Assembly: GCA_964520425.1 (NCBI GenBank) | Contig: CAZFMX010000004.1 | Coordinates: 7,526 to 71,525, forward strand | Source: an uncultured Desulfobacteraceae bacterium | Lineage (GTDB): Bacteria > Desulfobacterota > DSM-4660 > Desulfatiglandales > HGW-15 | Direction: 5' to 3' | Length of the DNA stretch: 64,000 nucleotides | Part shown: piece by piece, positions 1 to 64,000 of the stretch | Position numbering within the stretch: the stretch's first letter is position 1 | Layout of the letters: each line of letters opens with the position of its first letter | Program-made: the position numbers and the translations under genes | Notes under the pieces: generated by a model | What the model was told of the DNA's origin: nothing | The model's input: the letters and a program-made list of their open reading frames with translations, nothing else | Database searches by the model: none

Positions 1-985
1 CTTCCAGGGCGGAAAGATCAGGTGTTTGACCGATGGCCGGAATGACCTGGTCGAGTTCCATATCAAATTCACTCCCAGGTATGGGGACCGGCCTTCTTCT
101 ACCCGACGAGTCGGGCTCCCCAAGTTCCATGCGAATACACCGCAGACCAATCACCCTGTCGTCCTGGAGGAGGACTTCCTGGGGGGCTGAGAGAAAGGAG
201 ATCTTCACCCCTTCCTCCTCTGCGGCCTCGACTTCTTCCTCCCAGGCCGGCATCTCCGCGCGAGTCCTTCGGTAGATGATAGTGACTTCTTCGGCCCCTA
301 GCCGGACTGCGGAGCGGGACGCGTCGATGGCCACATTACCGCCGCCGACGATAGCCACTCTTCTTCCCACAGCCGCCTTACCCTTAAGGTTCAGTTCTCT
401 AAGAAAATCCACACCCTGTCGTACACCCTCAGCCTCATCACCGGGGATACCCATCTCAATCCCTCTATGGGCCCCAGTAGCCAGATATATGGCCTTGTAG
501 CCTTGATTCAATAGGGTTTTGACCGTCAAATTCGGGCCCAGGGGCGTGTCGGTCCTGATCTCCACACCCAGGTTGGTGATGACCTCGATCTCCCGATCCA
601 GAATGTCTCGAGGAAGACGATGCTCAGGGATGCCCACCCGCAGCATGCCGCCGGCTTTGGGCAGGGCCTCAAAAATCGTGGATAAGACCCCTTTCCGTGC
701 TAGATGATAGGCCGCGGAAAGCCCCGCAGGGCCCGAGCCGATGATAGCCACCTTCTCCTCCCTTGGAGGGAGACATTCAATCTCTATTTCCCGGGGATCA
801 AACTGGTCGGCTGCAAGGCGTTTCAGGTCCCGAATGGCTATCGGATCATCCACATCACACCGACGGCAGGCATCTTCACATCCATGGGGACAGATTCTGC
901 CGAGCACACCGGGCAGGGGGAGATCTTGCATAATGATTTTCAGGGCCTCTTTGTATTTCCCCTGTCCCACCATCTGTACATACCC
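1..985. repeat. Copy 1 of a >=985-bp perfectly identical segment shared by the two hdrA paralogs
   Basis: It is identical to 11397-12381, and the first mismatch is at 986 vs 12382. The antisense ORF-track translations 33..275, 276..500 and 519..707 are identical to 11429..11671, 11672..11896 and 11915..12103. Confidence 0.9.
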
Positions 986-1534
986 TTGCACATTCAATCC
1001 CGCGGGGCAGGCTAGACGGCAGGGGGCTTTGTTCACTTTCTGAATGGCAAAGGCCCCCGGAATGGCTTGGGCATATTTTTTATAGGTTGCTTTTCTGGTG
1101 GAAAGACCCTGGTCGTATTCATTGGGGAGTTCTACAGGGCAGACCCTCGCACAGTCGCCACAGGCCGTGCACTTTGCCTCATCAATGTAGCGAGGAATTC
1201 TGCGAAGGGAGACTTTGAAGTTCCCCTGAGCACCACTGACCTTCTCCACGTCAGCACATGTGATCAAATCTATATTCAGATGCCGGCCGACCTCGACCAG
1301 TTTAGGAGAAATGATTCACATAGCACAATCGTTGGTAGGAAAGGTCTTGTCCAGTTCACTCATGACACCGCCGATGGCGGGGGACTTCTCCACAAGTTTG
1401 ACCAGATAACCGGAATTAGCCAGATCCAGAGCAGCCTGCATCCCGGCAATTCCGCCACCGACCACCATCACCGAGCCTGAGGGTGTATCAAGTCTTTCTT
1501 CAGTCATTATGTCTTCCCTTTCCAGTTTGACCAT
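1..1534 (-). CDS. hdrA: HdrA-like FAD/Fe-S oxidoreductase with GltD/NfnB-like insertion, predicted selenocysteine-containing paralog (partial; 3' part lies left of the window)
   Basis: The minus-strand frame is open from ATG 1534 to the window edge except for TGA at 1316-1318. Motifs are [18 protein letters not shown] (FAD fold), [10 protein letters not shown]-[TGA][12 protein letters not shown], [12 protein letters not shown], then GltD-type [10 protein letters not shown]...[14 protein letters not shown] and [13 protein letters not shown]. It is colinear with the 1482-aa protein at 8464..12912. Confidence 0.85.
1316..1318 (-). other. In-frame UGA, predicted selenocysteine codon of the hdrA paralog
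   Basis: It aligns exactly with Cys67 (TGT, 12712-12714) of the paralog in the motif DCAM-C/U-(M/I)ISPK. The frame continues open for 1315 nt downstream. Confidence 0.75.
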
Positions 1535-1639
1535 TTGGTAGACTCACAAAGCGTTTGATCCGCTCCACACTTGATTTGTCATGCAAACCGCATACGCCGT
1601 GCAACGCGGAAACGGCAAGGAGCCTGATTTGTTATAAGG

Positions 1640-2518
1640 CTATGACAGGTTGGCCTCGTTCAGAATTTGAGGAAGCCTGTCTTCCCAGCCTACGGTTGAG
1701 ATCAGTACGCCGGCCATCCCCATCTCCTTTAGCTGGGTTATGATCTTTGCAGCAATAGTTATGCATTCCTGAACTTTATCAGGGGCCTTTTGAATACTTG
1801 TGATTATCTCAGAGGGAATGGAGGTCCCCTTTATGTTTCGATCAATGTATCGTGCCATTCCGGCGGATTTTAACAGGAGAACGGTAGGAATGATCGCCAC
1901 TTGGGTTGTGTCCACTCTCTTAACAAATTGTTGGAAACGACGGGTGTCAAACACTGGGTTTGTTATGATATATTCTACCCCGAGATCTATCTTCTTTTTG
2001 AGGTTATCCAACTCGATTTCCAGAAGACCTCCCGGGGTGCCGGTGTCTATGGTAGAACCCACAAAATAGGTGGGTGATCCTTTCAACTCAATGCCAGCCA
2101 GATCTTTTCCCATCTGAAGTTTCTGAAGGGTTTCGAGGAGACCCATAACGTCCAAGTCATTAACAGCTCTGGCTTGAGGATGATCCCCGAAATTGATGTC
2201 CTCCCCTGCCGTGACCACGACATTCTTAATGCCCAGTGCTGATGCGGACAGGAGGTCGGCCTGAAGGGCTAGACGATTCCTATCCCGACAACAGACCTGA
2301 AAAACCGTTTCGACTCCTGCTTCTTGCAGCACGGCGCACCCTCCCAAAGAACTCGCCTTCAGGACGGCATTCCCCATTTCAGGGACTATGAGTGCATCTA
2401 TGCGACCTTTTACTTGATTGGCACTCCTAAGAAAAGGCGAGAAGTCGATTCCTTTTGGCGGCTCAAATTCACCAAGGACAACGAAATTCCCCGATTTTAT
2501 CTTTTCCTGTAACGGCAT
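1640..2518 (-). CDS. metF: Methylenetetrahydrofolate reductase family protein (second MetF-like paralog)
   Basis: The 292-aa product is a TIM-barrel MTHFR-like sequence (QVCCRDRNRLALQADLLSASALGIKNVVVTAGE) and a paralog of 6315..7247. It sits 105 nt upstream of the Sec-hdrA start. Confidence 0.7.
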   Translation of the reverse strand: MPLQEKIKSGNFVVLGEFEPPKGIDFSPFLRSANQVKGRIDALIVPEMGNAVLKASSLGGCAVLQEAGVETVFQVCCRDRNRLALQADLLSASALGIKNVVVTAGEDINFGDHPQARAVNDLDVMGLLETLQKLQMGKDLAGIELKGSPTYFVGSTIDTGTPGGLLEIELDNLKKKIDLGVEYIITNPVFDTRRFQQFVKRVDTTQVAIIPTVLLLKSAGMARYIDRNIKGTSIPSEIITSIQKAPDKVQECITIAAKIITQLKEMGMAGVLISTVGWEDRLPQILNEANLS

Positions 2519-2723
2519 ATGCTTGACCTCCAGTCCCCTTTGACCCCATCTTCCGTATTTGGCTCGAACTGATCGGTCCGGGACGAATAATTTGAAAAAA
2601 CGATATGAACTTAAGAATCTAGACTCAACAGACGGTTAAGCAGTTTGTTCTTATGGTCAGGGTGTTCCCCAGAGAGTAGGGGATGTAGGCTTTTACTACA
2701 ATAATTCCTATTTGGCAATCCCT

Positions 2724-4211
2724 TTAGGGGCTTTTCCCATCTTCCCTTATAACCGGTAGCAATATTCTAAAAGTAGTTCCTTTATCAGGAACGCTTTCCA
2801 CGTCAATCGTACCATTATGACTTTCTACCACACCTTTTACTATGGTGAGTCCCAATCCTGTACCTGTCACATTACGAGTCTTTTTGTTTTTTATACGGTA
2901 AAACTTGTCAAAGATCTTAGGGAGTTCTTCCGGGTCAATGCCTACTCCCGTGTCACTTACTTTGATTTCCATATATTCCCCCAGGACCTGGGCATTCACT
3001 TCGACCCGACCCCCTTCAGGAGAATAATTGATGGCATTGGTGACAAGGTTATTGAGGATCTCTTCAATTCCTTTGGGATCCGCATGAACGGGCTTCATGT
3101 TCTTGCAGGAGTCAATAAGGGTAATTCCCTGCTTCTGGGCCCTGGGCTTCAACAGAGAGAGGGTATCCTTGATGAGTGATTCGATATCCGTAGGCACTCG
3201 ATGTTGTACCTGTTTTCCCTCTTCAAGCTTCGCGATGTCCAAAAGATCATTGATCAGCTCAAGGAGTTGGTCTATTTTCTTTACTCCCTTTCCTAGGAAT
3301 TCCTCCTGCTTTTCCCCAAGAGGACCGAGTAACCCCTCTAGAAGGACAGTGTTTTGTTGCCTGATGGAAATCAATGGACTTCGGAGTTCGTGGGCTACCA
3401 TATTTATAAAATCTGATTTCATCTCGTCGAGTTGTCTAAAGGCGGTGATATCCTGCAAGACCGTGACTGTCCCGACGAGCCCATCATCGGGGCCGAGGGC
3501 TGGTGCCGAAATGGCCCTCAGGACCATTTTCCCGGCGCTGATTTCCTGGGACACGAACTCATCTCTTGCAGATTCACCGGTCTGGATACCCTCAAGTGTA
3601 TTTCTCAGAGCCCTGTCATCTATAATCTGATTCACTAATACGGGATTTTCGACCTTTCCCGATATCTCCAGCAGCCTCATCAATGCGGGATTGTGAAGGA
3701 CAACTTCCAGGTTGCGGTTAGTGACCATTACACCATCAGCCATACAGTTGATTATGGTCTTCAGCCGGCTTTTTTCCAGGTCGAGATCATAGAGGTTTCT
3801 CAATTTCTCCTCTTCATATGAGTGGGCTCTCTTTTCAAGCGCCCTCTTTTCGGCAGCCCGATTGATGGTTAAGAGAAACTGATCGATCTGGAAAGGCTTG
3901 GTTATAAAGTCATAAGCGCCCTGCTTCATACAATCCACGGCGGTATCCACGGTTCCATGTCCCGTGATAATGATGACCGGGATGTCCGGATATTGAACGC
4001 GCGTTTTTTCCAGGACCTCCTCGCCACTCATGACAGGCATTTTCAGGTCGAGCAGGATAACATCTACGGTCTCTTTGTTCAGCAGATCCACAGCCTTTTG
4101 TCCGTTTTCAGCGGTCAAGACCTCATATCCCTTTCCCGTTAACACACGGCTGCATCCCTCCCTAACAACCTGCTCGTCATCTACAACCAATATCTTTGTT
4201 TTATGATCCAT
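2724..4211 (-). CDS. Hybrid response-regulator receiver / PAS / histidine kinase
   Basis: It has an N-terminal receiver (ILVVDDEQVVRE...LLDLKMP), an H-box MVAHELRSPL, and HATPase_c boxes (NAINYSPEGG, DTGVGI, GTGLGLTIVKG). Confidence 0.85.
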   Translation of the reverse strand: MDHKTKILVVDDEQVVREGCSRVLTGKGYEVLTAENGQKAVDLLNKETVDVILLDLKMPVMSGEEVLEKTRVQYPDIPVIIITGHGTVDTAVDCMKQGAYDFITKPFQIDQFLLTINRAAEKRALEKRAHSYEEEKLRNLYDLDLEKSRLKTIINCMADGVMVTNRNLEVVLHNPALMRLLEISGKVENPVLVNQIIDDRALRNTLEGIQTGESARDEFVSQEISAGKMVLRAISAPALGPDDGLVGTVTVLQDITAFRQLDEMKSDFINMVAHELRSPLISIRQQNTVLLEGLLGPLGEKQEEFLGKGVKKIDQLLELINDLLDIAKLEEGKQVQHRVPTDIESLIKDTLSLLKPRAQKQGITLIDSCKNMKPVHADPKGIEEILNNLVTNAINYSPEGGRVEVNAQVLGEYMEIKVSDTGVGIDPEELPKIFDKFYRIKNKKTRNVTGTGLGLTIVKGVVESHNGTIDVESVPDKGTTFRILLPVIREDGKSP

Positions 4212-4253
4212 GATGAATGATAGCCCTTCTCCGAATTAACCGCTCGTGCTCAA

Positions 4254-5825
4254 TCAATTATCCAATCCGACAAAAAGAGGTTCTTCCGAGGTCCTCGCCA
4301 CAAATCCCAGGGGGATCTCGATAACGAAGGTGGTCCCTCCCTCAGGAGGAGAGTCTATGGCAATGCTGCCACCGTGCAGAGAAATAATGTTCTTGGTAAT
4401 CGTCAATCCCAGACCTGTTCCCTTTCCAGGGGCCTTGGTAGTAAAGAAAAAATCAAAGATCTTTTCCCGCATGTTCTCCGGGATACCTGGACCGGTATCA
4501 GAAACGCGGATATGGAACTGATTCTTTTCAGGTTCAAACCGCGCTTTGATATCCAGACGGCCGTTACCTTCCATGGCGTCTGCGGCATTCATGAAGAGAT
4601 TGGTAAAGACCTGCTGGAGCTGGGCCATGTCACCCACCATGCTGGGCAGGTCCGAATCTATTTGTTTGGTGATGGATATATTTTGAAAAAGGGCCTGATT
4701 GACCAAGAGAACCAGTGTCTTGTCAATCAATTCAGCTAAACTGAAAGAGGATATTTTGCCCACGGACTGCCTGCTAAACTCCAGTAGATCGGATACAATC
4801 CTTTTACATCTTAATGTCTGTTGAATGATTTCGTTTGCGTCATTGAAGTATTGGGGATTATCCTTCAAATTCTCCTTGAGCAGTTCGGCGAAGATCAGGA
4901 TGCCGGACAGAGGGTTATTGATTTCATGAGCGACACCGGCGGCCATTCTGCCTATAGATGCGATTCTCTCTGATTCCACCAGTTGGAGGTGGGCATCCTC
5001 CAGGTCTTTTCTCATCTGGAGAACTTCCCTCATATCCCTAAAGACCCCGACACTGGCTGTCTCCTTGCCGTCAATAGTGATGATAGAGGCGGATAAGGTG
5101 ACCGGAATTTTCTCACCTTCCTTTGTGGTGATCGTCATGTTGGTAGGATTTAATTTCCCTGGAGGCCCGTGCCGGTCACTGCGCATCTTCTGCATGTTTT
5201 CTTTTGCCACATCTATGTCATAGAAGCTGCTTAAATGACCCATATCCGTCATCTCCCGGGCCGAGTATCCTGTCAGTGCTTCCATCCCTTGATTCCAGAT
5301 CAGGACGTTTCCTTTGGTATCAGAGACAACAATGCCGTCCACAGTACTCTGGATCATATTTTGAAAAAAGGTGTTGGATTTTCGGGCTTCTTGTTCCAGC
5401 ATAAATCTTTCCGTCACATCCCTGGATGCTTCAAGAATCTGGACCAATTCACCCTCTTTGTTACAGATGGGGGCAATGGTGACTACGTCATAACGGATTT
5501 CGCCGCTATCATCGAGATATTCGTTGTAGACACTGATGGACCTATTCTCTTTGATCTCGTCAAGGCGCTGCCTTATGTTACAGACTCGGCCAAGTTCATC
5601 ACATGGTTGGTTGAACCCATACCTCACCAAGTAACAAGGTTTGCCCCGGACATCATCATAGCTTAGGCCGAGTTCATTCAGAAAGGGTTGATTCACGGTG
5701 TCAATGGTCATATCCGTGTTGACAACCATGATTCTGTAAGGAATAGAATCTAGGATAAGTTGTGTATGGTTCTTGTCTTTTTCTCGGGAATCCGTTCCCT
5801 CTTTTCCTAATTCCATCTTTTCCAT
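4254..5825 (-). CDS. PAS-domain sensor histidine kinase
   Basis: It has PAS-like repeats, an H-box GVAHEINNPL, an N-box NLFMNAADAM, and G-boxes DTGPGI and GTGLGLTITK. Confidence 0.85.
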   Translation of the reverse strand: MEKMELGKEGTDSREKDKNHTQLILDSIPYRIMVVNTDMTIDTVNQPFLNELGLSYDDVRGKPCYLVRYGFNQPCDELGRVCNIRQRLDEIKENRSISVYNEYLDDSGEIRYDVVTIAPICNKEGELVQILEASRDVTERFMLEQEARKSNTFFQNMIQSTVDGIVVSDTKGNVLIWNQGMEALTGYSAREMTDMGHLSSFYDIDVAKENMQKMRSDRHGPPGKLNPTNMTITTKEGEKIPVTLSASIITIDGKETASVGVFRDMREVLQMRKDLEDAHLQLVESERIASIGRMAAGVAHEINNPLSGILIFAELLKENLKDNPQYFNDANEIIQQTLRCKRIVSDLLEFSRQSVGKISSFSLAELIDKTLVLLVNQALFQNISITKQIDSDLPSMVGDMAQLQQVFTNLFMNAADAMEGNGRLDIKARFEPEKNQFHIRVSDTGPGIPENMREKIFDFFFTTKAPGKGTGLGLTITKNIISLHGGSIAIDSPPEGGTTFVIEIPLGFVARTSEEPLFVGLDN

Positions 5826-5949
5826 CTGGGTTGTAACCGTTCAGCGGCTAAGCCACGAGGAGGACGTGTCGACAAATAGCCAAGGAACCTCGATTCACTA
5901 ACGGCTCGCGATGTTGAAGCTTCCTGCAGGTCTCTCTAATTCCGCCGCC

Positions 5950-6240
5950 TCACGATGTTTCACTATCCAACCGCAATATAAGTTTCTGTTCGAGATCCTT
6001 GATAATGTCCTTTAAACTAGGAGTCTCCTGGATAGGCCCTGAATTGTTCCATCCCTTGATCAGGGCCTCCTCTTTCTTTTTTCTGAATACTTCAATGTTG
6101 GAAGCCATGGTCTTCCACAGGAACAACTTCTGAAGGATATGCCGCTCCGGAGCAGTCAAATCGATCTCCGTATCATATGTTTTTCCGTCTTTGGTGGTAA
6201 TGATCACAGTGAAAAAGCAATAAAGAATCAAGTGTGACAA
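5950..6240 (-). CDS. Hypothetical small protein
   Basis: This is a 96-aa ORF with no recognisable motif. It lies downstream of a terminator-like hairpin after metF, so expression is uncertain. Confidence 0.3.
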   Translation of the reverse strand: MSHLILYCFFTVIITTKDGKTYDTEIDLTAPERHILQKLFLWKTMASNIEVFRKKKEEALIKGWNNSGPIQETPSLKDIIKDLEQKLILRLDSETS

Positions 6241-6285
6241 TAAGTTGGTGCAATATCTTAAGGGACAAGTGCTGTAGAACTCAAG

Positions 6286-6305
6286 AAAAAAGCCTTCTCA
6301 GAAGG
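6286..6305 (-). terminator. Putative intrinsic terminator after metF
   Basis: On the minus strand a CCUUC-UGA-GAAGG hairpin is followed by C and six U residues, about 10 nt after the metF stop. The stem is short (5 bp). Confidence 0.4.
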
Positions 6306-6314
6306 ATGGCGTCA

Positions 6315-7247
6315 TCAAACCTTGGGTCTTGGAAGGAGACCGGCTCTCTCTGCGATCTCCGGGACTTTGTGTTCCCATTCGATGGCCATGAGATGAACAC
6401 CGGCTACACCTTCCATCTCTTTAAATTCTTCAATCTGCTCGAGTGCGAATTTGATGCCCTCTTCAGCTACTTTCCCTTTTCCCGCTCCTCTCAGTCTATT
6501 GATCAGAGATTCGGGCACATCCATGCCGGGGACCGCTTTGGCCATATACTGGGCCATACCAAGGCTTTTCATGGGGGTGACTCCGGCCAAGATATAGCAC
6601 TTCTCATGAAGACCCATATCGACCACCTTTTTCATAAAATCCCTAAAGATATCCATATTGTAAATGCATTGGGTCTGAACGAAATCCGCCCCTGAGGCGA
6701 TCTTCTTTGCGAGTCGGTGAACCCGGAATTCAATGGGATCTGCAAATGGGTTGGAGGCAGCCCCTATAAAGAGCCTGGGCGAGACATCAAGCTGCTCCTC
6801 ATTCAGGAATTTGCCCTCATCCCGCATCTTTTTGGCTAGGGAGATAAGTTGCATGGAGTCTAAGTCAAAGACGTTCTTGGCCTGGGGGTGGTTCCCAAAA
6901 CGCTGGTGATCGCCGGAAAGACAGAGCATGTTTCGGATGCCTAAAGTATAGGCGCCCAGGATATCACTCTGCATGGCCAAACGGTTCCGATCACGGCAGA
7001 CCATTTGATAATTGGGCTCAATTCCTTCTTGTATCAATATCGTGGAAGCGGCCCAGCTGGACATTCTAACCACCGCTGTCTGGTTATCGGTGATATTGAC
7101 CGCATCTACCATCCCTTTCAGGTGGGCAGCCTTTTCCTTGAGATGGTCCGTATTCGCGCCCTTTGGGGGACCACATTCGCCGGTAAAGGTAAAGTGCCCG
7201 GCTTTGAGGACCTTTTCAAGATTGCTTCCAGATTTCAGATCGTTCAT
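6315..7247 (-). CDS. metF: Methylenetetrahydrofolate reductase, acetogen-type MetF
   Basis: The 310-aa product has MTHFR motifs (MVCRDRNRLAMQSDILGAYTLGIRNMLCLSGD). Its start overlaps the metV stop by 4 nt, and it is the last gene of the hdrCBA-mvhD-metVF string. Confidence 0.85.
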   Translation of the reverse strand: MNDLKSGSNLEKVLKAGHFTFTGECGPPKGANTDHLKEKAAHLKGMVDAVNITDNQTAVVRMSSWAASTILIQEGIEPNYQMVCRDRNRLAMQSDILGAYTLGIRNMLCLSGDHQRFGNHPQAKNVFDLDSMQLISLAKKMRDEGKFLNEEQLDVSPRLFIGAASNPFADPIEFRVHRLAKKIASGADFVQTQCIYNMDIFRDFMKKVVDMGLHEKCYILAGVTPMKSLGMAQYMAKAVPGMDVPESLINRLRGAGKGKVAEEGIKFALEQIEEFKEMEGVAGVHLMAIEWEHKVPEIAERAGLLPRPKV

Positions 7248-7912
7248 TCTACCAGTCCCTCCTTAGCACTCTTTCGGGGCCCGCCGTCCCTTGAGGTCTG
7301 CCAATCCTTGGCTGGTGTTATTCGGAGTAGATCCTCCAGACGGCCCTGTTCCATTTTCTTTCTCACGATCATGTCCCAGACACAGTCAACTTCCCTTGAG
7401 ATCTCACACTTTCCCTTGGCCGAACCGCCACAAGGCCCGTTGAGGAGGTTTTTAGAACAACGAGCAACGGGGCATAGACCGCCGGTCAGGTGGAGGATGC
7501 AGTCTCCGCACATAAGACAGCGCTCAGTAAACAAACCCGGTCCCTCAACTACACCGATGAAAGTGGTGTTGAGTCCGGGCAGAATGATCTTCTCCGGCCA
7601 TTTCTCGGAGGTGAACTGGACCCCGGCCCCGCAGGCGATGGAGAGAACGGCGTCGGCCCACTCGATCTGTTCTTTCGCGGAATCGAAGAATTCGTGTTCG
7701 CACTGCCGCTCGATTCCCCCATTCTTGATGTCGATCTCTATACCTTCCTGTTTGGCCTTCATCCTCAACATGGAGGCCAAGATCTCTGCTTCCTTATTCC
7801 CCCCCTCGTGGCAAATGGCCACGCAGGTGTTGCATCCGAAGATCAAGACCTTCCTGTATTCTTTGATCATGTCCCAGATGACTTCGAAGGATTTTTGTTT
7901 CCCGACAATCAT
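7244..7912 (-). CDS. metV: MetV (Cys-rich MTHFR small subunit, MTHFR C-terminal-like domain)
   Basis: It carries the Cys clusters CNTCVAICHEGG and CLMCGDCILHLTGGLCPVARCSKNLLNGPCGG. It sits between mvhD and metF. Confidence 0.8.
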   Translation of the reverse strand: MIVGKQKSFEVIWDMIKEYRKVLIFGCNTCVAICHEGGNKEAEILASMLRMKAKQEGIEIDIKNGGIERQCEHEFFDSAKEQIEWADAVLSIACGAGVQFTSEKWPEKIILPGLNTTFIGVVEGPGLFTERCLMCGDCILHLTGGLCPVARCSKNLLNGPCGGSAKGKCEISREVDCVWDMIVRKKMEQGRLEDLLRITPAKDWQTSRDGGPRKSAKEGLVE

Positions 7913-7918
7913 CTTAAT

Positions 7919-8443
7919 CTACTCCTTTCCGGAGTACTTGGATTCCGTTCCAGAATATCTGGATTCCGCAAGCCGAATGGGGGAGGGACCGAGCTTTTTG
8001 ATCTTCTCTGTAAACTCGGTACAGATTTCCGCCCATCTGGGTCCCATGGCTGCGGAAAGGTTATACATCTCAAGCCGTTCCGGATCAATATCAACCTTAA
8101 TTAATAGATTCTTTAGATACTCAATCCTCTTTCTGGCGTTTGTATTTCCTTCCAGGAAATGACACTGTCCGGGCAGTCACCCGGCAGCAAATACGCCGTC
8201 CATGCCTTTCTCGAACGCGCGAAGAACATAGATGTGGTCCAGCTTGCCTGTGCAAGGGAGCCTGATGATCTTTACGTTTGTAGGATAGGAGAGCCGCATG
8301 ACCCCAGAGAGGTCTGCGGCCGCGAAAGCGCAATAGTGGCAGGCAAAGGCCAGGATGTTGGGCGACCAGTCCGAAGGGATGTCGTGCGGTTTCTCTACGG
8401 AGGAGGTATCCTCCTGTGCCACGGTTGAAGCTTCTTCTGTCAT
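7919..8443 (-). CDS. mvhD: MvhD-like [2Fe-2S] protein, predicted selenocysteine-containing (174 aa with read-through)
   Basis: The ORF-track stub 8177..8443 ends ...DGVFAAG-TGA. The same frame continues LPGQCHFLEGNTNARKRIEYLKNLL...FTEKIKKLGP to TAG 7919-7921, matching the MvhD signature GC(U)xxGxCH(Y/F)xxGN. Confidence 0.8.
8144..8160 (-). promoter_or_regulatory. Candidate bacterial SECIS hairpin for mvhD
   Basis: On the mRNA a 6-bp stem AUUUCC/GGAAAU with loop UGGAA starts 16 nt after the UGA. It was found by eye only. Confidence 0.4.
8177..8179 (-). other. In-frame UGA, predicted selenocysteine codon of mvhD
   Basis: It sits where MvhD/VhuD family proteins have the first Cys of the G-C-x-x-G-x-C-H motif. 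Confidence 0.75.
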
Positions 8444-8463
8444 GTTCTCTCTATCTTTCCTCC

Positions 8464-11400
8464 CTACATGCTCGTTCCTTCGGCCAGTGTATCTATCATG
8501 GCCAATATTTGCCCGTCTTTGAAGTTATTGACCTGAAATGCCTTGGCCGGACAGACACCCGCACAGATTCCACATCCCATGCATTTGACCTCGTTGTGGC
8601 TTACCTTGCCCTCTTCGTCGATATAGGGTGAATCAAAGGGACAAACTCTGAAGCATGTGAGACAGGACATGCAGATATCCCGGTTGTGCTTGGAAATAAT
8701 CCCGGATACGGCCAGTTTGTCCTGAGACAGGATGACACCGGCGCGACCGGCAGCGGCTAGGGCCTGGGAAATAGTTTCATCCAGATTCTTGGGGGCATGG
8801 GCCAGTCCGCACAGGAAGATACCCTCGGACGGAAAGTCTACGGGACGAAGTTTGACGTGGGCCTCCAGCAGGTAGCCCTCCGGATTGCGCGTCAGTTTGT
8901 AAATCTTGGCGACCTCTTCTGTCGTTGGGTGCGGTCTGAGGCCCGTGGAAAGCACCAGCCAGTCCGCTTCAAACTCGACTTCTCGGCCGAGCATATCATC
9001 GAAGGTCTTGACCCGAAGATTGTCTTCTGAAACCTCCACCTGAGGTTTCCTTTCCGGGATATAGTTTACAAAGATCACGCCCAAATCGCGCGCCTTAAAG
9101 TAGTAGTCTTCCCTGAGCCCGTATGTCCTGATGTCACGATAGAGGATGATGACCTGTGTATCAGGCGAGTGTTCTTTGATGGCGATAGCGTTCTTTATAG
9201 CGTCCTGACAGCAAATACGGGAGCAGTAATTATCAGGCTCCTCTCTGGAACCCACACACTGGATCATGACATATTTTTCGCCCGCTTGAACGCCATGATT
9301 GGCTGCAAGCCTCTTCTCCAGCATTCGCTGGGTGATCACCCTGTCGTTCTCCCCGTAAAGGTATTCCTTGGACTCATATTCGGTACCGCCAATGGCCACG
9401 ATAATAGCCCCATGCTCGAACGATGTTCCGTCAGTCAGGGTTGTCTTGAAGTTGCCCACAAAACCATCAGTGGATTTGACCTCAAGCCCCGTGTGAATGG
9501 TGATGCGCGGGTGGGCCTGGATCTCTTCGATTTTGGTCTTTAAAAAACCCTGCACATCGCTTTTATCCAGTGTATGAAAAAGATTGCGAGCCAGACCGCC
9601 CAGGTCAATCTCCTTTTCCACCAGGTGGACATCAAAACCCTGATCACCCAGTGAAAGGGCCGCGGTGATGCCGGCTACTCCGCCGCCAATGACCATGGCC
9701 CCGGGAATCACGCCCACCGAGTCGGTGGTGACCGGCTCCAGCAGCCTGACCTTGGCTATATTCATTTTAACAATGCTGATGGCCTTTTCTGTGGCATCTT
9801 CATTCTGTCCCATGTGACACCAGGAGCATTGCTCGCGGATATCGGCAAGCTCGAACAAATACTTGTTCAGTCCGGCTTCACGGATAGTGTCCTGGAACAG
9901 GGGCTCGTGGGTTCTTGGTGTGCAAGAAGCCACCAAGACCCTGTTCAAATTTTTCTCCTTGACGATCTCCTTTATTCGCTCTTGTGTGTTCTGTGCGCAG
10001 GCGTACATTGTATTTTCAGCATGTATAACGCCCTGTTCACCTTTCACAGATTCGACCACCTTTTCCACATCTACGGTCTGGCTGATATTGATTCCGCAGT
10101 GACAGACGAATACCCCGATTCTGGGCTCTTCTTTGGTGATGTCTGTTTCCGGCGGGAGTTCTCTGGTCACCGTCTCTGTGCCCCTGGCCTCACCCAGCAA
10201 AGCCATAGCCTCTCCCGCTACAGCGCTTCCCTGCATCACGGTCTCGGGTATGTCCTTGGGGGATTGGAATATACCCGTGACAAACACACCATCTTGAGAG
10301 GTATTAACCGGCTGAAATTGGGTTGTTCTGGGAAAGCGGTGGTCATTGAGCGCAATATCAAAGGTCTTGGCCAAATCATCCACGTCCGAGTGGGGCTGAA
10401 AGCCGATGGAGAGGACGACCATGTCAAAGGTTTCGTCCACCAGGGTTCCATCCTCTTTAGCATAGCGCAGCACCAGGTTACCTGTTCCGGGTTCTTCCCT
10501 TATTGCCGAGATCATGGCCCGTTGATACCGGACGCTGTAGTCGTTCTTGGCACGATCCACATACTTGTCAAAGTCCTTTCCAAAGGCTCTCAGCTCCATA
10601 AAGAAAATGGTGGGATGAATTCGGCTATCATGTTCGGTGGCAATAATGGCCTGCTTGGTGGCATACATACAACAGACCGAAGAACACCAGGGATTGGCAT
10701 TGTGTCGGTCCCGGGATCCTACACATTGAATCCACGCGATTTTTTCAGGATGCTTTCCGTCGCTGGGGCGCTTGACCGTTCCCTGGTACGGGCCGGACGC
10801 GGAAAGGATGCGCTCAAACTGAATGGACGACACCACGTTGGGCCAACGGCCAAACCCCAGTTCCTGTCGGACGCCGGCGTCATAGCGGGCGAGACCTGGG
10901 GACAGAATAATGGACCCCACATTGATTTCCATGGTCTCGGGTTGCTGCGCGTGGGTCTCCAGTGTTACCGCTCCAGGAAGACAGGCCTCCACGCACTGAA
11001 AACACTCGCAGCAATATGAACAATTCAAACACCGATGGGCCTCTGTCTGACCGGTCTCTATATCCAGACCCAGCTCCACTTCCTTGAAGTTTCCTTCTCG
11101 CTTTTCAACAGGCAACTCCGGCATTTTGGCTCGATCCTTCTTGTGTTGGCCTTTTGGAATAGGACGGTAGACCGGATCCTCTTTGGTGATGGGTTCCCGT
11201 CCCTCGGCCATGTCCCGTCCGTCCAAATAACGGACAATGGATTCGGCTGCCTCCCGGCCTGAGGCAACGGCACCAATGGCCACCCATGGACCGGTCTGCA
11301 CATCTCCACCCGCAAAAACACCGTCGCAGTTGGTGGCATAGGTGATGGAATCCGTTTCAACCGTACCCCACCGAGAGAATTCCAGACCGGATATCTCTTC

Positions 11401-12912
11401 CAGGGCGGAAAGATCAGGTGTTTGACCGATGGCCGGAATGACCTGGTCGAGTTCCATATCAAATTCACTCCCAGGTATGGGGACCGGCCTTCTTCTACCC
11501 GACGAGTCGGGCTCCCCAAGTTCCATGCGAATACACCGCAGACCAATCACCCTGTCGTCCTGGAGGAGGACTTCCTGGGGGGCTGAGAGAAAGGAGATCT
11601 TCACCCCTTCCTCCTCTGCGGCCTCGACTTCTTCCTCCCAGGCCGGCATCTCCGCGCGAGTCCTTCGGTAGATGATAGTGACTTCTTCGGCCCCTAGCCG
11701 GACTGCGGAGCGGGACGCGTCGATGGCCACATTACCGCCGCCGACGATAGCCACTCTTCTTCCCACAGCCGCCTTACCCTTAAGGTTCAGTTCTCTAAGA
11801 AAATCCACACCCTGTCGTACACCCTCAGCCTCATCACCGGGGATACCCATCTCAATCCCTCTATGGGCCCCAGTAGCCAGATATATGGCCTTGTAGCCTT
11901 GATTCAATAGGGTTTTGACCGTCAAATTCGGGCCCAGGGGCGTGTCGGTCCTGATCTCCACACCCAGGTTGGTGATGACCTCGATCTCCCGATCCAGAAT
12001 GTCTCGAGGAAGACGATGCTCAGGGATGCCCACCCGCAGCATGCCGCCGGCTTTGGGCAGGGCCTCAAAAATCGTGGATAAGACCCCTTTCCGTGCTAGA
12101 TGATAGGCCGCGGAAAGCCCCGCAGGGCCCGAGCCGATGATAGCCACCTTCTCCTCCCTTGGAGGGAGACATTCAATCTCTATTTCCCGGGGATCAAACT
12201 GGTCGGCTGCAAGGCGTTTCAGGTCCCGAATGGCTATCGGATCATCCACATCACACCGACGGCAGGCATCTTCACATCCATGGGGACAGATTCTGCCGAG
12301 CACACCGGGCAGGGGGAGATCTTGCATAATGATTTTCAGGGCCTCTTTGTATTTCCCCTGTCCCACCATCTGTACATACCCCTGTACATTCAATCCCGCG
12401 GGGCAGGCCAAACGGCAGGGGGCTTTGTCCATCTTTCGGATGGCATAGGCGCTCGGAATGGCTTGGGCATATTCTTTGTAGGTTGCTCTTCTGGTGGAAA
12501 GACCTTGCTCGTATTCATTGGGGAGTTCTACAGGGCAGACCCTCGCACAATCGCCACAGGCCGTACACTTTGCCTCATCAATGTAACGAGGATTCTTGCG
12601 GATGGTGACTCTGAAATTCCCTTTGGGACCCTCAACCTTCTCCACTTCTGCGCAGGTGATCAGGTCTATATTGAGATGCCGGCCGACCTCCACCATCTTG
12701 GGTGAGATCATACACATGGCACAGTCGCCAGTGGGAAAGGTCTTATCCAACATGGCCATGGTCCCGCCTATGCTTGAATCTTTCTGGACTATATGTACCT
12801 TGAAGCCGGCTTCAGCAAGGTCGAACGCGGACTGCATGCCACCCACACCGCCGCCTACGATCAGGACCGATCCTTTTACTCTATTACCATTTGAGGAGGC
12901 ACTATCACTCAT
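8464..12912 (-). CDS. hdrA: Giant HdrA-like flavoprotein: HdrA module + inserted GltD/NfnB-like NAD(P)H module + second HdrA module + ferredoxin domains (1482 aa)
   Basis: Motifs in order are VLIVGGGVGGMQ; DCAMCMISPKM; GltD-type [22 protein letters not shown]; [13 protein letters not shown] and [15 protein letters not shown]; CVGSRD...CSSVCCMYATKQA; a second MVIGGGVAGITAAL and CVGSREEPDNYCSRICCQDA; and the C-terminal CMSCLTCFRVCP/CMGCGICAGVCP. Confidence 0.9.
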   Translation of the reverse strand: MSDSASSNGNRVKGSVLIVGGGVGGMQSAFDLAEAGFKVHIVQKDSSIGGTMAMLDKTFPTGDCAMCMISPKMVEVGRHLNIDLITCAEVEKVEGPKGNFRVTIRKNPRYIDEAKCTACGDCARVCPVELPNEYEQGLSTRRATYKEYAQAIPSAYAIRKMDKAPCRLACPAGLNVQGYVQMVGQGKYKEALKIIMQDLPLPGVLGRICPHGCEDACRRCDVDDPIAIRDLKRLAADQFDPREIEIECLPPREEKVAIIGSGPAGLSAAYHLARKGVLSTIFEALPKAGGMLRVGIPEHRLPRDILDREIEVITNLGVEIRTDTPLGPNLTVKTLLNQGYKAIYLATGAHRGIEMGIPGDEAEGVRQGVDFLRELNLKGKAAVGRRVAIVGGGNVAIDASRSAVRLGAEEVTIIYRRTRAEMPAWEEEVEAAEEEGVKISFLSAPQEVLLQDDRVIGLRCIRMELGEPDSSGRRRPVPIPGSEFDMELDQVIPAIGQTPDLSALEEISGLEFSRWGTVETDSITYATNCDGVFAGGDVQTGPWVAIGAVASGREAAESIVRYLDGRDMAEGREPITKEDPVYRPIPKGQHKKDRAKMPELPVEKREGNFKEVELGLDIETGQTEAHRCLNCSYCCECFQCVEACLPGAVTLETHAQQPETMEINVGSIILSPGLARYDAGVRQELGFGRWPNVVSSIQFERILSASGPYQGTVKRPSDGKHPEKIAWIQCVGSRDRHNANPWCSSVCCMYATKQAIIATEHDSRIHPTIFFMELRAFGKDFDKYVDRAKNDYSVRYQRAMISAIREEPGTGNLVLRYAKEDGTLVDETFDMVVLSIGFQPHSDVDDLAKTFDIALNDHRFPRTTQFQPVNTSQDGVFVTGIFQSPKDIPETVMQGSAVAGEAMALLGEARGTETVTRELPPETDITKEEPRIGVFVCHCGINISQTVDVEKVVESVKGEQGVIHAENTMYACAQNTQERIKEIVKEKNLNRVLVASCTPRTHEPLFQDTIREAGLNKYLFELADIREQCSWCHMGQNEDATEKAISIVKMNIAKVRLLEPVTTDSVGVIPGAMVIGGGVAGITAALSLGDQGFDVHLVEKEIDLGGLARNLFHTLDKSDVQGFLKTKIEEIQAHPRITIHTGLEVKSTDGFVGNFKTTLTDGTSFEHGAIIVAIGGTEYESKEYLYGENDRVITQRMLEKRLAANHGVQAGEKYVMIQCVGSREEPDNYCSRICCQDAIKNAIAIKEHSPDTQVIILYRDIRTYGLREDYYFKARDLGVIFVNYIPERKPQVEVSEDNLRVKTFDDMLGREVEFEADWLVLSTGLRPHPTTEEVAKIYKLTRNPEGYLLEAHVKLRPVDFPSEGIFLCGLAHAPKNLDETISQALAAAGRAGVILSQDKLAVSGIISKHNRDICMSCLTCFRVCPFDSPYIDEEGKVSHNEVKCMGCGICAGVCPAKAFQVNNFKDGQILAMIDTLAEGTSM
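11397..12381. repeat. Copy 2 of the >=985-bp perfectly identical segment (inside hdrA, GltD-like insertion)
   Basis: See 1..985. It covers about aa 178-506 of the 1482-aa protein. Confidence 0.9.
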
Positions 12913-13784
12913 ATCAAGTTCAACTCCTTCAAGAGGCCGATTGCATCCACAAAATGCCTGTCGATTTGCAGCTCTTCAGGGGATTTGTCCATGGCCACTC
13001 CAATAAGCTCGGTAATGAAGTAGACAGGCATGCTCTGGCCAATGTCATATTTTTGCTTCATCTGTTCCTGGTATGCATCGAGGTTGAGCTGGCACATTGG
13101 GCAGGTAGTGACAAAACAGTTGGCTCCTCTCGCAATGGCGTCCTTAAAAATCTTCGACATGAGCAGGAGCGCGGTATCGGTGTCGTTAACGGTCGCGGAT
13201 GCCCCACAGCAGTCGGTTTTGTAGCTCCAGTCCAAGGGCTTGGCACCGAGGGTTTTGAGAACGATCTCCATCCCCTGTGGATTTTCTACATCGTCGGGCA
13301 CGGGCACATCATATGGGAACCTGGTTTGAAGACATCCGTAGTAACATGCGGGTTCCAGACCCTCGAGTTGCTTGACCGCCTTTTCGGCAAGTTCGCCGGA
13401 CTCGGCCTTCGGTATCAATACCTCAAGAATACTCATAATCCTAATGTTGCTCTTTACTTTTTTGGACAACTCCGCGTTGATTTCGTCCCTTAGTCTATTG
13501 TTAGACGCAAGTCTGTGTTGTGCGACCAGCATCCGGCTATAGCAGGCCGAGCAGGGGATCACCAACTCAGAGAGCCCACAGTCGTCCGCAATACCCAGGT
13601 TGCGTGCGGGCATGGCAACCGACAGGAAGTCGTCGGTCTTGCTGGCAGATGTGGCACCACAGCAATTCCAGTCTTCGAGCTCGTTCAGGTTGATTCCCAT
13701 CTCCCCTAGCACCAACTTGGTCTGTGTGTCATAGAGCTGACTCGATGCGTGTAATGTGCATCCAGGGTAATAGGCAATTTCCAT
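12909..13784 (-). CDS. hdrB: Heterodisulfide reductase subunit B-like (CCG-domain protein)
   Basis: It has two CCG-type motifs (WNCCGATSA; DCCGASATV...CPMCQLNLD). Its stop overlaps the hdrA start by 4 nt. Confidence 0.85.
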   Translation of the reverse strand: MEIAYYPGCTLHASSQLYDTQTKLVLGEMGINLNELEDWNCCGATSASKTDDFLSVAMPARNLGIADDCGLSELVIPCSACYSRMLVAQHRLASNNRLRDEINAELSKKVKSNIRIMSILEVLIPKAESGELAEKAVKQLEGLEPACYYGCLQTRFPYDVPVPDDVENPQGMEIVLKTLGAKPLDWSYKTDCCGASATVNDTDTALLLMSKIFKDAIARGANCFVTTCPMCQLNLDAYQEQMKQKYDIGQSMPVYFITELIGVAMDKSPEELQIDRHFVDAIGLLKELNLI

Positions 13785-14425
13785 TATGTCCCCCTGCTCA
13801 TGTCAGACTCTGTCAGCGGCCCGTTTTTTTTTGCCTTCTTGAGAAGGCGTTTGAGATCTGAAAGGTGTTTGATCTTTTGGATCCCGAAGTGCATGCGTTT
13901 TTTCTTGGTCATACGCAGGCCGAGTTTCGCCTGGAGCATGGTCTCTTTGTATATCTCTTTGAACTTGAAGCGCATGAGGTTGCGGAAGGTGTCCTTCATT
14001 TCATAGAGGCCCATAAATTCGATTTCATTGAGCCTTCCCAAGTGGTTGGCCGCGGTACAGAAGGATTTATGGAAGGCTGCGACTTTTGGAAGGAGTGGAT
14101 CCAGATGCTCCTCTTTGGACATATGTTTGAGGGTCTCGGTGATCTTTGCGGTTTGTATTTCGTTTGGGCAGCGGGTGCCGCATGTATAGCACGACACACA
14201 CTTCCAGACCAGCTTGTTACTGAGGGCCTGTTCCCGGTCGCCGAGCAGTATCATTCGAATCAAACGATCAGGCGTGACATAGCCGGTCTCTTCTCCCACA
14301 GGACATCCTGCAGCACATCGTCGGCACTGATAACAGGCGGTAATGTTCTGCTCTGACCGCGCCATTACCTCATGCACCAGTGCTTGCTTGCTTTCGTGTT
14401 CAAATTTTAAGGCAGGAAGTGCCAT
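13784..14425 (-). CDS. hdrC: Heterodisulfide reductase subunit C-like (2x[4Fe-4S])
   Basis: It has the motifs CYQCRRCAAGCP and CVSCYTCGTRCP. It overlaps the hdrB start by 1 nt. Confidence 0.85.
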   Translation of the reverse strand: MALPALKFEHESKQALVHEVMARSEQNITACYQCRRCAAGCPVGEETGYVTPDRLIRMILLGDREQALSNKLVWKCVSCYTCGTRCPNEIQTAKITETLKHMSKEEHLDPLLPKVAAFHKSFCTAANHLGRLNEIEFMGLYEMKDTFRNLMRFKFKEIYKETMLQAKLGLRMTKKKRMHFGIQKIKHLSDLKRLLKKAKKNGPLTESDMSRGT

Positions 14426-14512
14426 TTCAGTACTCCTTGGTCACACTTTAAGGTTCTCCAAATCCGATTTACAAAATCTTTCACGATCGCCCCTTTTCTT
14501 ACATTTCGATCC

Positions 14513-14530
14513 ATGAGATACCTATCTCAT
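14513..14530. promoter_or_regulatory. Perfect 8-2-8 palindrome, candidate operator in the divergent hdrC / membrane-Hdr intergenic region
   Basis: The sequence is ATGAGATA-CC-TATCTCAT, about 88 nt upstream of the hdrC start codon. Confidence 0.35.
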
Positions 14531-14827
14531 ATTCGATTTATGTATATTTCAGGATGTAGTGGGTTATGGATCCGAAGAGGGGCTATTTCTAGCTCGATCT
14601 GGGGATTTCCATCAACCTGAAAGGTGGCGGAGTCCAGATTTTGTGAAATATTTAACATGCCATTTCAGAGGCCGTGTGTCAAGGGGAAAGTTCTTTTGGG
14701 GATGATCTGAACCAGGTTACTAGGTTGTTAGATAACATTTCGGAATTCCACATCATATTCAATATTGGGCTCAGCCAGAAGGAGCTCAGCAGTTTTTTCT
14801 GGGGCGAGATTTTGTTGTTGACCTCCT

Positions 14828-16639
14828 GTGTTACCGTCTGGTACAAAAGTCAACCAAATCCTCCAGCTTGCAGAGATGAGGCCCATTATGTTCTTTAGCA
14901 TCAGCCTGTATATTGCTCTGGGTATTTTTGTCCTTGGCCTTTTATGGAGAATCTCCACCTGGTTCCGTTATAGTGTCGGACCCGGAGCCCGGGAGATAAA
15001 GGCATCACAAAGGCTTTTTGCGGCCATTAAGGGAAGTATTCTTACCATATTAAGCCCAAAGATCCTGATTCTTCTGAAAGTCTTTGTCTTAGATGTCCTC
15101 GTCCAAAGAAGGGTATTTGTGGAGAGTCCTCTCCGGTGGGCCATGCATATGTGCATATATGGCGGATTCATGCTTTTACTCCTCATGCATGCCCTTGAAA
15201 AATTTATTACCCTCACACTGTTTCCGGACTATACTTCTACACTCAATCCTTTTCTCTTTCTGAGGACTCTCTTTGGTCTAATCGTCCTGATTGGATTGGG
15301 ACTCTCTTTCTACCGACGTCACATCCTAAAGATACCTCGTCTCATCAGTAATGCTATGGATCATTACATGGTGACCATCCTGGCTATCATCATGGTCTCC
15401 GGTTTTTTGCTGGAGGGGACGAAGATTGTATCTCACAACAAATATCAGGAGATGGTGGAAGACTGGTCAGACGTGGACGATGAAGAATCGTTTGAGGCCT
15501 TGGAAAGTTATTGGGTGGAAAAGTTCGGTGTTGTTTCACCTGATTTAAAGGGGCCCTTTGATGCGGAAACCCTTGCCCTGGGCAAAGAACTGCATGAGAT
15601 GAATTGTGAGGCCTGTCATTCCAGACCTCAGTGGGCGTTCATAAGCTATGGTGTTGCGAAGATCGTTTCGCCTCTCGCCGTTTCACTGGACAAGGCCGGT
15701 GTTCATACGATTCTGTGGTACCTGCATTTTCTGGCCTGTTTCGTAGGCCTGGGTTATCTTCCTTTCAGCAGGATGTTTCATATTTTTGCCGGTCCCTTGA
15801 GTCTGCTTACAAACGCTGTAATGGACAGAGAAAAATCAGACCCCGCCAATATAGCCACGAGGCAGGTGATGGAAATGGATGCCTGCACGCACTGTGGGAC
15901 ATGCAGTTTGCAGTGTTCTGTGGGTGTCCTATTCGAACAGATGCAGAACGTAAACATCCTTCCTTCTGAAAAAATGGCATCCGTAAAAAGGTTCACGGCA
16001 AATAGGATAGCCAAAGAAGTGGACATAAAACGTATTCAGGAGGGACTCTATCTGTGTACCAATTGTTACAACTGCACCCTGGTCTGCCCGGTTGGCATCA
16101 ATCTCCAAGATCTGTGGTTCAACTTGAGAGAGACCTTTATTCAGGATGGTCATCCCGAGGTGTTCACCCTTTCTACACTCTCATTCTATCGCGGGTTGAG
16201 GAAAGATGAGTTGAATGATAAGGATTACGAAAAACCATTGCAGCAGGCCAACCAAGCCCTGGCTGAGAAGTACGTTTTATTCGATTCGCAGGATTCACCT
16301 ATAGATCTTGGATCTCTGGGTAAGAGTTTTGAGAAGGATCTGAGAGCATCAGCTCAAGGAAGTACCTTTTCCTTTTGTTTTACGTGTACAACCTGTACGA
16401 GTGCCTGTCCCGTGGCATGTAATTACGATAACCCCCCGGATACCCTCGGGCTAACCCCTCACCAAATCATGCGTGCCGCTGCCATTGGGCTCCCTGATCT
16501 TATTTATCGCTCAAAAATGCTTTGGACCTGCCTCGGTTGTTATCAGTGCCAGGATGCCTGTCCTCAAGGGGTTCATGTCACGGATATCCTTTATGCATTG
16601 AAGAATATGGCCATAAGGCGTGTAAAAGAGAAGACGTAA
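14828..16639 (+). CDS. Membrane NarI/DsrM/HdrE-like cytochrome b fused to a four-cluster ferredoxin domain (DsrK/HdrD N-terminal-like)
   Basis: It has about 5-6 hydrophobic helices with His pairs (WAMHMCIYGGFMLLLLMHAL, ILWYLHFLACF). These are followed by CTHCGTCSLQCSVG, CTNCYNCTLVCPVG, CFTCTTCTSACPVA and CLGCYQCQDACPQG. The true start may be ATG 14876 (MRPIMFF...). Confidence 0.75.
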   Translation: MLPSGTKVNQILQLAEMRPIMFFSISLYIALGIFVLGLLWRISTWFRYSVGPGAREIKASQRLFAAIKGSILTILSPKILILLKVFVLDVLVQRRVFVESPLRWAMHMCIYGGFMLLLLMHALEKFITLTLFPDYTSTLNPFLFLRTLFGLIVLIGLGLSFYRRHILKIPRLISNAMDHYMVTILAIIMVSGFLLEGTKIVSHNKYQEMVEDWSDVDDEESFEALESYWVEKFGVVSPDLKGPFDAETLALGKELHEMNCEACHSRPQWAFISYGVAKIVSPLAVSLDKAGVHTILWYLHFLACFVGLGYLPFSRMFHIFAGPLSLLTNAVMDREKSDPANIATRQVMEMDACTHCGTCSLQCSVGVLFEQMQNVNILPSEKMASVKRFTANRIAKEVDIKRIQEGLYLCTNCYNCTLVCPVGINLQDLWFNLRETFIQDGHPEVFTLSTLSFYRGLRKDELNDKDYEKPLQQANQALAEKYVLFDSQDSPIDLGSLGKSFEKDLRASAQGSTFSFCFTCTTCTSACPVACNYDNPPDTLGLTPHQIMRAAAIGLPDLIYRSKMLWTCLGCYQCQDACPQGVHVTDILYALKNMAIRRVKEKT

Positions 16640-16664
16640 GGCCTTCTAACCGGAGATTAGTATC

Positions 16665-17567
16665 ATGGATTTTGCCATACAACGCTGCTGCGTAACACCT
16701 ATGTATCTGAAATCATACAACAGCTCAACGGATGCAGTCCTAAGGACACTTGATATAGGATTCGTGGACATCAAGGAATTCAACTGCTGCGGGTACCCTT
16801 TGAAGGATATTGACCTAAATGCCTACGTCCTCGCTTCGGCAAGAAATTTGTGTCTGGCTGAAAAGAGCAACCTAAATGTCATGACATTCTGCAACTGCTG
16901 TTACGAGAGCCTGAAAGAGGCGAAACATCTCTTGAGAGAGGATGAGTCCATAAAGAGGGACATAAATGAGAAATTGATGAAGGAAGACCTGGAATATAGC
17001 GGTTCCACGAAAGTGAGGCATCTGCTGGAGGTACTTTACACTGATGTGGGTTTAGAGGCCTTAAAAGAAAAAGTGGCCATGTCCTTTAAAGGCTTGAAGA
17101 TCGCAGTACATTATGGCTGCCATATTCTGCGTCCAAGGCAACTGGTTCAGTTCGATGATCCTGGAACGGCTAAGGTGTTTGATCAGCTGGTTGAGATTAC
17201 AGGAGCAGAGATTGTTCCATGGGAAGCCCAGCTCGACTGCTGCGGGGCCCCCGCGTGGGGAATAGATGATGATCTTTCCATGGATCTGACTCAAAAAAAG
17301 ACCAGGGATGCCCATCAGTCCGGCGCCGATTTTATCTGTGTTGCCTGTGCCTATTGTCAGCTTCAGTTCGATAGAGTTCAGAAGATGCTTCTTTCCAAGA
17401 GAGGGGAGGACAAGGGCCTCCCTTCAATCCTTCTTACACAGCTCCTTGGTCTGAGTTTAGGTGTTGATTCAAAGACCCTTGGAATTGACCAAAACGAACT
17501 GGATGCGATGGGAATTACACATTTTCTATCCTCCGAAGAATCCTCCACGCCATTAGAAGTTGCTTAA
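16665..17567 (+). CDS. HdrB/HdrD C-terminal-like CCG-domain protein
   Basis: It has the CCG motifs FNCCGYPL and LDCCGAPAWG...CAYCQLQFD. It lies 25 nt after the membrane Fe-S protein. Confidence 0.8.
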   Translation: MDFAIQRCCVTPMYLKSYNSSTDAVLRTLDIGFVDIKEFNCCGYPLKDIDLNAYVLASARNLCLAEKSNLNVMTFCNCCYESLKEAKHLLREDESIKRDINEKLMKEDLEYSGSTKVRHLLEVLYTDVGLEALKEKVAMSFKGLKIAVHYGCHILRPRQLVQFDDPGTAKVFDQLVEITGAEIVPWEAQLDCCGAPAWGIDDDLSMDLTQKKTRDAHQSGADFICVACAYCQLQFDRVQKMLLSKRGEDKGLPSILLTQLLGLSLGVDSKTLGIDQNELDAMGITHFLSSEESSTPLEVA

Positions 17568-17690
17568 CTTATTGAAATATAATGAAAAAACTTAGCGTAT
17601 AAGTCTGGGCCTGTTCTGCTCCGCTTTTGTGCTGCGATTCTCCTGAATCAAAAAGCTCTAAGGTCCCTTTTGAGACTCACTTGTGTAGAG

Positions 17691-17710
17691 ATTTTCACAT
17701 AAGTGAAAAT
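17691..17710. promoter_or_regulatory. Palindrome ATTTTCAC-ATAA-GTGAAAAT, candidate enhancer (UAS) site
   Basis: This perfect 8-bp inverted repeat is centred about 120 bp upstream of the sigma-54-like promoter at 17816. Confidence 0.35.
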
Positions 17711-17815
17711 GCATTTCTAGATAGTGACAATTTTTTTCCTCGAATCATCTTCCTCCCATGGTCATATTCTTTTCAATGTGTTGAAATATAAAGAAAATCA
17801 AGTAGTGGGGTTGTT

Positions 17816-17831
17816 TGGTATTCTTTTTGCA
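17816..17831 (+). promoter_or_regulatory. Sigma-54 (-24/-12) type promoter candidate
   Basis: TGGTAT-N5-TTGCA has the canonical GG-N10-GC spacing. It lies about 80 nt upstream of the FHA gene ATG. Confidence 0.5.
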
Positions 17832-17909
17832 CAATTTCTGTGCTATAATTCTATATACTCAATTTGAGTCTAACGGATTTAAGATGTTTTGACGGAGGAC
17901 AAGACCAAA

Positions 17910-18308
17910 ATGGATGTCAGCGTTATAATGAAGAAAGATCGTAAGGCCCAACATTATAATATTGACAGTGATATCGTCACCATTGGACGGTCTTCTGAGA
18001 ATGATATTCAGGTTTCTGATAAGTTTATTTCCCGTGAGCACCTGAGAATAAGGCAGAAGGGAGACAAGTTCTTCGTAAGAGATTTAGGGAGTGAAAACGG
18101 GACTTTTGTTAATGGGATTCAAATACCCTTGAACGTTAACATTGAAGTAGCTAAAGGGACGGCCATCATTACCGGTATGAGTGTGATTTTCCTTGGTGAA
18201 GGGGATTCCGGGAATGTTTTTGCCTTTCTTGAATCGATTGCTCCCGGCGAGGATAAAAGGGATGAGACGGGGACAATCATTCTAAGTGATACTATCCATC
18301 CTGAATGA
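17910..18308 (+). CDS. FHA-domain protein
   Basis: FHA signature [25 protein letters not shown]...[15 protein letters not shown] 17910 is preceded by GGAGG; the ORF track offers an alternative TTG start at 17889. Confidence 0.8.
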
Positions 18309-18764
18309 TCCAATCCAGTGAGTTTTCCTCTACCAAAAATGCCTTTCTGATTATCTTCCTTTGACAGCTATTAGACGACCCACCCTATAGGACCTTTCTT
18401 TCAGAGATGTGTCGACAACATTTCTGAACGCCTTCCGACATTTGCTCGAGATACCGGCACATGGTTCATGAGATGCCTTTGGAGTGAAAATCATCCTTAT
18501 TAAAGAGGTCGTTAGGGGAAGTAAAGCTGAAGTCTCACATAAGGGTATGCTAGAGGCAGGATGTTAAGTACGGCCAAACCCGATCAACATATTGTGTCTT
18601 TGTCAGGATGATATTCTATATTTTGGTTAATTGGTGACTCTTTGTTAAATTGTGATAATAATATTGACAATTATGCATATATTGTAGTATTTTAGGTATA
18701 ACTTATTTGATTGAGACCCTTGCCCCCTCTATGAAACAGGGTTCAATAGCTCCACGACCATGAT

Positions 18765-19076
18765 TTGAGGAGTAAGATTCGAGGACCTATGAAAGACAAA
18801 GGCGAGTATCACAGTGTGGAATTCTCTGTAGAGGGCCTGCCCGTCGCATATCAGTTCAGGCTTTGGAACAACAACTCAAAGGAAATGTCTATTCTTGTTC
18901 GTGAAGACTCTGCTGTTTTGCCTCGTTTGAAAGTGGGAGACAGATTGAAGATGGAATATTACCCCACTGATCCGCGTCGCCCTAAAGTAGGAAAAGAAAC
19001 AGCCATTACAGAGATCGCTAGGGATAAACAGGGGAAGTATAACGGGCACACGGTCGTGGGTCTAGAGATTGTATGA
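18765..19076 (+). CDS. Hypothetical protein (possible PilZ-like beta-barrel, tentative)
   Basis: The ORF is about 95-103 aa. An RxxxR (RSKIR) is present only if the TTG 18765 start is used; ATG 18789 has a GAGGA Shine-Dalgarno sequence. NNSKEMSILV only loosely resembles the D/NxSxxG PilZ motif. Confidence 0.35.
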   Translation: MRSKIRGPMKDKGEYHSVEFSVEGLPVAYQFRLWNNNSKEMSILVREDSAVLPRLKVGDRLKMEYYPTDPRRPKVGKETAITEIARDKQGKYNGHTVVGLEIV

Positions 19077-19250
19077 ACTCACCAAGAAAAGATGTCTCTT
19101 GCACATCCAAGTCCTCCTCTCTTTTTAAAATCCTGCCCTGATTTGATTACCGCTATGTTGCGGAATCCTTAAAAACCGATTTATCCGATTAATGAGTAAG
19201 TGAACATGTGAAGTTACACCTTAGTTGAACAGCGAGTGAATGGTGATGAA

Positions 19251-19415
19251 ATCTTTTCGTATGTTCCGAGTCTCCCGGCCTGGTCATTTCAAACAGTTAT
19301 GGACGGGTGATGCCTCCCCCCTCCGCTGTTCCCCTCGACTTCGCTCGGGGCCAGGGGTCCCCCATTCCATATCTGTTTGAAATAAGGTGGCCTCCCGACA
19401 GTCACCCCGAAAAGA
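19251..19415. repeat. Family-A structured intergenic element, divergent copy A3
   Basis: It shares the blocks GTTCCGAGNCTCCCG, CCCCCTCCGCTGTTC, CCAGGGNTCCCCCA, CAGTCAC and GAAAAG with 21111-21300 and 59890-60070. Its stems differ in sequence but stay complementary. Confidence 0.7.
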
Positions 19416-19585
19416 CTTCCTCACCATTTTTTCGTGTTCGAGGATATCACATAATTCGTACTTATTAATCGGATGAGATCGTATCACATTCCTCCTCCTT
19501 GACTTTTGGCACTGGAGACATATGATACCGACAAAACCGCCGGACCGGTTTCTTCTCTGAGTAATCCAAGGGATAGGGTGAACGG

Positions 19586-19867
19586 GTGCAGACCAAACGT
19601 CAGGATATGATCGATATCTTATGCGAAGGGGAAATGAGTGCCAAGGACCTTTCCCAAACCTTGGGAATTAGCGAAAAGGAAGTTTATGAACACCTTCCCC
19701 ACATTGCGCGTTCCTTGATTCCCCAGGGGAAAAGACTTGTTATTCTCCCTTTCCGTTGCTTGGAGTGTGGGCATGTGTTTGAGGAGCGAAAGCGTTTTAC
19801 CCGCCCGGGTCGTTGCCCTTACTGCAAGAAGTCACATATTGAGTGGCCGACGTATCGCATTGTTTAA
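19586..19867 (+). CDS. Small HTH + C-terminal zinc-ribbon transcriptional regulator family protein
   Basis: It has a winged-helix-like N-terminus (MSAKDLSQTLGISEKEVYEHL) and the Cys pairs CLECGH...CPYCKK. Confidence 0.6.
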   Translation: MQTKRQDMIDILCEGEMSAKDLSQTLGISEKEVYEHLPHIARSLIPQGKRLVILPFRCLECGHVFEERKRFTRPGRCPYCKKSHIEWPTYRIV

Positions 19868-19900
19868 TGGAGAGAAGCCATTCCGGCTTGAGATGGAGGT

Positions 19901-21073
19901 TTGAGGCACAAGGTGAATACCAATGAAGTAACTCGATTGAGTTACGAGAAGAAGGAAATCATACTTATCGGCACAGCCCATGTATCCAGGCAGAGTGCCG
20001 ATTTGGTGAAACAGACCATAGAAGAGGTTAAACCCGATACAGTCTGCGTGGAGCTATGTCAATCTAGGTATGAAACGATTACGAAAAAGAAGAAATGGCA
20101 AGAAACAGACCTTCTAAGGATCATAAGAGAAAAGAAGGCCTTCTTGCTCCTGTCAAACCTAATGCTCAGCTATTTTCAAAAGAGAATCGGGAAGAAGCTG
20201 GGTATAACCCCGGGAGAGGAGATCATTCAGGCCATCGAGTCTGCCAAGACCGTTGGGGCCGGACTACACTTGGCGGACAGGGATATACGCACCACCCTAT
20301 CCAGGACATGGCACATGATGAGGTTGTGGACAAAGATCAAACTGTTGGCCGGCCTTGTGACCTCAGCAGGAGAAATCGGTTCAATCGAGGAGGAAGATGT
20401 CGAAGAATTGAAGAACAAGGATATGCTGGAATTTTTTCTATCGGAGATTGGAGAATCATTACCGGAAATAAAGCGGACCCTGATTGATGAGCGGGACGAG
20501 TATTTGGCATATAAGATCAGGAACGCGCCAGGTGAAAAGGTTGTGGCCGTAGTCGGGGCAGGACATGTACCAGGTATTCAAAACCATTGGGAGAAGCCGA
20601 TAGATATAGATCAACTGGAGAAGATCCCTCCAAAAGGTAAGATCTCTCTTTTCTTCAAGTGGGGGATACCGATTCTGATCATAGGAATCATTGTCTCGGG
20701 TTTTTTCATGGCAGGGTCGACGGCCGGCACCAATATGATCAAATGGTGGGTCCTGGTCAATGCCGTCCTGGCAGGCCTTGGAGCGGGGTTAGCATTGGCT
20801 CATCCCTTGACCGTGCTCTCTGCCATGGTCGCCTCTCCCATCACATCCCTTAATCCCATGATCGCGGCAGGTTGGGTCGCGGGTCTGATCGAAGTCTTTT
20901 TAGGTAAACCGAAAGTGATGGATTTCGAAAGACTTCCCGAGGATATCTCTTCCCTGAAGGGGTTTTGGAGGAACAAGGTCACGCGTATTTTGCTTGTGGT
21001 GGTGTTCACGAATCTGGGGAGTAGCCTGGGAGCCTTTGTGGCCATTCCCCTTATGGTGAGAATATTCGGGTGA
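19901..21073 (+). CDS. TraB/GumN family protein
   Basis: It has IILIGTAHVSRQSADLV..PDTVCVELC and VVGAGHVPG, plus a C-terminal membrane region. Confidence 0.8.
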   Translation: MRHKVNTNEVTRLSYEKKEIILIGTAHVSRQSADLVKQTIEEVKPDTVCVELCQSRYETITKKKKWQETDLLRIIREKKAFLLLSNLMLSYFQKRIGKKLGITPGEEIIQAIESAKTVGAGLHLADRDIRTTLSRTWHMMRLWTKIKLLAGLVTSAGEIGSIEEEDVEELKNKDMLEFFLSEIGESLPEIKRTLIDERDEYLAYKIRNAPGEKVVAVVGAGHVPGIQNHWEKPIDIDQLEKIPPKGKISLFFKWGIPILIIGIIVSGFFMAGSTAGTNMIKWWVLVNAVLAGLGAGLALAHPLTVLSAMVASPITSLNPMIAAGWVAGLIEVFLGKPKVMDFERLPEDISSLKGFWRNKVTRILLVVVFTNLGSSLGAFVAIPLMVRIFG

Positions 21074-21110
21074 TCCAGATGCATTTGGAATGGAGTATTG
21101 CTCGAGGGAC

Positions 21111-21300
21111 ACAGGCTATTCTTTCGTTCCGAGGCTCCCGTGCTGGTCTTTTCTGAGACTTATCTGCGAGGGAAACTTGCCCCCTCCGCTGTTCTTCCCG
21201 CCTCTTCGAGGCGGAAAGCCAGGGCTTCCCCCACAGATAAGTCTCGAAAAGACGGCGCTCTCCCACCAGTCACTTCAGAAAAGCCTCTGTCACTCAAGCC
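21111..21300. repeat. Family-A structured intergenic element, copy A1 (about 190 nt, long imperfect hairpin)
   Basis: It is about 85-90% identical by eye to 59890-60070. It has nested inverted repeats: an outer ACAGGCTATTCT/AGAAAAGCCTCTGT stem, an inner GTCTTTTCTGAGACTTATCTG/CAGATAAGTCTCGAAAAGAC stem, and an apical CTTCCCGCCTC-TTC-GAGGCGGAAAG hairpin. Confidence 0.8.
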
Positions 21301-21380
21301 ACTCTTTCGGGGTTTTCTGAGCTCTCATGCTCTGGGTGAGGAACCTCATTGATCAATGATAATTGGTTGTTGGCTTTGGG

Positions 21381-22595
21381 TTACTGATATCTTTTCTGTT
21401 GAAAGAGCTTTTTGTTTGGTGTGGCGGATATATAGTAAAACTTGTCCAAGGGCACGTATATATAGGGGACATCTTCTTTTCGGCGGTAGAGAAAATGCGA
21501 GAGAATCATGCGGTTTGCAGCCCGGTGTGCGATGATCATGATGTTTCCGGAGGGCCCGCTTAGATAGAGCGCCTTTTTAATACCTCGCTCAATCCTTTCT
21601 TCCATTGAGATGTAACCTTCCCCTTCGGGGTAGACGTAATTGTATTTATCCTTTTTCCTGGAAAGATAGACCTGAGGCATTTCTTCCCTGATCTCCTTAT
21701 AGCTCATCCCTTCACATTCCCCGCTGTAAATTTCATTGAACTCGGCAAAGGGAACGATTGTGCAGTTTTTTTGCCGTTCCTTGATGGGCTCCGCGGTTTG
21801 AATCGTTCTCTTCCGCTGACTGGTGAAGATAAGCGGAATGTCTTTGTTGGCGAAATATTTCGCTAAAGCCCTGGCCTGGGCCTTGCCATTATCTGTGAGA
21901 TCAGAATCCCCACCGATACGGTTTTCCAGATTGAAATAGGTTTCACCGTGGCGGATGATATAGAGGTTCTTTACCGTATCCGTCACCAAAAAATCTCTTA
22001 TTTGATCATATAAGAGGATTTCGTCGGAGATCTCTTCTTCAAGAATTTTGGTGTGAAGAGAATCCAACATGACCCTGTTCTTCTCTTTTTTCAGAGGGCA
22101 ATAGATGGATTCATAATACAAGATCCGTTGATTAAAACTGGCCATGGACTCTTCCCGGCTCAGATGGGTGAATTCGGGTAGAGTTATCTTTCTGAGTAGG
22201 CTGGTATTCACAATCTCTTGGTCATCAGTGATACATTCAATGAAGAGTATGGGATGGTTATTGAGTAGGGTTTCAATGCGTTCTCTGCGTTCGAGACTGG
22301 CATTAGTCGCGTCTATGATAGCCACGGTCCCGTTTTTCTTGAGGTATCTTTTCGCCCTGTTCAAATTGATCAGGGCGATCTTTTCTCTGATGGCGACGCC
22401 TTCCTTGTTCTTGGGATCATAGAATTCTGCGTAAGACGTATTATTCGGAATCATCCTGCGTCTCAGATCGCCATTGTTGAAAATCCTTGCTTTGATTGAA
22501 TCACGCCTGAGGTTGTCTCTGAGTTTGAGGGCTGTGACCGACTTGCCTCGGACAGGAAGACCAACCATGACGATATAGAGTTTATTGTCTATCAT
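21381..22595 (-). CDS. Bifunctional 6-phosphofructo-2-kinase / fructose-2,6-bisphosphatase-like protein
   Basis: The N-terminal P-loop kinase has GLPVRGKS. The C-terminal histidine-phosphatase domain has IIRHGETYFN...GGDSDLT and IIAHRA. Confidence 0.75.
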   Translation of the reverse strand: MIDNKLYIVMVGLPVRGKSVTALKLRDNLRRDSIKARIFNNGDLRRRMIPNNTSYAEFYDPKNKEGVAIREKIALINLNRAKRYLKKNGTVAIIDATNASLERRERIETLLNNHPILFIECITDDQEIVNTSLLRKITLPEFTHLSREESMASFNQRILYYESIYCPLKKEKNRVMLDSLHTKILEEEISDEILLYDQIRDFLVTDTVKNLYIIRHGETYFNLENRIGGDSDLTDNGKAQARALAKYFANKDIPLIFTSQRKRTIQTAEPIKERQKNCTIVPFAEFNEIYSGECEGMSYKEIREEMPQVYLSRKKDKYNYVYPEGEGYISMEERIERGIKKALYLSGPSGNIMIIAHRAANRMILSHFLYRRKEDVPYIYVPLDKFYYISATPNKKLFQQKRYQ

Positions 22596-22796
22596 GTGGG
22601 TGTGTCCTTGAAAAGGATGAATAAAGTAATATAATCGTTTGAAATGAGACGTTTTATTTTGATCGTGCGTGAACCGGAGGATTCAATCAGAACTAAAGGT
22701 GTTACAATCCTTCTACACTATGATAAAATAGAAGTAAACAACCAGCCGGTGCGTCTCTCTCACAAACACTTTCCGCGCGGGCCATCCATTTGAGAT

Positions 22797-24044
22797 ATGA
22801 TACAAATCAATAAACTCTTAGTCGTCTATCTTGTCGTCTATCTTCTCAGTACTTTATCAGGTCTTATCGTGAAGTGGATCAATGCCGGTAATCTCAGACG
22901 ATATCGGGGTGAAGTCCCGGGCCCTTTTCGCGGCCTCATCGAGAAGAACGAGCTTGAGAGAATGGACCGCTACACGATTGATAAGACGAATTTGTCCTAT
23001 GTAGAAACGGTCATCAGCAGGGCGATCTTCCTCTTAGTCATTCTGTCCGGTCTATTGCCCTGGCTGGCTGGTGTTTTGGAGGATGTCTATTTGGTATGCG
23101 CAGGCCTCATCTTCTTCGCTGTTCCAGGTTTAATAGGGGCTGTTGCCGATCTCCCGTTTGAATACTATCACCTTTTCAGGATTGAGACAAAATACGGTTT
23201 CAACACCCTCACACGTAAGACCTGGCTCATGGATCTCTTCAAGTCACTGCTGATCACTGTGATCATCGGGGTTTTTCTGCTCTCCCTTCTTCTTCTGATG
23301 ATCAGGTATACCGGAGGTAGCTGGTGGATCTGGGCCTGGCTTATCTTCTTTGGCTTTCAAATCCTGATGACCATGATTTATCCTACCATTATTGCTCCTC
23401 TTTTCAATAAGTTTACTCTCCTGGAAAACAATGAGCTTACGGAAAGAATAAGGTGCCTTGCCGAAAAAGAAGGATTTGCAATAAAAGGCGTATTCCAGAT
23501 GGATGCAGGGAAGAGGAGCCGCCATACTAACGCGTATCTATCAGGCTTTGGAAAGACCAAAAGGATTGTGCTTTTCGACACTCTGTTGGAGACTCACGAT
23601 GATGATGAGATCTTGGCCGTACTTGCCCATGAAATAGGACATTTTAAGAGGAATCATATCAAGAAACAGCTTTTAATTATGGGTCTTTTCTCCCTAGTCC
23701 TTTTCTATCTAATTTCATGGATGATCTCATGGACTCCCATGTATCATGCATTTGGATTTTCCGGAATGCCGGTCTATGCCGGAGTCTTTCTTGTTGCCGT
23801 TCTCTGGGAGCCGCTGGGATTCTTTCTCTCCCCTGTGTCCATGGCTGTTTCCAGACGGTTTGAGCGAGAGGCGGACCGTTTTGCTTTTAATGTTATGGAG
23901 ACGGCGCAACCCCTTGTGAAAGCATTAAAAAAGATGGCCAAAGACAATCTTTCCAATCTTCGACCCCATCCCCTTTACGTTTGTTTTAACCATTCTCATC
24001 CACCTCTATTAGAGAGAATTAGGGACCTTGAACAGATGAGCTAG
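22797..24044 (+). CDS. M48 family (Ste24/HtpX-like) zinc metalloprotease, membrane
   Basis: It has multiple TM helices, the zinc motif LAHEIGHFKRNH, and a downstream EREADRFA. Confidence 0.85.
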   Translation: MIQINKLLVVYLVVYLLSTLSGLIVKWINAGNLRRYRGEVPGPFRGLIEKNELERMDRYTIDKTNLSYVETVISRAIFLLVILSGLLPWLAGVLEDVYLVCAGLIFFAVPGLIGAVADLPFEYYHLFRIETKYGFNTLTRKTWLMDLFKSLLITVIIGVFLLSLLLLMIRYTGGSWWIWAWLIFFGFQILMTMIYPTIIAPLFNKFTLLENNELTERIRCLAEKEGFAIKGVFQMDAGKRSRHTNAYLSGFGKTKRIVLFDTLLETHDDDEILAVLAHEIGHFKRNHIKKQLLIMGLFSLVLFYLISWMISWTPMYHAFGFSGMPVYAGVFLVAVLWEPLGFFLSPVSMAVSRRFEREADRFAFNVMETAQPLVKALKKMAKDNLSNLRPHPLYVCFNHSHPPLLERIRDLEQMS

Positions 24045-24353
24045 ACCGTGTCTCTCTCCCTTTTCGACGGTATGTTTGGTCATGACTTGTGTTATTTGAC
24101 AGATAGTCTATAATGGTTAAATTTATTTTATTGAATTTAGGCGGTTTGGGAGTCGTCTTCCGATGTTTCGGACATGGGGGAGAGATTCAAGGCTCATGGC
24201 ACAGGGCACACGGCGTAAGGAAAGGCGCTCTAGTTTGAGCCTTAATCCCTGAGTCTGCATGTGTCGGGTGGAGTCTCGCAAAGGAGCTTTCGCGGCGGAA
24301 GCTTGAGGGCTTTCGATAAACGCGAATAGATACTTATTTTCGGGAGGATCAAA

Positions 24354-25061
24354 ATGTCAGGATCATATTCCGTTTCCAGGCCATCGACGGAAGTCATGGT
24401 CAATGATTTTGTGCGAAGCGTCTACAACTGGATGTGCATCGGGCTCGCGCTGACGGGCTTCACGGCCTTTTATGTCTCTAACAGTGAGACCATGCGTTAC
24501 CTTGTTTTCGGCAACCGGCTCATTTTTTTCGGCCTTATTATCGCGGAACTGGTCATGGTATTCTCTCTGGTCAGCAGGGTGAACCGGATGAGCGCCGGCA
24601 CGGCCACATCCCTTTTCGTGGCCTACTCTATCATTAACGGCGTGACCCTCTCATTTGTTTTCCTTGCTTATACATCCGCATCCATTGTTAGTACCTTCTT
24701 TATCTGCGCGGCGACCTTTCTGGCATGCAGCATTTATGGCTGGACCACTAAAAAGGACCTGACATCCTTTGGCGGGTTCCTCTTGATGGGCCTGTTTGGG
24801 ATTATCATAGCATCCTTGGTCAATATATTTGTGCGAAGCACCGCGATGCAAATGATGATCAGCTATATCGGCGTCTTCGTATTTGTGGGACTGACCGCCT
24901 ATGATACACAGAAGCTGAAGAATATGGCACTGAATCAACCCGCCGGTCTGGACGGCGCTGTGATCAGAAAGGGTGCCATCATGGGCGCGCTTGCCTTGTA
25001 TCTCGACTTTATCAACCTGTTCCTATTCTTACTCAGGATACTTGGTCAGGGTCGGGATTAG
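24354..25061 (+). CDS. BAX inhibitor-1/YccA family membrane protein
   Basis: It has seven hydrophobic segments and a typical C-terminus: TAYDTQKLK...GALALYLDFINLFLFLLRI. Confidence 0.85.
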   Translation: MSGSYSVSRPSTEVMVNDFVRSVYNWMCIGLALTGFTAFYVSNSETMRYLVFGNRLIFFGLIIAELVMVFSLVSRVNRMSAGTATSLFVAYSIINGVTLSFVFLAYTSASIVSTFFICAATFLACSIYGWTTKKDLTSFGGFLLMGLFGIIIASLVNIFVRSTAMQMMISYIGVFVFVGLTAYDTQKLKNMALNQPAGLDGAVIRKGAIMGALALYLDFINLFLFLLRILGQGRD

Positions 25062-25185
25062 AGCCTGCCAGGGGAATTCTCCCGGATCAGATCTAAATAG
25101 AGACTAGAAGAGCACTCTCTATATGATCCTTACTGCTGTGCGAGGTGACCCCTAGCGAATAAAGAGCCGAAAGATTTGAATCCAT

Positions 25186-26118
25186 ATGGAACCGGCCTAT
25201 GTAAAGTTGTTTCGGGAAGGGGGTTTTTCAGAACGGATCGATAAGGCGATCGCTCTAATGGAGGCTTGCAGGCTTTGCCCCCGTGAATGCGGGGTAAACC
25301 GCTTGGAAGGGGAACGGGGTATCTGCAAGACCGGTAGAAAGGCGATCGTCTCCAGCTATAACGCCCATTTTGGAGAGGAATCTCCGCTTGTGGGAAGATA
25401 TGGTTCCGGTACTATGTTTATGGGGGGCTGTAATCTCCTTTGCAATTTCTGTCAGAACTATGAGATCAGCCATCTGATAGAGGGTGTGGAGGTGGAACCG
25501 GAACAGATGGCTGCCATGATGATTCATCTGGCGGAGAGGGGATGTCACAACATCAACTTTGTGACCCCCACCCATGTAGTCCCCCAACTGCTTGAGTCCC
25601 TGGCACAGGCCGCGGAACAGGGGTTGGATATTCCCCTTGTCTATAACTCCAGTGGTTATGACAAGAAGGAAACCCTTGAACTTCTGGACGGGATTGTGGA
25701 TATATACATGCCGGACTTCAAGTTTTGGGAGGACCGTTGGGCTGAGCGGTATTGCAAGGCCCCTGATTATCCGGAAAGGGCTAAAGAGGCCATTAAAGAG
25801 ATGCATCGGCAGGTGGGAAATCTGGTTATGGATGACCAGGGTGTGGCGGTCAGGGGACTTCTGGTGCGGCACCTGGTCATGCCCGGGGATGTCGCCGGAG
25901 CTGAAAAGGTGCTTGAATTCATTGCCCGTGAAATCTCCCCCAGTACCTATGTCAATGTGATGGATCAATACAGACCGTGTGGGAACGCACATAAGGATGA
26001 ATACATAAATCGACGTTTATCGTCTCGAGAATTCAGGGAGGCGATGGAGGCGGTCAGGAGGGCAGGGCTGACGCGACTCGATTCTAGGGATCGTGTTCGG
26101 CTCGTATTTGCGAAATGA
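25186..26118 (+). CDS. Radical SAM protein (PflX / activating-enzyme-like)
   Basis: It has the CNLLCNFCQN CX3CX2C motif, plus an N-terminal CRLCPRECGVNR cluster. Confidence 0.8.
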   Translation: MEPAYVKLFREGGFSERIDKAIALMEACRLCPRECGVNRLEGERGICKTGRKAIVSSYNAHFGEESPLVGRYGSGTMFMGGCNLLCNFCQNYEISHLIEGVEVEPEQMAAMMIHLAERGCHNINFVTPTHVVPQLLESLAQAAEQGLDIPLVYNSSGYDKKETLELLDGIVDIYMPDFKFWEDRWAERYCKAPDYPERAKEAIKEMHRQVGNLVMDDQGVAVRGLLVRHLVMPGDVAGAEKVLEFIAREISPSTYVNVMDQYRPCGNAHKDEYINRRLSSREFREAMEAVRRAGLTRLDSRDRVRLVFAK

Positions 26119-26765
26119 TGAATAGCGAAAGAATATTTATAGTGGGTGATGTTCACGGATGCCTGGATATGCTCAGAAGGTTGGTGGACAAAATCGATTG
26201 GCGGCCCGATGAAGACAATCTGATCTTTCTGGGAGATTACATTGACCGGGGGAAAGATTCCAAAGGTGTGATTGACTATATCCTTGAACTCAAGAGAGAA
26301 TCCTCGCACGTTCAATGTATTTTGGGGAACCATGAAAACATCCTGTTGGACTTTCTAAATACCGGGGAGCCCAGATTGTTGATCATAAACGGCGGAATTC
26401 CTACATTGGAAAGCTACCAGGCCGCCAGTGAGAATGAGGATGATCCCCTGATTCCTCCTGAGCACACGGCCTTCTTTAAAGACCTTGTTCCATATATAGA
26501 ACTTGAAGATTACTATGTCGTTCACGCAGGTTTCCGACCGGGCGTGCCAATTGAGGACCAATCTCTTGAAGACTTGATATGGATTAGGGAGCCTTTCATT
26601 TTCTCCAACCTTGACTTTGGAAAGACGGTGATATTCGGTCATACCCCCATCGCTGAGCCTTTGATGATGGACAACAAGATAGGCCTGGATACCGGGGCCG
26701 TATATGGGAACAGATTGACCTGCCTCGAGCTTCCTCGTATGAAATTCCACTCGGTGGAGGCCTAA
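26115..26765 (+). CDS. Metallophosphoesterase (PPP-family Ser/Thr phosphatase / ApaH-like)
   Basis: It has the GDVHG, GDYIDRG and GNHE motifs. Its start overlaps the upstream stop by 4 nt. Confidence 0.8.
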   Translation: MMNSERIFIVGDVHGCLDMLRRLVDKIDWRPDEDNLIFLGDYIDRGKDSKGVIDYILELKRESSHVQCILGNHENILLDFLNTGEPRLLIINGGIPTLESYQAASENEDDPLIPPEHTAFFKDLVPYIELEDYYVVHAGFRPGVPIEDQSLEDLIWIREPFIFSNLDFGKTVIFGHTPIAEPLMMDNKIGLDTGAVYGNRLTCLELPRMKFHSVEA

Positions 26766-26769
26766 GTAT

Positions 26770-27789
26770 TTGACCGAGGCCATAGATTATTCAACCGCGA
26801 TTGGCATGACGTCCACCATCCCGGTCGAGATCGTCCTTGCAGCGGGATACACACCCATAGACCTCAACAACACCTTTGTCACTTCAGATGAATCAGAAAA
26901 ACTCCTTGGCCGGGCGGAATCCGCGGGTTTTGCCCATAACATCTGCGCGTGGATCAAAGGTATCTATTCTGCCGTCATGCATCATGGTGTGAAGAGGGTG
27001 ATCGCCGTCACCGGAGGGGACTGCAGCAATACCTTGGCCCTGGCGGAAGTTCTCAGCCGAAGGGGGATCGAGATCATTCCCTTTGATTACCCCCTGAAAC
27101 GAGACAGAGCATCCCTCATGGAACAGATGGAGAAGCTGAGGGAGACGCTCTCAGCCGCCTGGCCTGATATCTGTGATACAAAAAGACGTTTGGACAGTAT
27201 CCGCAAAAAGCTGACAGATCTGGACAGACTCACATTCCATGATAACGTGGTTAGCGGTTTTGAAAATCACCTTTTTCTGGTGAGTAGTTCGGATTTCAAT
27301 TCTGATCCCGACCTCTATGAGAGAGAGCTTGATGAGTTTCTCGAGAAAGCCAGAACCAGGGAACCGAAGAAGGAAAAGGTCAGACTAGGATACCTGGGTG
27401 TTCCTCCCATCTTCAGCGACCTCTTTGACCGTGTGGAGTCACTTGGCGGCAGGGTAGTCTTTAACGAGATCCAGAGGCAGTTCAGTATGCCATACGGTTG
27501 CGAGGATTTGACAGAGCAATATCTTAAGTACACCTATCCGTATGATATGCAGGGAAGAATAGAGGATATTCAGAGGGCTGTCGAGGAGAGGCGGTTGGAC
27601 GGACTCATTCATTACACCCAGACGTTTTGTTTTAGACAGATCTACGATATTATCCTGAGGGAAACCCTTTCCATTCCCATTCTTACTATAGAGGGGGACA
27701 GACCCGGTCCCCTGGACAGCCGCACGGCCCTACGTATTGAGACCTTCATTGACATGTTGGTCTCCAGTATCGTGTCTCAAAAGAACTAG
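26770..27789 (+). CDS. 2-hydroxyacyl-CoA dehydratase / BcrC-HgdB family protein
   Basis: Family-like sequence: TSTIPVEIVLAAGYTPIDLN, VTGGDCSN, HYTQTFCFRQ. No partner subunit or activator ATPase is adjacent. Confidence 0.6.
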   Translation: MTEAIDYSTAIGMTSTIPVEIVLAAGYTPIDLNNTFVTSDESEKLLGRAESAGFAHNICAWIKGIYSAVMHHGVKRVIAVTGGDCSNTLALAEVLSRRGIEIIPFDYPLKRDRASLMEQMEKLRETLSAAWPDICDTKRRLDSIRKKLTDLDRLTFHDNVVSGFENHLFLVSSSDFNSDPDLYERELDEFLEKARTREPKKEKVRLGYLGVPPIFSDLFDRVESLGGRVVFNEIQRQFSMPYGCEDLTEQYLKYTYPYDMQGRIEDIQRAVEERRLDGLIHYTQTFCFRQIYDIILRETLSIPILTIEGDRPGPLDSRTALRIETFIDMLVSSIVSQKN

Positions 27790-28118
27790 TCTATACTTTA
27801 GCAAAGATGAAGACTCAGTTTCTCAGATCTAACAAGATCCCAATCTGGAATCATAGACCTATCCTAACCACCAAAAGGGAGGGCATAATTATTTCCTGGA
27901 ATTTTGCACCTGAATCATAATATCCCTAATAAGGGCAAAAAGCGTCAATATCAACATATGTGCATATCTTTATATGATATTTATAGTGTTGATATGATGG
28001 GAGATAACGATGTTCTTGAATTTTCTACTTCTTTCTTGTAAAATAAGAAAATAAGTAATTTCTTGGGAAAAAGGATCAAAACCCTAATAAAATATGTTAT
28101 GAGAAATACAAATTTACT

Positions 28119-28430
28119 ATGGAAAACACATCTGGCCAAGGTAAGCAGGCAATAATACCAGAAGAGATTAAAGGATGGAGTTGGGGAGCATTTTTGTTAG
28201 GTTGGCTGTGGGGATTATTTAATGATACCTATATTGCTCTTCTTACCCTAATACCTTTTGCTGGATTTATAATGGCTATTATTTTAGGTGTAAAAGGTAA
28301 CGAGTGGGCATGGCGCAATAAGCACTGGGAAAATATTGAGCATTTCAAGCGAGCTCAAAATAAATGGGCAATTGGAGGATGGTTTATTTACGGAATCTTA
28401 ATTCTTGGAATTATTTGTCTCTTTCTGTAA
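28119..28430 (+). CDS. Small membrane protein (DUF2628-like, tentative)
   Basis: It is 103 aa with three hydrophobic segments and lies in the AT-rich islet. Confidence 0.5.
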   Translation: MENTSGQGKQAIIPEEIKGWSWGAFLLGWLWGLFNDTYIALLTLIPFAGFIMAIILGVKGNEWAWRNKHWENIEHFKRAQNKWAIGGWFIYGILILGIICLFL

Positions 28431-28550
28431 AAAGGCCAAATAAAACTCATAACAACTGGCTCAACAAAGGACTTGCTGTAAACGCTTGCGCGTTTCCATC
28501 AAGCCTGTTAGCCAGACGTTGTGAAAATAGAAGGAGTAAATCATTAAGGT

Positions 28551-28808
28551 ATGGCAAAACTTGGAACAGAAAAGAGACCTGTGGTTGTAAGAGTTCAAAA
28601 CCAAAAACGAGCTGAAGAAATAGCTTCCATATTTTCTGAACATAACTGGAAATATATAATGGGGATTGAACCGGACAAACCAGAAGACATTTCCGATCTT
28701 GAAAGGCTTCTTGATCCACCAGCTCCAATCAAGGCAGGAAATAAAATAGGCAGAAACGATCCATGTCCCTGTGGCAGTGGTAAAAAATATAAAAAATGCT
28801 GCGGATAG
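28551..28808 (+). CDS. SEC-C motif metal-binding small protein
   Basis: It has the C-terminal motif [17 protein letters not shown]. Confidence 0.7.
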
Positions 28809-28975
28809 CCTTTAAATAAAGAATTTTCACAACAGTGCAGTCAAGAGCGACCGGGCTATTTTTTCGCCTTTTTTAATGGACTGGTGGTAAGCAACCTTTC
28901 TAGCTATCAAGGAGTGTGCTGACTTGCACCGCCCGGCCACTTACTGCTGGCGATAGATCTCAGGATCGGATTACA

Positions 28976-29317
28976 ATGGATAGGAAAAAAGTAGCTTCTA
29001 CCCTTGAGAGATGTTGGTCAATACACACGAGTTCGAAATGGGAGCAAGACAATCCTGCAAAAGGGCAGTGCCCAGTTACAGCTTTGGTAATTCAGGATAG
29101 CTTTGGTGGCCGACTTCTCAGAACAAGGATCGATGGTCAATGGCACTTCTATAATGAAGTTGATGGAGTCATAAGCGATTTTACGGACAGTCAATTTGCG
29201 GAACCTATAGAATATGAGAATCAACCGGCGAGCCGTAAAGAGGCATTTGCGGAGACTAACCAAGAACAGTACACTCATCTAAGCCGGAAATTTTCAGCCG
29301 CCTGGACAGGCGATTGA
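28976..29317 (+). CDS. Hypothetical protein (YunG-like, tentative)
   Basis: The WSxxTSSKW..DNPAKGQCPVTALVIQDxFGG pattern resembles YunG. ATG 28976 is preferred over the ORF-track start at 28916. Confidence 0.45.
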   Translation: MDRKKVASTLERCWSIHTSSKWEQDNPAKGQCPVTALVIQDSFGGRLLRTRIDGQWHFYNEVDGVISDFTDSQFAEPIEYENQPASRKEAFAETNQEQYTHLSRKFSAAWTGD

Positions 29318-29361
29318 GAGTTCGGTCGTAGAGGAGGTTCTAATGAAAAGAGAGAATAAAG

Positions 29362-29589
29362 ATGAAAACAAGAGTGCACAAATGGACAATCATCGCTGTT
29401 ACCTACATCATAATGCTGGTATCTGGTTGTGCATGGTCTATTGGCGATAAGGGACATGAATGCCCAACACAACCTATTCAACCCACCCTGGGGCAAGAAC
29501 TAATAGACCTTAAGATGGCGAAGGATCAAGGCGTCATCACCGACGAGGAATATCAGGATAAGAAAAGGAAGCTAATGGAGAATCAGTAG
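29362..29589 (+). CDS. Small lipoprotein with SHOCT-like C-terminus
   Basis: It has a signal/lipobox (LVSGC) and LIDLKMAKDQGVITDEEYQDKKRKL. Confidence 0.55.
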   Translation: MKTRVHKWTIIAVTYIIMLVSGCAWSIGDKGHECPTQPIQPTLGQELIDLKMAKDQGVITDEEYQDKKRKLMENQ

Positions 29590-29720
29590 TCTCTATACCG
29601 ATAAAAATGGAGAAGTCCGTAAAGACGAAAATGACTCATGGAAGGAGGGAATAGCGAAGCTGTTGAAAGGATTGTTTTTAACAGTTTTATCCATTTTTAG
29701 TGGAGGTGTGTGAGTTACGG

Positions 29721-31328
29721 CTAGTATTCATTGAGTTGTTCTTTGACCTGACGAAGTAGTTCTATAGGCAGGTCAGACTTAAGGCATTTCTTGAGTTCAT
29801 ATTCGGCGGCATGAGTATTTCCCTGTTTTTTATAGATTTGGGCCCTAAGAAAGCTGGCCTTTCCATAACGAGAATTCAACTCGGATGCCTTCTGTGCATA
29901 ACGCAGAGCCTCCTCATAGCGGGACATTGAAAAACAGACTTCACCTATGGCACAGAAAATATCGGGAAATGAAATGCCCTCACGAATAATCGATTCCCCC
30001 TGCTCTAGGGCTTCTTGAAATTTGCCTTGCTCCTTGAGGACTACAAAGAGGTTTATGCGGGCATTCATATACTTGGGATTTATACTGACTGCCTTTCTGA
30101 ATTCCTCGACCGCCTCTTCTGCTCGATTGAGTTTTATCAGAATGCTGCCAAGGGTATTGTACAAGTCAGGGTATTGGGGGTTTTCATCTATACAGTCTTT
30201 GACAACGGGAATGAGCATTTCACAAAGAGATGTATCCTTATCTGAGAGATGCTCTATAATGAGATGGATATCTGAAAAATCAGGGTTAATTTTGATGTCT
30301 CTGAAGAAATGCTCAATCGTCTCCCCAATGGTTTCGTCCTTACCGAACAATTGGCCTATGGCCTTTGAAAGCGCATCCCCGGAGGATAAAGGAGCATTAA
30401 TCATCTCCTTTACGATATCAACTGCCGTCTGAAGACTCTTACTCTCGGGGTCCAGCCTACTCGCTGCCTCAAACTCTTCTAGACCCTCGCTTAAGTTTCC
30501 CATCTGGCAAAGAAGCACACCGAGCTTTATTCTTGCATCCAGATATGAAGGATTGATTTGAAGAGCTCTTCTGAGCGAATCAACGGCCGCATCCAAATCG
30601 TCAAGTCTGGAATAGACTATCGCAGAAAAATAGTGCATATCCGCATAGGCGGGAAACCTTTTGATTACCGTGTTTAACTGCTCCAAGGCCTCGTCAAAAT
30701 GACTCAAATAGGCCTCTGTAATAGCCAGTTTTTTTTGTGCCTCGATATACTCAGGATTGATTCTCAGTGCTTCACGAAACGCTTTACTGGCTTCGGAAGG
30801 TTTCCCCTGCCCAAGAAACGTAAGCCCTAGTCTAAAATAGACATCCGCGAAGTTCGGGTTTTCAAGGAGAATATCCTCAAAGATTTTCGCGGCCTTTTCC
30901 CACATGCCCAAATTATGAAGAGCAACACCTAATTTCAGTTTGGTTGGAAGATGGGAAGAGTCAATCTCGAGGATATTATTGAACACTTCGACGGCGCCTG
31001 CAAAGTCACCGAGGTTATTAAGACAGACTCCGATCAGGGTAGACAGTTCCACATGCTCCGGATTGTACTTAAGGGCTGCTCGAAACTCTTCCAAAGCGTC
31101 TGAATAATTTCCAGTTGCGAAGAGGAGGACTCCCAGGTTGCGATGAGCCTGTCCACAGTATACACGAGCCAGGTTGTGGTGAACGCTGCCCGGAGAGGGT
31201 TTCTTCTTGAGGGTATCCTCAAAGAGTTCAATAGCCTCTGAATACATGTGGCTGTTGTAGAGTTCCATGGCCTTACTGTAACTGTCTTCACTGGCAAATG
31301 ACATGAGACGTTTGACGAATTTCATCAT
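29721..31328 (-). CDS. TPR-repeat protein
   Basis: It has many 34-aa TPR units (A..Y...G.......A...F..AL..NP). Its start overlaps the stop of the upstream sugar-transferase gene by 4 nt. Confidence 0.85.
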   Translation of the reverse strand: MMKFVKRLMSFASEDSYSKAMELYNSHMYSEAIELFEDTLKKKPSPGSVHHNLARVYCGQAHRNLGVLLFATGNYSDALEEFRAALKYNPEHVELSTLIGVCLNNLGDFAGAVEVFNNILEIDSSHLPTKLKLGVALHNLGMWEKAAKIFEDILLENPNFADVYFRLGLTFLGQGKPSEASKAFREALRINPEYIEAQKKLAITEAYLSHFDEALEQLNTVIKRFPAYADMHYFSAIVYSRLDDLDAAVDSLRRALQINPSYLDARIKLGVLLCQMGNLSEGLEEFEAASRLDPESKSLQTAVDIVKEMINAPLSSGDALSKAIGQLFGKDETIGETIEHFFRDIKINPDFSDIHLIIEHLSDKDTSLCEMLIPVVKDCIDENPQYPDLYNTLGSILIKLNRAEEAVEEFRKAVSINPKYMNARINLFVVLKEQGKFQEALEQGESIIREGISFPDIFCAIGEVCFSMSRYEEALRYAQKASELNSRYGKASFLRAQIYKKQGNTHAAEYELKKCLKSDLPIELLRQVKEQLNEY

Positions 31329-32764
31329 TGTGCTCCTCTAGAAGAAAGGACAGCGGAAATGGTCATTATGAGGATTTTCAAATCAAGGATTAATGACCAG
31401 TTGTCAATATACTGCATATCGAGTTTCATCCATTCATTGAACTTGAGTTCACTCCTGCCGCTGACTTGCCAAAAACAGGTTATACCGGGGACTACGGAGA
31501 GTCGTTTACGCTCCCATCTCTGATACTGCAATACCTCTTTGAATATGGGAGGGCGAGGCCCCACGAGACTCATGTCGCCTTTCAGAACATTGAGAAGCTG
31601 TGGAAGCTCATCCAGACTCATTCTCCTCAGGATCTTGCCGATTCGGGTAATGCGAGGGTCGTCCTTCATCTTAAAGGCAGGACCGTCCACTTCATTCAGA
31701 GACACTAGACTTTCCAGTCTGTCTTCAGCGTCATGAACCATGGATCGGAATTTATACATGATGAAACGCCGGCCATTCTTACCGATCCTTTCCTGACGGA
31801 AAAGCGCCGGCCCTTGTGAATCCTTTTTTATGAGAACCGGGATAATCACCCATAGAGGAAGACTCAGAAGAATGAAAAAAGCCGATACGAGGAAATCAAT
31901 AAGACGTTTCAATAAGGCTTGTCTCGGGGAACGGCGTATGGATCTGATCAAAAAAAAGTGATTATCATCGATAGTCTCTTTTATATGTCCCCCGAGTATG
32001 TTTCTTATTTCGGGTGAGATAAAAGCAAAGTCAAGTCCCATTGTATCACAATGGCGGGCAAGCCGATGGATTTGGTCCGCTTCCCAAGATCCATCAGCCA
32101 GAAGGGCAATATCCACAATATGCTTTTCAAGGATCGAATCCAGCTCTTTGACTCTACCAAGAATCGGAAGACCATGAACCGTCCCTTCATGTGCCGAGTC
32201 GTTGTCCACCAAGATTCCAATAGCCTTAACCCATCGACTATTCGGAACCTCTCCGGTCTTGAAAACCTTATCGTTTGTTCCGATGATCAGGACATGCTTT
32301 ATGAATTCACTTGGGTTTCGGTTACGCCCGGAAAAAAATTGGCATAATCTGCCAAAGGCCAAGAAGATCCATAGGATGACGAAGAATGTAATCAGAAAGC
32401 AGGTTATATTTTCTGAATACCCGTATAAAAAGGTAAAAACAGACGTGATCATCCACGAAAAGAGACAGGATATTCCGGTTCGGAGGATGATTGCCTTTAC
32501 CCCTTGAAAACCAGCAGGACGCAGGCTTCCAAAGAGATTTAAAAAGAGAAGGGAACAGATCAATAGGAATGGCAGGAGAAGGATATAGTCATTCCACGCG
32601 GAGGAGAGGTCATGACTCAGGGAGGGCCCCATCGTATTCTGGATCGACAGTAGATCCATGATGGACAAAGAAAGGGGTGCGCTAATGAGATAGGCAAAAA
32701 GCACGGACAGGAGATCAAAGATGAGAAAGACTTGAAAAAGATATTTTTCCTGTTCTTTAAGCAT
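31325..32764 (-). CDS. Polyprenyl-phosphate glycosyl-1-phosphate transferase (WbaP/EpsB-type priming sugar transferase)
   Basis: It has an N-terminal TM block and a C-terminal bacterial sugar transferase domain ([20 protein letters not shown]...[27 protein letters not shown]...[21 protein letters not shown]). Confidence 0.85.
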
Positions 32765-32794
32765 GGAACTCCCATCTAACTAGTGCCCATCCAT

Positions 32795-32963
32795 AAACGG
32801 CCTTTTTGGCCAATCTTCCGCCGTCGCTACAGCTATGGCGGGACAGGCTGCGTCACCCTTTAGATTGTAATCCTCGAAATACTCTATTGTATTGATGCCC
32901 GTCCCGATGTCAATCGGGAGGGTTTCAATCTTCGCCTTCCTTGACCTTGACCAAAAATTCTCG
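32795..32963. repeat. Family-B structured element, copy B1 (just upstream of the sugar-transferase start)
   Basis: It is homologous to 35733-35866. The outer stem is 32863-32874/32919-32930, enclosing hairpins at 32878-32893 and 32903-32918, followed by CTTCGCCTTCCTTGACCTTGACC. Confidence 0.7.
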
Positions 32964-33045
32964 TTTCTGGATTGGCACTGACTAAGTTACGTGGAATTTA
33001 CCAGTCTGAGGTTCTTTTAGCCTATCCGATATTTGGGTGATACCG

Positions 33046-34128
33046 TCAAACAGCTTCCTTCACGAGACGAAAACCAATGAAATCACTCTTTGATTGAGGC
33101 GACCAGTATAACCTTGCTGCTGATCGACAGTTCTTTGCGTTGGCAAACCATGACCCACCACGTATCACGCGGCCGGGCCCTGGCCATGACATAAGAGGGT
33201 CTATGCTCTTTTCAGAAGAATAAGGCCTAAACCAGTCCTGACACCATTCAAAGACGTTGCCGTGCATGTCATACAGGCCCCACTCATTGGCATTCTTTAA
33301 GGCCACGGGATGCGTTCGGCGATTCGCGTTTCCACAGTACCAGCCTACAGCATCAAGACTAAGGTCGTGGCCGCAGAAAAGCTCCATGATCATTCCTTCG
33401 GGAGAAGACTCCATAGAACCTGCACGGCAGGCATATTCCCACTCAGCCTCCGTAGGGAGACGATAAACGGCTTGAGTCGTGCGGTTAAGGGTTTTGATGA
33501 AGTCCAGACAGTCATGCCATGTGACATTTTCCACAGGACATTCATCGCCTCCTTCAGTGATGAACTTCGAAGGGTTGGTTCCCATTACAGATTTCCATTG
33601 GGTTTGCGTAACAGGTGTTTTTTGCATATAGAAACCCTTGGTTAAGGTGACTTCATGCAGCACTTCTCCATTGTCTCGTCCCACTTCATATTCGGCGCTG
33701 CCCATGAGAAACGCACCGGGATGAATAGAGACAAAGGCATTTTCAAATAGAGATGCCGAATCCTCTGAACGTGCTTCTTCAAAGGCCGGTTCTTCTCTCG
33801 CTTCTATGGTCGAAATGGAATCCGGTGAATCTTCGACTTCCGATTTTGAGACCTTTATAATATCAGGTGGCAAAGGCTCTGTGACGGGCGAATCAGCCGG
33901 AATGATGTTTGCCTCGAAAGGAAAAGGTTCTACCTCTTCCTGCTCTGAGACCTTTAAAATCCCAGGTGGCGAAGGCTCTCTGACGGGTGAATCAGCCGGT
34001 ATGGTGCTTACCTCAACAGGAGCAGGTTCAGCCTCTTCCGTGGTCTGAACGGATTTCAGGTCCATTTCCCTTAATGCCGAAAAGACCGGAGACTGCCTTT
34101 TTTTGCCCTTTCTCAATATTCGGATCAT
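33046..34128 (-). CDS. Formylglycine-generating-enzyme (SUMF1/EgtB/PvdO) family domain protein with repeated Pro/Glu-rich N-terminal linker
   Basis: C-terminal FGE-sulfatase motifs: FLMGS...HEVTLTKGFYMQKTPVTQTQW..., YRLPTEAEWEYACRAG, GLYDMHGNVFEWCQDW, RGGSW. Confidence 0.8.
   Translation of the reverse strand: MIRILRKGKKRQSPVFSALREMDLKSVQTTEEAEPAPVEVSTIPADSPVREPSPPGILKVSEQEEVEPFPFEANIIPADSPVTEPLPPDIIKVSKSEVEDSPDSISTIEAREEPAFEEARSEDSASLFENAFVSIHPGAFLMGSAEYEVGRDNGEVLHEVTLTKGFYMQKTPVTQTQWKSVMGTNPSKFITEGGDECPVENVTWHDCLDFIKTLNRTTQAVYRLPTEAEWEYACRAGSMESSPEGMIMELFCGHDLSLDAVGWYCGNANRRTHPVALKNANEWGLYDMHGNVFEWCQDWFRPYSSEKSIDPLMSWPGPGRVIRGGSWFANAKNCRSAARLYWSPQSKSDFIGFRLVKEAV
33848..34045 (-). repeat. 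2 x 99-nt tandem repeat inside the FGE-domain gene (33-aa units)
   Basis: The units start at 33848 and 33947 and encode ...IPADSPV(R/T)EP(S/L)PP(G/D)I(L/I)KVS.... Confidence 0.75.
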
Positions 34129-34143
34129 AAATTTGCTTTCACT

Positions 34144-35664
34144 CTATGGCCTGTCATATACTGACTTAGGTTCGATATTCTTTTCACTCCCACCCGCAGA
34201 AAGATCCTCGGTTTTGATATCGGGCACAACAGGTTCGTTATTCTCCGAGGTTGCGTCGTTATCCTGGTCGATTATCGGCAGCCTCAAGACCTGACCCGCC
34301 CAAACTACATCTTGGTCCGTGATCTCCGGATTGGCCTTAAGGATGATTTTCATGGCCGAATAACGGTTCCTTCCATAATACCGGTCTGCCAATCTCAAAA
34401 TATGCTCTCCGTATTCTACGACAATCTCTTGATATTTCGTTTCCTCCTTCACTTCTTCGGAATCAAGTGATGAGGATATCTCAGAAACAGATTCTTCTTT
34501 TGGGATGTCTTTTCGAGTTTTAGAGGAAGAGTCTACATCAGCAATCTTTGGAGAATGCCCCGATTCCTTGAGAGTGTCCTCCTCACTTTCCATGGATCGC
34601 GGCTCGATTTCTTCAATGACTTTCGTTTCCATTTCCATTGGCCCAGGTTCTGGCAGAAGAGCATTAGATGGAGTTTTAGTCTCGACGGGAGATGGAGGTT
34701 CTGTTTGGGCGGTCTTTTCCGTGAAGAATTTGAAATACATCTTAATGCCCATATAGTTCAAAATAACGATACATGTAATGATGACAAATATAGATACGAG
34801 AGGATTCAAAAACTTTATAGATCTATATGTTTGGGCTTTTGAAGCCTTTGGCGTAAGAAGGATATCGCTTCGTAGCGTTTCGTATGCTTTATTCAGGATT
34901 TTCTTGTTGATCCTGGCCCGTCCTTCGGTTTTGCAGACCAAAAGGGCGTTATCGCAAACTAGGTTAATGAGGCGGGGGACTCCGTTTGTCAGGCTATAAA
35001 TCAAGCCTTTGCAACTTGGTTCGAAAATGAGATCAAAGCTGGATCTCACAACCTTTAGCCTAAAGTCGATGTATCGGATAGTTTCCGAAGGATCCAGAGG
35101 GGATAAAAACCGGCTGATATTGATGCGTTGACGAAGCTGGCGCATTTCAGGGCGCTCCAACTTGTGACTCAGCTCATATTGGCCGACTAACAGAATTTGA
35201 AGGAGTTTCTGAGAGGTCTCAATATTGGAAAGCAATCGTATATGTTCGAGATTCTCATCAGACAACAGATGCGCTTCATCTATGATGAGAACATGTTTTT
35301 GTCCCTGGGCCCTTGTTTTCACCAAAACTTCTTTGATTTCACCCGCGAGCGCTAAAGAGCCTTTTGAATGATCCTCTATGCCGAGATACCCTGCAACGAA
35401 GAGCAGGATTTCGTGATACTCGAATTGGGGATTCGATATCATCATCGGAATCACGGATGAAGGCAGCTTCTCAAGAAAGCTGTGTACGAGCATGGTTTTC
35501 CCGGTTCCGACATCACCGCAGAGGAGTGCAAAAGTCTTGTCTTCTTGAATAAAATAGAAAAGGGCTGAAAGGACTTCTTCATGATCTTGACTAAGGAAAA
35601 GGAAACGCTGATCCAGATTGTTTTCAAAAGGTGAATCCGAAAAGCCGAAGTGGGCGTTAAGCAT
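34144..35664 (-). CDS. ExeA/GspA/MshM-type AAA ATPase with TM segment and C-terminal LysM-like domain
   Basis: It has FGFSDSPFENNLDQRFLFLSQDHEE..., Walker A GDVGTGKT and Walker B LIIDEAH. The C-terminus IVVEYGEHILRLADRYYG...GQVLRLP is LysM-like. Confidence 0.8.
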   Translation of the reverse strand: MLNAHFGFSDSPFENNLDQRFLFLSQDHEEVLSALFYFIQEDKTFALLCGDVGTGKTMLVHSFLEKLPSSVIPMMISNPQFEYHEILLFVAGYLGIEDHSKGSLALAGEIKEVLVKTRAQGQKHVLIIDEAHLLSDENLEHIRLLSNIETSQKLLQILLVGQYELSHKLERPEMRQLRQRINISRFLSPLDPSETIRYIDFRLKVVRSSFDLIFEPSCKGLIYSLTNGVPRLINLVCDNALLVCKTEGRARINKKILNKAYETLRSDILLTPKASKAQTYRSIKFLNPLVSIFVIITCIVILNYMGIKMYFKFFTEKTAQTEPPSPVETKTPSNALLPEPGPMEMETKVIEEIEPRSMESEEDTLKESGHSPKIADVDSSSKTRKDIPKEESVSEISSSLDSEEVKEETKYQEIVVEYGEHILRLADRYYGRNRYSAMKIILKANPEITDQDVVWAGQVLRLPIIDQDNDATSENNEPVVPDIKTEDLSAGGSEKNIEPKSVYDRP

Positions 35665-35732
35665 TTACGGGGCAACCTTTCTTGGAATGATCTAAGGAGA
35701 TAATAGAGAATGGATTCTATGAGACCTTTGAA

Positions 35733-35866
35733 AAACGCCCCTTTTGCCCAATCTCGGCGTTAGGCTCAAATTCTAATCCTCGAAATACTACGAGTATTCC
35801 TGGCTATCCCGATGAAAATCGGGAGGGTTAGAATTCTCGCCTTCCTTGACCTTGAACAAAATCGAG
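35733..35866. repeat. Family-B structured element, copy B2 (upstream of the ExeA-like gene start)
   Basis: The outer stem is 35769-35780/35824-35835, enclosing hairpins at 35784-35798 and 35808-35823. The stems covary with B1. Confidence 0.7.
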
Positions 35867-36071
35867 CACTTTTCAAGGGTCTCTCTACCCTGAAGTGTTT
35901 CCGCGCTTTATACGGCTTAGGCGGACCTATTCTCCAGATTAACACCAATGCAAGCTCATAGGCCGGGAAACACCACAGGTTTCCAAAAATACCTAATAAA
36001 CACGAATCCCACGGGATACAGCGGGATTCGTGTTCACTAGGTTCGTCGTGTGCAAAACAAGAATCTCTATA

Positions 36072-37454
36072 CTACGGAAAGATCGGGTGAAATTCCGTCC
36101 TCCGGTTCAGCCCTTTGATCGCAGGATCTTTATTGGATACGATCGGTTTTGTGAGTCCGAAGCCTTTGATCGCGAGCTGGTTCGCCGGGACGCCCCTATC
36201 AATAAGATAGGACTGCACGGCTTTCGCCCGTAATATGGAAAGCTCTATGTTATACTCAGGGGTGAATATATCACACGTGTGCCCATGGAGTTCCATCTTC
36301 AGGTCAGGATTGAGCTTCAAAACCTCCGCGATCTCATCCAGCATGGGATAATACTCCGGCTTGATATCATATTTGTCCAGATCGAACTGCACTCTTCCAA
36401 GAATCCAGCACCCGTTTTCGTCGATTTTGGCTCCCTTAGGTGTCTGTAGGCATTTGTCGCAAGCATCACCCACACCGTCACAGTCTGTATCAGCCTGATC
36501 CATGTTGGCCTTCTCCGGGCAGTTGTCACACAGATCCCCAACACCGTCGCGGTCGGAGTCAATCTGATCCGGATTGGCTGTTTCAGCACAATTATCACAC
36601 TTGTCACCAATTCCGTCTCCATCACCATCTACCTGGTCAGGGTTGGGGACATCCGGGCAGTTGTCACATATATCGCCAAATCCGTCACCGTCACGGTCCG
36701 GCACTTTGGCCAAAAAGACTCGTGTCACAAAATCGGCCATCTTTTGAGGGGATGCTATCTCATCGGCATTGGACAAGGAGCCGCACCCGTTGATCGAGAC
36801 AATCTCCTTATACAGGCTCTTGCCCCTGGCGCTGTCTCCCACCTGCACAGTGTATATGCAGATCCTGTCTTCAAAAAGCTTCTTCATCTTCTCTACGGCA
36901 AATAAAGGGTTACCCAGGCCTTCGCCGTCACCGATCAGAATAACAGCCGTATTCCCTTGAAGCTCCTTCAGGTCCTCACAGGCCGCTTCAAGAGCGGTTC
37001 CCGGATGAGTCTCGCCGCCGGGAGATTTGAGATTTGCTATAGCCGCCTCAAAGCTCTCGGGAGTGTATTTTCTCATACCATAAACAAGGTCTGTCTCTTT
37101 TTTGGATTCCCAACCCGGGCCGAAGATCCTGAGACCTGCTATCAGTTGAATGTCGGGCATCGTCAGATCCATACGCCGGATCATTTCTTTGGCAATGGCC
37201 AGCTTTTGATTTTCTGAATAGGGGAGAGTCATGGAGTGGGACATGTCAAGAATGACCATGAAATTCTCCACCTTTTGAACGTACTTGCAGTTGTCGAGTA
37301 GGGGATTGAGATCAACCGGTACAAATCTCGCGCCTATATCCGCATAAGGGGCCATATCTCGGGTCGAATTTTCTGAGGCACAGGCCATCAGCAGTGTGGC
37401 GAGCAATAGAGTGAAGAATGTCTTGGCGTGATAACGATTCATCATATTGTGCAA
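36072..37454 (-). CDS. Lipoprotein with vWA domain, thrombospondin type-3 Ca-binding repeats and OmpA C-terminal peptidoglycan-binding domain
   Basis: It has a lipobox LLMAC and a MIDAS motif VILDMSHSM. It also has repeats DRDGDGFGDICDNCPDVPNPDQVDGDGDGIGDKCDNC... and an OmpA_C domain (LHGHTCDIFTPEYNIELSILRAKAV...NRRTEF). Confidence 0.85.
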   Translation of the reverse strand: MHNMMNRYHAKTFFTLLLATLLMACASENSTRDMAPYADIGARFVPVDLNPLLDNCKYVQKVENFMVILDMSHSMTLPYSENQKLAIAKEMIRRMDLTMPDIQLIAGLRIFGPGWESKKETDLVYGMRKYTPESFEAAIANLKSPGGETHPGTALEAACEDLKELQGNTAVILIGDGEGLGNPLFAVEKMKKLFEDRICIYTVQVGDSARGKSLYKEIVSINGCGSLSNADEIASPQKMADFVTRVFLAKVPDRDGDGFGDICDNCPDVPNPDQVDGDGDGIGDKCDNCAETANPDQIDSDRDGVGDLCDNCPEKANMDQADTDCDGVGDACDKCLQTPKGAKIDENGCWILGRVQFDLDKYDIKPEYYPMLDEIAEVLKLNPDLKMELHGHTCDIFTPEYNIELSILRAKAVQSYLIDRGVPANQLAIKGFGLTKPIVSNKDPAIKGLNRRTEFHPIFP

Positions 37455-37490
37455 CCTCCAAAGTCTGGGTGTTCTAGAGTGATGTTCAAT

Positions 37491-38243
37491 CTACTTGTCT
37501 TCAATTTTGTATCCGTTTTGGTACTTTTCCTCCAGAATCAAAGAGCCGGCCTCGGAAAAAGTCTTTTTCATGCCGTGAAGTTTTCCATCTTTATAGTACA
37601 CCTGTTCCTTCAACTGGCCGTTTTTATAAAAGTATTTACCCTCACCGTTCAGAGCACCATCTTTATATGTCAGGATCTCGCATTCAACACCCGATTGATA
37701 GTATTTCTTGTAGAGGCCGTCCAGCTTTCCACTCTTATAGTTTGCCTTGGACCAGCCGCTTTCAAAAAATTCAGTGGCGGGACCTTCCTTTTCCCCATCT
37801 ACATAGGTCCATTCAGCCCTCGTGTCTCCATTTTCATAATAGTCCCAGGCCAGGCCTTCTTTCATCCCATTCCTGTAGTTCACCTTTGCCTTGACAACAC
37901 CATTCTCGAAAAATTCCTGAGCCAGACCTTTTTCCTTTCCATCCTTGAAATTCGTCTCAGCCTTGATCTTGCCGTTTTCAAAGTATTCCTGAGCCAGGCC
38001 TTCTTTCTTTCCCAACTGGTAACTCACCTTTGCTTTAAGCATGCCGTTTTCAAAGTATTCCTGAGCCAGGCCTTCCTTTATCCCGTTTCTATACGGGATT
38101 TCTTCCTTTAGCTGCCCGCTGGGATAATATGACTTTTCAACCGTTATCAAAGGAGACTCTCGTCCGGCTTTTTTCGAATCCGCTGCGGTACACCCCAGGA
38201 CGAAAAGTAGGAGAAAAATGCTGATTTTTTTTATCGTTTTCAT
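37491..38243 (-). CDS. MORN/YwqK-repeat lipoprotein
   Basis: It has a signal/lipobox LLFVLGC and repeated units G(L/P)AxE(Y/F)(F/Y)ENG.... ATG 38243 is preferred over the ORF-track start at 38297. Confidence 0.75.
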   Translation of the reverse strand: MKTIKKISIFLLLFVLGCTAADSKKAGRESPLITVEKSYYPSGQLKEEIPYRNGIKEGLAQEYFENGMLKAKVSYQLGKKEGLAQEYFENGKIKAETNFKDGKEKGLAQEFFENGVVKAKVNYRNGMKEGLAWDYYENGDTRAEWTYVDGEKEGPATEFFESGWSKANYKSGKLDGLYKKYYQSGVECEILTYKDGALNGEGKYFYKNGQLKEQVYYKDGKLHGMKKTFSEAGSLILEEKYQNGYKIEDK

Positions 38244-38259
38244 ATAGCCCTCGATTACT

Positions 38260-38874
38260 CTATGGTTTTTCCAATGGGTAAGGTCCCCCCAAAGCAATCC
38301 AAACGCCGTTTACGTACCCCATTTCCGTATGAAATTTATCCGGAAAACGATTCGTGAGTGAGAAGTCATAACGCCGTTTGAGGCCGCCATGCTCCGTGAA
38401 ATAGACATCGGGCATTACCTCACCAAACTGAATGACGTTGATTTGTCCCCAATTTATGGTGTTTTCTTTTCTGGTCGTCCATCTCACTCTAAAGTGCCAT
38501 CTCCCGGGTGTATTATCTTCTTCATAGAACTTCTTCTCGTCTCTATTCCAATTGTTGAGGCCGATCGGATCTCTGTATCTGGCATGCCTCATCCAGTACC
38601 CGTCAAAACTAAAGGATGTATATTCGGTTCTGCGTGGACGATGGTAGTCTTTGAGTCGCGGCTCTGCGTTGTAGGTATTGCTTATCATGACAATCACTCC
38701 GTTGAAGCCGGGATCTCCACCGATGATCTTCATCGCCGTAGTAAACAGAAAATCATATGCTTCTTCAGCCATGAACTGATCTTTTTTGTTTTCAGCTAGA
38801 ATAATCCTCTGCCCAGCCAAAGTCAGCATTAGGCAAATGATGGCAAAGAGACATATTCTTTTCAAATGTTTCAT
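38260..38874 (-). CDS. Secreted hypothetical protein
   Basis: It has a signal peptide MKHLKRICLFAIICLMLTLAG starting at internal ATG 38874, and no recognisable domain. Confidence 0.5.
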   Translation of the reverse strand: MKHLKRICLFAIICLMLTLAGQRIILAENKKDQFMAEEAYDFLFTTAMKIIGGDPGFNGVIVMISNTYNAEPRLKDYHRPRRTEYTSFSFDGYWMRHARYRDPIGLNNWNRDEKKFYEEDNTPGRWHFRVRWTTRKENTINWGQINVIQFGEVMPDVYFTEHGGLKRRYDFSLTNRFPDKFHTEMGYVNGVWIALGGPYPLEKP

Positions 38875-39065
38875 GGCGACACTCTCATCATACAGGCATT
38901 TTCTTTTCTCTGAGAATCGAAGCACAACTGATACAGGACTTCCTTCAATAAACAGCCTTATAAAATGGCAAAACCAATGAGTCAAGACCCATTCATGTGT
39001 CGCTCAGTAGACGGGGTATGTCAAGTTAACTTGTTGATATGATGTAAAAAAGTTCATCTAATGCC

Positions 39066-39081
39066 AGGCACTAGGATTGCA
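39066..39081 (+). promoter_or_regulatory. Sigma-54 (-24/-12) type promoter candidate upstream of the polysaccharide export genes
   Basis: AGGCAC-N5-TTGCA has GG-N10-GC spacing. It lies about 225 nt upstream of the Wza-like start. Confidence 0.5.
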
Positions 39082-39304
39082 GAATTCTATCGCTTTTCCC
39101 CATGTTCTGCGGGAAGATCTTTTTTTTCCACTATACTGGTATCATTCTTCAAGGAGAATTTCCAGAATTATGTCAGATCCTGAATAGATTACGTCAATTT
39201 TTTTATTGACTTAAGCATTACCTTTACATTATCTAATCGAAGGAAACAATCCAAAAAATGTCACTATCCTTTCACTATCTTTACAAAATATAGCATTCAA
39301 AAGG

Positions 39305-40072
39305 ATGAGGCGCATGATGCACTTATTAATCTCTTTGCGGGTTATCAGGCTGTTCAGCGTTGTTGGAGCAGTCTGTGTAATTGTCATCCTCTTCGGTTGC
39401 GGAAGCTCTCCATATATATCAGATCCATACTCGGAATTGCAGCCGGTTCCCAGATCCAGGGTGACTCTTGGTCCTGGAGATGATATCGAGATTAATTTTA
39501 CATACTTACCGCGTTTCAACCTAAGCCGAACCATCCAGCGAGATGGGGAAATTCAATTACCATTTATCGGCACGATCATGGCCCAGGGGAAAACCCCCAA
39601 CGAACTGAGAGAAGAATTGATGCAGCTTTACGCCAAAGAGATGAAGCATCCGGACCTCGTCGTCATCTCTCGAACATTGGTGCAGGATCAGGTCTTCGTG
39701 GGAGGGGAGGTTAAAGAGCCCGCTTCATTGAATCTGGCCGGTCAGATGACGGCCCTTCAAGCCATCATGCGGGCGGGCGGTTTTGATATGAGATCTGCTG
39801 AGGTTAAAAACGTGGTCGTCATACGACACAAGGACGGCCAAAGATACGGCTGTGCCCTTGATTTCAGTGATGTCCTGAAGGGCAAGGAAGGACGACCCTT
39901 TTACCTGGAGCCGTACGATATTGTGTGGGTCCCCCGGACCAGAATCGCTAGGATCAACCAGTGGATCGATCAATACATCAACAAAATCGTGCCACAGACC
40001 GGATTCTTCTATTCATATACATCCGGCAATAAAACAATCGGGATTGATACGAACCCGTATAATGTACAGTGA
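39305..40072 (+). CDS. wza: Polysaccharide export outer-membrane lipoprotein (Wza/EpsE family)
   Basis: It has a lipobox LFGCGS and a Poly_export-like segment (LGPGDDIEINF...DGEIQLPFIGTIMAQGKTPNELREEL) followed by an SLBB-like part. Confidence 0.8.
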   Translation: MRRMMHLLISLRVIRLFSVVGAVCVIVILFGCGSSPYISDPYSELQPVPRSRVTLGPGDDIEINFTYLPRFNLSRTIQRDGEIQLPFIGTIMAQGKTPNELREELMQLYAKEMKHPDLVVISRTLVQDQVFVGGEVKEPASLNLAGQMTALQAIMRAGGFDMRSAEVKNVVVIRHKDGQRYGCALDFSDVLKGKEGRPFYLEPYDIVWVPRTRIARINQWIDQYINKIVPQTGFFYSYTSGNKTIGIDTNPYNVQ

Positions 40073-40217
40073 TCATGTCACTGACTGTGCAGGCTTAAAC
40101 AGAGACTTAGACCCCAAGAAACTCAGGCGTCGTATCGTTTCGAGATTTCTTGTCATGAAATTCTGTCATTTGGAAAATTTGAAGGGGCAATGGGCTTGGC
40201 AGTGAACCACATTTGCT

Positions 40218-42398
40218 TTGATAAACAGCTTTGGAGATGAAATGCAGGAAAAAACATATAAACAGCCGTCTTCAGATAATCTCCTAAGAAATTTCTATAG
40301 TGTGGTCTTCCGGTATAAACGGAATCTCATTCTGTTCTTCGTGTGCGTGATGATAGCCGTGATCCTAGGGACTTTGCTGATGCCTGATGTGTATCAATCC
40401 GATGCCAAACTGTTGGTCCAAATCGGCCGGGAAAGCATCAATCTGGATGAGACCACCACGGAAGTACAACCGGTTAACATTCTTCTCAGCAGGGAACAGG
40501 AACTGAATTCAGAGGTAGAGATTCTCATCAGTGAGGAGCTTGCTGCCTCGGTTGTGGATTCTCTCGGCGTGGATACTATCCTGGATGATGAAATGCCCGC
40601 TGGTGAAGGGGTCTCTTCACCGATATCTTCCCCAAAAGAAAGCGAGCGCGGCCGTGCCATCAAAAAATTGATGAATAACCTGACCATTGAGGTCGTTCAG
40701 ACAAGCAATATTATCGATCTGGCATATACGGCTGAAAACCCCCGAGTGGCCATGGCGACCCTCTCTGATGTCATTGAACGCTACCTTGAAAAACGTTTTA
40801 AGATATATCGTACGGAAGGAGCCTATGATTTCTTTGATCAACAAAAACAGATGTTGGGGGATGAACTCGCAAGGACTGAGGATAGGATCAAAGCGATCAA
40901 ATCGACATCCGGCGTAGGCTCAGTGGAGGATCAGAGGCGTTTTCTCCTGGAAAGAAAATCTTTGATGCAAAGAGACAAAGAAGAAACAGACTCCGCCATT
41001 GCCGCTTCTACAGCCAAAATCGGTGTCCTGAAAGAAGTGATATCAGTGCTTCCCGAGAGATTGATAACCAACGAGACTACAGGAGGGGCATTGTCAGCGG
41101 CGGATACTATGCGAGAGGCGGTTAATGAACTTCAGTTGAAGCAAAACGAAATCTTAACCGATTTTACCGATACGAGTATATTCGCCCAGGATATCCGAAA
41201 GCAGATTGATGGTGCCAAAATGCTTCTCACTGAAGCGATTGATGCCAAGACAGTAGAACGAGGACTCAACGAGACACGTCAAGCCCTGGAATTGGATTTG
41301 GCGACCGAAGAAGCATTGCTTGCGTCACTTCAAGCAAAGGCCGTAACACTGACTGGCCTAGTGGATAAAGTAGAGACCGAGCTACAAGATATTATCGAAA
41401 CAGAAGATAAACTTAATCGCCTTGAGAGGGAGAAGGAACTACAGGAGGATAATTACAGGAAATACGCGGGGGACCTCGAGGAATCCCGGATCGATGGAAT
41501 CCTAGAACAGGCACAGATTTCCAACATCCGCGTTTTCCAGGCGCCTACTTTACCTCAAACGCCGGTCAGCCCAAAACCTCTGCTTAATCTCCTTCTTGGA
41601 GCCTTGGTGGGTCTTCTCGGCGGGCTTGGGCTTGTGTTGTTGACTGACTACTTTGACCATACGTTGAAAACGCCTGAAGATATTGAAGGAAAGTTGCAGA
41701 TCCCCGTATTGGGAGCTATCCCATTCTTGGAACAAGGAGTACCGCCGGAGTATGGTGAATCATCTGAGCTGAAAACTCAGTGTGAGATCCTGTTGGAACG
41801 TTTGATGGCCTTGATAAAGGACGAAAGGGAATCCCAACGTGTCTTTTCCATTACAAGCTGCCATCATGGTGAAGGGGTCAGCACAATCTCGGCCTACCTG
41901 GCCGGCGCGCTGGCTGATCGAGGATATGGAAGGGTACTCCTCGTAGACACAAACTTTGAGGATCCCTTGACTCATCAGATTTTTGGCATAGATAGCGCCC
42001 CCGGATTGGCAGACATGCTTGTATCAGGCCAAAGCCAGAGCTCTTTTATTCAGCCGTCTTCTGTCAATAATCTGGACATACTCTGTGCAGGACAGACTGA
42101 CGAACCAATCAATAGATACATTTTTGAATCAAAGGTATTTACTGATTTGCTTGGATACTTGAAGAATGAATATACTTTTGTCCTTTTCGACACGCCGGCC
42201 GTTTGGGAAGAAAGTCATGCCGTCATACTGGGTGGCTTGCTTGATAGTGTCGTCCTGGTTGTCGCAGCCGAGGAGACTCGGTGGGAAGTTGCTTATCGAG
42301 CAAAAGATCGACTGACCAAAGCCGGGGCAAATCTGCTGGGCGGTATTCTCAATAAGAGACGTTTTTATGTTCCGAAACGGCTATATCAGAGCATATAG
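40218..42398 (+). CDS. Wzc-like chain-length determinant fused to a BY-kinase-like P-loop domain with degenerate Walker A
   Basis: It has an N-terminal Wzz TM region plus coiled coil and a second TM. The C-terminal domain has SCHHGEGVST (V where the Walker A Lys is expected), VLLVDTN and FVLFDTPA. The Tyr tail is poor (only two Tyr). Confidence 0.8.
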   Translation: MINSFGDEMQEKTYKQPSSDNLLRNFYSVVFRYKRNLILFFVCVMIAVILGTLLMPDVYQSDAKLLVQIGRESINLDETTTEVQPVNILLSREQELNSEVEILISEELAASVVDSLGVDTILDDEMPAGEGVSSPISSPKESERGRAIKKLMNNLTIEVVQTSNIIDLAYTAENPRVAMATLSDVIERYLEKRFKIYRTEGAYDFFDQQKQMLGDELARTEDRIKAIKSTSGVGSVEDQRRFLLERKSLMQRDKEETDSAIAASTAKIGVLKEVISVLPERLITNETTGGALSAADTMREAVNELQLKQNEILTDFTDTSIFAQDIRKQIDGAKMLLTEAIDAKTVERGLNETRQALELDLATEEALLASLQAKAVTLTGLVDKVETELQDIIETEDKLNRLEREKELQEDNYRKYAGDLEESRIDGILEQAQISNIRVFQAPTLPQTPVSPKPLLNLLLGALVGLLGGLGLVLLTDYFDHTLKTPEDIEGKLQIPVLGAIPFLEQGVPPEYGESSELKTQCEILLERLMALIKDERESQRVFSITSCHHGEGVSTISAYLAGALADRGYGRVLLVDTNFEDPLTHQIFGIDSAPGLADMLVSGQSQSSFIQPSSVNNLDILCAGQTDEPINRYIFESKVFTDLLGYLKNEYTFVLFDTPAVWEESHAVILGGLLDSVVLVVAAEETRWEVAYRAKDRLTKAGANLLGGILNKRRFYVPKRLYQSI

Positions 42399-42663
42399 CG
42401 AGTTTAACCTCTAAAACATATCGCTTTCAACGAATGGACTAAGGTCTGACCTCCCTCTTAGAGACCACCCGCATAATCCATGTTAGACATATACATCGGC
42501 TTTGCTCCTTCAGTCCAGTTCCTGTATAATAACAAGACAGACATGTAGGTCTATTTATTCTGTTAGAATGTGGATGAACGAATAGGAAGTTATAGCAGAA
42601 TTTATTTATTCAAACTTAATAAGAGAACTCGATATCTTCTGGCAGGTTGTTTTCAGTTCACCC

Positions 42664-43647
42664 ATGAAAGTCATTGAGACGATAGAGCGAAATTTTTGGA
42701 AAGAGATTGCGCGAAGCTGTCCGCACGCCACCTTTTTCCACACCCCATATTGGTCGGACTTAATGGTCAAGACCTTCTCCTATCTCGATATGACAAAAGG
42801 ATTCCTTTTTGATGACGGAACGAGGGCAGTCTTCCCTTTCATGCGGGAAAAGAGCTCTTCACTAAGGAGAGCCTTGGGATGGAATAACTACATTTCAGGT
42901 GCCGCCTACACCTATGGCGGGCCCATTTCCGATAGGCCTCTTAGTCAAGATCAGATCGATGAACTTGATGAATACATAGGCTCAATGGTCAAAAGACACC
43001 ATATGTTTGTCATTCGGGGCAATCCCTTTGCCCCAAAAAAAGACCTTCCCGGCTTTAAGAAAATTGAGGATGTATCCCATGTGGTTGAATTGTCTAAATG
43101 CCTGGATGAAAAAGATCTCCTGGAGAAATATCATAAAAGAAACAGAGATGGGGTTAAGAAAAACCTAAAAGATAATGTGCTCGAAATAAGGAAAGCGGAT
43201 TCACTGAATGAATACAAAAAACTATACAGAATATACCTGAAATCGACCACGCACTGGGAACACATCCTGACAGACTACCCTTTTACATTGTTTCAGAATA
43301 TCTGTGATCTAAAGAGTGAATATATCAGACTATGGTCTGTTTATTTCAAGAATAGAATGATTGGTGGAGAGATCATGCTATATTGGAATGATTACTGCAC
43401 AGGCTTCGTCTCCTATTATGACAGAGAATATTCAAAATTACAGGGGAGGCAGTATATGTTACATCATGCTTTCATGTATTGCCTGGCAAAAGGGATAAAG
43501 TATTATGATTTTCGGCAGAGTGGCGGGATAAAAGGAGTGGCAGATTTCAAGAGGCGAATGGGAGGGAAAGTATATTTCCATAGCGCCTGGATTAAAGAAA
43601 ACAGGATCGCAAAAGGAATTACGGCTATAAAGAAGCCCCTGGCATAG
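42664..43647 (+). CDS. FemAB-like / GNAT-fold (BioF2-like) acyl- or aminoacyl-transferase
   Basis: The size and pattern (FFHTPYWSDL..., GGEIMLYWNDYCTGFVSYYDREYSKL..., YYDFRQSGG) are typical of EPS-locus FemAB-family proteins. Confidence 0.55.
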   Translation: MKVIETIERNFWKEIARSCPHATFFHTPYWSDLMVKTFSYLDMTKGFLFDDGTRAVFPFMREKSSSLRRALGWNNYISGAAYTYGGPISDRPLSQDQIDELDEYIGSMVKRHHMFVIRGNPFAPKKDLPGFKKIEDVSHVVELSKCLDEKDLLEKYHKRNRDGVKKNLKDNVLEIRKADSLNEYKKLYRIYLKSTTHWEHILTDYPFTLFQNICDLKSEYIRLWSVYFKNRMIGGEIMLYWNDYCTGFVSYYDREYSKLQGRQYMLHHAFMYCLAKGIKYYDFRQSGGIKGVADFKRRMGGKVYFHSAWIKENRIAKGITAIKKPLA

Positions 43648-43666
43648 AAGATAACGGGCTCGTACT

Positions 43667-45592
43667 ATGAATCATTTTATGGGGATCAAGTTGCCCAGAA
43701 GTATAATCAGGAAAACTTCAGCACTCGGAAAAAGTGCACTCGATTATCTAGAATATGTTTTTATGAAAGACGGAAAAGACGACACGATCCGGTTCTCCCG
43801 TGTAACACATGGAGAAGACTGTGAAGAACATTTAAGGAATGGAAAGAGGGTTTTCAAGTTTTCTACTGATGACTATGATGATCTCTTCCCTGATAAAAAA
43901 CAAGAAAAAACAGATACCGCAACAGTGATATGTCAGCATGTTTTTGACCTTCTCTCAAGCGGGCCTAAGGAATTGAGCCAACCTGGAGATGGATATCAAC
44001 CAATTGACTGGCATACGGATTTTAAATCAGGTTATCGTTGGGATCCGCAAAACCTTCACAGCCGCGTCCGCTTTGGAGACAAACCGGGTGTTGATATCAA
44101 GGTCCCATGGGAGTTGTCCCGGTTTCAGCACTTGCCCCTATTGGGACAGGCTTATGTCCTGACAGGGAACAAAGCATATGCCGATGAATTCAGAAATCAA
44201 ATCGATGACTGGATAAGAAACAACAGGGTCGGTTTCGGAGTGAACTGGGCAAGCACCATGGATGTCGCTATCAGGGCGGCAAACTGGTTGGTCGCTCAAG
44301 AATATTTCCTTGACGAATCTGTTTTCTCTAAGGATTTTTGGCGGTCCTTTTTCTTAAGCATTTATAATCACGGCAGATTCATCCAGCGACATCTAGAGAA
44401 GAAAATACCGAAGGCTAACCATTATCTCTCCAATATTGTCGGTCTTTTTTTTATCGCCCTGTATTGTCCGTTTTTTAAGGAAAGCGATAGATGGCGGCGT
44501 TTCTGTATGAGGGAATTGGAAAGGGAAATCAAGAAACAGGTCTATGACGATGGCTGTAACTTCGAAGGATCTACAGCGTATCATCGATTGGTTTTAGAGC
44601 TATTCTTTTATTCTGACGTTCTTGCACAAAGATGCGGGATATGCTTTTCTTCCGCCTATAACAAAAAACTCAAAAAAATGTTCACATTTTCCCTGTATTC
44701 TTTGAAGCCTGACGGTAGAATTCCCCAAATCGGAGATAATGACAGTGGAAGGTTTCTGATTTTTACCAGCAGACCGACACTTGATCATGCCTATCTTCTC
44801 TCATTGGCGGCGATTCATTTTCGGGATTCGGATTTTAAACTTAAAATCTTTCCATTTGATGAAGAGGCCTTTTGGGTATTCGGGAAAGAGGGACATGGAA
44901 TTTGGAAAGACCTGCCATACCGGAAGGAAGAACTCTGTTCCAAGGCTTTTCCTGACGCCGGCTGGTATGTCATGAGGCATAAAAATCATTACTGTTTTGT
45001 GTCTTGCGGACCTAATGAACAAGTCGGTAAGGGTGCCCATACACACAATGATAGGCTGAGTTTTGAATTGATGCTCAATGGTAAAGACATTATCGTGGAT
45101 CCTGGCACCTATACATATACCCCATTTCCTGAATGGCGAAACAGATTTCGGAGCACATCGTTTCATAATACCATTAAAATAGATCGTATTGAACAAAATG
45201 ACATTTCAGGCGATCTTTTTGAGATGATTCAAGGCACAAAATGCCGCCAATGTGAATTGACCGAGACTGATAATGCCATTGTTTTTAAAGGGTCCATGGA
45301 ATATCCTGGAAAGAATATAACTCATAAAAGAAATATCGTCGTGTATAATGATGGAAAGACTTGTGAAATAAACGAACGAATATTGGGCGATATGCCTCAC
45401 AAACTGACCTTTAATCTCTGCTTGGGTAATGGGGCTCGTGATTACGATATTTCTTTGCAGAATGGATCTTTTATTGAGAAAGAAGGGGCCTATTCAAGAG
45501 AATATGGTCACAAAGAAGGGGCTGTATTTCTCAGATCCATGATAGATATAAACACGGATTTCACGAATAAAATTCGAATCAGAAAGAGATGA
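43667..45592 (+). CDS. Heparinase II/III-like family protein
   Basis: It has IDWHTDFKSGYRW, VPWELSRFQHLPLLGQAY, and a later HTHNDRLSFEL pattern. Confidence 0.6.
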   Translation: MNHFMGIKLPRSIIRKTSALGKSALDYLEYVFMKDGKDDTIRFSRVTHGEDCEEHLRNGKRVFKFSTDDYDDLFPDKKQEKTDTATVICQHVFDLLSSGPKELSQPGDGYQPIDWHTDFKSGYRWDPQNLHSRVRFGDKPGVDIKVPWELSRFQHLPLLGQAYVLTGNKAYADEFRNQIDDWIRNNRVGFGVNWASTMDVAIRAANWLVAQEYFLDESVFSKDFWRSFFLSIYNHGRFIQRHLEKKIPKANHYLSNIVGLFFIALYCPFFKESDRWRRFCMRELEREIKKQVYDDGCNFEGSTAYHRLVLELFFYSDVLAQRCGICFSSAYNKKLKKMFTFSLYSLKPDGRIPQIGDNDSGRFLIFTSRPTLDHAYLLSLAAIHFRDSDFKLKIFPFDEEAFWVFGKEGHGIWKDLPYRKEELCSKAFPDAGWYVMRHKNHYCFVSCGPNEQVGKGAHTHNDRLSFELMLNGKDIIVDPGTYTYTPFPEWRNRFRSTSFHNTIKIDRIEQNDISGDLFEMIQGTKCRQCELTETDNAIVFKGSMEYPGKNITHKRNIVVYNDGKTCEINERILGDMPHKLTFNLCLGNGARDYDISLQNGSFIEKEGAYSREYGHKEGAVFLRSMIDINTDFTNKIRIRKR

Positions 45593-46983
45593 AAGAGATT
45601 GTCAAAAAACTTCCAGAATCGATTATACAACCCATCAGATACATGATGGGTTGCCTTCCTCCACGGCTTCGATATGGAAGGGTCTTTCGGCAATCTTATG
45701 ATTTTCTGGAGAACTCCCAATGGTGGAGCAGGGAGAGGCTTCAAGAGTATCAGATGAATCGATTAGAACACCTCTTGCATCATGCCTACCGGAATGTTCC
45801 TTACTATCGATGTGTCTTTAATGAGATGGCTTTGCGTCCTGAGAGTATCAAGGACTTTGGAGATATGAGGAAATTGCCATTCCTGACAAAAACGATCATT
45901 CAGAACAACTTACATGATTTGGTAGCAGAGAATTATCCCAGGTCACGATTGGAGAATGTTTCGACGGGCGGCTCAACAGGAGATCCTTTGGGCTTCTATC
46001 ATGAGAGAGGTATTTCTGAGGCTCGGGAGAGAGCCTTTATCTTTAATTTGTGGAGCAGGATCGGTTTTAAGGCAGGAGATAAATGCATCGAACTGAGAGG
46101 GAATATTCTTCAATCGACAAAGGGAGGCAGGTTCTGGATGTACCATCCTGCGGAAAAGATCCTGATGCTTTCTTCCTATCAAATGACCAATGAGGCGTTG
46201 CCGAAATACGTTGAGAAGATCCGGCAGTTTCAGCCCGATTTCCTTCATGTGTATCCATCTTCAATCATGATTCTGGGCAGATTTATGAAAGAGAGAAGTA
46301 TTCGTCCTTTCCATAGTGTAAAAGCCCTGTTGTGTGCTTCAGAAAATATATACTCTTGGCAGAGAGAGTTGCTCGAGGATGTCTTTCAATGCCGTGTTTT
46401 CAGTTTCTACGGGCACTCTGAGCGGGCTGTTTTAGCCGGTGAGTGTGAAAAGAGTACGTCATATCATATTTCACCGGAATATGGATTTACCGAGATCGTC
46501 AATGAAAAGGGAATACCTGTGGAGAAAGATGGTGAGACCGGGGAAATCGTGGCGACCGGATTTAATAACCAGGCTATGCCCTTTATCAGATACAAAACAG
46601 GGGATATTGCAGTCTATTCCAGCAAGACATGTGACTGCGGGCGGAATTATCCTTTGATTGAAAGGATCCGGGGGAGAATTCAGGATTTCCTTCTTTCCAG
46701 AAAAAACCATTTGATCCCATTAAGCACGATCCAATACGAGGTCTTGGGTGATAGTAATTTTGTTAGGCAGTTCCAATTTTACCAGGAAAAAGCCGGAGAG
46801 GTAGTCGTCAATATCGTTAAGGCGCAAGACTATACGAAAGCAGAGGAACGTCGGATTTCAAGCGCGCTACAAAAAGGTGTAGCAGGAGATATTGAATTTC
46901 ACTTTGAATACAAAGATGAAATTCCAAGAACAAGCAGTGGAAAACGCAGGTTACTGATTCAGAAATTGCCTTCACCAGAATAA
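45589..46983 (+). CDS. Adenylate-forming enzyme, phenylacetate-CoA ligase / F390 synthetase (PaaK/CapK-like), copy 1
   Basis: It has the AMP-binding core STGGSTGDPLGFY, RYKTGD, and a C-terminal SSGKRR. Its start overlaps the upstream stop by 4 nt. Confidence 0.75.
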   Translation: MKEIVKKLPESIIQPIRYMMGCLPPRLRYGRVFRQSYDFLENSQWWSRERLQEYQMNRLEHLLHHAYRNVPYYRCVFNEMALRPESIKDFGDMRKLPFLTKTIIQNNLHDLVAENYPRSRLENVSTGGSTGDPLGFYHERGISEARERAFIFNLWSRIGFKAGDKCIELRGNILQSTKGGRFWMYHPAEKILMLSSYQMTNEALPKYVEKIRQFQPDFLHVYPSSIMILGRFMKERSIRPFHSVKALLCASENIYSWQRELLEDVFQCRVFSFYGHSERAVLAGECEKSTSYHISPEYGFTEIVNEKGIPVEKDGETGEIVATGFNNQAMPFIRYKTGDIAVYSSKTCDCGRNYPLIERIRGRIQDFLLSRKNHLIPLSTIQYEVLGDSNFVRQFQFYQEKAGEVVVNIVKAQDYTKAEERRISSALQKGVAGDIEFHFEYKDEIPRTSSGKRRLLIQKLPSPE

Positions 46984-47047
46984 CGATGTCTTGGCATGAA
47001 TGAAGCGTGCACTCATTCTGTCAATATAAGGAGTATGTCAGAAATAA

Positions 47048-48436
47048 ATGAGCTTCAGAAAACTTATCAGAAGACTTCCTTTTCCGATCCTGAGATCTCT
47101 TGGGTCTCTTTACGGAGTAATCCCATCCCGCATCCGCTTCGGAAAGGTGTTTTGGGAGACCTATCATTTTTTGCAGCGGTCACAGTGGTGGGGTAGAGAG
47201 AGGCTGGAGGAATATCAAATCAGTCAATTGGAAAAGCTATTAAGGCATGCCTATGATTGTGTGCCCTATTATAGAAGGTTGTTCGATGAAAGAGGTCTAA
47301 AACCAAATCATATTCAGAACTTCGAAGACCTTAAGAGTCTCCCCTATTTGACCAAAGATGTGTTCAGACAAAATTACAACACAATTATTGAAGAAAAATC
47401 CAGGAAAAAAGAATTTCACAGGGTCAATACGAGCGGCACGACAGGCAAACCTCTGCAATTCTATGAAAACAAATGGACCACTCAAATGGAACGGGCTTTC
47501 ATTTACCATCAATGGTCCCGTGTGGGTGTGACTCCGGATGACCCTTTGATACAAATGAGGGGTCCCGTCATACAAGATAATATACCGGAATATTATCTAA
47601 AGAGTAGAACTTTGAGGTTATCACCTCGGGTGGGCAGTCTCGAAATCATGAGGCTCTATTTGGAAGAAATGAAGAAGTCAGGGGCCTCTTATCTCCATGG
47701 ATATCCAAGCGCAATAGCACTCTTTGCCCTAACGATAAAGCAGCATGGATTGATCGTTCCAATAAAAATCAGAGCCATACTATTTGCGTCTGAAGCTGTC
47801 TATGCATGGGAAAGGCAAATCGTTGAAGAAGTATTTGGTTGTCGTGTTTTCAGCTTTTACGGTATGGCGGAAAAAGTAGTTTTGGCGACAGAATGCGAGA
47901 CCAGTCATGATTATCATTGCCTTCCGCAATACGGAATAACTGAAATAGACGAGAATACCAAAGAGATCATAGGAACAGGTTTTCTCAATCATCTTAATCC
48001 GTTTATTCGATATCGCACCACAGATGTTGCCTATGGGCTAAGTGATTCGGAATGCAAGGGCTGCGGCAGGCATGAATATCCTGTTTTCTCTGGAGTAGAG
48101 GGGAGACTTGAAGATTTCATCGTAACGACCGGTGGTATTCCGATATCTCCGGCGATTATTACACATCCTATGAAAGATCTTAAGGCAATCAAGAGCACAC
48201 AGCTCCTTCAAAAATCTCTTGATTCCATCAAAGTCAAAATTGTCCCTTGGGATCAACATGATCCAAAGACATTAGATAAAGAAGCAGACATTATAAGGCA
48301 GGGACTAAAGGGAATTCTTGGTGTCGACATGAAAGTTGAAATTGAGATTACACAATCCGTAGAGCTATCAGCGACCGGAAAGTTCAAATGGGTCATTTCA
48401 GATGTCCACAAAGGTTTTTTCGAAGCTATTAAGTAG
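47048..48436 (+). CDS. Adenylate-forming enzyme, PaaK/CapK-like, copy 2 (tandem paralog)
   Basis: It has TSGTTGKPLQFY, RYRTTD and ATGKFKW. The N-terminus is clearly paralogous to copy 1 (WW(S/G)RERL(Q/E)EYQ...VPYYR). Confidence 0.75.
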   Translation: MSFRKLIRRLPFPILRSLGSLYGVIPSRIRFGKVFWETYHFLQRSQWWGRERLEEYQISQLEKLLRHAYDCVPYYRRLFDERGLKPNHIQNFEDLKSLPYLTKDVFRQNYNTIIEEKSRKKEFHRVNTSGTTGKPLQFYENKWTTQMERAFIYHQWSRVGVTPDDPLIQMRGPVIQDNIPEYYLKSRTLRLSPRVGSLEIMRLYLEEMKKSGASYLHGYPSAIALFALTIKQHGLIVPIKIRAILFASEAVYAWERQIVEEVFGCRVFSFYGMAEKVVLATECETSHDYHCLPQYGITEIDENTKEIIGTGFLNHLNPFIRYRTTDVAYGLSDSECKGCGRHEYPVFSGVEGRLEDFIVTTGGIPISPAIITHPMKDLKAIKSTQLLQKSLDSIKVKIVPWDQHDPKTLDKEADIIRQGLKGILGVDMKVEIEITQSVELSATGKFKWVISDVHKGFFEAIK

Positions 48437-48600
48437 ATACATTATTCGCAGTGGGCAAAATGTAATAAAAGTGGTTTTCCCCGAATAGTATTCATAAGTC
48501 ATAGTCAATTATTTTTCAATATTAGATGAAGCCTCGTCAGCGATTTATTGAGCGGCACTTCTTCCATTCGAAATGAGATATCTTCGATGTTGATTGAGTA

Positions 48601-50109
48601 ATGATATGGAGAAATATGTTTGAAACAGTCTTCAAAGATATGTTCAAATATCTTCCCGCTACGGTTGTTCCTGCCATTGTAGGATTTCTAAGCATCCCGA
48701 TCTTCACAAGATTGTTCTCTCCTCAGGCATATGGGAATTACAGCATCGTAATGGCCACTGTCATGGTCATGGCAACCATTCTTGGGTGGTTGCCCATGGG
48801 AGTCATCAGGTTCTACCCTGCTTATGAAAAGGAGAAACGACTTCACAGCTTTGAAACAAGTGTTTTTTATTCAAACCTTGTCTCCATCTTAGCCCTTCTA
48901 GTTATCTCATCAGTCGTTCTCTTCACCACTAAAGCTTTTTTTGAACCGCAGTTGTTCTCTTTTCTTTTTATCGGATTAGGGATTCTGGCTGTGACTTCTC
49001 AATTCAATATCCTTTTGGATTTGCTCAGATCACAGAGAAAAGCAGGATCATATAGTCTCTTTACCTCTATAAAAAGTATAGGGGGAATAGGATTTTCTTT
49101 GCTACTCATATCCTCATTCAGGAGGGATATTGCCTTTTTGTTGTGGGGACCAATTCTAAGCACTTCTCTAATTTTGCCATTTATGTGGCGACGGACCATT
49201 GAATCAGCACGTATGTTCCCATTCATTATAGAACCCGGTTTGATAAAAACCATCGCAAAATACAGTCTGCCGCTTGTTATTGGAAACCTGGCCGCCTGGA
49301 TACTGAGCCTTTCCGACAGATATGTCATAAATCTATACAGAGGGGCACATGAAGTCGGTATATATTCAGCGAGCTATGATATAGCCGATAAAAGCATTAT
49401 GCTGATGATATCTTTATTTACGCTAGTTGTAGGACCTCTCGCTTTTAATATCTGGGAAAAAGAAGGAGAAGCAGAGAGCAAAATCTTTTCAACCAGCATT
49501 GCCCGTTACTTCTTGATCATCTATTTCCCTGCTGTTACGGGACTTGTAGTCCTATCGAAACCAATTATCAGCCTTTGTACGGCAGAGGAATATCAAAGTG
49601 GTTTTATTATCTTGCCCTTAGTCGTATCCGGAGTCTTCCTTTTTGGTTTGCAGCAGCATTTCCAGAGAGGACTTCTCTTTCATAAACAAACCTCCTTAAT
49701 CATGTGGAGTGTCGTAATTTCCGGCCTTTTTAATCTTATGATCAATTTTATATTCATCCCGAAATATGGCTATATTGCTGCCGCTTATTCCACTTTCCTT
49801 TCATATGGGTTGTATTTCGCGCTGATCGTCATTCTGTCACGACGGTTCTACACTTGGCATTTCCCTTTCCAAACGTTACTAAGGGTGTTCGTAGCCTCAT
49901 TGATAATGGGAATTGTTGTATATTACCTCCATGATAGCTTACCCGGTCCATTGATCCTGAATCTGTTTCTGGTTATCTTCCTAGGAATATTGATATATTT
50001 TGTGATGCTCTTTTTGTTCCGTGAGTATGATTTGTTCTTGATTTATGAGGAAATTTCGGCTTACATAAAAGATACATTTTTCAATGGTGACACAAATGAC
50101 ACTGTCTAA
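48601..50109 (+). CDS. wzx: Polysaccharide flippase (Wzx/MOP superfamily)
   Basis: The 502-aa product has about 12-14 TM helices and a typical N-terminus (KYLPATVVPAIVGFLSIPIFTRLFSPQAYG). Confidence 0.75.
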   Translation: MIWRNMFETVFKDMFKYLPATVVPAIVGFLSIPIFTRLFSPQAYGNYSIVMATVMVMATILGWLPMGVIRFYPAYEKEKRLHSFETSVFYSNLVSILALLVISSVVLFTTKAFFEPQLFSFLFIGLGILAVTSQFNILLDLLRSQRKAGSYSLFTSIKSIGGIGFSLLLISSFRRDIAFLLWGPILSTSLILPFMWRRTIESARMFPFIIEPGLIKTIAKYSLPLVIGNLAAWILSLSDRYVINLYRGAHEVGIYSASYDIADKSIMLMISLFTLVVGPLAFNIWEKEGEAESKIFSTSIARYFLIIYFPAVTGLVVLSKPIISLCTAEEYQSGFIILPLVVSGVFLFGLQQHFQRGLLFHKQTSLIMWSVVISGLFNLMINFIFIPKYGYIAAAYSTFLSYGLYFALIVILSRRFYTWHFPFQTLLRVFVASLIMGIVVYYLHDSLPGPLILNLFLVIFLGILIYFVMLFLFREYDLFLIYEEISAYIKDTFFNGDTNDTV

Positions 50110-51508
50110 ATTATATGATAACAAGCTGAATATATTAGCCTATATAGCTATTCCACTTTGTCTCGGCTTGGCGATCGCTTGGTGTAATTGGCAATTTAGC
50201 ATTGGTTTAGGTGCTATCATTTTATTTTTTTGTCTCGGCCCTAGCGCGCAGTTTTATGTGTTCATTGTGTCAATCTTCTATCCTCTCGTACTGACAATCG
50301 GCCCTATTAACGAGTTTCCTGTTTCTCTTATTGTCACACCACTCTTCCTCATCTCAATACTTAGTTTCATGATTCTTAATGACCATCCTATTCAGCTAGG
50401 AAGACACAGCCGACCTTTCATCATTGCCTTTTGTCTCCTGCTGTTCTGCCTTGTGATAAGTTATGCAAAGAACTCCTTTTCGGTCTTTTCCATGGATATG
50501 GGACATCATGAAACCAAAATGGTGGGTCTTTCCTATTTAAATACATTTGCTGGAATGATGGTCTTCTTAAGCTCCTCATGGTATTTTTCAGTTACTTCTT
50601 TTGATGAGAATAAGGTATTGAGGTTTTTCATCCTTATAACCATGATTTTGGCTCTTTTGAAGTTTACAGGTCTGGCATCCATTCTGTTTGATACATCTTT
50701 TAACCAGCCGTATATAACGGCTTCGGGTGCTAAAAGGATGGGAGGTTTCGACAATCTTGTCTGGCTAGCAGTCCCTGCCCTTATGGCCTACTCTTCTCAA
50801 CGGGTAAACACTTTGAGGATATTATTAATCGTTGTCTATCTGATCTTTGGAATAATCAGTGGAGGCAGGGCTCTATTCTTTGGTATTGTTTTCGCCACCA
50901 TTATATACTTGTCCTTGTTTTACAAGAAATATTCTGCGCGTCTTGTTTTGGCTTGCGGTATTATTGTTTTGACTGTGGCCTTAATGGCACAATTCGTCTC
51001 TCTTCCGACACAAATAAAAAGAATTAGCGGTTTGACCCTGATAGAGGAAGGAGGGTTCACGCAGCAAGATCCCGGAAGAGCCGTTACTTTTTCATATTTC
51101 TGGGATATTTTCTTGGATAATCCTTTATTCGGAAAGGGCATTGGTGTCTATAGCGGGAGAGTACCGGAACGGTTGAATTTTATAAATGAACAGCTTATTT
51201 CCGGAGGACATGGCGCCTATCTTTCCATTCTTGCCATTTTTGGCATTCTTGGCGCTGTTTTTCTCGCTTTGATTCTTTTCGGGACGGTCTTCAAATCATA
51301 CCGATTAATTTTAATGAACAGTCTTAGTAAAGAGCCCGTTGCCTATAAAAAAACGGCCATATTTATATTCCTTTATTCTCTAGTTACTGTTTTCTACTAT
51401 GTGTTTGGATATTCCGGTTTTCAAGACTTGAAACTATACTTTGTTATAGGAATGCTGATTGGGATCCTTGAGAAGTATGAGCGGCATTCCCATTTTATTG
51501 AGGATTAG
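50084..51508 (+). CDS. O-antigen ligase/polymerase family membrane protein (Wzy-like)
   Basis: It is polytopic with a large loop carrying the GxGxG/H pattern (NPLFGKGIGVYSG...SGGHGAYL). Confidence 0.65.
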   Translation: MVTQMTLSKLYDNKLNILAYIAIPLCLGLAIAWCNWQFSIGLGAIILFFCLGPSAQFYVFIVSIFYPLVLTIGPINEFPVSLIVTPLFLISILSFMILNDHPIQLGRHSRPFIIAFCLLLFCLVISYAKNSFSVFSMDMGHHETKMVGLSYLNTFAGMMVFLSSSWYFSVTSFDENKVLRFFILITMILALLKFTGLASILFDTSFNQPYITASGAKRMGGFDNLVWLAVPALMAYSSQRVNTLRILLIVVYLIFGIISGGRALFFGIVFATIIYLSLFYKKYSARLVLACGIIVLTVALMAQFVSLPTQIKRISGLTLIEEGGFTQQDPGRAVTFSYFWDIFLDNPLFGKGIGVYSGRVPERLNFINEQLISGGHGAYLSILAIFGILGAVFLALILFGTVFKSYRLILMNSLSKEPVAYKKTAIFIFLYSLVTVFYYVFGYSGFQDLKLYFVIGMLIGILEKYERHSHFIED

Positions 51509-51598
51509 TCTTCTTTCTGTGGCTTTTCAATCCCTTCGGAGATGTTCTCTTATTATGTATGTTCAATTCGGACATCTATTCTTTTTTCAGAATAAAAC

Positions 51599-52741
51599 AT
51601 GAGTAGAATTATATTCGCAGCCCCCCATTATTATTCAAGTTTTATACAGGTCGGGGCCCAACACTATGCCAGAGTCCTCTCAAGACATAATTGGAACGTT
51701 CTCTATTTCTCGAATTATCTTTCACCCTTCAACCTCTTTCTGAGTAAAGACAGAAAGGACAAAGTTTCTCGTTTCATAAACTATTTTCGTGGTGGAGAAC
51801 ATATCAAATCCAATCTGTTTACTTATGTCCCCTTTTCATTACTCCCACACCATAATTTTACGATTTTCGATAAAAAATGGTTCCTGCAGAACGCCTACAG
51901 ATTCACAGTTCCATCCGTCACAGGCATTTTGAGAAGGCATCTCTTTGAGAATATCGATGTGCTTTGGATAGACTGTCCAAACCAGATATTCTGGAAGGGT
52001 ATAGTCGAGCATAAGAAAAGTATCTATCGTATATTCGATGACATTGAAGCATTTCAAAAGGCTGGCCCTGTTCTCATGGATGCGCATGAAGAGGCCCTTT
52101 TATCTTCCGATGTAGTCATTGTGACATCAAAAGTTTTGATTAGCGACATGAAAAGAAAATACAAAGACGTCTCTTTCATCCATTGCCCAAACGGAGTTGA
52201 TATTACATCTTTTATCCGAGAAGAATATGTTAAACCTAAAGAGTTTGGACACATCAAGGGGAGAATAGCGTTATATGTGGGCGCTATCGATGATTGGTTT
52301 GATGAGGACCTTCTGGCGTATACAGCAAGCCATTCGCCCGAAATGAACTTCTGCATCATTGGCCCGGACAGGCTTGGAAAAATATCTACGTTGAACCAAA
52401 ACAACATCCATTACTTGGGCCCCAAGCCGTTTAAGGATATTCCTGACTATATGTTCTATGCGGATTTCGGTATAATTCCTTTCAGATCAAACAGGCTCGT
52501 GAGATGTGTCAATCCCATAAAGATGTATGAATATTTCAGCCTGGGCAAACAGGTAATCAGTACCTCTTGGGAGGAACTCAAGTTGTTGGAGTCCCCCTGT
52601 CTGATGGCTCAAGATAAGGATGAGTTCCTGGAATTCGTTCATAGCGATCAGGCTATTAATCCGGATAATGGACACCTCATACAGTACGCAAAAGAGAACA
52701 CATGGGAAAATCGACTTAGGGACATACTCGGGTTGCTGTAA
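51599..52741 (+). CDS. Glycosyltransferase (GT-B fold, GT4-like C-terminal half)
   Basis: The C-terminal pattern is ALYVGAID.W.D..LL...., PIKMYEYFSLGKQVIST. Confidence 0.6.
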   Translation: MSRIIFAAPHYYSSFIQVGAQHYARVLSRHNWNVLYFSNYLSPFNLFLSKDRKDKVSRFINYFRGGEHIKSNLFTYVPFSLLPHHNFTIFDKKWFLQNAYRFTVPSVTGILRRHLFENIDVLWIDCPNQIFWKGIVEHKKSIYRIFDDIEAFQKAGPVLMDAHEEALLSSDVVIVTSKVLISDMKRKYKDVSFIHCPNGVDITSFIREEYVKPKEFGHIKGRIALYVGAIDDWFDEDLLAYTASHSPEMNFCIIGPDRLGKISTLNQNNIHYLGPKPFKDIPDYMFYADFGIIPFRSNRLVRCVNPIKMYEYFSLGKQVISTSWEELKLLESPCLMAQDKDEFLEFVHSDQAINPDNGHLIQYAKENTWENRLRDILGLL

Positions 52742-52756
52742 GCAATCTCCAATGCT

Positions 52757-53971
52757 ATGAAAGAGAAAATGCTCTTTATTACTAATTTGTTGCCCTATCC
52801 ATTGGATAATGGAGGCAAGATAAAAACATATCACACATTATCGGTTCTAATTGACCTATTTGAGATTGACTTGTTATGTTTCATTGAAGATAAGTCTGAC
52901 AGAAAATATATAAGAGATATTAAGAGATTAGGGATTTCAGTAAATGTTGTTCTTAAGAGATTGCGGCATACACAAACCCCATTTCTGCTCTGTTGGGAAG
53001 TGCTCAAATCATTCATAACAAAATACCCTTATATTGTTTCAAAATATTCATCTCCTGAAATGAGAAGGATTGTCGCAGGTAAACTTACTGAAAAGCGATA
53101 TCATACTATCTATATCGACCATTTGCCGCTCTTTCAGTATGTTCCTGATGATAATCATAAGAAGACTATCTTTGTCATATTAGACCAGCACAATCTCGAA
53201 TATGAGATTATCCGGCGTCGCATGGATGTCACAAAAAACGTCCTCACAAAACTGCTTCTTCATCTTGAATACCTTAAGGTTGTTCGCTATGAAAAAGAAA
53301 GTTGCATGAAAGCCGATTTGACCCTAGCCATCACGAAAAGAGACCTTTCCTTGATAGATAGAATGACAGAAAACAGGGCGCGTTGCGTGATAGCCCCTTT
53401 TTATGTCGAAGATATTAGTCCTGTTCTGCACGACAAATCCTTTAAGAAAAAGACGATTCTTTTTTTAGGGACCATGTCATGGTTTCCTAACGAAGACGCT
53501 GTCACCTGGTTCTTTCATAATGTCTTCAAAAAATACCATCTTGATATAAAGGGATGGAGGTTTTTGATTGTAGGAAATTCTCCAGGAAAAACTATTTTAG
53601 ATTTAAGGTCCGATTCCGTCTGTATTACAGGATATGTCGATAATCTCAGGCCATATATAGATGATTCACTCCTCAGTGTTGTTCCCATGCGAATAGGAGG
53701 CGGGATGAGGATCAAAGTCCTCGATCTTTTCTCCTTCGGTATTCCTGTCATATCTACAAATATCGGATGTGAGGGGATTCCTGTTTCAAACGGAAAACAT
53801 ATCCTTATTGCAGATACACCTTTGGAATTCAAACACTCAATAGAGAGTATATATCATGATACTGAATTACGGCAGAGTCTGGTGAACAACGCTCTTTCTT
53901 TTGTAAAGAGTCATTATTCTTCCGCATCAGCTCTTCAACAATACAGAGATATTTTGCGGAGCATGCCTTGA
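52757..53971 (+). CDS. Glycosyltransferase family 4
   Basis: It has LPYPLDNGGKIKTYH, ILFLGTMSWFPNEDA, and GGGMRIKVLDLFSFGIPVISTNIGCEGI. Confidence 0.75.
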   Translation: MKEKMLFITNLLPYPLDNGGKIKTYHTLSVLIDLFEIDLLCFIEDKSDRKYIRDIKRLGISVNVVLKRLRHTQTPFLLCWEVLKSFITKYPYIVSKYSSPEMRRIVAGKLTEKRYHTIYIDHLPLFQYVPDDNHKKTIFVILDQHNLEYEIIRRRMDVTKNVLTKLLLHLEYLKVVRYEKESCMKADLTLAITKRDLSLIDRMTENRARCVIAPFYVEDISPVLHDKSFKKKTILFLGTMSWFPNEDAVTWFFHNVFKKYHLDIKGWRFLIVGNSPGKTILDLRSDSVCITGYVDNLRPYIDDSLLSVVPMRIGGGMRIKVLDLFSFGIPVISTNIGCEGIPVSNGKHILIADTPLEFKHSIESIYHDTELRQSLVNNALSFVKSHYSSASALQQYRDILRSMP

Positions 53972-54034
53972 AAATGATACTTGGAATACGCGGATTAGCA
54001 ATATTTTCAGTATAACGCGGGCAATAAACGACAT

Positions 54035-54790
54035 ATGAATAAAACACCGTTTCTGAATACTCAAATCAATATTCTTAACACATCTGAAGCTTTATCCATA
54101 TGCAATGGGTTTTTTGATTCTAATGAAAAGCATACGATTTATTTTCTCAACGCCCACTGTTTCAATGTGGCGCAAAAGGACGATCAATATCTTGCATCAC
54201 TCAATAATGCGGGAATAGTATTGAATGATGGAATAGGCGTACACATGGCTTCCAAGTTATTGGGTATTAAACTAAAAGAAAATATGAACGGTTCAGATTT
54301 CATTCCGAAACTTATTAGACATGCGTACTCTCGCGGCAAAAAGGTTTTTCTTTTAGGCGCTGGAGTTGGGGTTGCTGAACGGGCAAAGAAGAATTTTGAA
54401 AGAAAGCTTGGCGATCATTGCATTTCCGGAGTGAACCACGGCTATATCTTTGATGAAAATGATAATAAAGAGGTTCTTGATAGAATAAATGCTTCCGGTG
54501 CAGAATTGCTTGTTGTCGGCATGGGTGTCCCTCTTCAGGAGAAATGGATAGAGAGTAACTTAAACTTATTAAAGAATATAAAAATCGCTGTCGCCGGAGG
54601 TGCGATTATCGATTTTCTTGCTGGAAAAGTGAAACGTGCGCCTCCATTGGTTCAGAAACTCGGGATTGAATGGCTATTTCGATTTATCCAAGAGCCCAAA
54701 CGGTTGTTTCAAAGGTATTTCATCGGGAACATTGTTTTCTTTCTTTATTTACTTCGAATGCGCAGAAGACTTAAACCTAATAGCGCCTAA
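54035..54790 (+). CDS. WecG/TagA/CpsF family glycosyltransferase (GT26)
   Basis: It has YFLNAHCFNVAQKD, NDGIGV, VVGMGVPLQEKWI, and LGIEWLFRFIQEPKRLFQRY. Confidence 0.85.
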   Translation: MNKTPFLNTQINILNTSEALSICNGFFDSNEKHTIYFLNAHCFNVAQKDDQYLASLNNAGIVLNDGIGVHMASKLLGIKLKENMNGSDFIPKLIRHAYSRGKKVFLLGAGVGVAERAKKNFERKLGDHCISGVNHGYIFDENDNKEVLDRINASGAELLVVGMGVPLQEKWIESNLNLLKNIKIAVAGGAIIDFLAGKVKRAPPLVQKLGIEWLFRFIQEPKRLFQRYFIGNIVFFLYLLRMRRRLKPNSA

Positions 54791-54799
54791 AAGCCGCCG

Positions 54800-55030
54800 G
54801 TCTTTATCCGTTTTCGCAGAAGACCACGGGCTTGCCCGTGGATGAATGCTAAAACGCCCAGAATGGAGTCGAGGATTAGCTTACGCTACGGAGCGATGTC
54901 GCATGGGGGATGTGGCGGATAACCGCGGCGTTTTGTCGCGTCAAAGCCTTTGGCGAAGTCGGAAGCCGAAGGCGAAGATGGGTAACAAAATGGGACCACG
55001 GGTTTACCCGTGGGGCTCCATGATTTACAC
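54800..55030. repeat. Family-C GC-rich structured insert inside the AT-rich EPS operon (two CCACGGG-N4-CCCGTGG hairpins flanking an inner palindromic region)
   Basis: The hairpins are at 54824-54841 and 54996-55013. The inner complementary pair is GCTAAAACGCC...GGCGTTTTGTCGC, with small hairpins CGCT-ACGG-AGCG and TCGG-AAG-CCGA. Confidence 0.6.
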
Positions 55031-55094
55031 ATAGGAGCTTTCTCCCTAATCAATTATCTCTACAGAATATTTTGAAACATCTAGGAATTCTATA

Positions 55095-56204
55095 ATGGCA
55101 AAGATCTTCCTTATAACTGCTGCTAGACCCAACTTTATGAAAGTTGCTCCTCTTTTCCATGCGTTGAAGAAAGAGAGGTGGGCTGCTCCTCAGATCATAC
55201 ACACGGGACAGCATTACGATATTGGGATGTCAGATTTCTTTTTTAAGGATCTTCTTCTTCCTCACCCTCATATAAACTTAGGAATCGGAAGCGGCACCCA
55301 TGCTGAACAGACTGGCAATGTCATGATCGCCTTTGAAAAAGTCGTCACCAAAGAACAGCCTGATCTTGTTGTTGTCGTCGGTGATGTAAATTCCACGATG
55401 GCCTGCACCATCGCTGCTGTGAAGTTGGGCTGCAAGGTCGCCCATCTAGAAGCAGGGCTTCGTTCTTTTGATCGGAACATGCCGGAAGAAATCAATCGCG
55501 TTGTTACGGACGCTCTTTCAGACATCCTATGGACGCCTTCGCCAGATGCAGATCAAAACCTGCTTAATGAAGGAATTAAACCGGAAAAAATCAAGAGGGT
55601 CGGGAATATCATGATTGACTCTCTTGAACTTCTTAGAAAAGAGATCGAAAAGGAAAACATGATGAAAGAATTGCGGCTTGATGCTGGAAATTATGCCGTC
55701 GCGACCCTTCACAGGCCGGTTAATGTTGATACACAGGACAATTTGAAGAATATCTGTGATGTACTGGAATACATCGCAAGTAAATGTAAAGTCGTTTTCC
55801 CTGTTCATCCCCGTACTAAAAAAAACCTGGAAGCCTTTGGGCTGTATTCAAGGCTTGATATGAATGAACACTTGATTATGATTGCACCGTTAAGCTATGT
55901 CAAATTTATGAATCTTGTGTTTAACTCCAAATTTCTAATAACCGATTCCGGTGGAATACAGGAGGAGACGACTTACCTTGGTATCCCGTGCCTCACACTG
56001 CGGGAAAACACTGAAAGGCCTATTACGGTCTCCATGGGAACGAACCGGTTATGCAGCATAGAAAATATCCAATCACGTGTTGATGAGGTATTCCAGGTAA
56101 ATTCCACTACAGGTTCAATCCCGGAGCTTTGGGATGGACATACCGCCGACCGTGTTGTCAAAGATATTGATAAGCGATTCGGATATAGAAGATCCCTGCA
56201 GTAA
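55095..56204 (+). CDS. wecB: UDP-N-acetylglucosamine 2-epimerase (non-hydrolysing)
   Basis: It has ARPNFMKVAPL, HTGQHYD, VVVGDVNSTMA, HLEAGLRSFDRNMPEEINR, and DSGGIQEETTYLGIPCLTLRENTERP. Confidence 0.9.
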   Translation: MAKIFLITAARPNFMKVAPLFHALKKERWAAPQIIHTGQHYDIGMSDFFFKDLLLPHPHINLGIGSGTHAEQTGNVMIAFEKVVTKEQPDLVVVVGDVNSTMACTIAAVKLGCKVAHLEAGLRSFDRNMPEEINRVVTDALSDILWTPSPDADQNLLNEGIKPEKIKRVGNIMIDSLELLRKEIEKENMMKELRLDAGNYAVATLHRPVNVDTQDNLKNICDVLEYIASKCKVVFPVHPRTKKNLEAFGLYSRLDMNEHLIMIAPLSYVKFMNLVFNSKFLITDSGGIQEETTYLGIPCLTLRENTERPITVSMGTNRLCSIENIQSRVDEVFQVNSTTGSIPELWDGHTADRVVKDIDKRFGYRRSLQ

Positions 56205-56249
56205 GCAGCAGGGAATCTCACAAAGGTAAGGAAGTTTTTATTGTAATTC

Positions 56250-56315
56250 GCTTGCCCCGTTGAATTTCTTCGAGTGCACGAAGCACTATTTAACGGGGCG
56301 AGCTGTGCATTTTTA
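56250..56315 (+). terminator. Putative terminator / structured element after wecB
   Basis: The long stem GCTTGCCCCGTTGAA...TTAACGGGGCGAGC encloses CTTCG-AGTGCA-CGAAG and is followed by TGTGCATTTTTA. Confidence 0.45.
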
Positions 56316-56440
56316 TAGATTCAAAGAGACGGTATCGACAAACCTCTTTTCAAAGACCATGTCTTTTATCACTCTCTATGACAGTGGCATAAAGAGATCT
56401 TGGTCATAATCGTTCATTAAGGATATTTCGGATTTCAAAC

Positions 56441-57742
56441 ATGATTACTTCGAACCAGAACATCATTACATCAAAATGGCGACTTAGATTAGCTTTGTTA
56501 TTGTTTGTCCTTTTTATACTGAAATCATGGATCGTTTTTTGGGCGATTCCGAAGCTCAGTGAAATACGCCCTGATTTTTATGAAGAAGACAGGTTCGTTG
56601 ATGAGTATCATATCATTGCAACAAACATCCTAGAAGGGAATGGATACCGTGAATACCCAGATAGTGCTCAGACTCTTTTTCGATTACCCGGATATGTAAT
56701 GATCCTTGTAGCAGTCTTCTATGTTTTCGGGAAGAGCCTCTTTGTCATAAAACTCCTCAATATTTTTCTTTCCATTTCCACGGGTTATATCATCATTAGA
56801 ATATATCAAGAAGTCACAGGGCACTCAAAAGGCGCCCTTTTTGCTGGTTTGGTTTATTTGTTTCATCCCGGCACGATTTTGTGTGAGACTCGAGCTGCGA
56901 CGGAAATTGTTTTTACTTTTTTCGTTGCAATGTATATTCTGACTCTGCATCAGGCTTTAAAGACCGAAAGACCGTCTCAGTACTTTATATCGGGTTGCGT
57001 GTTGGGGCTTTCCGCCCTTATAAGGAGCACTCCCATATTATTCCCTTTCTTTTTGTACGCTTTTCTTCTTTTTTCGAGGAAAAGCCATAGGACGATCAAG
57101 TCCATAACCGCGAATATTGGAATGATGGTATTCGCCATGTTGCTTGTCTTATCACCGTGGGCTATTCGTAACTACATGGTCAGTGGAAAACTGATACTGA
57201 CAACGTCTCAACCAGGATCAGTTGCACAAGAGACATTATATAAAATCAAAAACCTGCAGACGGGCAAGCCATACTATGAAATCTGTTTGGAAGCTTCGGG
57301 GCAGAGGGCATTATGGGCTAAGGAACAAGGGTTCGCATTTAGAGACACTTTTCAATTATCCTTCTATTCCAGTAAAGACGAGGTTGCCTTTAGTAAATAC
57401 CTTTCCAAGAGGGTCAGGAAGGAATATTTGGAACAACCCGCACTATTCATTAAATCCATTTTCTACAATTTCTTGTGGTTTTGGTTTCAGGGCAGGACGA
57501 CCACTTCGACGATTATCAACGCCATCCTGACAGTTCCTTTATTGTTACTGGCCGGAGTAGGAATTCTTATATCCTTCAAACATTCACTGAATATATCCCC
57601 CACGACTCTCTTTATTATTTATTATGTGCTTGTGCATGTTCCTTTGATGGGATACGGACGCTTCCATTTCCCGTTGATTCCTTTATTGGCTGTTTTAGTC
57701 TGTATTCCATTTTTTCACAGGGATAGAGGAGCGCATCAATAG
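56441..57742 (+). CDS. ArnT/PMT-like (GT39/GT83) membrane glycosyltransferase
   Basis: It is polytopic, with an early loop DEYHIIATNILEGNGY typical of the family. Confidence 0.65.
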   Translation: MITSNQNIITSKWRLRLALLLFVLFILKSWIVFWAIPKLSEIRPDFYEEDRFVDEYHIIATNILEGNGYREYPDSAQTLFRLPGYVMILVAVFYVFGKSLFVIKLLNIFLSISTGYIIIRIYQEVTGHSKGALFAGLVYLFHPGTILCETRAATEIVFTFFVAMYILTLHQALKTERPSQYFISGCVLGLSALIRSTPILFPFFLYAFLLFSRKSHRTIKSITANIGMMVFAMLLVLSPWAIRNYMVSGKLILTTSQPGSVAQETLYKIKNLQTGKPYYEICLEASGQRALWAKEQGFAFRDTFQLSFYSSKDEVAFSKYLSKRVRKEYLEQPALFIKSIFYNFLWFWFQGRTTTSTIINAILTVPLLLLAGVGILISFKHSLNISPTTLFIIYYVLVHVPLMGYGRFHFPLIPLLAVLVCIPFFHRDRGAHQ

Positions 57743-58561
57743 TTGTGCTTCAATGGCACAGAAGTTTTCCATACTCCGTCCTCCTTCCCGATGAAACGGG
57801 ACTACGAAGGGTGGACAAACCAAGGCGGATATACTCATTGTGCATTTTCAATGAAGAAGAGGTGTTTAGTGTTCATCACTAAGAAATTTGCAGAGAAATT
57901 ATCAAACTACGATAGTCGAAATTCCATAGGGACAAAGCTCAGAACTAAAAGGATAGCACCTTTATTGGAAATGATAGATGAGATTTCAGCCGAACACGAC
58001 TCGGTCAATGTTATCGATATCGGCGGTACAGAAAACTATTGGAATATCGTTTCACACCAATACCTTGAAAAGAACAAGGTAGACATCACAATTGTCAATA
58101 TTCCGGGGACGGGTATGCCTCCTGACTACGGGTTTTTCAGGTTTGTTGAAGCCGATGGTTGTAATCTGGCTCAAATACCGGACAAGTCCTTTCATATCGC
58201 CCATTCTAATTCTGTGTTGGAACATGTCGGCGATTGGGAACATATGGTACGATTTTCGGAAGAACTATCAAGAGTGGCCCATAAATACTTCGTTCAAACT
58301 CCGAGCTTCTGGTTTCCAATGGAGCCTCATTTTATGACGCCTTTTTTTCACTGGTTTCCGAAATCAGTAAGGATTTGGCTCGTCCTAAGATATCATTTGG
58401 GTCACCATAGAAGGGCGGATTCAATTGATCATGCAGTAAGGATGGTGGAGAGTGTCCGGTTAATCAACAAGAAGAGGTTTCAAGAGTTGTTCATGGAGGC
58501 AGACATTATGACAGAAAGGCTGTTTTTGATGCCAAAGTCATATATTGCGTTAAAAAGATAA
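57743..58561 (+). CDS. Class I SAM-dependent methyltransferase
   Basis: It has VIDIGGTENYW (motif I-like) and AHSNSVLEHV. The real start is probably an internal ATG (57791 or 57851). Confidence 0.6.
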   Translation: MCFNGTEVFHTPSSFPMKRDYEGWTNQGGYTHCAFSMKKRCLVFITKKFAEKLSNYDSRNSIGTKLRTKRIAPLLEMIDEISAEHDSVNVIDIGGTENYWNIVSHQYLEKNKVDITIVNIPGTGMPPDYGFFRFVEADGCNLAQIPDKSFHIAHSNSVLEHVGDWEHMVRFSEELSRVAHKYFVQTPSFWFPMEPHFMTPFFHWFPKSVRIWLVLRYHLGHHRRADSIDHAVRMVESVRLINKKRFQELFMEADIMTERLFLMPKSYIALKR

Positions 58562-58573
58562 GATAGGTTTTGG

Positions 58574-59686
58574 ATGATGTACACATTTTCTTCCAAACAT
58601 AATTATTCCGGTGTGGTCATATTGATTTTGTCTGCCGTAGCCTTGGTCGGGGCCCTGATCACTCTGCTCTTTTACTATCCTAAATACTTGCCAGACGGTG
58701 ATTTGCTCCTCTCTTCTGATTTTGAAGGCGTCCTAAAGCAAGGTAATAAAGTATGCACGAAAGATTTCGGATGCTGGACCTCTACGGAGGAGGGTGTAAT
58801 ATTAGCTGAAAAGGGGGGGGGCAAAGGAAGTACAGGTGTAAGGTTGATGCCAGTTGGGGAACAGGCATCGAGCTTGCAATGGGACCTTCCAAATCCTCGA
58901 CGTTTCGATTTTCTTGAGTTAAAAGGTCGAGTTCGTGTACAAGACATCAAAACAGGTCAAGACCCCTGGAATATTGCACGTTGCCTTTTATATTTTCAGG
59001 ACCTGAGAGGAACCCGTAGATGGGATTATCCTCACTCTGCCGAGGGACTTTCAGGATCTTCACGATGGATAGAGTTTTCGAAGGTTTTTCCAGTCCCTGA
59101 TTTTGCAGTGAGTGCCCACGTCCTGATTCAGAATAGCGCCAAGTCCGGAACCATGTGGATCGATGATATTTCACTCCAACCCTTACGAGTGAATCATCAA
59201 TTCTTTCGCAACAGAAATATTCTATTAAGTGTCGGGGCTATACTCACTGTAGTCTTCCTCTTTACCTTGAGAATCTGGGAAGGTTTTGGTTGGGTGATTC
59301 CGGTTATCATTTTTTTGGGCGCCCTTGGGGTATTATGCCGTCAATCCTATTTTGAAGAAATCTCAAGTGTTTTGAACATCAGGGTTGAAGTACTTAAAAA
59401 GATCGGGCATTTCATTGTTTTTCTTGCGATGGGAACTTCATCATCTTTATGGCTTCAACGCCGTTCAACCACCCGAGGCCGCATCGGCGTGTCCATTTAC
59501 CATGCCATGAGCCTATTTGCGGTAATAGCCCTGTTTGCGGCAGTCACTGAATTCTTGCAGTTGCTTACGCTTGACCGAACACCACGGCTTATCGACTATC
59601 TAATTGATCTATCCGGAAGTCTTCTGGGTGTATTGCTCGGCTTCACTATAACAAGGGCATGTAAAACCGGACTTTCAAAATCCTAA
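58574..59686 (+). CDS. Membrane protein with extracytoplasmic beta-sandwich (CBM-like) domain fused to a VanZ-like C-terminal domain
   Basis: It has an N-terminal TM helix and a middle region ending ...SGTMWIDDISLQP. The C-terminus GHFIVFLAMG...TEFLQLLTLDRTPRLIDYLIDLSGSLLG is VanZ-like. Confidence 0.5.
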   Translation: MMYTFSSKHNYSGVVILILSAVALVGALITLLFYYPKYLPDGDLLLSSDFEGVLKQGNKVCTKDFGCWTSTEEGVILAEKGGGKGSTGVRLMPVGEQASSLQWDLPNPRRFDFLELKGRVRVQDIKTGQDPWNIARCLLYFQDLRGTRRWDYPHSAEGLSGSSRWIEFSKVFPVPDFAVSAHVLIQNSAKSGTMWIDDISLQPLRVNHQFFRNRNILLSVGAILTVVFLFTLRIWEGFGWVIPVIIFLGALGVLCRQSYFEEISSVLNIRVEVLKKIGHFIVFLAMGTSSSLWLQRRSTTRGRIGVSIYHAMSLFAVIALFAAVTEFLQLLTLDRTPRLIDYLIDLSGSLLGVLLGFTITRACKTGLSKS

Positions 59687-59889
59687 GTCGGCGACAATAC
59701 GACGAAGGGGCGCCCCCCTCCCAGTAAATCTGTCATTAAAACCAATGGTAAATGAAGAGGTGAATCCGGTATATGTTTTGCTATTAGTTGTGATCTAAAT
59801 CCACCGCCTCTGGCGGTGGACCCGGAAAGGTTCTACCGTTCCGGCGAGAAACGAATGGTTTCTTAGTACAAGGAGATAAGCTCAAAGGG

Positions 59890-60070
59890 CAGAGGCTTTT
59901 CTTCCGTTCCGAGGCTCCCGGTCTGGTCTTTTCAATGACTTATCTGCGAGGGAAACTTGCCCCCTCCGCTGTTCTTCCCGTCTCTTTGAGACGGGAAGCC
60001 AGGGCTTCCCCCACAGATAAGTCACGAAAAGAAGGCGTCCTCCCGCCAGTCACAACAGAAAAGCCTCTAT
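59890..60070. repeat. Family-A structured intergenic element, copy A2
   Basis: See A1. It has a perfect apical hairpin CTTCCCGTCTC-TTT-GAGACGGGAAG and an outer stem AGAGGCTTTTCT/AGAAAAGCCTCT. It is followed (60076-60122) by two extra GC hairpins abutting the fbp stop. Confidence 0.8.
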
Positions 60071-60131
60071 CCTTTGAGCCCCCTTCGAGGGGGCTGCTTG
60101 AGGCTTTCCGCTATGCGGAAAGAGTACTCAC

Positions 60132-61163
60132 TCAAGCCCTCCTATCCCCGCTGAGGAATACCTCCGCCGTTTCCACGTCTTCTTTGCTTCCAATATATAA
60201 CGGGACCCTTTGGTGTAAATCCGTAGGCTGAATCTCGAGAATAGGACCTTTCCCATCGCTGGCATAACCACCTGCCTCCCTCACGACCATGGCAAGAGGA
60301 TTGGCTTCAACCATCAGTCTCAGCTTTCCTGTGGGTTTATTCGGGTCTTTAAGATCCGCGGGATACATGAAAATGCCTCCTTTAAGGAGGTTTCGATGAA
60401 AGTCGGCGACCAGGCTCCCCACGTAACGGGATGTGTAGGGGCGGCCGGTTGACTTATCTTTTGCCTTGAAATAGTCCACCAAGGTCTTTGTGTCTTCATT
60501 CCAGTACTGATAGTTCCCCTCATTTAGACTGTATATCTTCCCCTTTTCAGGGATGCGGATATTTTCATGAGAAAGGAGGAACTCTCCAACACTGGGATAG
60601 AGGGTGAAGCCATTGACTCCGTTTCCTGTCGTATATACCATAATGGTGCTTGAGCCATAAATGAAATAGCCTGCGGCTACTTGCTTGATTCCAGGCTGAA
60701 GCACATCAGTGAGAAGAAAATCAACGTCTGTTTCATCACTTATCTTCCTGTAAATTCCGAATATAGTGCCGATGCTTACGTTCACATCAATATTGGAAGA
60801 GCCGTCCAGAGGATCAAAGAGGAGGATGTAGTTCCCCTTTGGATATTGAGACGGTATATCAATTAGTTCTGCGACTTCTTCTGAGCCCATGCAACAAAGC
60901 TGGCCGATATGCTGCATTCTCTCGATGATCACCCGGTTAGCGAACACATCCAGCTTCTGGACCCGTTCTTGCTGAACGTTTATCTCACCTGTAGAGCCAA
61001 GGATGTCCACCAGCCCTGCCTTGTTGACTTCCCGAGAGATGACTTTGGCTGCAACGATGAGTTCGTTGAGTAGGTAGGTAAAGGCGCCAGTGGCTTCGGG
61101 ATTCTGTCGCTCCTCCATCAACAAGTGCTGAGTAATTGTAATTCCTACACCTCTTTTATCCAT
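60132..61163 (-). CDS. fbp: Fructose-1,6-bisphosphatase class 1
   Basis: It has FBPase motifs (LLFDPLDGSSNIDVNVSIGTIFGIY, YGSSTIMVYT, YSLNEGN, RYVGSLVADFHRNLLKGGIFMYP). ATG 61163 is preceded by AAGGAGG; the ORF track extends to 61214. Confidence 0.85.
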   Translation of the reverse strand: MDKRGVGITITQHLLMEERQNPEATGAFTYLLNELIVAAKVISREVNKAGLVDILGSTGEINVQQERVQKLDVFANRVIIERMQHIGQLCCMGSEEVAELIDIPSQYPKGNYILLFDPLDGSSNIDVNVSIGTIFGIYRKISDETDVDFLLTDVLQPGIKQVAAGYFIYGSSTIMVYTTGNGVNGFTLYPSVGEFLLSHENIRIPEKGKIYSLNEGNYQYWNEDTKTLVDYFKAKDKSTGRPYTSRYVGSLVADFHRNLLKGGIFMYPADLKDPNKPTGKLRLMVEANPLAMVVREAGGYASDGKGPILEIQPTDLHQRVPLYIGSKEDVETAEVFLSGDRRA

Positions 61164-61284
61164 GGTTGCCTCCTTGTGACAATTCAAACTCAAGAAAAGT
61201 GGGTTTTTGTGCATCCTATGAGCATGAAAGCAAGATGACTACAGTTATTGATTCATGAGTCTATCAATCCTTAGCTGATTCTTC

Positions 61285-62373
61285 TCATCCGGCTTCTGCC
61301 ATATCCTCTTTATACTCGAGCCGATAGATTTCAGCGAGAGTGACAAAGATGGTTATAATCAGCGGGCCGTAAATAATGCCGAGGATGCCAAAGAGTTTCA
61401 TCCCTCCTAGAATGCCGATGAGAACAAGTAGAGAGTTCATTTTCATGCCCTTGCCGATCATTTTGGGCTTAAAGAAGTATTCCATGATGATGCTATAGGC
61501 CGCGTTATAAGTCAGGAAGCCCAACGCAAGCCCAATATTGCCCTGTAGAAGTAATATGACGGTAACAGGAAGGTAGACGACGGTTGCACCGATAATGGGC
61601 AGAAACGCCATAAATCCGATGACGGTTCCCCAGAGAACAGGGGAGCCCAGTCCGAACAAGGAGAAGCCAAAACCCCCCAGTATGCCCTGGATAACACCAT
61701 TAAGGCCATTGCCGACAACAACGGCGCTTGCCATTTCGTGGAATTTGTCTACGATGAGGTCTTGTTGTTTCCCCGGAAATGGAAGGAGTTCGCCAATATA
61801 TTCCCTAAGACGGTTGCCATCTCGAAATATGTAGTAAACAGCAAGAATCATTAAAAAGAAGTGAATGAAAAAATTGAACAGATTGGATGCCACATAGCCG
61901 AGCTGTTTAGATAAATAGAGACCCAAGTCCTTAGCCATTGAGGCAGACAATTTTTCAAGTGTTTCAATGCTGAACTCAACTCCTGCCAGCTCTCCGGTTT
62001 TTCTGACAATACGGGCCCATATGGAATCTCCCTCCAGGGCCTGGTGTATTTTCTTCAGGGAGAGGGAGTTTCTACTCGTATCGTAAAAATCGAGGGCTTC
62101 ATTGGACAGAGAGCCCACAAAACCTCCTACCGGGATGACCAATACCAAAAAAACCAATAGGGTCATAAGCAGAGCAGCTGAACGCTCATCTTCTTTTAGG
62201 CGATTTTTCAGACGGGAATAAAGGGGGTAGAAGACACTTGCTATGAGGAGCGCCAGGACCATGGCAGAGATAAAGACCCAGAAGAGCCGTAAAAGCATAA
62301 TTAGAGCAGCTAGGAGGACAATTAGGAAGAGTTTTGAAACAAAGCTTTTTTCCATCTTTCCAAGCATCTCCAA
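61285..62373 (-). CDS. AI-2E family transporter (PerM/UPF0118)
   Basis: It has about 8 TM helices and typical FLPIIGATVVYLPV and GLFGILGIIYGPLI segments. Confidence 0.85.
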   Translation of the reverse strand: MEMLGKMEKSFVSKLFLIVLLAALIMLLRLFWVFISAMVLALLIASVFYPLYSRLKNRLKEDERSAALLMTLLVFLVLVIPVGGFVGSLSNEALDFYDTSRNSLSLKKIHQALEGDSIWARIVRKTGELAGVEFSIETLEKLSASMAKDLGLYLSKQLGYVASNLFNFFIHFFLMILAVYYIFRDGNRLREYIGELLPFPGKQQDLIVDKFHEMASAVVVGNGLNGVIQGILGGFGFSLFGLGSPVLWGTVIGFMAFLPIIGATVVYLPVTVILLLQGNIGLALGFLTYNAAYSIIMEYFFKPKMIGKGMKMNSLLVLIGILGGMKLFGILGIIYGPLIITIFVTLAEIYRLEYKEDMAEAG

Positions 62374-62636
62374 GGAGATACAATATAGATGAGAGTGAAT
62401 GGGGAGTCAAAAAGAATCTGAGTTATTATATAATTGTTTAGGAGATATCATCGAGAAAGGCTTTTGAAAAGCTTTTTCGTGGAGAGGGGGAATGAACTAT
62501 CGAAGTCGTTCTGGAACAGATCTGATTTTCGGTCAAAAAACCGAAAAATGACATTTAGTAGACATAAATGTTCGATTGGACAGGAGTGAATGAATCTAAT
62601 ATCGGAAAGAGGGTAGAGAGTAGAATCCAGGAGACG

Positions 62637-63569
62637 TCATCTTCGGAGAGTAAGCCTGATTTCTGAGTCGTCGTTTAAGGGTTGAACAACCACATAGTTC
62701 CTACCAATTTCCGTAATCCTTGCTTTCCCAACCATCTCTCCTGATCTAACCATATGGCCGTTTATTATAGCGAAGGAATCCTGTGACTTGCTTGCCAACA
62801 CGATACCCTCAAGCATGTATGTGGACTCATGCATTTCGTCCGGAAGTGTTACTCCTTTTAAATCCGAGAATGACCAGTCTTGGTCGGGTGAGGTCTGAGA
62901 GAAAGACTCATTCGGAACAGATTCTGTTGTGGAAATCGATTCTACCTCGTTCAATCCAGATTTCGATATTTGCCTGCTGGGGGAGCTTGTTTCACTGAGC
63001 CTAGGAGATGATGCAAGGCTTTTCAGTAAGCCGGTATTTTGGTTCAATAACACCCATAACCCTATAATCAGAATCAGGATGCTCGACAAGACGGGAATGG
63101 CCCTCCAACGCCGTGGTGAATGATCCATTTTTCCGATGGCTGTTTCTTCCCTTTCTATTGTGACAGGCCTGAAAACAGCGCTTCTTTTCTCGGGAATTCC
63201 CCTTATTGTCGTTTTGTTAAGGTCAAGTTTCTCTTCTTCGACATAGATCTTAGCCATTTCAGTGCCCACAAATAGGAGAGTGTGTTCGCCCATTATGATT
63301 CTGTCTCCGTGTGTCAGTCTATGGGAGACAACACTTGTGTCGTTTAGGAATGTCCCGTTAGTGCTTTGGAGGTCTGTCAAGATGTAGTCAACACCTTTTC
63401 TGTCTACTCTGGCATGATAGCTGGAGACCGCCAAATCATCCAGAACGATGGTATTGTCGCCAGACCTTCCGACGGTCACGCTTTTTTTACCAAAAGAGTA
63501 GTCTTTCAAGACCTGCGAATTATGCTCTACAATCAGCCTCGCCATGGTGACCTCATTTCTCTGAAACAA
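62637..63569 (-). CDS. FHA domain - TM - GspB (T2SSB)-like C-terminal domain protein
   Basis: FHA signature: VTVGRSGDNTIVLDDLAVSSYHARV...DLQSTNGTFLN. A TM helix (AIPVLSSILILIIGLWVLL) follows. The C-terminus YMLEGIVLASKSQDSFAIINGHMVRSGEMVGKARITEIGRNYVVVQP resembles the T2SS GspB/ExeB domain. An alternative start is ATG 63545. Confidence 0.75.
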   Translation of the reverse strand: MFQRNEVTMARLIVEHNSQVLKDYSFGKKSVTVGRSGDNTIVLDDLAVSSYHARVDRKGVDYILTDLQSTNGTFLNDTSVVSHRLTHGDRIIMGEHTLLFVGTEMAKIYVEEEKLDLNKTTIRGIPEKRSAVFRPVTIEREETAIGKMDHSPRRWRAIPVLSSILILIIGLWVLLNQNTGLLKSLASSPRLSETSSPSRQISKSGLNEVESISTTESVPNESFSQTSPDQDWSFSDLKGVTLPDEMHESTYMLEGIVLASKSQDSFAIINGHMVRSGEMVGKARITEIGRNYVVVQPLNDDSEIRLTLRR

Positions 63570-64000
63570 GTCCTAAAGGTTATCCGCGGACGGCTGCCCT
63601 GCCAGATACCCGCCTGCATGAGGCATCTCATTACCAGGGGGTAGGGCACTGTAAATTCTGGCTTTTTAATTAAAAGCAAAATTTAGGCCAGGTCTGCAAG
63701 TCAGTAATATCATTGAGGATGGCATGGATGAGCCAGGCAGTCTGGTCAGTGAAGAAGCAGTAGGAAAATCCTTTCGAGATGGGCTAGGATCTCCTGCATA
63801 AAGAATATAAGGTTAAAAACAACACTTTAAAAGGGTAGATTAATTTAGTTATTTCATATAGTTATATCATAAAGAAGTTTAGAGTCTAATTATTTCTCAA
63901 AAAGGAATACACAATATATCTTCCTCTATCCATGCTCCGTTAGTCCAGCGAAGATGTCCCCACTTTTATTTGAAGCTGCAGTGTTGTCCCGAGAAAGAAG

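Follow-up and report, generated by a model that had tools for sequence, protein, structure and literature searches.

The window, a stretch of 64,000 nt analysed here at its full length, begins with a minus-strand reading frame that is closed after 72 codons by a TGA (1316-1318), and the locus raises the question of whether this codon ends a short gene or is read as selenocysteine (Sec) within a much longer one. Translation of the minus strand from the ATG at 1534 gave this TGA as the single in-frame stop, and beyond it the frame ran through 438 further codons, up to the window edge, without a stop, as the initial annotation had described. We assign a probability of roughly 0.9 to the reading that window positions 1-1507 (or 1-1534) on the minus strand cover the 5' third of a gene that is intact and encodes a Sec-containing HdrL in a Desulfobacterales-like bacterium. 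HdrL is a flavin/iron-sulfur protein of the HdrA type into which a GltD/NfnB-like NAD(P)H module is inserted, and its orthologues have ~1,490 aa. Judged from sequence, the apparent stop is very probably a Sec codon in the gene of a large HdrA-type flavoprotein. The features at this end of the window are as follows.

1..1507, minus strand: hdrL, 5' third, ~500 of ~1,490 codons (translation, Pfam, PDB match, orthologue N-termini)
1316..1318, minus strand: in-frame UGA, very probably read as selenocysteine (invariant Cys in homologues, TGA kept in relatives)
1283..1300, minus strand: predicted bSECIS hairpin CUGGUCG-AGGU-CGGCCGG (fold energy, conservation, published bSECIS model)
1640..2518, minus strand: metF-like gene (MTHFR family), directly upstream of hdrL (Pfam MTHFR, synteny)

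The hdrL gene runs on beyond the left window edge, with ~2.9 kb of the gene outside the window, and its orthologues L124, L126, L129 and L150 are colinear proteins of 1,478-1,505 aa. Because orthologues begin at the second ATG (1507; MTEERL...), this is probably the start, with ATG 1534 as the alternative, and the peptide ahead of the TGA probably has 63 aa, not 72. Pfam analysis of the read-through product identified FAD_oxidored, Fer4, Fer4_20 (residues 152-237) and Pyr_redox_2 (residues 252-499), and a PDB search matched it to residues 146-300 of HdrA 5odc_A (E 1e-52). The product carries the HdrA thioredoxin-reductase-like FAD domain, a motif of 12 residues followed by Cys or Sec, inserted ferredoxin Cys motifs and the GltD-like insertion that characterizes HdrL, in the order HdrA FAD-binding N-terminus, inserted ferredoxin motifs and GltD/NfnB-like NAD(P)H module. 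Public gene calls split the locus into a 72-aa gene and a downstream ORF, as would be expected if a 63-72-aa stub ending at the TGA were followed by an independently initiated protein. We consider two such genes very improbable, as the split would break the FAD-binding domain inside the TNDCxMC-ISPK motif, which runs unbroken through every Cys homologue and the solved HdrA structures, and would leave the wobble-position conservation of the hairpin described below without a role.

Alignment to homologues placed the UGA in the column of an invariant Cys within a TNDC[AS]MC motif (27/27 Cys homologues), and the position maps to Cys197 of the methanogen HdrA 5odc_A. In the solved complex, Cys197 of HdrA is a ligand of the N-terminal [4Fe-4S] cluster of the partner HdrA unit (PMC9012536). 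More than 190 distinct homologues from several phyla contained the TGA, and among the best metagenome relatives it was present in 80 of 80 and followed by ~1,415-1,423 more codons. A pattern scan for TFPTNDCxM-TGA returned at least 119 loci in the genome collection, with fewer than 0.1 matches expected by chance according to our own estimate; nearly all of the loci listed stay open for ~945-970 or ~1,415-1,422 codons beyond the TGA.

If the A of the TGA were a sequencing or assembly error the true codon would be TGT or TGC. The A rests on assemblies rather than reads, and since L003, the only further assembly from this strain, ends at 1343, short of the TGA, its support comes from the source contig and two ~94%-identical strains. 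The contigs of these two strains, one a JGI metagenome and the other a Logan assembly, come from separate samples and retain the TGA at 93-95% DNA identity and encode an identical 72-aa upstream peptide, and the SECIS is complete in hdrL and degraded in the Cys genes examined, so that an error of this kind has very little probability. A decaying pseudogene with a nonsense mutation at the Cys codon would require one substitution from TGT or TGC; there is a functional Cys-type gene at a distance of 7 kb, and the 3' part of hdrL lies outside the window. However, this reading is strongly disfavoured and in our estimate improbable, as the same TGA recurs across phyla, 438 codons stay open after it, the wobble positions of the hairpin are invariant in TGA forms only and the downstream differences are mostly synonymous. 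Synonymous versus non-synonymous codon differences 3' of the UGA numbered 39 vs 13 (L001), 120 vs 54 (L123) and 183 vs 79 (L126), indicating that the hdrL codons downstream of the UGA are under purifying selection, i.e. that this region is translated.

It had initially been reported that no convincing SECIS was seen within about 40 nt of the UGA. This proved incorrect: folding of the RNA downstream of the UGA revealed a consensus bSECIS at +19..+36 nt (1283-1300) with a 7-bp stem and a 4-nt loop that begins 22 nt after the UGA and carries GG at loop positions 2-3. The fold energy was -10.2 kcal/mol (z -2.7) and was equalled by 2/200 shuffles. The hairpin satisfies all constraints of the published bSECIS model, namely a 4-16 bp stem, a 3-9 nt loop, G then G/U near the loop start and a UGA-to-loop distance of 16-37 nt (PMC13188914). 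Alignment with Sec-containing HdrA sequences showed the same UGA, and the 18-nt hairpin was identical in 167 of the 191 distinct TGA-containing homologues, all six wobble positions included. These positions (+21, +24, +27, +30, +33 and +36) held 1.6-2.0 bits, as compared to 0.06-1.0 bits for wobble positions elsewhere. Among cultured relatives, Desulfosarcina variabilis and Desulfoluna spongiiphila share both the UGA and the hairpin. Rare hairpin variants retained pairing (C-G to U-A in L195, U.G to U-A in L012 and a minor class with G-U pairs), and in Cys homologues with the same LVEVGRH peptide the codons vary at the hairpin wobble positions. Rfam returned no SECIS or relevant family, either for the whole window at the gathering threshold or for 1200-1400 at E<=10, a result we regard as neutral because Rfam holds described, curated families only; searching the hairpin sequence as text gave no literature match. 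The more distant hairpin proposed in the initial annotation, GCUGAC-N9-GUCAGU at 1235-1255 (+64..+84), is present but not conserved, with all six pairs in 2/200 homologues only, and was rejected as part of the element.

The hdrL hairpin resembles the E. coli fdhF SECIS and the bSECISearch model in being a stem-loop in the coding region with a small apical loop, G then G/U, 16-37 nt from the UGA. Unlike the fdhF element it has an unrelated sequence and no bulged U, and its binding by SelB is a prediction. By our own count on the textbook fdhF sequence, the hdrL loop lies 4 nt farther from the UGA than the fdhF loop. The codon, the hairpin and their conservation, the downstream selection, the domain content and the synteny rest on data. 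Following the established bacterial pathway, the mRNA hairpin CUGGUCG-AGGU-CGGCCGG would bind SelB-GTP-Sec-tRNA(Sec) and the ribosome would then place Sec at UGA 1316-1318 with no termination. By homology, this Sec would stand for the Cys197 equivalent and may act as a [4Fe-4S] cluster ligand.

A second selenoprotein gene, mvhD, was identified in the neighbouring operon at 6315-14425, which holds a complete hdrC-hdrB-hdrA-mvhD-metV-metF set.

6315-7247, minus strand: metF (Pfam MTHFR / DUF5981)
7244-7912, minus strand: metV (Pfam MTHFR / DUF5981)
7919..8443, minus strand: mvhD (FlpD family) with in-frame UGA 8177-8179 (read-through GVFAAG-(UGA)-LPGQCHFLEGN, FlpD coverage)
8144..8160, minus strand: predicted mvhD SECIS hairpin AUUUCC-UGGAA-GGAAAU (homologue comparison)
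8464..12912, minus strand: Cys-type HdrA/HdrL gene, 1482 aa, of the hdrC-hdrB-hdrA-mvhD-metV-metF operon
12909-13784, minus strand: hdrB (Pfam CCG / Fer4 dicluster)
13784-14425, minus strand: hdrC (Pfam CCG / Fer4 dicluster)

Read-through of the mvhD UGA extended the Pfam match to FlpD positions 1-123 of 123 (159.8 bits), as compared to positions 1-59 (77.9 bits) for the 88-aa stub. The loop of the mvhD hairpin also begins 22 nt after the UGA. The form AUUACC..GGUAAU occurred in 57/61 Sec-MvhD homologues, from which the window copy differs by a compensatory A-U to U-A change, and Cys-MvhD genes lack the hairpin; no Rfam match was obtained for it. When the window TGAs were restricted to those flanked on each side by 50 or more open codons, just the hdrL and mvhD TGAs fell in frames with protein-family support, which excludes chance as an explanation. 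Genome-wide reassignment of UGA to Trp or Gly (genetic codes 4 and 25), with no Sec involved, has nothing specific in its favour and is already refuted by stop-codon usage in the window, leaving it almost no probability. About 22 of the 54 long ORFs end at TGA, including family-supported genes with full-length profile matches (hdrB, a fructose-bisphosphatase gene, an EPS transferase gene and others), and the only two window TGAs in-frame inside conserved domains both replace Cys. Sec insertion in preference to truncation, as originally proposed, is supported by the invariant Cys, the bSECIS, the TGA-containing homologues, purifying selection and the second Sec gene.

The relationship between hdrL and the Cys-type gene was assessed using the following two segments.

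1..985, no strand assigned: exact repeat copy A (100% DNA identity to 11397-12381; first mismatch 986)
10926..12667, minus strand: putative HdrL-derived segment inside the Cys gene (L209 alignment, region-wise identities)

The Sec frame had been described as colinear with the 1482-aa ORF at 8464-12912, with the TGA aligned to its Cys67 (TGT, 12712-12714). Both observations were confirmed, and the colinearity is mostly exact repeat because 1-985 equals 11397-12381 at 100%; this second copy (copy B) probably reaches down to ~10926. The one-nucleotide difference between the Cys and TGA codons stood as far as the codons align, but the Cys codon derives from a native Cys lineage of ~1010 aa. Because the Cys codon of the 1482-aa gene belongs to this other HdrA lineage, the TGT/TGA difference is uninformative on a Sec-to-Cys or Cys-to-Sec change. 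The L209 orthologue, whose Cys codon is likewise TGT, aligns to 15852-12668 and 10925-7923, with 335 nt replacing the 1742 nt between, and L003 ends at 10954, which we counted as evidence on the HdrL-derived segment. A half-SECIS lies at 12679-12696 in the Cys gene. As a SECIS remnant of Sec-to-Cys conversion it was rejected, since the native ~1010-aa lineage (L209) is matched by the Cys codon as well as by the 5' arm, and similarity to the Sec gene is confined to the 3' arm; from these matches we read the half-hairpin as a recombination junction.

We somewhat favour the interpretation that the 1482-aa gene is a natural recombinant, in which a ~1010-aa Cys double HdrA captured 1.74 kb of hdrL (residues 83-662, the whole NAD(P)H-binding GltD-like module) by a 5' crossover inside the SECIS-homologous hairpin, with later gene conversion leaving ~1.0-1.46 kb exactly identical. 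A first attribution of the donor, based on L001 being less similar within the converted tract, was set aside and no direction was assigned. If this interpretation is true, nucleotide conservation imposed by a SECIS can create a hotspot for recombination between Sec-type and Cys-type paralogues, gene conversion supplied a bifurcating HdrA complex with an NAD(P)H entry module, and the exchange ended just short of the Sec/Cys codon and the intact SECIS. The putative recombinant neighbour is the only part of this locus that goes beyond the literature we found.

Sec-HdrA, Sec-MvhD and Sec-HdrL were described in 2006-2009 (PMC1794560, PMC2702500), in agreement with the initial statement that HdrA is an established selenoprotein family. 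The Sec finding in hdrL is correct but ordinary because this is a long-known selenoprotein family routinely truncated by gene callers; the Sec gene itself is of a known kind and adds nothing biologically new. Compared by description, a close likeness is to HdrL1/HdrL3 of Desulfobacterium autotrophicum HRM2 (Strittmatter et al. 2009, PMC2702500), large HdrA/glutamate-synthase-like fusions with an NADH-binding module and Sec, followed by mvhD, in a genome that also has non-Sec paralogues and Sec-containing mvhD genes. The HRM2 genes are tied to dsr genes whereas hdrL is tied here to metF-like/metVF genes, and the loci nearest to the window hdrL are from a Desulfobacterales MAG and Desulfosarcina sp. 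The Sec-HdrA and FrhD/MvhD proteins of Deltaproteobacteria, Clostridia and methanogens (Zhang et al. 2006, PMC1794560; review PMC13188914) belong to the same selenoprotein families, and in bacteria the bSECIS directly follows the Sec-UGA and the two genes are often adjacent (PMC1794560, PMC13188914). However, those systems are hdrA-frhD-frhG-frhA hydrogenase operons; the window locus lacks hydrogenase genes and its HdrA unit carries the GltD-like insertion.

The neighbouring Cys operon directly matches the MetFV-HdrABC-MvhD cluster of Moorella thermoacetica (hdrC-hdrB-hdrA-mvhD-metV-metF), and resembles it in the fused double HdrA with complementary loss of Cys197 and N-terminal domain (PMC9012536). 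In contrast to the Moorella cluster, the Sec gene is in a second module with a metF-like gene in front and no adjacent hdrBC. Sec and Cys forms of one redox protein in one genome are also known from Vhu/Vhc of Methanococcus voltae (cited in PMC2702500). The window pair is not a clean selenium-free backup because the partner MvhD of the Cys gene is still a Sec protein. Inside the window hdrL has only the metF-like partner gene; this pairing is kept in L123, L126, L129, L150, L162 and others, and relatives contain a metF-like - hdrL - mvhD - metV - metF module without hdrBC. Based on this conserved module, HdrL would most likely serve a methylene-tetrahydrofolate reductase of the Wood-Ljungdahl pathway as its NAD(P)H-linked partner for flavin-based electron bifurcation.

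In annotation, both stubs, of 72 aa for hdrL and 88 aa for mvhD, should be joined to the frames that follow them so that each gives a full-length selenoprotein, as unmerged stubs lead to a central C1-metabolism redox enzyme being scored as missing or broken. A covariance model or pattern built on the nearly invariant 18-nt HdrA hairpin or on the MvhD hairpin could rescue mis-called genes by the hundreds across Desulfobacterota and other anaerobes. Within the 64-kb window, no selA, selB or selD emerged from Pfam and NCBIfam searches of essentially all long ORFs, and ARAGORN detected neither a tRNA nor a tRNA-Sec; the second Sec gene, mvhD, gives indirect support for Sec machinery elsewhere in the genome. 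The right half of the window was identified by Pfam and NCBIfam as an EPS/PEP-CTERM-type locus.

The minus strand hdrL reading frame was assessed by translation and alignment. From the ATG at 1534 the only stop was the TGA at 1316-1318, followed by 438 open codons up to the window edge, and alignment reproduced both the colinearity with the 1482-aa ORF at 8464-12912 and the match of this TGA to its Cys67 codon (TGT, 12712-12714) described in the initial annotation. With Cys put in for the stop 502 aa are visible, and ~2.9 kb of hdrL lies outside the window. Orthologue N-termini corresponded to the second ATG (1507, MTEERL...) and therefore hdrL probably starts at 1507. The annotated start, ATG 1534, probably lies 9 codons upstream of the true one, with GGAAAGGGAAG preceding ATG 1507 (region 1505-1534, minus strand). 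When every window TGA with at least 50 open codons on either side was scanned, only the hdrL TGA and the mvhD TGA lay in family-supported frames; elsewhere in the window TGA is an ordinary stop.

Both genes were folded downstream of the UGA (positions from its U):
1300-1283 (+19..+36), minus strand: hdrL SECIS hairpin CUGGUCG-AGGU-CGGCCGG
8160-8144 (+20..+36), minus strand: mvhD SECIS hairpin AUUUCC-UGGAA-GGAAAU

The hdrL hairpin had been missed initially, when no convincing structure was reported within 40 nt of the UGA. It folded at -10.2 kcal/mol (z -2.7) with a 7-bp stem, a 4-nt loop, G and G at loop positions 2-3 and a UGA-to-loop distance of 22 nt, and therefore satisfied all constraints of the published bSECIS consensus (PMC13188914). 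The 18-nt hairpin was identical in 167 of 191 distinct sequences, and its six wobble positions carried 1.6-2.0 bits as compared to 0.06-1.0 bits at wobble positions just outside. Pairing was preserved in rare variants: C-G changed to U-A in homologous locus L195 and U.G to U-A in L012, while the sequence YUGGUKGAGUGCGGUCGG of a minor class pairs via G-U. Seven Cys homologues contained the same peptide, LVEVGRH, encoded in six of the seven by other codons (e.g. CTC GTG GAG GTG GGG CGC). The hairpin proposed earlier at 1235-1255 (+64..+84) formed all six pairs in merely 2 of 200 homologues and was rejected as a local coincidence. A Cys-type homologue (L208 2593, GCA_002779265.1) carried CTGGTCGAGGTCGGCCGA, one base off the Sec hairpin, making it a candidate for recent conversion from Sec to Cys in which a SECIS remnant persists. 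Locus L185 (~7974-8010) lacked four bases of the SECIS 3' arm (…GAGGTCGGCATTTAA…), causing a frameshift with a stop 11 codons on; this copy is a pseudogene or was misassembled.

Conservation of the UGA was evaluated by scanning one genome per species for the pattern TFPTNDCxM followed by TGA. At least 119 loci were detected, where we estimated a chance expectation of <0.1. Those listed were chiefly from Desulfobacterota with a few in other phyla, e.g. Bacillota, and included the cultured strains Desulfoluna spongiiphila, Desulfospira joergensenii, Desulfogranum marinum, Desulfopila sp. IMCC35008 and Desulfosarcina variabilis; in nearly all listed loci the frame continued for ~945-970 or ~1,415-1,422 codons after the TGA. 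A metagenome search with the 438 aa after the UGA found TGA at this codon in all 80 of the best 80 relatives (75-88% identical), with 1,413-1,423 codons beyond it where the contig was long enough. Synonymous to non-synonymous post-UGA codon differences from the window were 39:13, 120:54 and 183:79 in relatives at growing distance (L001, L123 and L126, respectively). Two loci from other samples with 93-95% DNA identity (L001 and L002) kept the TGA and an identical 72-aa upstream peptide. Together the UGA-bearing homologues, the hairpin and the selection on the downstream frame indicate that the initial observation on the hdrL UGA was real and its reading as Sec very probably correct. A distinct shorter Sec-HdrA-like class (L146 5571, L153 13043, L156 5680 and L180 11616) had ~454 post-UGA codons and a differing post-UGA sequence, AUGCUGGAUGUCGGUCGACAU, that did not form the common hairpin. 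Contigs assigned by binning to Woesearchaeota, Nitrospinaceae, Acidobacteriota and Terriglobia (L006, CAZPUY010000050.1; L066; L103; L122) also carried the bacterial-type UGA and hairpin. Either gene and SECIS were transferred horizontally together or the bins are contaminated; the assignment to archaea seems doubtful.

Domain searches of the hdrL read-through product (minus strand, 502 aa visible) detected the following:
FAD-binding Rossmann start
4Fe-4S ferredoxin motif
Residues 152-237: Fer4_20 domain
Residues 252-499: pyridine-nucleotide-disulfide oxidoreductase domain

This predicted architecture, an HdrA joined to a GltD/NfnB-like NAD(P)H module, is that of HdrL as defined from Desulfobacterium autotrophicum HRM2; in that organism HdrL1 and HdrL3 were reported as selenoproteins and mvhD follows each hdrL (PMC2702500). 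HdrA and FrhD/MvhD are among the commonest bacterial selenoprotein families (PMC1794560). Residues 13-167 resembled HdrA of solved Hdr-Mvh complexes (e.g. 5odc_A 146-300, E 1e-52). The Sec-position residue was invariant in 27 aligned Cys homologues (motif TNDC[AS]MC[IVM]x[SA]PK) and mapped to Cys197 of 5odc_A, which coordinates the [4Fe-4S] cluster at the N-terminus of the partner HdrA subunit; in fused double HdrAs Cys197 and the N-terminal domain are lost in complementary fashion (PMC9012536). In the neighbouring 1482-aa protein the second HdrA unit conformed to this pattern, and Sec in HdrL unit 1 would by inference ligate the cluster that unit 2 holds.

The genes of this region, all on the minus strand, were arranged as follows:
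13784-14425: module 1, hdrC
12909-13784: module 1, hdrB
8464-12912: module 1, 1482-aa Cys gene
7919-8443: module 1, mvhD(Sec), in-frame TGA at 8177-8179 (...GVFAAG*LPGQCHFLEGN...)
7244-7912: module 1, metV
6315-7247: module 1, metF
2724-5825: two sensor histidine kinase genes between the modules
1640-2518: module 2, metF-like gene
1-1507(1534): module 2, Sec hdrL

Read-through of mvhD restored the entire FlpD profile (positions 1-123 of 123, 159.8 bits) as compared to positions 1-59 (77.9 bits) for the 88-aa stub from ORF calling. UGA-to-loop spacing was 22 nt, as in hdrL. The stem AUUACC...GGUAAU was present in 57 of 61 distinct Sec-MvhD homologues and missing from ten Cys-MvhD genes; the window copy carried a compensatory A-U to U-A change unique among the 61, which substitutes Phe for Tyr on one arm and is silent (Gly) on the other. 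The mvhD UGA and hairpin are independent support for predicted Sec decoding by this organism. No tRNA gene, selA, selB or selD was found within the 64-kb window. Several lineages (L062, L066, L070, L075, L076, L100 and L110) paired a Sec-type HdrL with a Cys-type MvhD (GCMEGDCHY) and the window has the reverse, a Cys-type Hdr gene followed by a Sec-type MvhD; partner states therefore mix freely.

The module 1 gene set is that of the Moorella-type MetFV-HdrABC-MvhD complex. Relatives showed the order metV-metF, sensor kinases, metF-like, hdrL(Sec), mvhD, metV, metF, and because of this synteny the remainder of hdrL and then mvhD-metV-metF are expected left of the window. Judged from domain content and synteny, HdrL would most likely partner methylene-tetrahydrofolate reductase in NAD(P)H-linked, flavin-based bifurcation. 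One of the two kinases is of the hybrid type, with a receiver domain, and its companion is PAS-rich; their placement between Hdr/MetF modules was kept in relatives L129, L150, L162 and L186, there with three kinase genes. Unrelated to Sec hdrL, ~29700-59700 holds a large exopolysaccharide locus with XrtA/PEP-CTERM-associated genes (priming glycosyltransferase, chain-length determinant/tyrosine kinase, export protein, associated ATPase, WecB and TagA-like).

Sec hdrL belongs, as a standard case, to a selenoprotein family that was described in 2006-2009, and the chief practical value of the finding is annotation correction. Only the apparently recombinant neighbour went further than the literature that we found. 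Window positions 1-985, within the Sec gene, were identical to 11397-12381, within the Cys gene (an exact 985-nt repeat, first mismatch at 986). The Cys protein was 74-93% identical to Sec-HdrL orthologues at residues 67-655 and just 42-58% at residues 1-66 and 656-1482. The best homologues of residues 656-1482 were HdrA proteins of ~1007-1028 aa (70-87% identity) without the GltD-like module. An orthologous unrecombined operon, L209, encoded:
hdrC, 213 aa
hdrB, 291 aa
hdrA, 1013 aa
mvhD stub, 88 aa

L209 aligned without gaps to 15852-12668 (89.5%) and 10925-7923 (84.8%), thus 1,742 window nt (10926-12667) replace 335 nt of L209. The junctions from this alignment were:
~12668, minus strand: 5' recombinant junction
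~10925, minus strand: 3' recombinant junction

The 5' junction fell within SECIS-homologous sequence (ATGGTGGAGGT L209-like, CGGCCGGCATCT Sec-gene-like), leaving the Cys gene with a half-hairpin at 12679-12696 (2 mismatches, -4.6 kcal/mol). Its TGT codon was native to the ~1010-aa HdrA lineage by comparison to L209. The 1482-aa gene appears to be a ~1010-aa double HdrA carrying a 1.74-kb stretch that derives from HdrL and includes the GltD-like NAD(P)H module. Mis-assembly could in principle produce such a chimera, but this would require a five-piece mosaic, and the 3' junction was spanned by a contig of a second assembler (L003, same-strain Logan contig, SRR14802572). We therefore think that the chimera, judged from assembled contigs, is real in the genome. 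L003 matched 1343-10954 at 100% and ended before reaching the TGA; because of where it ends, exact identity probably runs on to ~10926, ~1,456 nt in all, extending left of the window. HdrL-derived positions 12382-12667 were ~10-25% diverged from the Sec gene while 11397-12381 were identical, suggesting an older capture followed by recent gene conversion. Third positions of the Sec copy of another strain (L001) matched the window at 84.8% inside the tract as compared to 92.7-94.4% outside; the tract thus differs in history from its surroundings.

Follow-up and report, generated by a model that had tools for sequence, protein, structure and literature searches.

The window analysed here, a stretch of 64,000 nucleotides from the window organism (W), carries two hdrA genes in direct orientation within a set of genes that all lie on the minus strand. 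Copy 2 (hdrA2, the cysteine gene; 12912..8464) is an intact ORF of 1482 aa in an operon-like array, preceded by hdrC (14425-13784; 4Fe-4S) and hdrB (13784-12909; CCG domains) and directly followed by mvhD (8443-7916), a FlpD/MvhD gene with read-through of an in-frame TGA. Downstream of these lie, by Pfam assignment, metV (7912-7244), metF (7247-6315), a PAS histidine kinase (5825-4254), a hybrid kinase/receiver (4211-2724) and metF2 (2518-1640). The genes between the two repeat copies occupy 1640..8443, and their order is the same in the related contigs L044 (JAFGFY010000004.1) and L164. Copy 1 (hdrA1, the selenocysteine gene) starts with an ATG at 1534 (alternative 1507) and continues left of the window; its NCBI product, P0245, reaches 743 aa past the window edge. 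A FlpD gene follows hdrA1 in L044, L164 and L165, and the relatives have a second hdrA-mvhD-metV-metF set downstream.

Copy 1 is of the 'HdrL' type, that is, an HdrA whose ferredoxin domain contains a GltD/NfnB-like NAD(P)H-FAD module as an insertion. Its 5′ part (986..1534) encodes the FAD-binding N domain and is 95-97% identical to hdrA1 of L044, and the remainder visible in the window (1..985) encodes aa 184-511, belonging to the inserted module. Along the 1181 aa known from P0245, copy 1 is typical of its orthogroup; a homologue search with the copy-1 fragment as query returned only fragments, with identities of at most 81%. The Sec codon is an in-frame TGA at 1318-1316, in the motif CAM*IISP. 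A TGA in the context CAM*[I/V]ISP was found in 67 distinct sequences of related loci, most of them orthologues, and Cys stands at this position in the other orthogroup. Folding predicts a putative SECIS hairpin, CTGGTCGAGGTCGGCCGG, at 1300-1283, 16 nt past the UGA codon. Its 18 nt are invariant in the 67 sequences, wobble positions included and bar one loop base, so that there is no variation and hence no covariation to bear on the pairing; the wobble positions flanking it take 2-4 states across the same sequences. The invariance of this predicted hairpin shows constraint at the RNA level. Neither scanning 1-14500 by E-value nor scanning the whole window at the gathering threshold gave an Rfam match, and hence none to a curated SECIS family.

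Copy 2, by comparison, is a mosaic. Its first 74 aa (12691..12912) form a native Cys-type N terminus, with 82% amino acid identity to the Cys orthogroup versus 66% to the Sec group, and this N terminus is collinear with the contig L166 at 89.5%. The Cys codon (TGT at 12714-12712, motif CAMCMISP) replaces the TGA of copy 1, and the 5′ arm of the SECIS is lacking, with ATGGTG where copy 1 has CTGGTC. The upstream mosaic junction falls within 12668-12690, in GAGGTCGGCCGGCATCT, which is common to the 3′ half of the copy-1 SECIS; the identical stretch at this junction measures 17 nt only. Beyond it, aa 75-177 (12382..12690) make up a diverged, apparently older, copy-1-like segment, which shares 83% amino acid identity with copy 1 versus 45% with the Cys orthogroup and is 85.8% identical to copy 1 at the nucleotide level (dS ~0.5, dN ~0.09). 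Next come aa 178-662 (10925..12381), which are identical to copy 1 and which we regard as a recent conversion tract. The gene closes with aa 663-1482 (8464..10924), a native Cys-type HdrA core holding the second FAD domain and ferredoxin domains. These C-terminal 820 aa share 87% amino acid identity with hdrA2 of L044 and only 48% with the Sec paralog, a distance that rules out a recent whole-gene duplication. A dN/dS of ~0.18 in the older segment, together with the intact ORF, indicates that the mosaic gene is under purifying selection.

The initial annotation had proposed that the identical tract covers the GltD/NfnB-like insertion, and the Pfam assignments bear this out (Fer4_20 and Pyr_redox_2). 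In copy 2, PF14691 spans aa 151-240 and PF07992 aa 255-552. Besides Fer4_20 and Pyr_redox_2, the tract takes in the closing portion of the first ferredoxin motif region and a CxxCxxCxxxC motif; the protein also carries FAD_binding_2/FAD_oxidored and Fer4 families. The Sec/Cys codon was likewise said to have been left outside the tract, which is the case, with TGA in copy 1 and Cys in copy 2.

As first described, positions 1-985 equal 11397-12381, and this proved exact (985 of 985 positions, no mismatch), with the first mismatch, T against C, at 986 and 12382. The tract was also expected to run on past the window edge. It does: P0245 continues to match copy 2 up to and including residue 662, the first difference being in codon 663 (ATG versus ATC), the third base of which is 10924. 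From P0245 and the ends of independent short-read contigs, the full tract on copy 2 is 10925-12381, or 1457 bp, of which the base-by-base comparison covers 985 nt and protein identity implies the other 472. No other shared k-mer run in the window comes close to it in length; the next-longest run common to both genes is a 41-mer (1113-1153 = 12509-12549). Right of 986, ungapped identity is 72-96% per 50 nt to ~1350, then ~50-60%, reaching chance level beyond ~1500. The 5′ parts had been given as about 80% identical by eye; their divergence stands, but the single figure resolves into two zones, ~59% across the initial ~220 nt and ~86% across the 309 nt that follow.

How improbable such a run is can be gauged from the sequence adjoining it. 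The 299 nt next to the tract (986-1284) hold 44 differing sites (85.3% identity), and at this rate 985 consecutive matches have a probability of ~1e-65 by arithmetic. Synonymous differences number 0 at ~247 sites in the tract, while the adjacent 98 codons have a pS of 0.37 (P ~1e-49). These probabilities exclude chance, and the synonymous sites rule out purifying selection alone as the cause of the identity. A look-up of the exact copy-2 protein found no record, and a 34-mer from the tract had no match in JGI metagenome contigs.

To place the two genes, we compared them with their relatives in two orthogroups, the Sec/HdrL orthogroup (A1; hdrA1) and the Cys orthogroup (A2; hdrA2). In neighbour-joining trees, 100 of 100 bootstraps join the tract to the Sec/HdrL orthogroup, and likewise 100 of 100 assign the C part of copy 2 to the Cys orthogroup. 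The sister lineage represented by L166, which is ~85-90% identical at the nucleotide level across the locus, has hdrC-hdrB-hdrA2-mvhD at the same syntenic position, with an hdrA2 of 1013 aa that lacks the tract. Here, W 15852-12668 aligns to L166 1-3185, a range in which the hdrB/hdrC region is collinear, and W 10925-7923 aligns to L166 3521-6519; L166 3186-3520 has no counterpart in W. L044 is 95% identical to L166, and its nt 1-29 are of the L166 type, unlike W; a short hdrA2 in L044 is suggested by these 29 nt and the closeness to L166, the 5′ half of its own gene lying outside the compared sequence. Among the best 120 Cys-type clusters, nearly all are full-length at ~1000-1080 aa and the rest are shorter, and Fer4_20 is listed in none of the 120. 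The closest database relatives of the copy-2 core, P0246 (88%) and P0248-P0257 (80-81%), are 1012-1028 aa long and lack Fer4_20. Taken together, the comparisons indicate that copy 2 is ancestrally an HdrA of ~1013 aa without the insert, and that copies 1 and 2 are old, dissimilar paralogs that differ in their ancestral architecture.

The source appears to be a metagenome-type NCBI contig 71.9 kb in length whose end falls within copy 1, and one and the same assembly supplied the window and P0245. A perfect repeat in a metagenome bin is a well-known symptom of a misjoin, and the closest relatives have the short form, both of which speak for a chimeric assembly in which copy 2 is truly a short HdrA, as in L166, or has an insert of its own, and the copy-1 tract was wrongly joined to it. 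Independent Logan contigs (k = 31, different assembler) contain the upstream junction in runs SRR14802572 and SRR14802574 and the downstream junction in SRR14802572. Two of them, L082 and L083, extend from 12520 rightwards to 15784 and 14314, respectively, and pass without a break through hdrC/hdrB, the native N terminus, the upstream junction and the copy-1-like segment; a third, L001, corresponds to 1343-10954 and contains native C-part sequence followed, from 10925 on, by 30 nt of the tract. Since both mosaic junctions are thus present in independent assemblies, a chimeric join is unlikely. The identity of 17 nt at the upstream junction is, moreover, too short for a graph built with k = 31 to be misled by it, and the 86% segment exists only in copy 2 and therefore cannot have been borrowed from copy 1. 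We accordingly consider a chimera very improbable. The contig ends fall exactly on the shared 30-mers 12520-12549 and 10925-10954. For the other end of L001, at 1343, no cause is visible in the window sequence.

Collapse of the repeat is a subtler concern. Both mosaic copies would then be real but differ at scattered sites, with one consensus written twice; because a short-read assembler threading a repeat loop does just this and pops bubbles, true identity could be ~98-99%. Independent assemblies made from these runs with k = 31 do break at the repeat. The knife edge at 986/12382 would, on this account, mark the point at which divergence became too high for bubble popping, and the mismatches just past the edge are indeed sparse (986, 989, 1013, 1015). 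We hold collapse to be unlikely, and the same applies to its explanation of the sharp edge. Frame and protein are intact in both copies, which would still be near-identical over 1.46 kb while the adjoining homologous 309 nt differ by 14%. Even then, a recent conversion would still be needed, and only the estimate of its age would shift.

The reading that we prefer, and consider probable, is that a recent non-reciprocal recombination between the two hdrA genes, following an older transfer, best explains the locus. This agrees with the recent gene conversion between direct-oriented genes that the initial annotation had put forward, which is supported by the incongruent trees and by the short, tract-free hdrA2 of the sister lineage. 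Copy 2 contains both an 86% and a 100% tier of similarity to copy 1, and therefore at least two transfers must be assumed. In the first and older step, ~1.75 kb of HdrL-type sequence (aa 75-662) would have replaced 335 native nt of copy 2, with the upstream crossover in a nucleotide-conserved stretch and a downstream join with almost no homology. The product would have been a 1482-aa HdrL-type copy 2 in which the original Cys site and C-terminal core were preserved. In the second, recent step, the resident copy 1, 11.4 kb away, would have overwritten 1457 bp (10925-12381) by homologous recombination, presumably dependent on RecA, as a gene conversion that left the donor unchanged. This tract would have extended downstream to the very end of homology and stopped upstream at 12381/985, inside homologous sequence; its abrupt end at 10925 is probably due to all homology ending there. 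Both inferred transfers into copy 2 end downstream of the Sec/Cys codon. The resulting Sec and Cys enzymes would have one and the same NAD(P)H-binding module but would differ in their catalytic N termini and their cores.

The 86% zone might also be thought to stem from one event only, at the upstream end of which mismatch repair was patchy, the heteroduplex being repaired partly to the donor and partly to the recipient. Ragged ends are frequent in conversion tracts between diverged sequences. Such repair predicts the native Cys-group base in copy 2 at practically all of the 44 differing sites in 12382-12690, but we found it at 18 of 44 in copy 2 and at 14 of 44 in copy 1. Copy 1 has the base of L044 hdrA1 at 40 of the 44, and the changes therefore lie on the copy-2 branch. 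A single event of this kind is, in our estimation, scarcely credible.

For the older of the two transfers, the donor need not have been the resident copy 1. Against hdrA1 of L044, L164 and L165, the older copy-2 segment reaches only 83.5-85.8% identity. It falls as an outgroup to hdrA1 of W and these three lineages, and the first ~400 codons of the copy-2 C part have a dS of 1.1-1.2 against L044; because of these two observations, the sequence may have come from a more distant lineage. In the recent step, the donor was most likely copy 1 and the recipient copy 2. Conversion between repeats can run either way, and a transfer from copy 2 to copy 1, or several events in both directions, would fit the slightly lower similarity of the first ~480 nt of the tract to the relatives' hdrA1 (87.8-90%, against 90-93% for the remainder). 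A donor of the copy-2 lineage, however, predicts ~84% identity to the relatives' hdrA1, while the tract shows 88-93% to that of L044, L164 and L165, which is background for a locus at which ordinary orthologous distance is 88-95%. Likewise, in dS against L044, the tract (0.36-0.39) is on a par with the neighbouring genes (0.30-0.44). The opposite or a mixed direction thus seems distinctly unlikely, and the tract of copy 1 lies at the normal orthologous distance from its relatives, as it should in an unchanged donor of a non-reciprocal event.

Gene conversion between dispersed bacterial paralogues is familiar from cases such as tufA/tufB of Salmonella and the rRNA operons. Our locus resembles these in its apparently non-reciprocal homogenisation, in a run of identity with diverged flanks and in the disagreement between trees of tract and flanks. 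In contrast to them, where whole genes of the same architecture are kept near-identical, the partners in the window are 48% identical outside the tract; and unlike in tufA/tufB, the tract is a domain-sized module new to the recipient lineage, with one end at the end of homology. We found no publication that connects hdrA with gene conversion of this kind.

With regard to the products, HdrL was first described in Desulfobacterium autotrophicum HRM2 as a heterodisulfide reductase/glutamate-synthase-like fusion, and every Hdr group is described there as comprising both a Sec and a non-Sec paralogue (Strittmatter et al. 2009, PMC2702500). Both window genes now share this layout, an HdrA core bearing the C(A/S)M(C/U) motif with inserted Fer4_20 and Pyr_redox_2, predicted to form an NAD(P)H module, and as with HdrL, mvhD is co-located and a single genome has both Sec and Cys paralogues. 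That paper covers the family and its paralogues rather than exchange between them, and its HdrL loci are associated with dsr or fdh genes, whereas those in the window are linked to metV-metF (and hdrCB) (PMC2702500). In the window, one HdrL-type gene appears to have been built from a short HdrA by way of a module from the other gene.

The gene neighbourhood is also reminiscent of acetogens. These organisms, e.g. Moorella thermoacetica, have a MetFV-HdrABC-MvhD methylene-tetrahydrofolate reductase complex, and the window similarly presents, by Pfam, hdrC-hdrB-hdrA-mvhD-metV-metF in one array. It differs from the Moorella complex in that its HdrA carries an NfnB-like insert and the set is duplicated. 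Pairs of Sec and Cys isoenzymes are known from other anaerobes, as in the Se-dependent and Se-free hydrogenases and Hdr subunits of Methanococcus. There, as here, a genome holds one redox subunit in two versions, one with UGA/SECIS and one with Cys; unlike the Methanococcus pairs, however, the versions in the window are not mutual duplicates but belong to distinct orthogroups that would share one module by recombination.

Several broader consequences can be considered. The shared module may be kept identical by recurrent conversion, so that a Se-dependent and a Se-independent form of one NAD(P)H-linked Hdr-MvhD-MetFV reductase draw on one common donor module, an idea that we offer as speculative. 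As an equally tentative corollary, tracts that move the UGA/SECIS or the Cys codon could be selected against, which would account for both stops lying just downstream of it, one of the two within the SECIS. It is conceivable, though again doubtful at present, that conversion between paralogues is a general route from short HdrA to HdrL in Desulfobacterota. The 1.46-kb direct repeat would further be expected to mediate deletion or amplification of the 11.4-kb C1-metabolism block. For annotation, the locus serves as a warning, in that short-read assemblies break here and the two genes are indistinguishable over a third of their length.

The modules that make up flavin-based electron-bifurcating enzymes are interchangeable, and their movement between enzymes is usually inferred from deep phylogenies only. 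Here, such a move seems to have been caught at close range, as a Cys-type HdrA that is short in its closest relatives has the complete NAD(P)H-binding insert of its neighbour HdrL. Part of this insert is still base-for-base identical to the putative donor, and both junctions are resolved to the nucleotide, one of them in the SECIS region. The mechanism would be an ordinary one with an instructive outcome, the gain of a domain via conversion between paralogs, and the locus provides a concrete case of a Sec/Cys enzyme pair with one common module.

Two hdrA genes are read from the minus strand of the window, in the order hdrC, hdrB, hdrA2 (copy 2), mvhD, metV, metF, two sensor kinases, metF2 and hdrA1 (copy 1); in relatives, mvhD-metV-metF is found again after copy 1. 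Copy 2 (12912..8464) is an intact 1482-aa ORF with Cys in the motif CAMCMISP (TGT at 12714-12712). Copy 1, starting at 1534 or 1507, carries an in-frame TGA (1318-1316) in CAM*IISP and exits the window leftwards. Pfam finds two domains within the HdrA frame, Fer4_20 at aa 151-240 and, at aa 255-552, a pyridine-nucleotide oxidoreductase domain; this is the architecture named HdrL in Desulfobacterium autotrophicum, where HdrL and Sec/Cys Hdr-subunit paralogues have been described (PMC2702500). The mvhD gene that follows copy 2 (7916-8443, minus) has an in-frame TGA of its own (8179-8177, in GVFAAG*LPGQCH). Since its ORF reads 87 codons further, MvhD is probably a selenoprotein despite its Cys-type HdrA partner; the same 88-aa truncated gene call is found in the closely related loci L044, L164 and L166.

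Position-by-position comparison bore out the identity reported in the initial annotation: window 1-985 equals 11397-12381 with 0 mismatches, and the copies first differ at 986 (T) versus 12382 (C). In the adjoining 299 nt of homologous sequence there are 44 differing sites, with pS = 0.37 over 98 codons, as against 0 of ~247 synonymous sites inside the tract. By our arithmetic, such identity has a probability of ~1e-65 over all sites, which rules out chance, and of ~1e-49 over synonymous sites, which rules out protein-level selection. The only other k-mer of at least 31 nt common to both genes is a 41-mer (1113-1153 = 12509-12549).

As had been anticipated, the tract continues past the window edge. 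A homologue search seeded with a relative's C part returned a cluster containing P0245, a 1181-aa NCBI gene product truncated by the end of its 71,896-bp contig. This protein matches copy 1 exactly across the 415 residues encoded in the window, continues for 743 residues beyond, and is identical to copy 2 through residue 662; the first difference is at codon 663 (ATG vs ATC), the third base of which corresponds to window 10924. Independently, run SRR14802572 yields a Logan (k=31) contig that equals window 1343-10954 with 0 mismatches and ends on the 30-mer 10925-10954. With the mismatch at 12382 as the other limit, the tract spans 10925-12381, 1457 bp; base-by-base comparison covers 985 nt of it, and the remaining 472 nt are inferred from protein identity.

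To place the parts of copy 2, 160 related loci were each divided into an N part, the tract and a C part. They form two orthogroups: one long and mostly Sec (CAM*IISP), 65-93% identical to copy 2 in the tract and 44-50% in the C part, and one Cys (CAMCMISP), 62-87% identical in the C part, with the tract missing or just 40-55% identical. The nearest Cys-group members are P0246 (88%) and P0248-P0257 (80-81%); these and most other nearest proteins of the group have 1012-1028 aa and lack Fer4_20. Along copy 2, aa 19-79 resemble the Cys group (82% identity) more than the Sec group (66%), aa 80-177 resemble copy 1 (83%) more than the Cys group (45%), aa 178-662 are the same as in copy 1, and aa 663-1482 are closer to hdrA2 of L044 (87%) than to the Sec paralogue (48%). 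NJ trees placed the tract inside the Sec group and the copy 2 C part inside the Cys group, each in 100/100 bootstraps. Judged by sequence, copy 2 is thus a mosaic of Cys-group and Sec-group parts. A short hdrA, often Sec, directly adjoins a long HdrL-type gene at the related loci L022, L037, L056, L059, L068, L069 and L070, an arrangement present in many Desulfobacterales genomes, so that partners for module exchange are commonly adjacent.

A sister lineage is represented by two contigs. L044, a MAG contig with the same gene order and 88-91% nucleotide identity, holds only the C part of hdrA2; even so, the 29 nt at its start, immediately before the junction, encode FDQQEEEIEL, unlike the window organism and unlike its own hdrA1. 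The JGI contig L166, which shares 95% identity with L044, has hdrC-hdrB-hdrA2-mvhD with a short hdrA2 of 1013 aa. Window 15852-12668 is 89.5% identical to L166 1-3185, and 10925-7923 is 84.8% identical to 3521-6519; in place of the intervening 335 nt, the window has ~1.75 kb of Sec-group sequence, absent from L166. The upstream junction lies at 12668-12690, in GAGGTCGGCCGGCATCT, common to both paralogues, and homology at the downstream junction is almost nil.

Beyond the identical tract, 12382-12690 and copy 1 share 85.8% identity (dS ~0.5, dN/dS ~0.18). Ragged repair after one event would also leave a diverged flank, but at the 44 differing sites the native Cys-group base is in copy 2 at 18 and in copy 1 at 14, and copy 1 has the base of L044 hdrA1 at 40 of the 44, and we reject this reading. 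This older segment falls outside the hdrA1 sequences of the window organism, L044, L164 and L165, as an outgroup (83.5-85.8% identical to these, which are 89-95% identical among themselves). The two identity tiers thus indicate at least two transfer events. Further along, in 9726-10925 (minus, where the C part of copy 2 begins, ~400 codons), dS against L044 is 1.1-1.2, while the other genes of the locus give 0.3-0.58, and L044 is nearer to the protein P0247 than to the window organism. This suggests extra recombination with a more distant lineage beside the transferred module, and as a lead rather than a result, the first transfer may have brought in ~3 kb from such a lineage, already long-form.

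Both transfers spared the Sec/Cys codon, as the initial annotation had noted for the recent one. In 67 distinct sequences of related loci, TGA is followed by CTGGTCGAGGTCGGCCGG; its 18 nt are invariant, wobble bases included, bar one loop base, whereas the wobble positions around it change freely. This pattern indicates RNA-level constraint, and the stretch folds as a predicted 7-bp hairpin 16 nt past the UGA codon. Given this invariance, the 67 sequences showed no covariation in the hairpin, and an Rfam search returned no match for the region. Copy 2 has ATGGTG instead of the 5' arm (CTGGTC) and retains the loop and 3' arm, which places the older junction inside the putative SECIS.

An assembly chimera, the alternative raised originally, is unlikely: both mosaic junctions are present in Logan contigs, assembled by a different program, the upstream one in two runs (two contigs, from SRR14802572 and SRR14802574, begin at 12520, on the 30-mer 12520-12549 within the shared 41-mer), and the 86% segment is exclusive to copy 2. 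The assembler may have written a single consensus twice, the real copies differing at a few sites, which would alter the age estimate and leave the kind of event the same. At its other end, the Logan contig matching 1343-10954 (SRR14802572_28649) stops at 1343, which lies 25 nt upstream of the Sec codon. The 30-mer 1343-1372 is unique in the window; another sequence in the sample must share it, for instance from a second strain or from an additional hdrA/hdrL paralogue.

The reading as recent gene conversion is supported, in a refined form, and copy 1 was likely the donor. Compared with hdrA1 of L044, L164 and L165, the tract shows 88-93% identity, the ordinary orthologous distance at the locus (88-95% for mvhD, metV, metF, the kinases and metF2), rather than the ~84% expected had the diverged copy 2 lineage been the donor; its dS against L044 is 0.36-0.39 (neighbouring genes, 0.30-0.44). 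There is some room for an event of mixed direction, as the first 480 nt of the tract are 87.8-90% identical to the relatives' hdrA1.

Other repeats also occur in the window. An intergenic element of 90-200 nt, matching no Rfam family, has three copies (19253-19340, 21100-21300, 59880-60080), two of them sharing a 44-mer and 87% identity over 201 nt. Three tandem copies (37813-38074; period 72 nt, 65-71% identity) lie within overlapping ORFs (37428-38111, plus; 37491-38297, minus). Each copy of a 68-nt direct repeat (32889-32956 and 35794-35861; 82% identity, 2.9 kb apart) sits just upstream of the start of a gene on the minus strand.

For the locus itself, the 1.46-kb direct repeats would reasonably be expected to expose the 11.4 kb between them to deletion or amplification. 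Bacterial paralogues are well known to undergo conversion; our literature search turned up no paper describing exchange from one hdrA paralogue to another. What is instructive here is the outcome: copy 2, a short HdrA, would have become an HdrL-type enzyme through gain of its neighbour's module, and the converted copy would later have been re-homogenised.

Follow-up and report, generated by a model that had tools for sequence, protein, structure and literature searches.

An in-frame UGA in a Desulfobacteraceae mvhD gene probably encodes selenocysteine and is followed by a conserved SECIS-like hairpin

The MvhD/VhuD/FrhD proteins (PF02662, COG1908) form an established prokaryotic selenoprotein family (PMC9312934, PMC13188914). 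Selenocysteine (Sec)-containing MvhD/VhuD proteins have been known for decades in methanogens (PMC13188914) and since 2009 in Deltaproteobacteria, when four Sec-containing mvhD genes together with Sec-containing hdrL genes were reported in D. autotrophicum HRM2, a genome in which all but one of the hdrA/hdrL loci are associated with an mvhD gene (PMC2702500). A 2026 review gives two Sec residues and a CxxU motif for the VhuD family (PMC13188914), and CxxU is also the motif of HdrA selenoproteins (PMC9312934, PMC13188914). MvhD is in addition a component of the HdrABC-MvhD-MetVF methylene-tetrahydrofolate reductase, which has been described for Moorella thermoacetica and also occurs in other anaerobes (PMC5736913, PMC6085437).

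Here we analyze an mvhD gene in a 64-kb stretch of Desulfobacteraceae DNA, referred to below as the window. The gene belongs to a single co-directional minus-strand cluster, hdrC-hdrB-hdrA-mvhD-metV-metF (14425..6315), in which neighboring genes are separated by short gaps or overlap. The large HdrA/GltD fusion of this cluster corresponds to HdrL in the naming of the D. autotrophicum genome paper (PMC2702500). The features of the cluster are as follows:

13784..14425, minus strand: hdrC-like gene (Pfam, 4Fe-4S dicluster)
12909..13784, minus strand: hdrB-like gene (Pfam, CCG domains)
8464..12912, minus strand: hdrL, Cys-type, a HdrA/GltD-type fusion of 1482 residues (Pfam Pyr_redox_2, Fer4_20, Fer4), directly upstream of mvhD
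7919..8443, minus strand: mvhD, full coding sequence of 174 codons plus TAG, codon 89 being an in-frame UGA
8177..8443, minus strand: mvhD N-terminal ORF of 88 residues, the fragment that gene callers take for the whole gene
8177..8179, minus strand: UGA codon at residue 89, proposed Sec
7919..8176, minus strand: mvhD C-terminal 85 codons plus stop, within the apparent intergenic gap
7244..7912, minus strand: metV (DUF5981 / MTHFR C-terminal; Pfam PF12225, E = 1e-34)
6315..7247, minus strand: metF (methylenetetrahydrofolate reductase; Pfam PF02219, E = 1.4e-40)

The mvhD frame opens with an ATG at position 8443 of the minus strand and continues for 88 codons, ending in ...FEKGMDGVFAAG with GMDGVFAAG as the last residues, to a TGA at 8179-8177. 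Reading through this TGA as U-LPGQCHFLEGNTNARKR... adds 85 further stop-free codons up to a TAG at 7921-7919, from which the 6 nt ATTAAG lead to the metV ATG at 7912. The outer sequence of the downstream half is U-LPGQCHFLEGNTNARKRIEYLKN...KLGPSPIRLAESRYSGTESKYSGKE, and the tryptic peptide predicted across the UGA is GMDGVFAAG-U-LPGQCHFLEGNTNAR. An earlier reading of the same DNA from its letters alone (the sequence-only reading) had proposed this ORF, the read-through and the short distance to metV, all at coordinates that proved right within one base. The apparent non-coding gap that it described between the 88-residue ORF and metV is likewise present, with a length of 264 nt in place of the 265 nt it gave, and the poor out-of-frame ORF of 61 residues that it saw in the gap lies at 7909..8094, where it starts with TTG in a frame other than that of mvhD and has no Pfam match. 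Two independent Logan assemblies (SRR14802572, SRR14802574) contain an identical mvhD locus, at which the Logan gene calls give an 88-residue FlpD and then a gap. The six frames of the window hold about 43 TGA bridges with an open frame beyond, so an open frame past one TGA is weak evidence alone; the mvhD case stands out from chance because Pfam matches lie on both sides of the TGA, the TGA is conserved and a downstream hairpin is frozen. We estimate a probability of about 0.93 that mvhD is one intact gene in which the UGA at codon 89 encodes Sec.

With C in place of U, the read-through product matches PF02662 (FlpD/MvhD) over positions 1-123 of 123 (Pfam, E = 3.6e-47), the 88-residue fragment accounting for profile positions 1-59 and the downstream 85 residues for positions 62-123; the UGA is thus located within the MvhD domain and read-through restores its conserved C-terminal half, as had been proposed. 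Against NCBIfam NF045873 (F420-non-reducing hydrogenase VhuD) the product scores 141.7 bits, below the cut-off of 215 bits, and for this reason the protein is not to be classed as a VhuD orthologue, which leaves its PF02662 membership unaffected. The UGA column is Cys in 117 of the 120 best full-length protein homologues (identity up to 77%), in agreement with the suggestion that Sec takes the place of the first Cys of the G-C-x-x-G-x-C-H motif; the remaining three have W in two cases (P0009, P0021) and a gap in one. Alignment with VhuD/MvhD selenoproteins, a check put forward with the sequence-only reading, places a non-standard residue opposite the mvhD UGA: the solved M. maripaludis VhuD (9sfi_K) aligns with the mvhD product at E = 2.9e-37 and has non-standard residues (X) at the Cys38 position (C-x-x-X) and exactly at the UGA position (VFVAG-X compared to VFAAG-U). 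The two X residues of 9sfi_K agree with the two Sec residues per VhuD given in the review (PMC13188914).

We compared the locus with its relatives at the DNA level using a genome scan limited to one genome per species, from which the 80 closest loci (68–92% identity) were taken, and a set of the 80 closest metagenome loci. Codon 89 of mvhD is TGA in 78 of the 80 genome loci, the other two having TGT or TGC, and in 79 of the 80 metagenome loci even though the query was a Cys-type protein (P0002), giving TGA in 157 of 160 loci altogether. The genome loci come from Desulfatiglandales, Syntrophobacteraceae, Desulfobacteraceae, Thermodesulfovibrionales, other Nitrospirota and one Chloroflexota MAG, and translated-DNA matches (tblastn) in relatives run over residues 1-167, across the TGA. 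Read-through with an amino acid other than Sec, either by near-cognate suppression with tRNA-Trp or tRNA-Cys or under a code that assigns TGA to Trp or Gly, is very unlikely. The W at this column in P0009 and P0021 suggests that a pipeline read TGA as Trp, and in these two entries the TGA was presumably translated by the source pipeline under another code; in the window, however, TGA terminates 15 of the 44 long ORFs, and the genetic code here is therefore standard, with TGA not reassigned. The Cys found in homologues, the non-standard X at the aligned residue of the solved VhuD, and a hairpin that has the G-G loop and the spacing of a bacterial SECIS and decays where the codon is TGY further argue against this alternative and for Sec at codon 89.

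Two features describe the hairpin downstream of the UGA:

8144..8160, minus strand: candidate SECIS core hairpin, AUUUCC(U)-GGA-(A)GGAAAU, read either as a 6-bp stem closing a UGGAA loop or as a 7-bp stem closing a GGA loop
8141..8164, minus strand: extended hairpin in the MFE fold of the window, with three extra pairs UGU/ACA and a bulged C

The first base of the core hairpin AUUUCC-UGGAA-GGAAAU is located 16 nt past the UGA. Published rules for bacterial SECIS elements (bSECIS) give a loop of 3–9 nt with the pattern N1-G-[G/U]-N-N2 and a G in its first two positions, a stem of 4–16 bp, a distance of 16–37 nt from the UGA to the apical loop, and an MFE of -7.5 kcal/mol or lower (PMC13188914). 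The UGGAA loop satisfies the N1-G-[G/U]-N-N2 pattern on a stem of 6–7 bp, and the spacing from UGA to loop, 22 nt for the UGGAA loop or 23 nt for the GGA loop, lies within the 16–37 nt range; in loop pattern and spacing the hairpin agrees with the published bSECIS model. The region from +3 to +48, core hairpin included, has an MFE of -10.0 kcal/mol, and in 147 of 158 relatives it falls at or below -7.5 kcal/mol; the core hairpin alone, at -5.1 to -6.9 kcal/mol, does not reach the bSECIS cut-off. On the window sequence alone the fold energy is not significant (z = -1.19), and the case for a SECIS therefore rests on the relatives.

Among these relatives, the core hairpin retains 7 of 7 pairs in all 158 TGA-type genes, and in an ungapped alignment of the 79 TGA-type genome genes (75 distinct) the seven pairs form in 100% of cells. 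Of the seven, five are invariant in the 75 distinct sequences, one changes from U-A to U-G, and one (pair 35-45) flips between U-A in 37 sequences and A-U in 38, broken in none. In the flip, Phe(UUC) becomes Tyr(UAC) and a Gly codon changes synonymously from GGA to GGU to match it. The flip divides Nitrospirota-type from Desulfobacterota-type loci; because it follows this phylum split, the single covarying pair probably reflects one evolutionary event. Codon use within the hairpin is nearly frozen, with codons +6, +8 and +11 invariant (CAT, CTG, AAT) across the 158 TGA-type genes and codons +7/+10 restricted to TTC/GGA (78 genes) or TAC/GGT (80 genes). Equally conserved residues elsewhere in mvhD have two to four codons in free use. 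A control set was assembled from 11 Cys-type genes that share the H-F/Y-L-E/D-G-N peptide, their DNA being retrieved protein by protein. In these genes the same codons drift (CAT/CAC 8/3; CTG/CTT/CTC/TTG 5/3/2/1; AAT/AAC 4/7; all four Gly codons), and all seven hairpin pairs are intact in only 3 of 11. Codon use differs between the Sec-type and Cys-type genes with Fisher p values of 2e-4 to 1e-11, uncorrected for shared ancestry. Since the codons are frozen in TGA-type genes but free to drift where a Cys-type gene specifies the same peptide, the comparison indicates that an RNA-level constraint on the hairpin is tied to the presence of the UGA, and this synonymous-site evidence is stronger than the covariation in pointing to a SECIS. 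The sequence-only reading had called a 6-bp hairpin at this position a plausible SECIS; its bSECIS geometry, its retention across 158 genes and its decay in Cys-type genes strengthen that proposal, and the comparative evidence supports the assignment of 8160-8144 as the SECIS, to which SelB would bind.

That the frozen codons instead mark some other element, such as a factor site, a pause element or a codon bias, with Sec inserted by way of a different element, is extremely unlikely. Such a reading could draw on the presence of only one covarying pair, probably a single event, and on a core stem that is short, AU-rich and without a match in Rfam: at gathering thresholds the whole window gave no match, and at E up to 10 the two UGA regions gave only chance matches, to one miRNA and one lncRNA family. 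The constraint is nevertheless confined to genes in which the codon is TGA and is relaxed in Cys-type genes with the same peptide; the position, loop and spacing of the hairpin fit the published bSECIS model; and RNAalifold returns the same 7-pair helix with no other conserved structure up to 60 nt downstream of the UGA. We also considered two other foldings of this region and rejected both. The UGU/ACA lower extension (8164-8162 with 8143-8141) is paired in just 74% of cells in relatives and was not retained as part of the element, and a hairpin enclosing the UGA itself, CCGGGU-GACU-GCCCGG (8184-8169), needs a Pro codon at +2, where relatives mostly have Glu, Lys or Gln, and is thus lineage-specific.

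The sequence downstream of the UGA evolves as a translated one. In the 68 codons past the TGA, the 79 TGA-type genome loci (window included) have 0 stops in the mvhD frame and 158 and 215 in the others. Where relatives differ from the window, the third codon position dominates on both sides of the TGA; against L002, for example, the differences are distributed over the three positions as 7/5/31 downstream and 6/1/26 upstream. In most inspected relatives the read-through ORF reaches or overlaps the metV start (MIVG...). The sequence-only reading had named a short MvhD accompanied by a separate small ORF in related operons as the arrangement that would speak against a selenoprotein; a search among the related loci found no such case, each having either TGA followed by a conserved frame or TGY. 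As judged from these sequences, the conserved TGA, the conserved downstream frame and the identical assemblies exclude a sequencing error and a split gene. A true stop, leaving a pseudogene or a truncated 88-residue MvhD followed by 264 nt of non-coding remnants, is exactly how gene callers annotate the locus and would go with Sec machinery not being seen within the window, but it is extremely improbable given that 157 of 160 related loci, from several phyla, have the same TGA, that the downstream frame is stop-free in 79 loci and changes at third positions, that the downstream peptide matches the second half of PF02662, and that two of the five conserved Cys positions (89 and 94) would be missing from an 88-residue fragment.

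The window carries a further in-frame UGA in a second gene:

1..1534, minus strand: putative Sec-type hdrL paralogue (hdrA/gltD fusion), cut off by the window start; TGA at 1318-1316 (DCAM-U-IISPK)

mvhD had been described as the second selenoprotein gene of this DNA, and this hdrA/gltD fusion (1534..<1) indeed has an in-frame UGA of the CxxU type in the context TNDCAM-U-IISPK. A 7-bp hairpin with an AGGU loop, CUGGUCG-AGGU-CGGCCGG at 1300-1283, is located 15 nt past this UGA. The HdrL that adjoins mvhD has Cys at the corresponding site (DCAMCMISPK). Searches of the 64-kb window for selA, selB, selD, tRNA-Sec and tRNA genes of any kind found none, and ORFs at 43667-48436 with the right sizes for SelB/SelA encode a heparinase-like protein and two AMP-dependent ligases instead. 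The UGA-containing hdrL paralogue gives indirect support to a Sec trait of the genome.

The C-terminal end of mvhD contains a tandem repeat:

7925..7966, minus strand: 21-nt tail repeat in two copies (ESRYSGT / ESKYSGK), 7966-7946 and 7945-7925

A 7-residue duplication encoded by a 21-nt repeat had been noted near 7925-7970, and its two copies are identical at 16 of 21 bases. The nearest relative (L001) reads LAESKHSGKE where the window has LAESRYSGT-ESKYSGKE; because exactly 7 residues are absent there, the alignment identifies the repeat as an apparently real, lineage-specific in-frame insertion of 7 codons. TRF gave no detection on the mvhD tail. The repeat sits in a variable tail outside the domain, and no function is implied.

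To define the likely role of residue 89, we examined the five Cys positions conserved in the family, which are 35, 38, 64, 89 and 94 in mvhD numbering. A literature search found no explicit list of MvhD [2Fe-2S] ligands; one sentence in PMC13580544 places a further conserved MvhD cysteine, Cys16, between the cluster and FAD. Cys16 corresponds to Cys38 here, by an offset of 22 in alignments of 5odc_D and 9sw2_D. Elimination of Cys38 through alignment, on the strength of that sentence, leaves C35, C64, U89 and C94 as probably the four [2Fe-2S] ligands. Two of these four presumptive ligands are located at or past the UGA, in accord with the proposal that the missing half of the [2Fe-2S] site is regained by read-through.

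Together, these observations suggest a mechanism in which SelB with Sec-tRNA(Sec) would bind the hairpin 16 nt downstream (AUUUCC/GGAAAU, loop U-GG-A-A) when the UGA reaches the ribosome, and would deliver Sec instead of termination to yield a 174-residue MvhD/VhuD-type [2Fe-2S] electron-transfer subunit. The second half of the domain, with Cys94 in it, would come from read-through, and Sec89 would probably be one of the four [2Fe-2S] ligands. Gene order and published complexes suggest that MvhD would act as the electron-transfer link of an HdrCB-HdrL-MvhD-MetVF methylene-tetrahydrofolate reductase complex in the Wood-Ljungdahl pathway. Four elements of this scheme are inferred: that SelB binds, that Sec is inserted, that residue 89 is a ligand and that the complex has this composition. 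A more speculative and rather doubtful extension is that the UGA and SECIS also render the mvhD gene cluster selenium-dependent, an idea prompted by the Sec form of about 98% of the closest Desulfobacterota and Nitrospirota relatives, by the probable role of residue 89 as a direct [2Fe-2S] ligand, and by the metV start 6 nt past the mvhD stop, which would allow translational coupling. If it were true, selenium limitation would lead to termination at the UGA, removing MvhD and uncoupling metVF translation, and a selenium-ligated [2Fe-2S] cluster could tune the potential at the electron entry of a bifurcating enzyme.

As a member of a known selenoprotein family, mvhD here adds little that is new in kind, and its broader significance concerns annotation. 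Gene callers systematically end this gene and its closest relatives at an 88-residue stub and leave a spurious intergenic gap behind it, with the result that the full-length proteins in databases are nearly all of the Cys type (117 of the 120 best) when the nearest loci at the DNA level are of the Sec type in 157 of 160 cases; truncated gene calls, which spare hardly a member of this clade, thereby hide the selenoprotein nature of about 98% of the nearest relatives. In sulfate reducers, syntrophs and Thermodesulfovibrionia, surveys of called proteins will accordingly count too few complete Hdr-MvhD-MetVF clusters and put selenium dependence too low. More modest gains are a very clean, phylum-spanning candidate SECIS with an internal Cys-type control and a Sec that appears to occupy a [2Fe-2S] ligand position.

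Comparison with described systems places the gene among several relatives. M. maripaludis VhuD belongs to the same fold family and hands electrons to the HdrA flavin through a [2Fe-2S] cluster, but it has a second Sec in an N-terminal C-x-x-U motif where MvhD here keeps Cys38 and a single proposed Sec, and its partner is a [NiFeSe] hydrogenase in place of MetVF. Archaeal SECIS elements are usually located in the 3′ UTR (PMC13188914), whereas the mvhD element is in the coding region just past the UGA. With the bacterial SECIS consensus (PMC13188914) the mvhD element shares a stem-loop directly 3′ of the UGA, an N1-G-G-N-N2 loop and an upper stem of 6–7 bp; it differs in an AU-rich, weak core stem, in having no conserved lower stem, and in being nearly invariant in sequence across two phyla.

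At the level of gene clusters, the HdrABC-MvhD-MetVF system of Moorella thermoacetica has the same gene set and order as the cluster here, from which it differs in that HdrA here is a 1482-residue HdrA/GltD-type fusion and MvhD here is of the Sec type. In D. autotrophicum HRM2, mvhD1, 2, 3 and 5 are Sec-containing and each adjoins hdrA or hdrL (PMC2702500), as mvhD does here, and that genome, like the window, has both Sec and Cys hdrL paralogues (PMC2702500). The two differ in what follows, since HdrL1-MvhD of D. autotrophicum is followed by dsr genes (PMC2702500) and mvhD here by metV-metF.

Protein databases are biased in their representation of MvhD, with mostly Cys-type proteins in the databases compared to TGA-type genes at the DNA level. 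Nearly all of the best 120 MvhD protein matches are full length and carry Cys at the Sec column, the position aligned with the in-frame UGA of mvhD, whereas 157 of the 160 nearest MvhD DNA loci have TGA there. The Sec-type majority is hidden in protein databases because gene calling truncates Sec-type genes. In two JGI-derived homologues, P0009 and P0021, the Sec column is occupied by Trp instead (VAG-W-LEGQCH), which suggests that the source pipeline translated their TGA under a TGA=Trp code.

Three related Cys-type loci retain the complete 7-bp hairpin that follows the mvhD UGA, one with the TAC/GGT variant at codons +7/+10 (L163) and two with TTC/GGA (L012 and L161), and these genes look like recent Sec-to-Cys conversions that still retain an undecayed SECIS. 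A separate hairpin encloses the UGA itself (CCGGGU-GACU-GCCCGG, window 8169-8184, minus strand) and is shared with a few close relatives that have Pro at codon +2 after the UGA; most relatives do not conserve this enclosing hairpin. Locus L168, from a 6.36-Mb genome, harbors two divergently oriented FlpD/MvhD genes side by side at 756-1247 (minus) and 1501-2019 (plus), with no metVF context.

Other genes and loci in the window
1-1534, minus strand: Sec-type hdrL, an HdrA/GltD-type fusion with an in-frame UGA, running off the window start
1640-2518, minus strand: metF2, a second MTHFR gene (292 aa), directly upstream of Sec-type hdrL
2724-5825: hybrid histidine kinase/response regulator and PAS histidine kinase, between metF2 and the metVF cluster
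14828-17567, plus strand: 603-aa protein carrying two dicluster regions of HdrC/GlpC-like type, plus 300-aa HdrB-like protein
about 29700-59700: large exopolysaccharide locus of XrtA/PEP-CTERM type

The exopolysaccharide locus includes a priming glycosyltransferase, a chain-length determinant/tyrosine kinase, a PEP-CTERM-associated ATPase, several glycosyltransferases and WecB. The gene pair at 14828-17567 is transcribed divergently from the hdr-mvhD-metVF cluster and constitutes a further Hdr-like module; its 300-aa HdrB-like protein matches TIGR03288 with E = 1.2e-71 at a score under the cut-off of that model. metF2 has no adjacent metV.

Sec-type hdrL is the second gene in the window with an in-frame UGA, besides mvhD, and is represented in the output of gene callers by a 72-aa ORF only (1316..1534). 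A 985-nt perfect direct repeat (window 1-985 = 11397-12381) is shared by Sec-type hdrL and its Cys-type paralogue and may extend past the window start, and outside this repeat identity between the paralogues falls off gradually (96%, 82% and onward to ~50%) toward the gene 5′ ends, a pattern that fits either gene conversion between paralogues or assembly collapse near a contig end. The Sec-type hdrL UGA is followed, 15 nt downstream, by a 7-bp hairpin (1300-1283) whose loop reads AGGU, and the TGA itself, at 1318-1316, occurs in the context DCAM-U-IISPK, the CxxU motif known from HdrA selenoproteins.

Follow-up and report, generated by a model that had tools for sequence, protein, structure and literature searches.

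A mosaic gene for a fused HdrA (HdrL-type) subunit with a nested GltD-like module, in an operon of probable Hdr-type methylene-tetrahydrofolate reductase

Sequence comparisons make it likely that the gene at 8464..12912 codes for the large HdrA subunit of an Hdr-type ("type IV") methylene-tetrahydrofolate (methylene-THF) reductase, specified by the operon hdrC-hdrB-hdrA-mvhD-metV-metF; this subunit is known as HdrL in Desulfobacterium autotrophicum and as HdrA in Moorella thermoacetica. The protein adds one more member to a previously described family. The combination of parts noted in the original prediction was published in 2022, both as the domain map of Moorella HdrA (PMC9430772) and as the fused pseudo-heterodimer logic of Moorella HdrA and ANME HdrA fusions (PMC9012536). 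Details new here are the mosaic gene, the in-frame TGA in mvhD and a membrane-anchored HdrC/HdrB-like pair adjoining the operon. The genes are located as follows in the window (the whole 64-kb stretch of DNA that was analysed):

14828..17567, plus strand: divergent pair, a 603-aa protein (NarI-like membrane domain and two HdrC-like di-cluster domains) and a 300-aa HdrB-like protein
13784..14425, minus strand: hdrC-like di-cluster protein, 213 aa
12909..13784, minus strand: hdrB-like protein, 291 aa, two Pfam CCG matches
8464..12912, minus strand: hdrL / Moorella-type hdrA, 1482 aa, predicted fused pseudo-heterodimeric HdrA with nested GltD-like module
7919..8443, minus strand: mvhD, 174 aa if the in-frame TGA is read as selenocysteine
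7244..7912, minus strand: metV (DUF5981 / MTHFR C-terminal-type FeS protein), 222 aa
6315..7247, minus strand: metF, methylene-THF reductase, 310 aa

The hdrL ORF starts with ATG and runs uninterrupted for 1482 codons; its extent and all motifs quoted in the original prediction, which gave no strand, were confirmed in the translation. The domain search proposed there returned HdrA2 (943 bits), Pyr_redox_2 (8.7e-55) and Fer4_20 (4.7e-17). The score against the NAD(P)-binding subfamily model NF009410 (547 bits, cut-off 516 bits) and the Rossmann motif GGGNVAID (391-398) agree with the predicted built-in pyridine-nucleotide site. A motif count predicts three FAD sites, one NAD(P)H site and as many as nine [4Fe-4S] clusters in the chain, whose cofactor residues are invariant across 42 homologues. 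From the N-terminus, the following parts were delimited:

12598..12870, minus strand: N-lobe of thioredoxin-reductase-like (TrxR-like) FAD domain 1, aa 15-105 (GGGVGG 20-25; DC64AMC67), by alignment to 5odc_A 145-247
12433..12597, minus strand: inserted ferredoxin domain, half 1, aa 106-160 (C116, C119, C122, C126), by alignment; these Cys are invariant in the 42 homologues
11020..12432, minus strand: GltD/NfnB/StnC-like module, aa 161-631 (FeS ligands C166, C170, C209, C213, C217 plus C628, C631; FAD Rossmann GSGPAG 260-265, E283, R300; NAD(P)H Rossmann GGGNVAID, Y415-R416-R417), by domain searches, alignments, conservation and structure search
10948..11019, minus strand: inserted ferredoxin domain, half 2, aa 632-655 (C634, C637, C640, C644), by alignment and homologue conservation
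10198..10947, minus strand: remainder of FAD domain 1, aa 656-905 (E700, C730, C743, C747, C748, K753), by alignment and invariant residues
9718..10122, minus strand: HdrA N-terminal (MvhD-like) cluster domain of module 2, aa 931-1065 (C937, C939, C972, C997), aligned to 5odc_A 2-140
8713..9717, minus strand: FAD domain 2, aa 1066-1400 (GGGVAG 1076-1081, E1199, C1219, C1230, C1234, C1235, K1240), by alignment to 5odc_A
8467..8712, minus strand: C-terminal 2x[4Fe-4S] ferredoxin domain, aa 1401-1482, by domain search and alignment

Among PDB sequences, HdrA 5odc_A is matched at 1e-118 by module 1 (with the insert removed) and at 8.5e-126 by module 2, and its Glu/Lys pair aligns with E700/K753 and E1199/K1240, respectively. 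Module 1 carries CVGSRD (730-735) and CSSVCCMY (743-750), module 2 CVGSRE (1219-1224) and CSRICCQDA (1230-1238), and the C-terminal ferredoxin has two CxxCxxCxxxCP motifs (1414-1425 and 1444-1455). The alignments indicate a head-to-tail fusion of two HdrA flavin modules, each missing parts that the other supplies. Module 1 has the inserted ferredoxin and C67, the equivalent of Cys197 of methanogen HdrA (in 19 homologous matches an in-frame stop (Sec) stands at this position), but neither an HdrA N-terminal cluster domain nor a C-terminal ferredoxin. Those two parts occur in module 2, which aligns without a Cys197-equivalent and without a counterpart of 5odc_A residues 235-319, hence without the inserted ferredoxin. 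Methanogen HdrA is an obligate homodimer, and because the module losses complement each other, the single chain would imitate that homodimer. Of the five-part reading proposed originally, the two HdrA-type flavin modules, the GltD/NfnB-type FeS-FAD-NAD(P)H insert and the terminal di-cluster ferredoxin stand as parts of one genuine chain, but the second module cannot be called "complete" given its two losses; the first is present with an inserted GltD, though truncated at both ends and with GltD inside its inserted ferredoxin domain.

The GltD unit is nested between the cluster motif at 116-127 and C634xxC637xxC640xxxC644, in the domain that forms the ferredoxin-reducing branch of methanogen HdrA. 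It is predicted to hold two [4Fe-4S] sites (Cys-rich segments at 166-175 and 208-217), FAD and NAD(P)H, and the nucleotide- and flavin-binding residues, whose loss had been considered, are all kept. Its matches among PDB sequences include NfnABC NfnA (9bov_A, 1.5e-135), StnC (8oh5_C, 4e-111) and NfnB (4ylf_B, 5.5e-97). StnC (8oh5), NfnA (9bov, 9n5u) and NfnB (4ylf, 5jca) share with the insert the fold, both cluster sites, the FAD and NAD(P)H Rossmann motifs and an Arg at flavin N5 (39-46% identity); in the window protein, the module is internal to an HdrA. The structure prediction called for originally (AlphaFold, aa 1-930; pLDDT 85.8, pTM 0.83) was matched by Foldseek to GltD-type modules (NfnB 5jca_L, target TM 0.81) and to HdrA (8rwn_A, target TM 0.93, with the insert spanned by the alignment). 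The Y415-R-R motif suggests NADPH over NADH. The segment matching NfnB residues 5-45 (RNFxEV...RCLxC) follows the Rossmann domains as in StnC, unlike in stand-alone NfnB (weak HMMER sub-alignments). StnC has a GltD flavin shown to be non-bifurcating (PMC10482914), and given the colinearity with StnC the insert most likely serves simply as a pyridine-nucleotide entry point.

The in-frame TGA of mvhD (8177-8179, residue 89) probably encodes selenocysteine. Enough downstream DNA was available at 60 related loci; of these, 55 have mvhD next and 27 the whole series mvhD-metV-metF. An hdrCB pair immediately precedes the gene at 17 of 65 loci, and a Nitrospiraceae MAG has the identical order hdrC-hdrB-hdrL-mvhD-metV-metF. 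Linkage to metVF is not universal among HdrL homologues (P0028 is found beside another hdrA). In the window, mvhD-metV-metF downstream of hdrL fits the methylene-THF link suggested originally. The divergent membrane-anchored pair is a possible quinone-linked partner of the operon; a counterpart lies beside or close to the gene at only a few related loci (L081, L076, L073, L016).

The closest described counterpart in operon (hdrCBA-mvhD-metVF; PMC9430772) and part order is HdrA of the Moorella MetFV-HdrABC-MvhD complex (Moth_1194, 1487 aa). According to its published map, ferredoxin and TrxR-like parts are interrupted by GltD and followed by an MvhD-like N-domain, TrxR and a C-terminal ferredoxin, the second module again being without an inserted ferredoxin; its E/K pairs are E696/K750 and E1204/K1246. 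It differs in phylum (relatives of the window protein are mostly Desulfobacterota and Nitrospirota), in the probable selenocysteine of the window MvhD, and possibly in nucleotide preference: the NAD(P)H site of the window protein has Y-R-R as in NADPH enzymes, and NADH is what the Moorella enzyme oxidises. NADH:benzyl viologen activity is known for the Moorella complex (PMC9430772; PMC5861303), and confurcation of menaquinol and NADH has been proposed (PMC13040438), but reduction of methylene-THF at the expense of NADH has never been obtained with it (PMC9430772; PMC13040438).

Two other functional readings were weighed. The GltD/NfnB-like flavin might itself be a second bifurcating centre, so that Nfn-type and Hdr-type bifurcation run in series in one polypeptide; the NfnB fold, the identity to Nfn/Stn modules and the alignment of R300 with the flavin-N5 Arg of NfnB (R201) and StnC (R239) speak for this. 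We consider it unlikely: a bifurcating NfnB flavin needs two exits, and the only route evident in the sequence is a two-cluster chain into the HdrA ferredoxin domain; no NfnA-like gene (FNR-type with [2Fe-2S] cluster) was found among the window ORFs scanned; and the insert is colinear with StnC/NfnABC-type modules. The original claim that the chain joins two bifurcation systems over-reads the insert, because the same fold with the same Arg is found in StnC, glutamate synthase and dihydropyrimidine dehydrogenase, where it is a non-bifurcating NADPH entry module. It is also quite improbable that the protein serves sulfate-reducer energy metabolism as an NAD(P)H:disulfide (DsrC-type "bacterial heterodisulfide") reductase, a role first suggested for D. 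autotrophicum HdrL (PMC2702500) and Syntrophobacter HdrABC/HdrL, and that metVF is nearby by chance. Both CCG cysteine motifs are visible by eye in the window HdrB, and some group B HdrLs are without metVF nearby, but mvhD, metV and metF are tightly packed (6 nt from mvhD stop to metV start, 4-nt metV/metF overlap), the loci with this trio span many phyla and include non-sulfate-reducers, the Moorella complex was reported purified with MetFV (PMC5861303), and the 64-kb window contains no dsr genes.

The gene is mosaic in structure. On either flank of a cassette (10926..12667, minus strand, about aa 83-662, from the end of the FAD-domain N-lobe through ferredoxin half 1 and GltD to ferredoxin half 2), a metagenome contig shows 85-89% DNA identity; at the cassette itself the window has 1742 nt with GltD and the contig a plain 335-nt ferredoxin segment. 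By sequence comparison, the cassette differs in evolutionary origin from its flanks and belongs to another HdrL lineage, the Desulfobacterales-rich group B. That difference in origin, and an assembly that appears to be metagenome-type (one 71.9-kb NCBI contig carries the identical protein), could point to a false fusion through a missed stop or frameshift, or to a chimeric assembly. Such an artefact is very improbable, because more than 120 independent full-length homologues (1350-1500 aa, 55-67% identity) have the same part order and relatives are encoded by at least 598 species genomes from many phyla (matched stretches, one-genome-per-species collection), isolates such as Desulfotruncus arcticus included. 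Both cassette junctions are in frame with all cofactor residues retained, a chimera would need two template switches and a return to the same backbone, and other backbone-clade members have analogous cassette differences.

Insert-less HdrAs of ~1010 aa (P0041/L081, L047, L049, L055), comparable to Sporomusa ovata HdrA (101 kDa), occur in the same operon type, with 86-89% aa identity outside the cassette and 85-89.5% DNA identity over hdrC, hdrB, hdrA flanks and mvhD; these loci share the mvhD Sec codon and the divergent membrane gene. They have the ordinary ferredoxin segment instead of the cassette and therefore no built-in pyridine-nucleotide site.

For the preferred reading as a methylene-THF reductase subunit, electrons from NAD(P)H would reach the flavin of HdrA module 1 by way of the GltD FAD and four clusters. 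One or both HdrA flavins, which retain the Glu/Lys pair of bifurcating HdrAs, would couple this branch to two others, one through HdrCB (possibly with the membrane-anchored pair and quinone) and one through the C-terminal ferredoxin, MvhD, MetV and MetF to methylene-/methyl-THF. Working reductively, the system would confurcate electrons from NAD(P)H and a higher-potential donor onto methylene-THF; with the Wood-Ljungdahl pathway running oxidatively, it would bifurcate those from methyl-THF oxidation to NAD(P)+ and an acceptor of higher potential.

Similar fusions are known elsewhere. ANME-1 HdrA9-11 also have NfnB-like insertions, and ANME HdrA3/4 are a fused HdrA pair with complementary loss of Cys197 and N-domain (PMC9012536), but the N-domain-bearing half comes first in HdrA3/4 and no metF clusters with the ANME-1 genes. 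The name HdrL, given in the original prediction for marine sulfate reducers, is correct: HdrL1-3 of D. autotrophicum HRM2, described in 2009, are likewise HdrA/glutamate-synthase fusions that include an NADH site, and mvhD follows each of them (PMC2702500). At the position of C67 in the window protein, HdrL1 and HdrL3 carry selenocysteine, and HdrL1 adjoins dsrAB whereas the window hdrL adjoins metVF via mvhD. HdrL was called unique to D. autotrophicum (PMC2702500), which the present homologue searches contradict.

The gene at 8464..12912 on the minus strand is a single open reading frame with an ATG start, 1482 codons and no internal stops; the original prediction gave its coordinates without a strand. 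All motifs quoted in the original prediction were located in its product with exact residue numbers, and Pfam and NCBIfam searches confirmed the parts of the chain: FAD-type Rossmann matches begin near residues 16, 255 and 1073 (three matches), a GltD-type unit is formed by Fer4_20 (151-240) and Pyr_redox_2 (255-552), and a di-cluster ferredoxin match covers 1409-1458. The observational part of that prediction (ORF, motifs and domains) was thus confirmed, and its interpretation is supported in part. A fusion of adjacent genes caused by a missed stop or frameshift was rejected given the uninterrupted ORF and the many full-length relatives; a protein database search returned more than 120 of these (1350-1500 aa, 55-67% identity). 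The only curated model scoring over its threshold was NF009410, a GltD-like 'NAD(P)-binding protein' subfamily (547 bits versus a cut-off of 516), with TIGR01316 at 380 bits (cut-off 472) and the methanogen HdrA models NF040770, NF041778 and NF041891 at 943, 734 and 671 bits (cut-offs 1100, 1400 and 1300). Methanogen HdrA is a single module of about 650 aa with four domains, whereas this chain consists of two partial modules that score below those cut-offs; NfnB is a stand-alone protein of about 470 aa with an NfnA partner and a flavin from which electrons leave by two routes, whereas the GltD unit here is an internal domain.

Separate alignments of the two halves to 5odc_A (HdrA of the methanogen Methanothermococcus) placed two HdrA thioredoxin-reductase-like FAD domains within the single chain. 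Module 1 (residues 15-160 and 620-905, aligned to 5odc_A 145-565, E = 1e-118) comprises a thioredoxin-reductase-like FAD domain with an inserted ferredoxin domain, and by this alignment it has neither the N-terminal domain of HdrA nor a C-terminal ferredoxin. Module 2 (residues 927-1475, aligned to 5odc_A 2-234 and 320-649, E = 8.5e-126) has an N-terminal cluster domain followed by its FAD domain and a C-terminal ferredoxin; no counterpart of the inserted ferredoxin (5odc 235-319) was found in it by alignment. In methanogen HdrA, Cys197 is a ligand to the N-domain cluster of the other protomer (PMC9012536). Its equivalent in the window protein, C67, is found in module 1 only, the DCxxC loop that is its source reads LDKSDVQGF in module 2, and the N-domain is found in module 2 only. 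With these complementary losses, the two modules should pack as a covalently linked pseudo-heterodimer. Such complementarity of Cys197 and N-domain was described for fused HdrAs, including the Moorella protein, by Chadwick et al. 2022, who also reported ANME-1 HdrAs carrying NfnB-like insertions (PMC9012536). Both modules carry the Glu/Lys pair by which the literature recognises bifurcating HdrA flavins: E700/K753 and E1199/K1240 align to the Glu and Lys of 5odc_A (E355/K408 by SEQRES count, E356/K409 in papers). A motif count gave three FAD sites, one site for NAD(P)H and at most nine for [4Fe-4S] clusters; no cluster cysteine varies among 42 homologues, nor do GSGPAG, E283, R300 and GGGxxAxD.

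The inserted ferredoxin domain of module 1 houses the GltD unit, between C116xxC119xxC122xxxC126-P and C634xxC637xxC640xxxC644-P. The solved structures nearest to the insert are listed here.

Structures matched by the GltD insert (E value of the insert match; Foldseek identity)
9bov_A, NfnA of NfnABC, Caldicellulosiruptor; 1.5e-135; 46%
9n5u_A, NfnA of NfnABC, Thermococcus sibiricus; 3.6e-122; 41%
8oh5_C, StnC, Sporomusa ovata; 4e-111; 39%
4ylf_B, NfnB; 5.5e-97; 43%
5jca_L, NfnB (NfnI large subunit); 9.8e-93; 42%

A segment like NfnB residues 5-45 (RNFxEV...EAxRCLxC) sits behind the Rossmann domains, at about 591-631, as placed by HMMER sub-alignments that are weak (12-13 bits) yet consistent for two NfnB structures. 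StnC likewise has this segment C-terminal of its Rossmann domains. The first GltD cluster would therefore be completed by C628/C631, which lie at the opposite end of the insert. Residues 1-930 gave a confident AlphaFold model (pLDDT 85.8, pTM 0.83), which Foldseek aligned to HdrA 8rwn_A across the insert (target TM 0.93) and to NfnB 5jca_L at the insert (target TM 0.81). The loop of C64 and C67 (57-67) is among the low-confidence stretches of the model, and the domain presumed to partner that loop lies outside the construct. At the end of the beta-2 strand of the second Rossmann fold the window protein has Y415-R416-R417, and Y-R-R is common to NADPH-binding NfnB, GltD and StnC. Among 85 insert-bearing homologues, 58 (including the window protein) have Y-R-R in this column, 26 have C/S-(L/P/I)-E, mostly in Chloroflexota, Bacillota and Planctomycetota loci, and one has V-R-G. 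By the general Rossmann rule, C/S-(L/P/I)-E at the end of beta-2 would favour NADH. We predict from these residues that the window enzyme prefers NADPH, and the two motifs may mark a split between NADPH and NADH use inside the HdrL family.

The original prediction saw two electron-bifurcation systems joined in one chain. The GltD fold, however, is a general NAD(P)H-to-FeS input module. By sequence a single cluster chain leaves the GltD flavin, and no NfnA-like gene was found among the window ORFs scanned, so we read the insert instead as a pyridine-nucleotide entry/exit point, which would connect to the branch used for ferredoxin reduction in methanogen HdrA. That the GltD flavin itself bifurcates is very improbable: StnC is colinear with the insert over 470 residues and its Arg at N5 corresponds to R300, and the StnC flavin was shown experimentally to be non-bifurcating although this NfnB-type Arg is conserved (PMC10482914).

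The gene lies in an operon with the order hdrC-hdrB-hdrA-mvhD-metV-metF on the same strand, and a membrane-anchored pair diverges from hdrC.

Genes around the window gene (coordinates, strand, product)
6315..7247, minus, metF
7244..7912, minus, metV
7919..8443, minus, mvhD, with putative selenocysteine read-through
12909..13784, minus, hdrB-like gene with two CCG matches
13784..14425, minus, hdrC-like gene
14828..16639, plus, 603-aa membrane protein with a NarI-like membrane domain and two HdrC-like di-cluster domains
16665..17567, plus, 300-aa HdrB-like protein (TIGR03288, 241 bits)

Identical six-gene order was seen in a Nitrospiraceae MAG. Among related loci with enough flank, mvhD is directly downstream of hdrL in 55 of 60 and mvhD-metV-metF follows in 27 of 60; upstream, hdrCB is directly adjacent in 17 of 65, and a second, divergent metF-like gene takes that position in 9 of 65. 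mvhD has an in-frame TGA (8177-8179) at residue 89, in the motif AAG-U-LPGQCH, at which mechanical ORF calling leaves an 88-aa fragment; read through, the product is 174 aa, near the 171-aa Cys form in the related locus L082. In the residue-89 column, 61 tblastn hits have Cys and 21 have a stop, including every close type-1 relative. Residue 89 is probably selenocysteine, by purely comparative evidence: a SECIS-like hairpin after the UGA was no better than shuffles (z = -1.19), and an Rfam scan of 5800-15000 at E<=1 gave no match, so that no SECIS or riboswitch model was hit.

The best NCBIfam match of the 603-aa membrane protein is QmoC. The start of the membrane pair is conserved in L081, a JGI contig with a closely related operon; in the Leptospirales MAG locus L076 the pair is directly upstream of hdrL, in the usual place of the soluble hdrCB, and it is also found near hdrL in L016 and L073.

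Comparison with published systems identifies the window protein as HdrL, the Moorella-type HdrA of the Hdr-type (type IV) methylene-THF reductase. Strittmatter et al. 2009 described HdrL as a fusion of HdrA and glutamate synthase with an NADH site and with mvhD always downstream of it (PMC2702500), which bears out the name given in the original prediction for marine sulfate reducers. The HdrA of M. thermoacetica has 1487 aa, the E/K pair in both modules, three FAD and one NAD(P)H, in an operon hdrCBA-mvhD-metVF (Kremp et al. 2022, PMC9430772). Its domain map, compared from the published description, is the same as that of the window protein; eight [4Fe-4S] sites are predicted for it versus up to nine here. 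No Moorella entry was among the top 120 matches of the Bacillota homologue L042, the named ones being Desulfotomaculia and relatives. Since domain map, operon and fusion logic are all published, the window gene adds one member to a described family and sits in the operon canonical for that family, and the architecture of the locus adds nothing new.

The family is widespread. A scan of one genome per species matched at least 599 stretches, and a relative is encoded in at least 598; the best 80 of the 599 are from Desulfobacterota, Nitrospirota, Bacillota, Chloroflexota, Acidobacteriota, Planctomycetota, Spirochaetota and an Asgard archaeon. 'HdrL' is thus not confined to one marine sulfate reducer; it occurs across many phyla of bacteria and in one or more Asgard archaeal MAGs. 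We note that the '1397-aa' homologues are gene calls shortened past a probable Sec codon at the C67 position, with about 85 N-terminal residues missing. An in-frame stop falls exactly at this position in 19 tblastn hits (the window protein has Cys), and the homologues concerned (e.g. P0037 and P0056, and those at loci L003, L004 and L021) are likely selenoproteins mis-called in databases.

Homologues were sorted into three groups by region-wise protein identities to the window protein in the backbone and in the GltD region. The GltD-containing cassette spans residues ~83-662 (10926..12667).

Region-wise protein identity of homologues to the window protein
Group A (P0002, P0003, P0014): backbone 61-91%; GltD region 38-56%
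Group B (P0028, P0037, P0056, L001, L002): backbone 32-54%; GltD region 70-79%
Group C (~1010 aa; P0041, L047, L049, L055, L071, L073, L074): backbone 58-92% (P0041: 82-92%); no insert, ordinary ferredoxin segment in its place

Informative-site scans of triplets placed breakpoints near residues 85-91 and 658-672 (Fisher p ~1e-56 to 1e-63, nominal, before correction for the breakpoint search); in an example triplet, 27 A-type versus 178 B-type sites were counted inside the segment and 263 versus 49 outside. Neighbour-joining trees (without support values) of backbone and cassette are incongruent: the backbone tree makes the insert-less P0041 the sister of the window protein, in a clade that interleaves insert-bearing and insert-less forms, whereas the cassette tree puts the window protein within group B. 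L081, which encodes P0041, carries the divergent membrane gene, hdrC, hdrB, hdrA and mvhD, and is 89.5% identical to the window over 15852..12668 and 84.8% over 10925..7923; between these blocks it has 335 nt (3186..3520, plain ferredoxin) versus 1742 nt in the window (10926..12667, GltD cassette). The best DNA match of the cassette is L001, a Desulfobacteraceae locus of the other operon type (74.9% over 1736 nt). We read this as an in-frame substitution, in the window gene, of the ferredoxin segment by a GltD cassette that came from a different HdrL lineage, or as the opposite change in the relative, and comparable differences in other members suggest repeated exchange within the clade. Chimeric assembly is an unlikely source of the mosaic, as it would need two template switches returning in frame to the same backbone. 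GC/GC3 showed no clear difference between cassette (0.563/0.588) and backbone (0.527/0.620), so the exchange looks old or the donor was of similar composition. The window contains no second HdrL gene that could be the donor, its remainder being mostly polysaccharide-synthesis genes. Separately, the 3' end of mvhD (…ESRYSGTESKYSGKE; window 7879..7968, minus strand, versus 6475..6626 in L081) contains a short tandem repeat whose copy number apparently differs, as two L081 segments align to one window segment.

Of the methylene-THF reductases in the Wood-Ljungdahl pathway, this class is understood least, and its third redox partner, sought since 2014, sets the energy balance of acetogens and reverse-pathway organisms. 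With the Moorella MetFV-HdrABC-MvhD complex, NADH reduced benzyl viologen and reduced viologen reduced methylene-THF, but no coupling of NADH oxidation to methylene-THF reduction was seen (PMC9430772, PMC5861303); a 2026 paper proposed confurcation of NADH and menaquinol onto methylene-THF (PMC13040438). For the window system the sequence shows the cofactor sites, the logic of the pseudo-dimer and the operon, and three branches would converge at the HdrA flavin(s). At low potential, the inserted ferredoxin clusters would connect through the GltD clusters and the GltD FAD to NAD(P)(H); at high potential, the TrxR cluster would connect to HdrC and HdrB; and a two-electron route would run from the C-terminal ferredoxin through MvhD, MetV and MetF to methylene/methyl-THF. 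On the published model of confurcation, NAD(P)H (-320 mV) and a higher-potential donor would reduce methylene-THF (-200 mV); in acetyl-CoA oxidisers, methyl-THF would in reverse be bifurcated to NAD(P)+ and a higher-potential acceptor.

A joint reading, which we offer tentatively and hold to be rather doubtful as a whole, is that the inserted ferredoxin domain of HdrA is a swappable socket in this enzyme family: a GltD cassette in place of the plain ferredoxin domain may switch the low-potential partner from ferredoxin to NAD(P)H, and the neighbouring HdrC/HdrB-like pair with its membrane anchor could be the long-sought third partner, linking the enzyme to quinone. The evidence on this pair is thin but fits the quinone hypothesis. 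If the reading is true, the enzyme would be a bifurcating or confurcating system of the type methyl-THF : NAD(P)+ / quinone, and the window gene would form with its insert-less relative (85-89% identical) a natural, near-isogenic pair in which the low-potential partner is the sole difference. The locus offers three modest leads into the mechanism: the cassette exchange, which provides a natural enzyme pair with and without the NAD(P)H cassette in a nearly identical background; the split at the 2'-phosphate position (Y-R-R versus C/S-L-E), predicting NADPH or NADH use; and the neighbouring membrane-bound module, fitting the recent menaquinol hypothesis.

Other genes downstream of the operon are as follows, the two-component genes being assigned by eye from translations.

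2724..5825, minus, two genes that separate metF from the second metF-like gene: a 523-aa sensor histidine kinase of PAS type and a 495-aa hybrid of response regulator and histidine kinase
1640..2518, minus, beyond the two-component genes: a second, divergent MTHFR-like gene

The two-component genes may or may not regulate the operon. The MTHFR-like gene at 1640..2518 shares 47-55% identity with the metF-like gene found directly upstream of hdrL in the other operon type.
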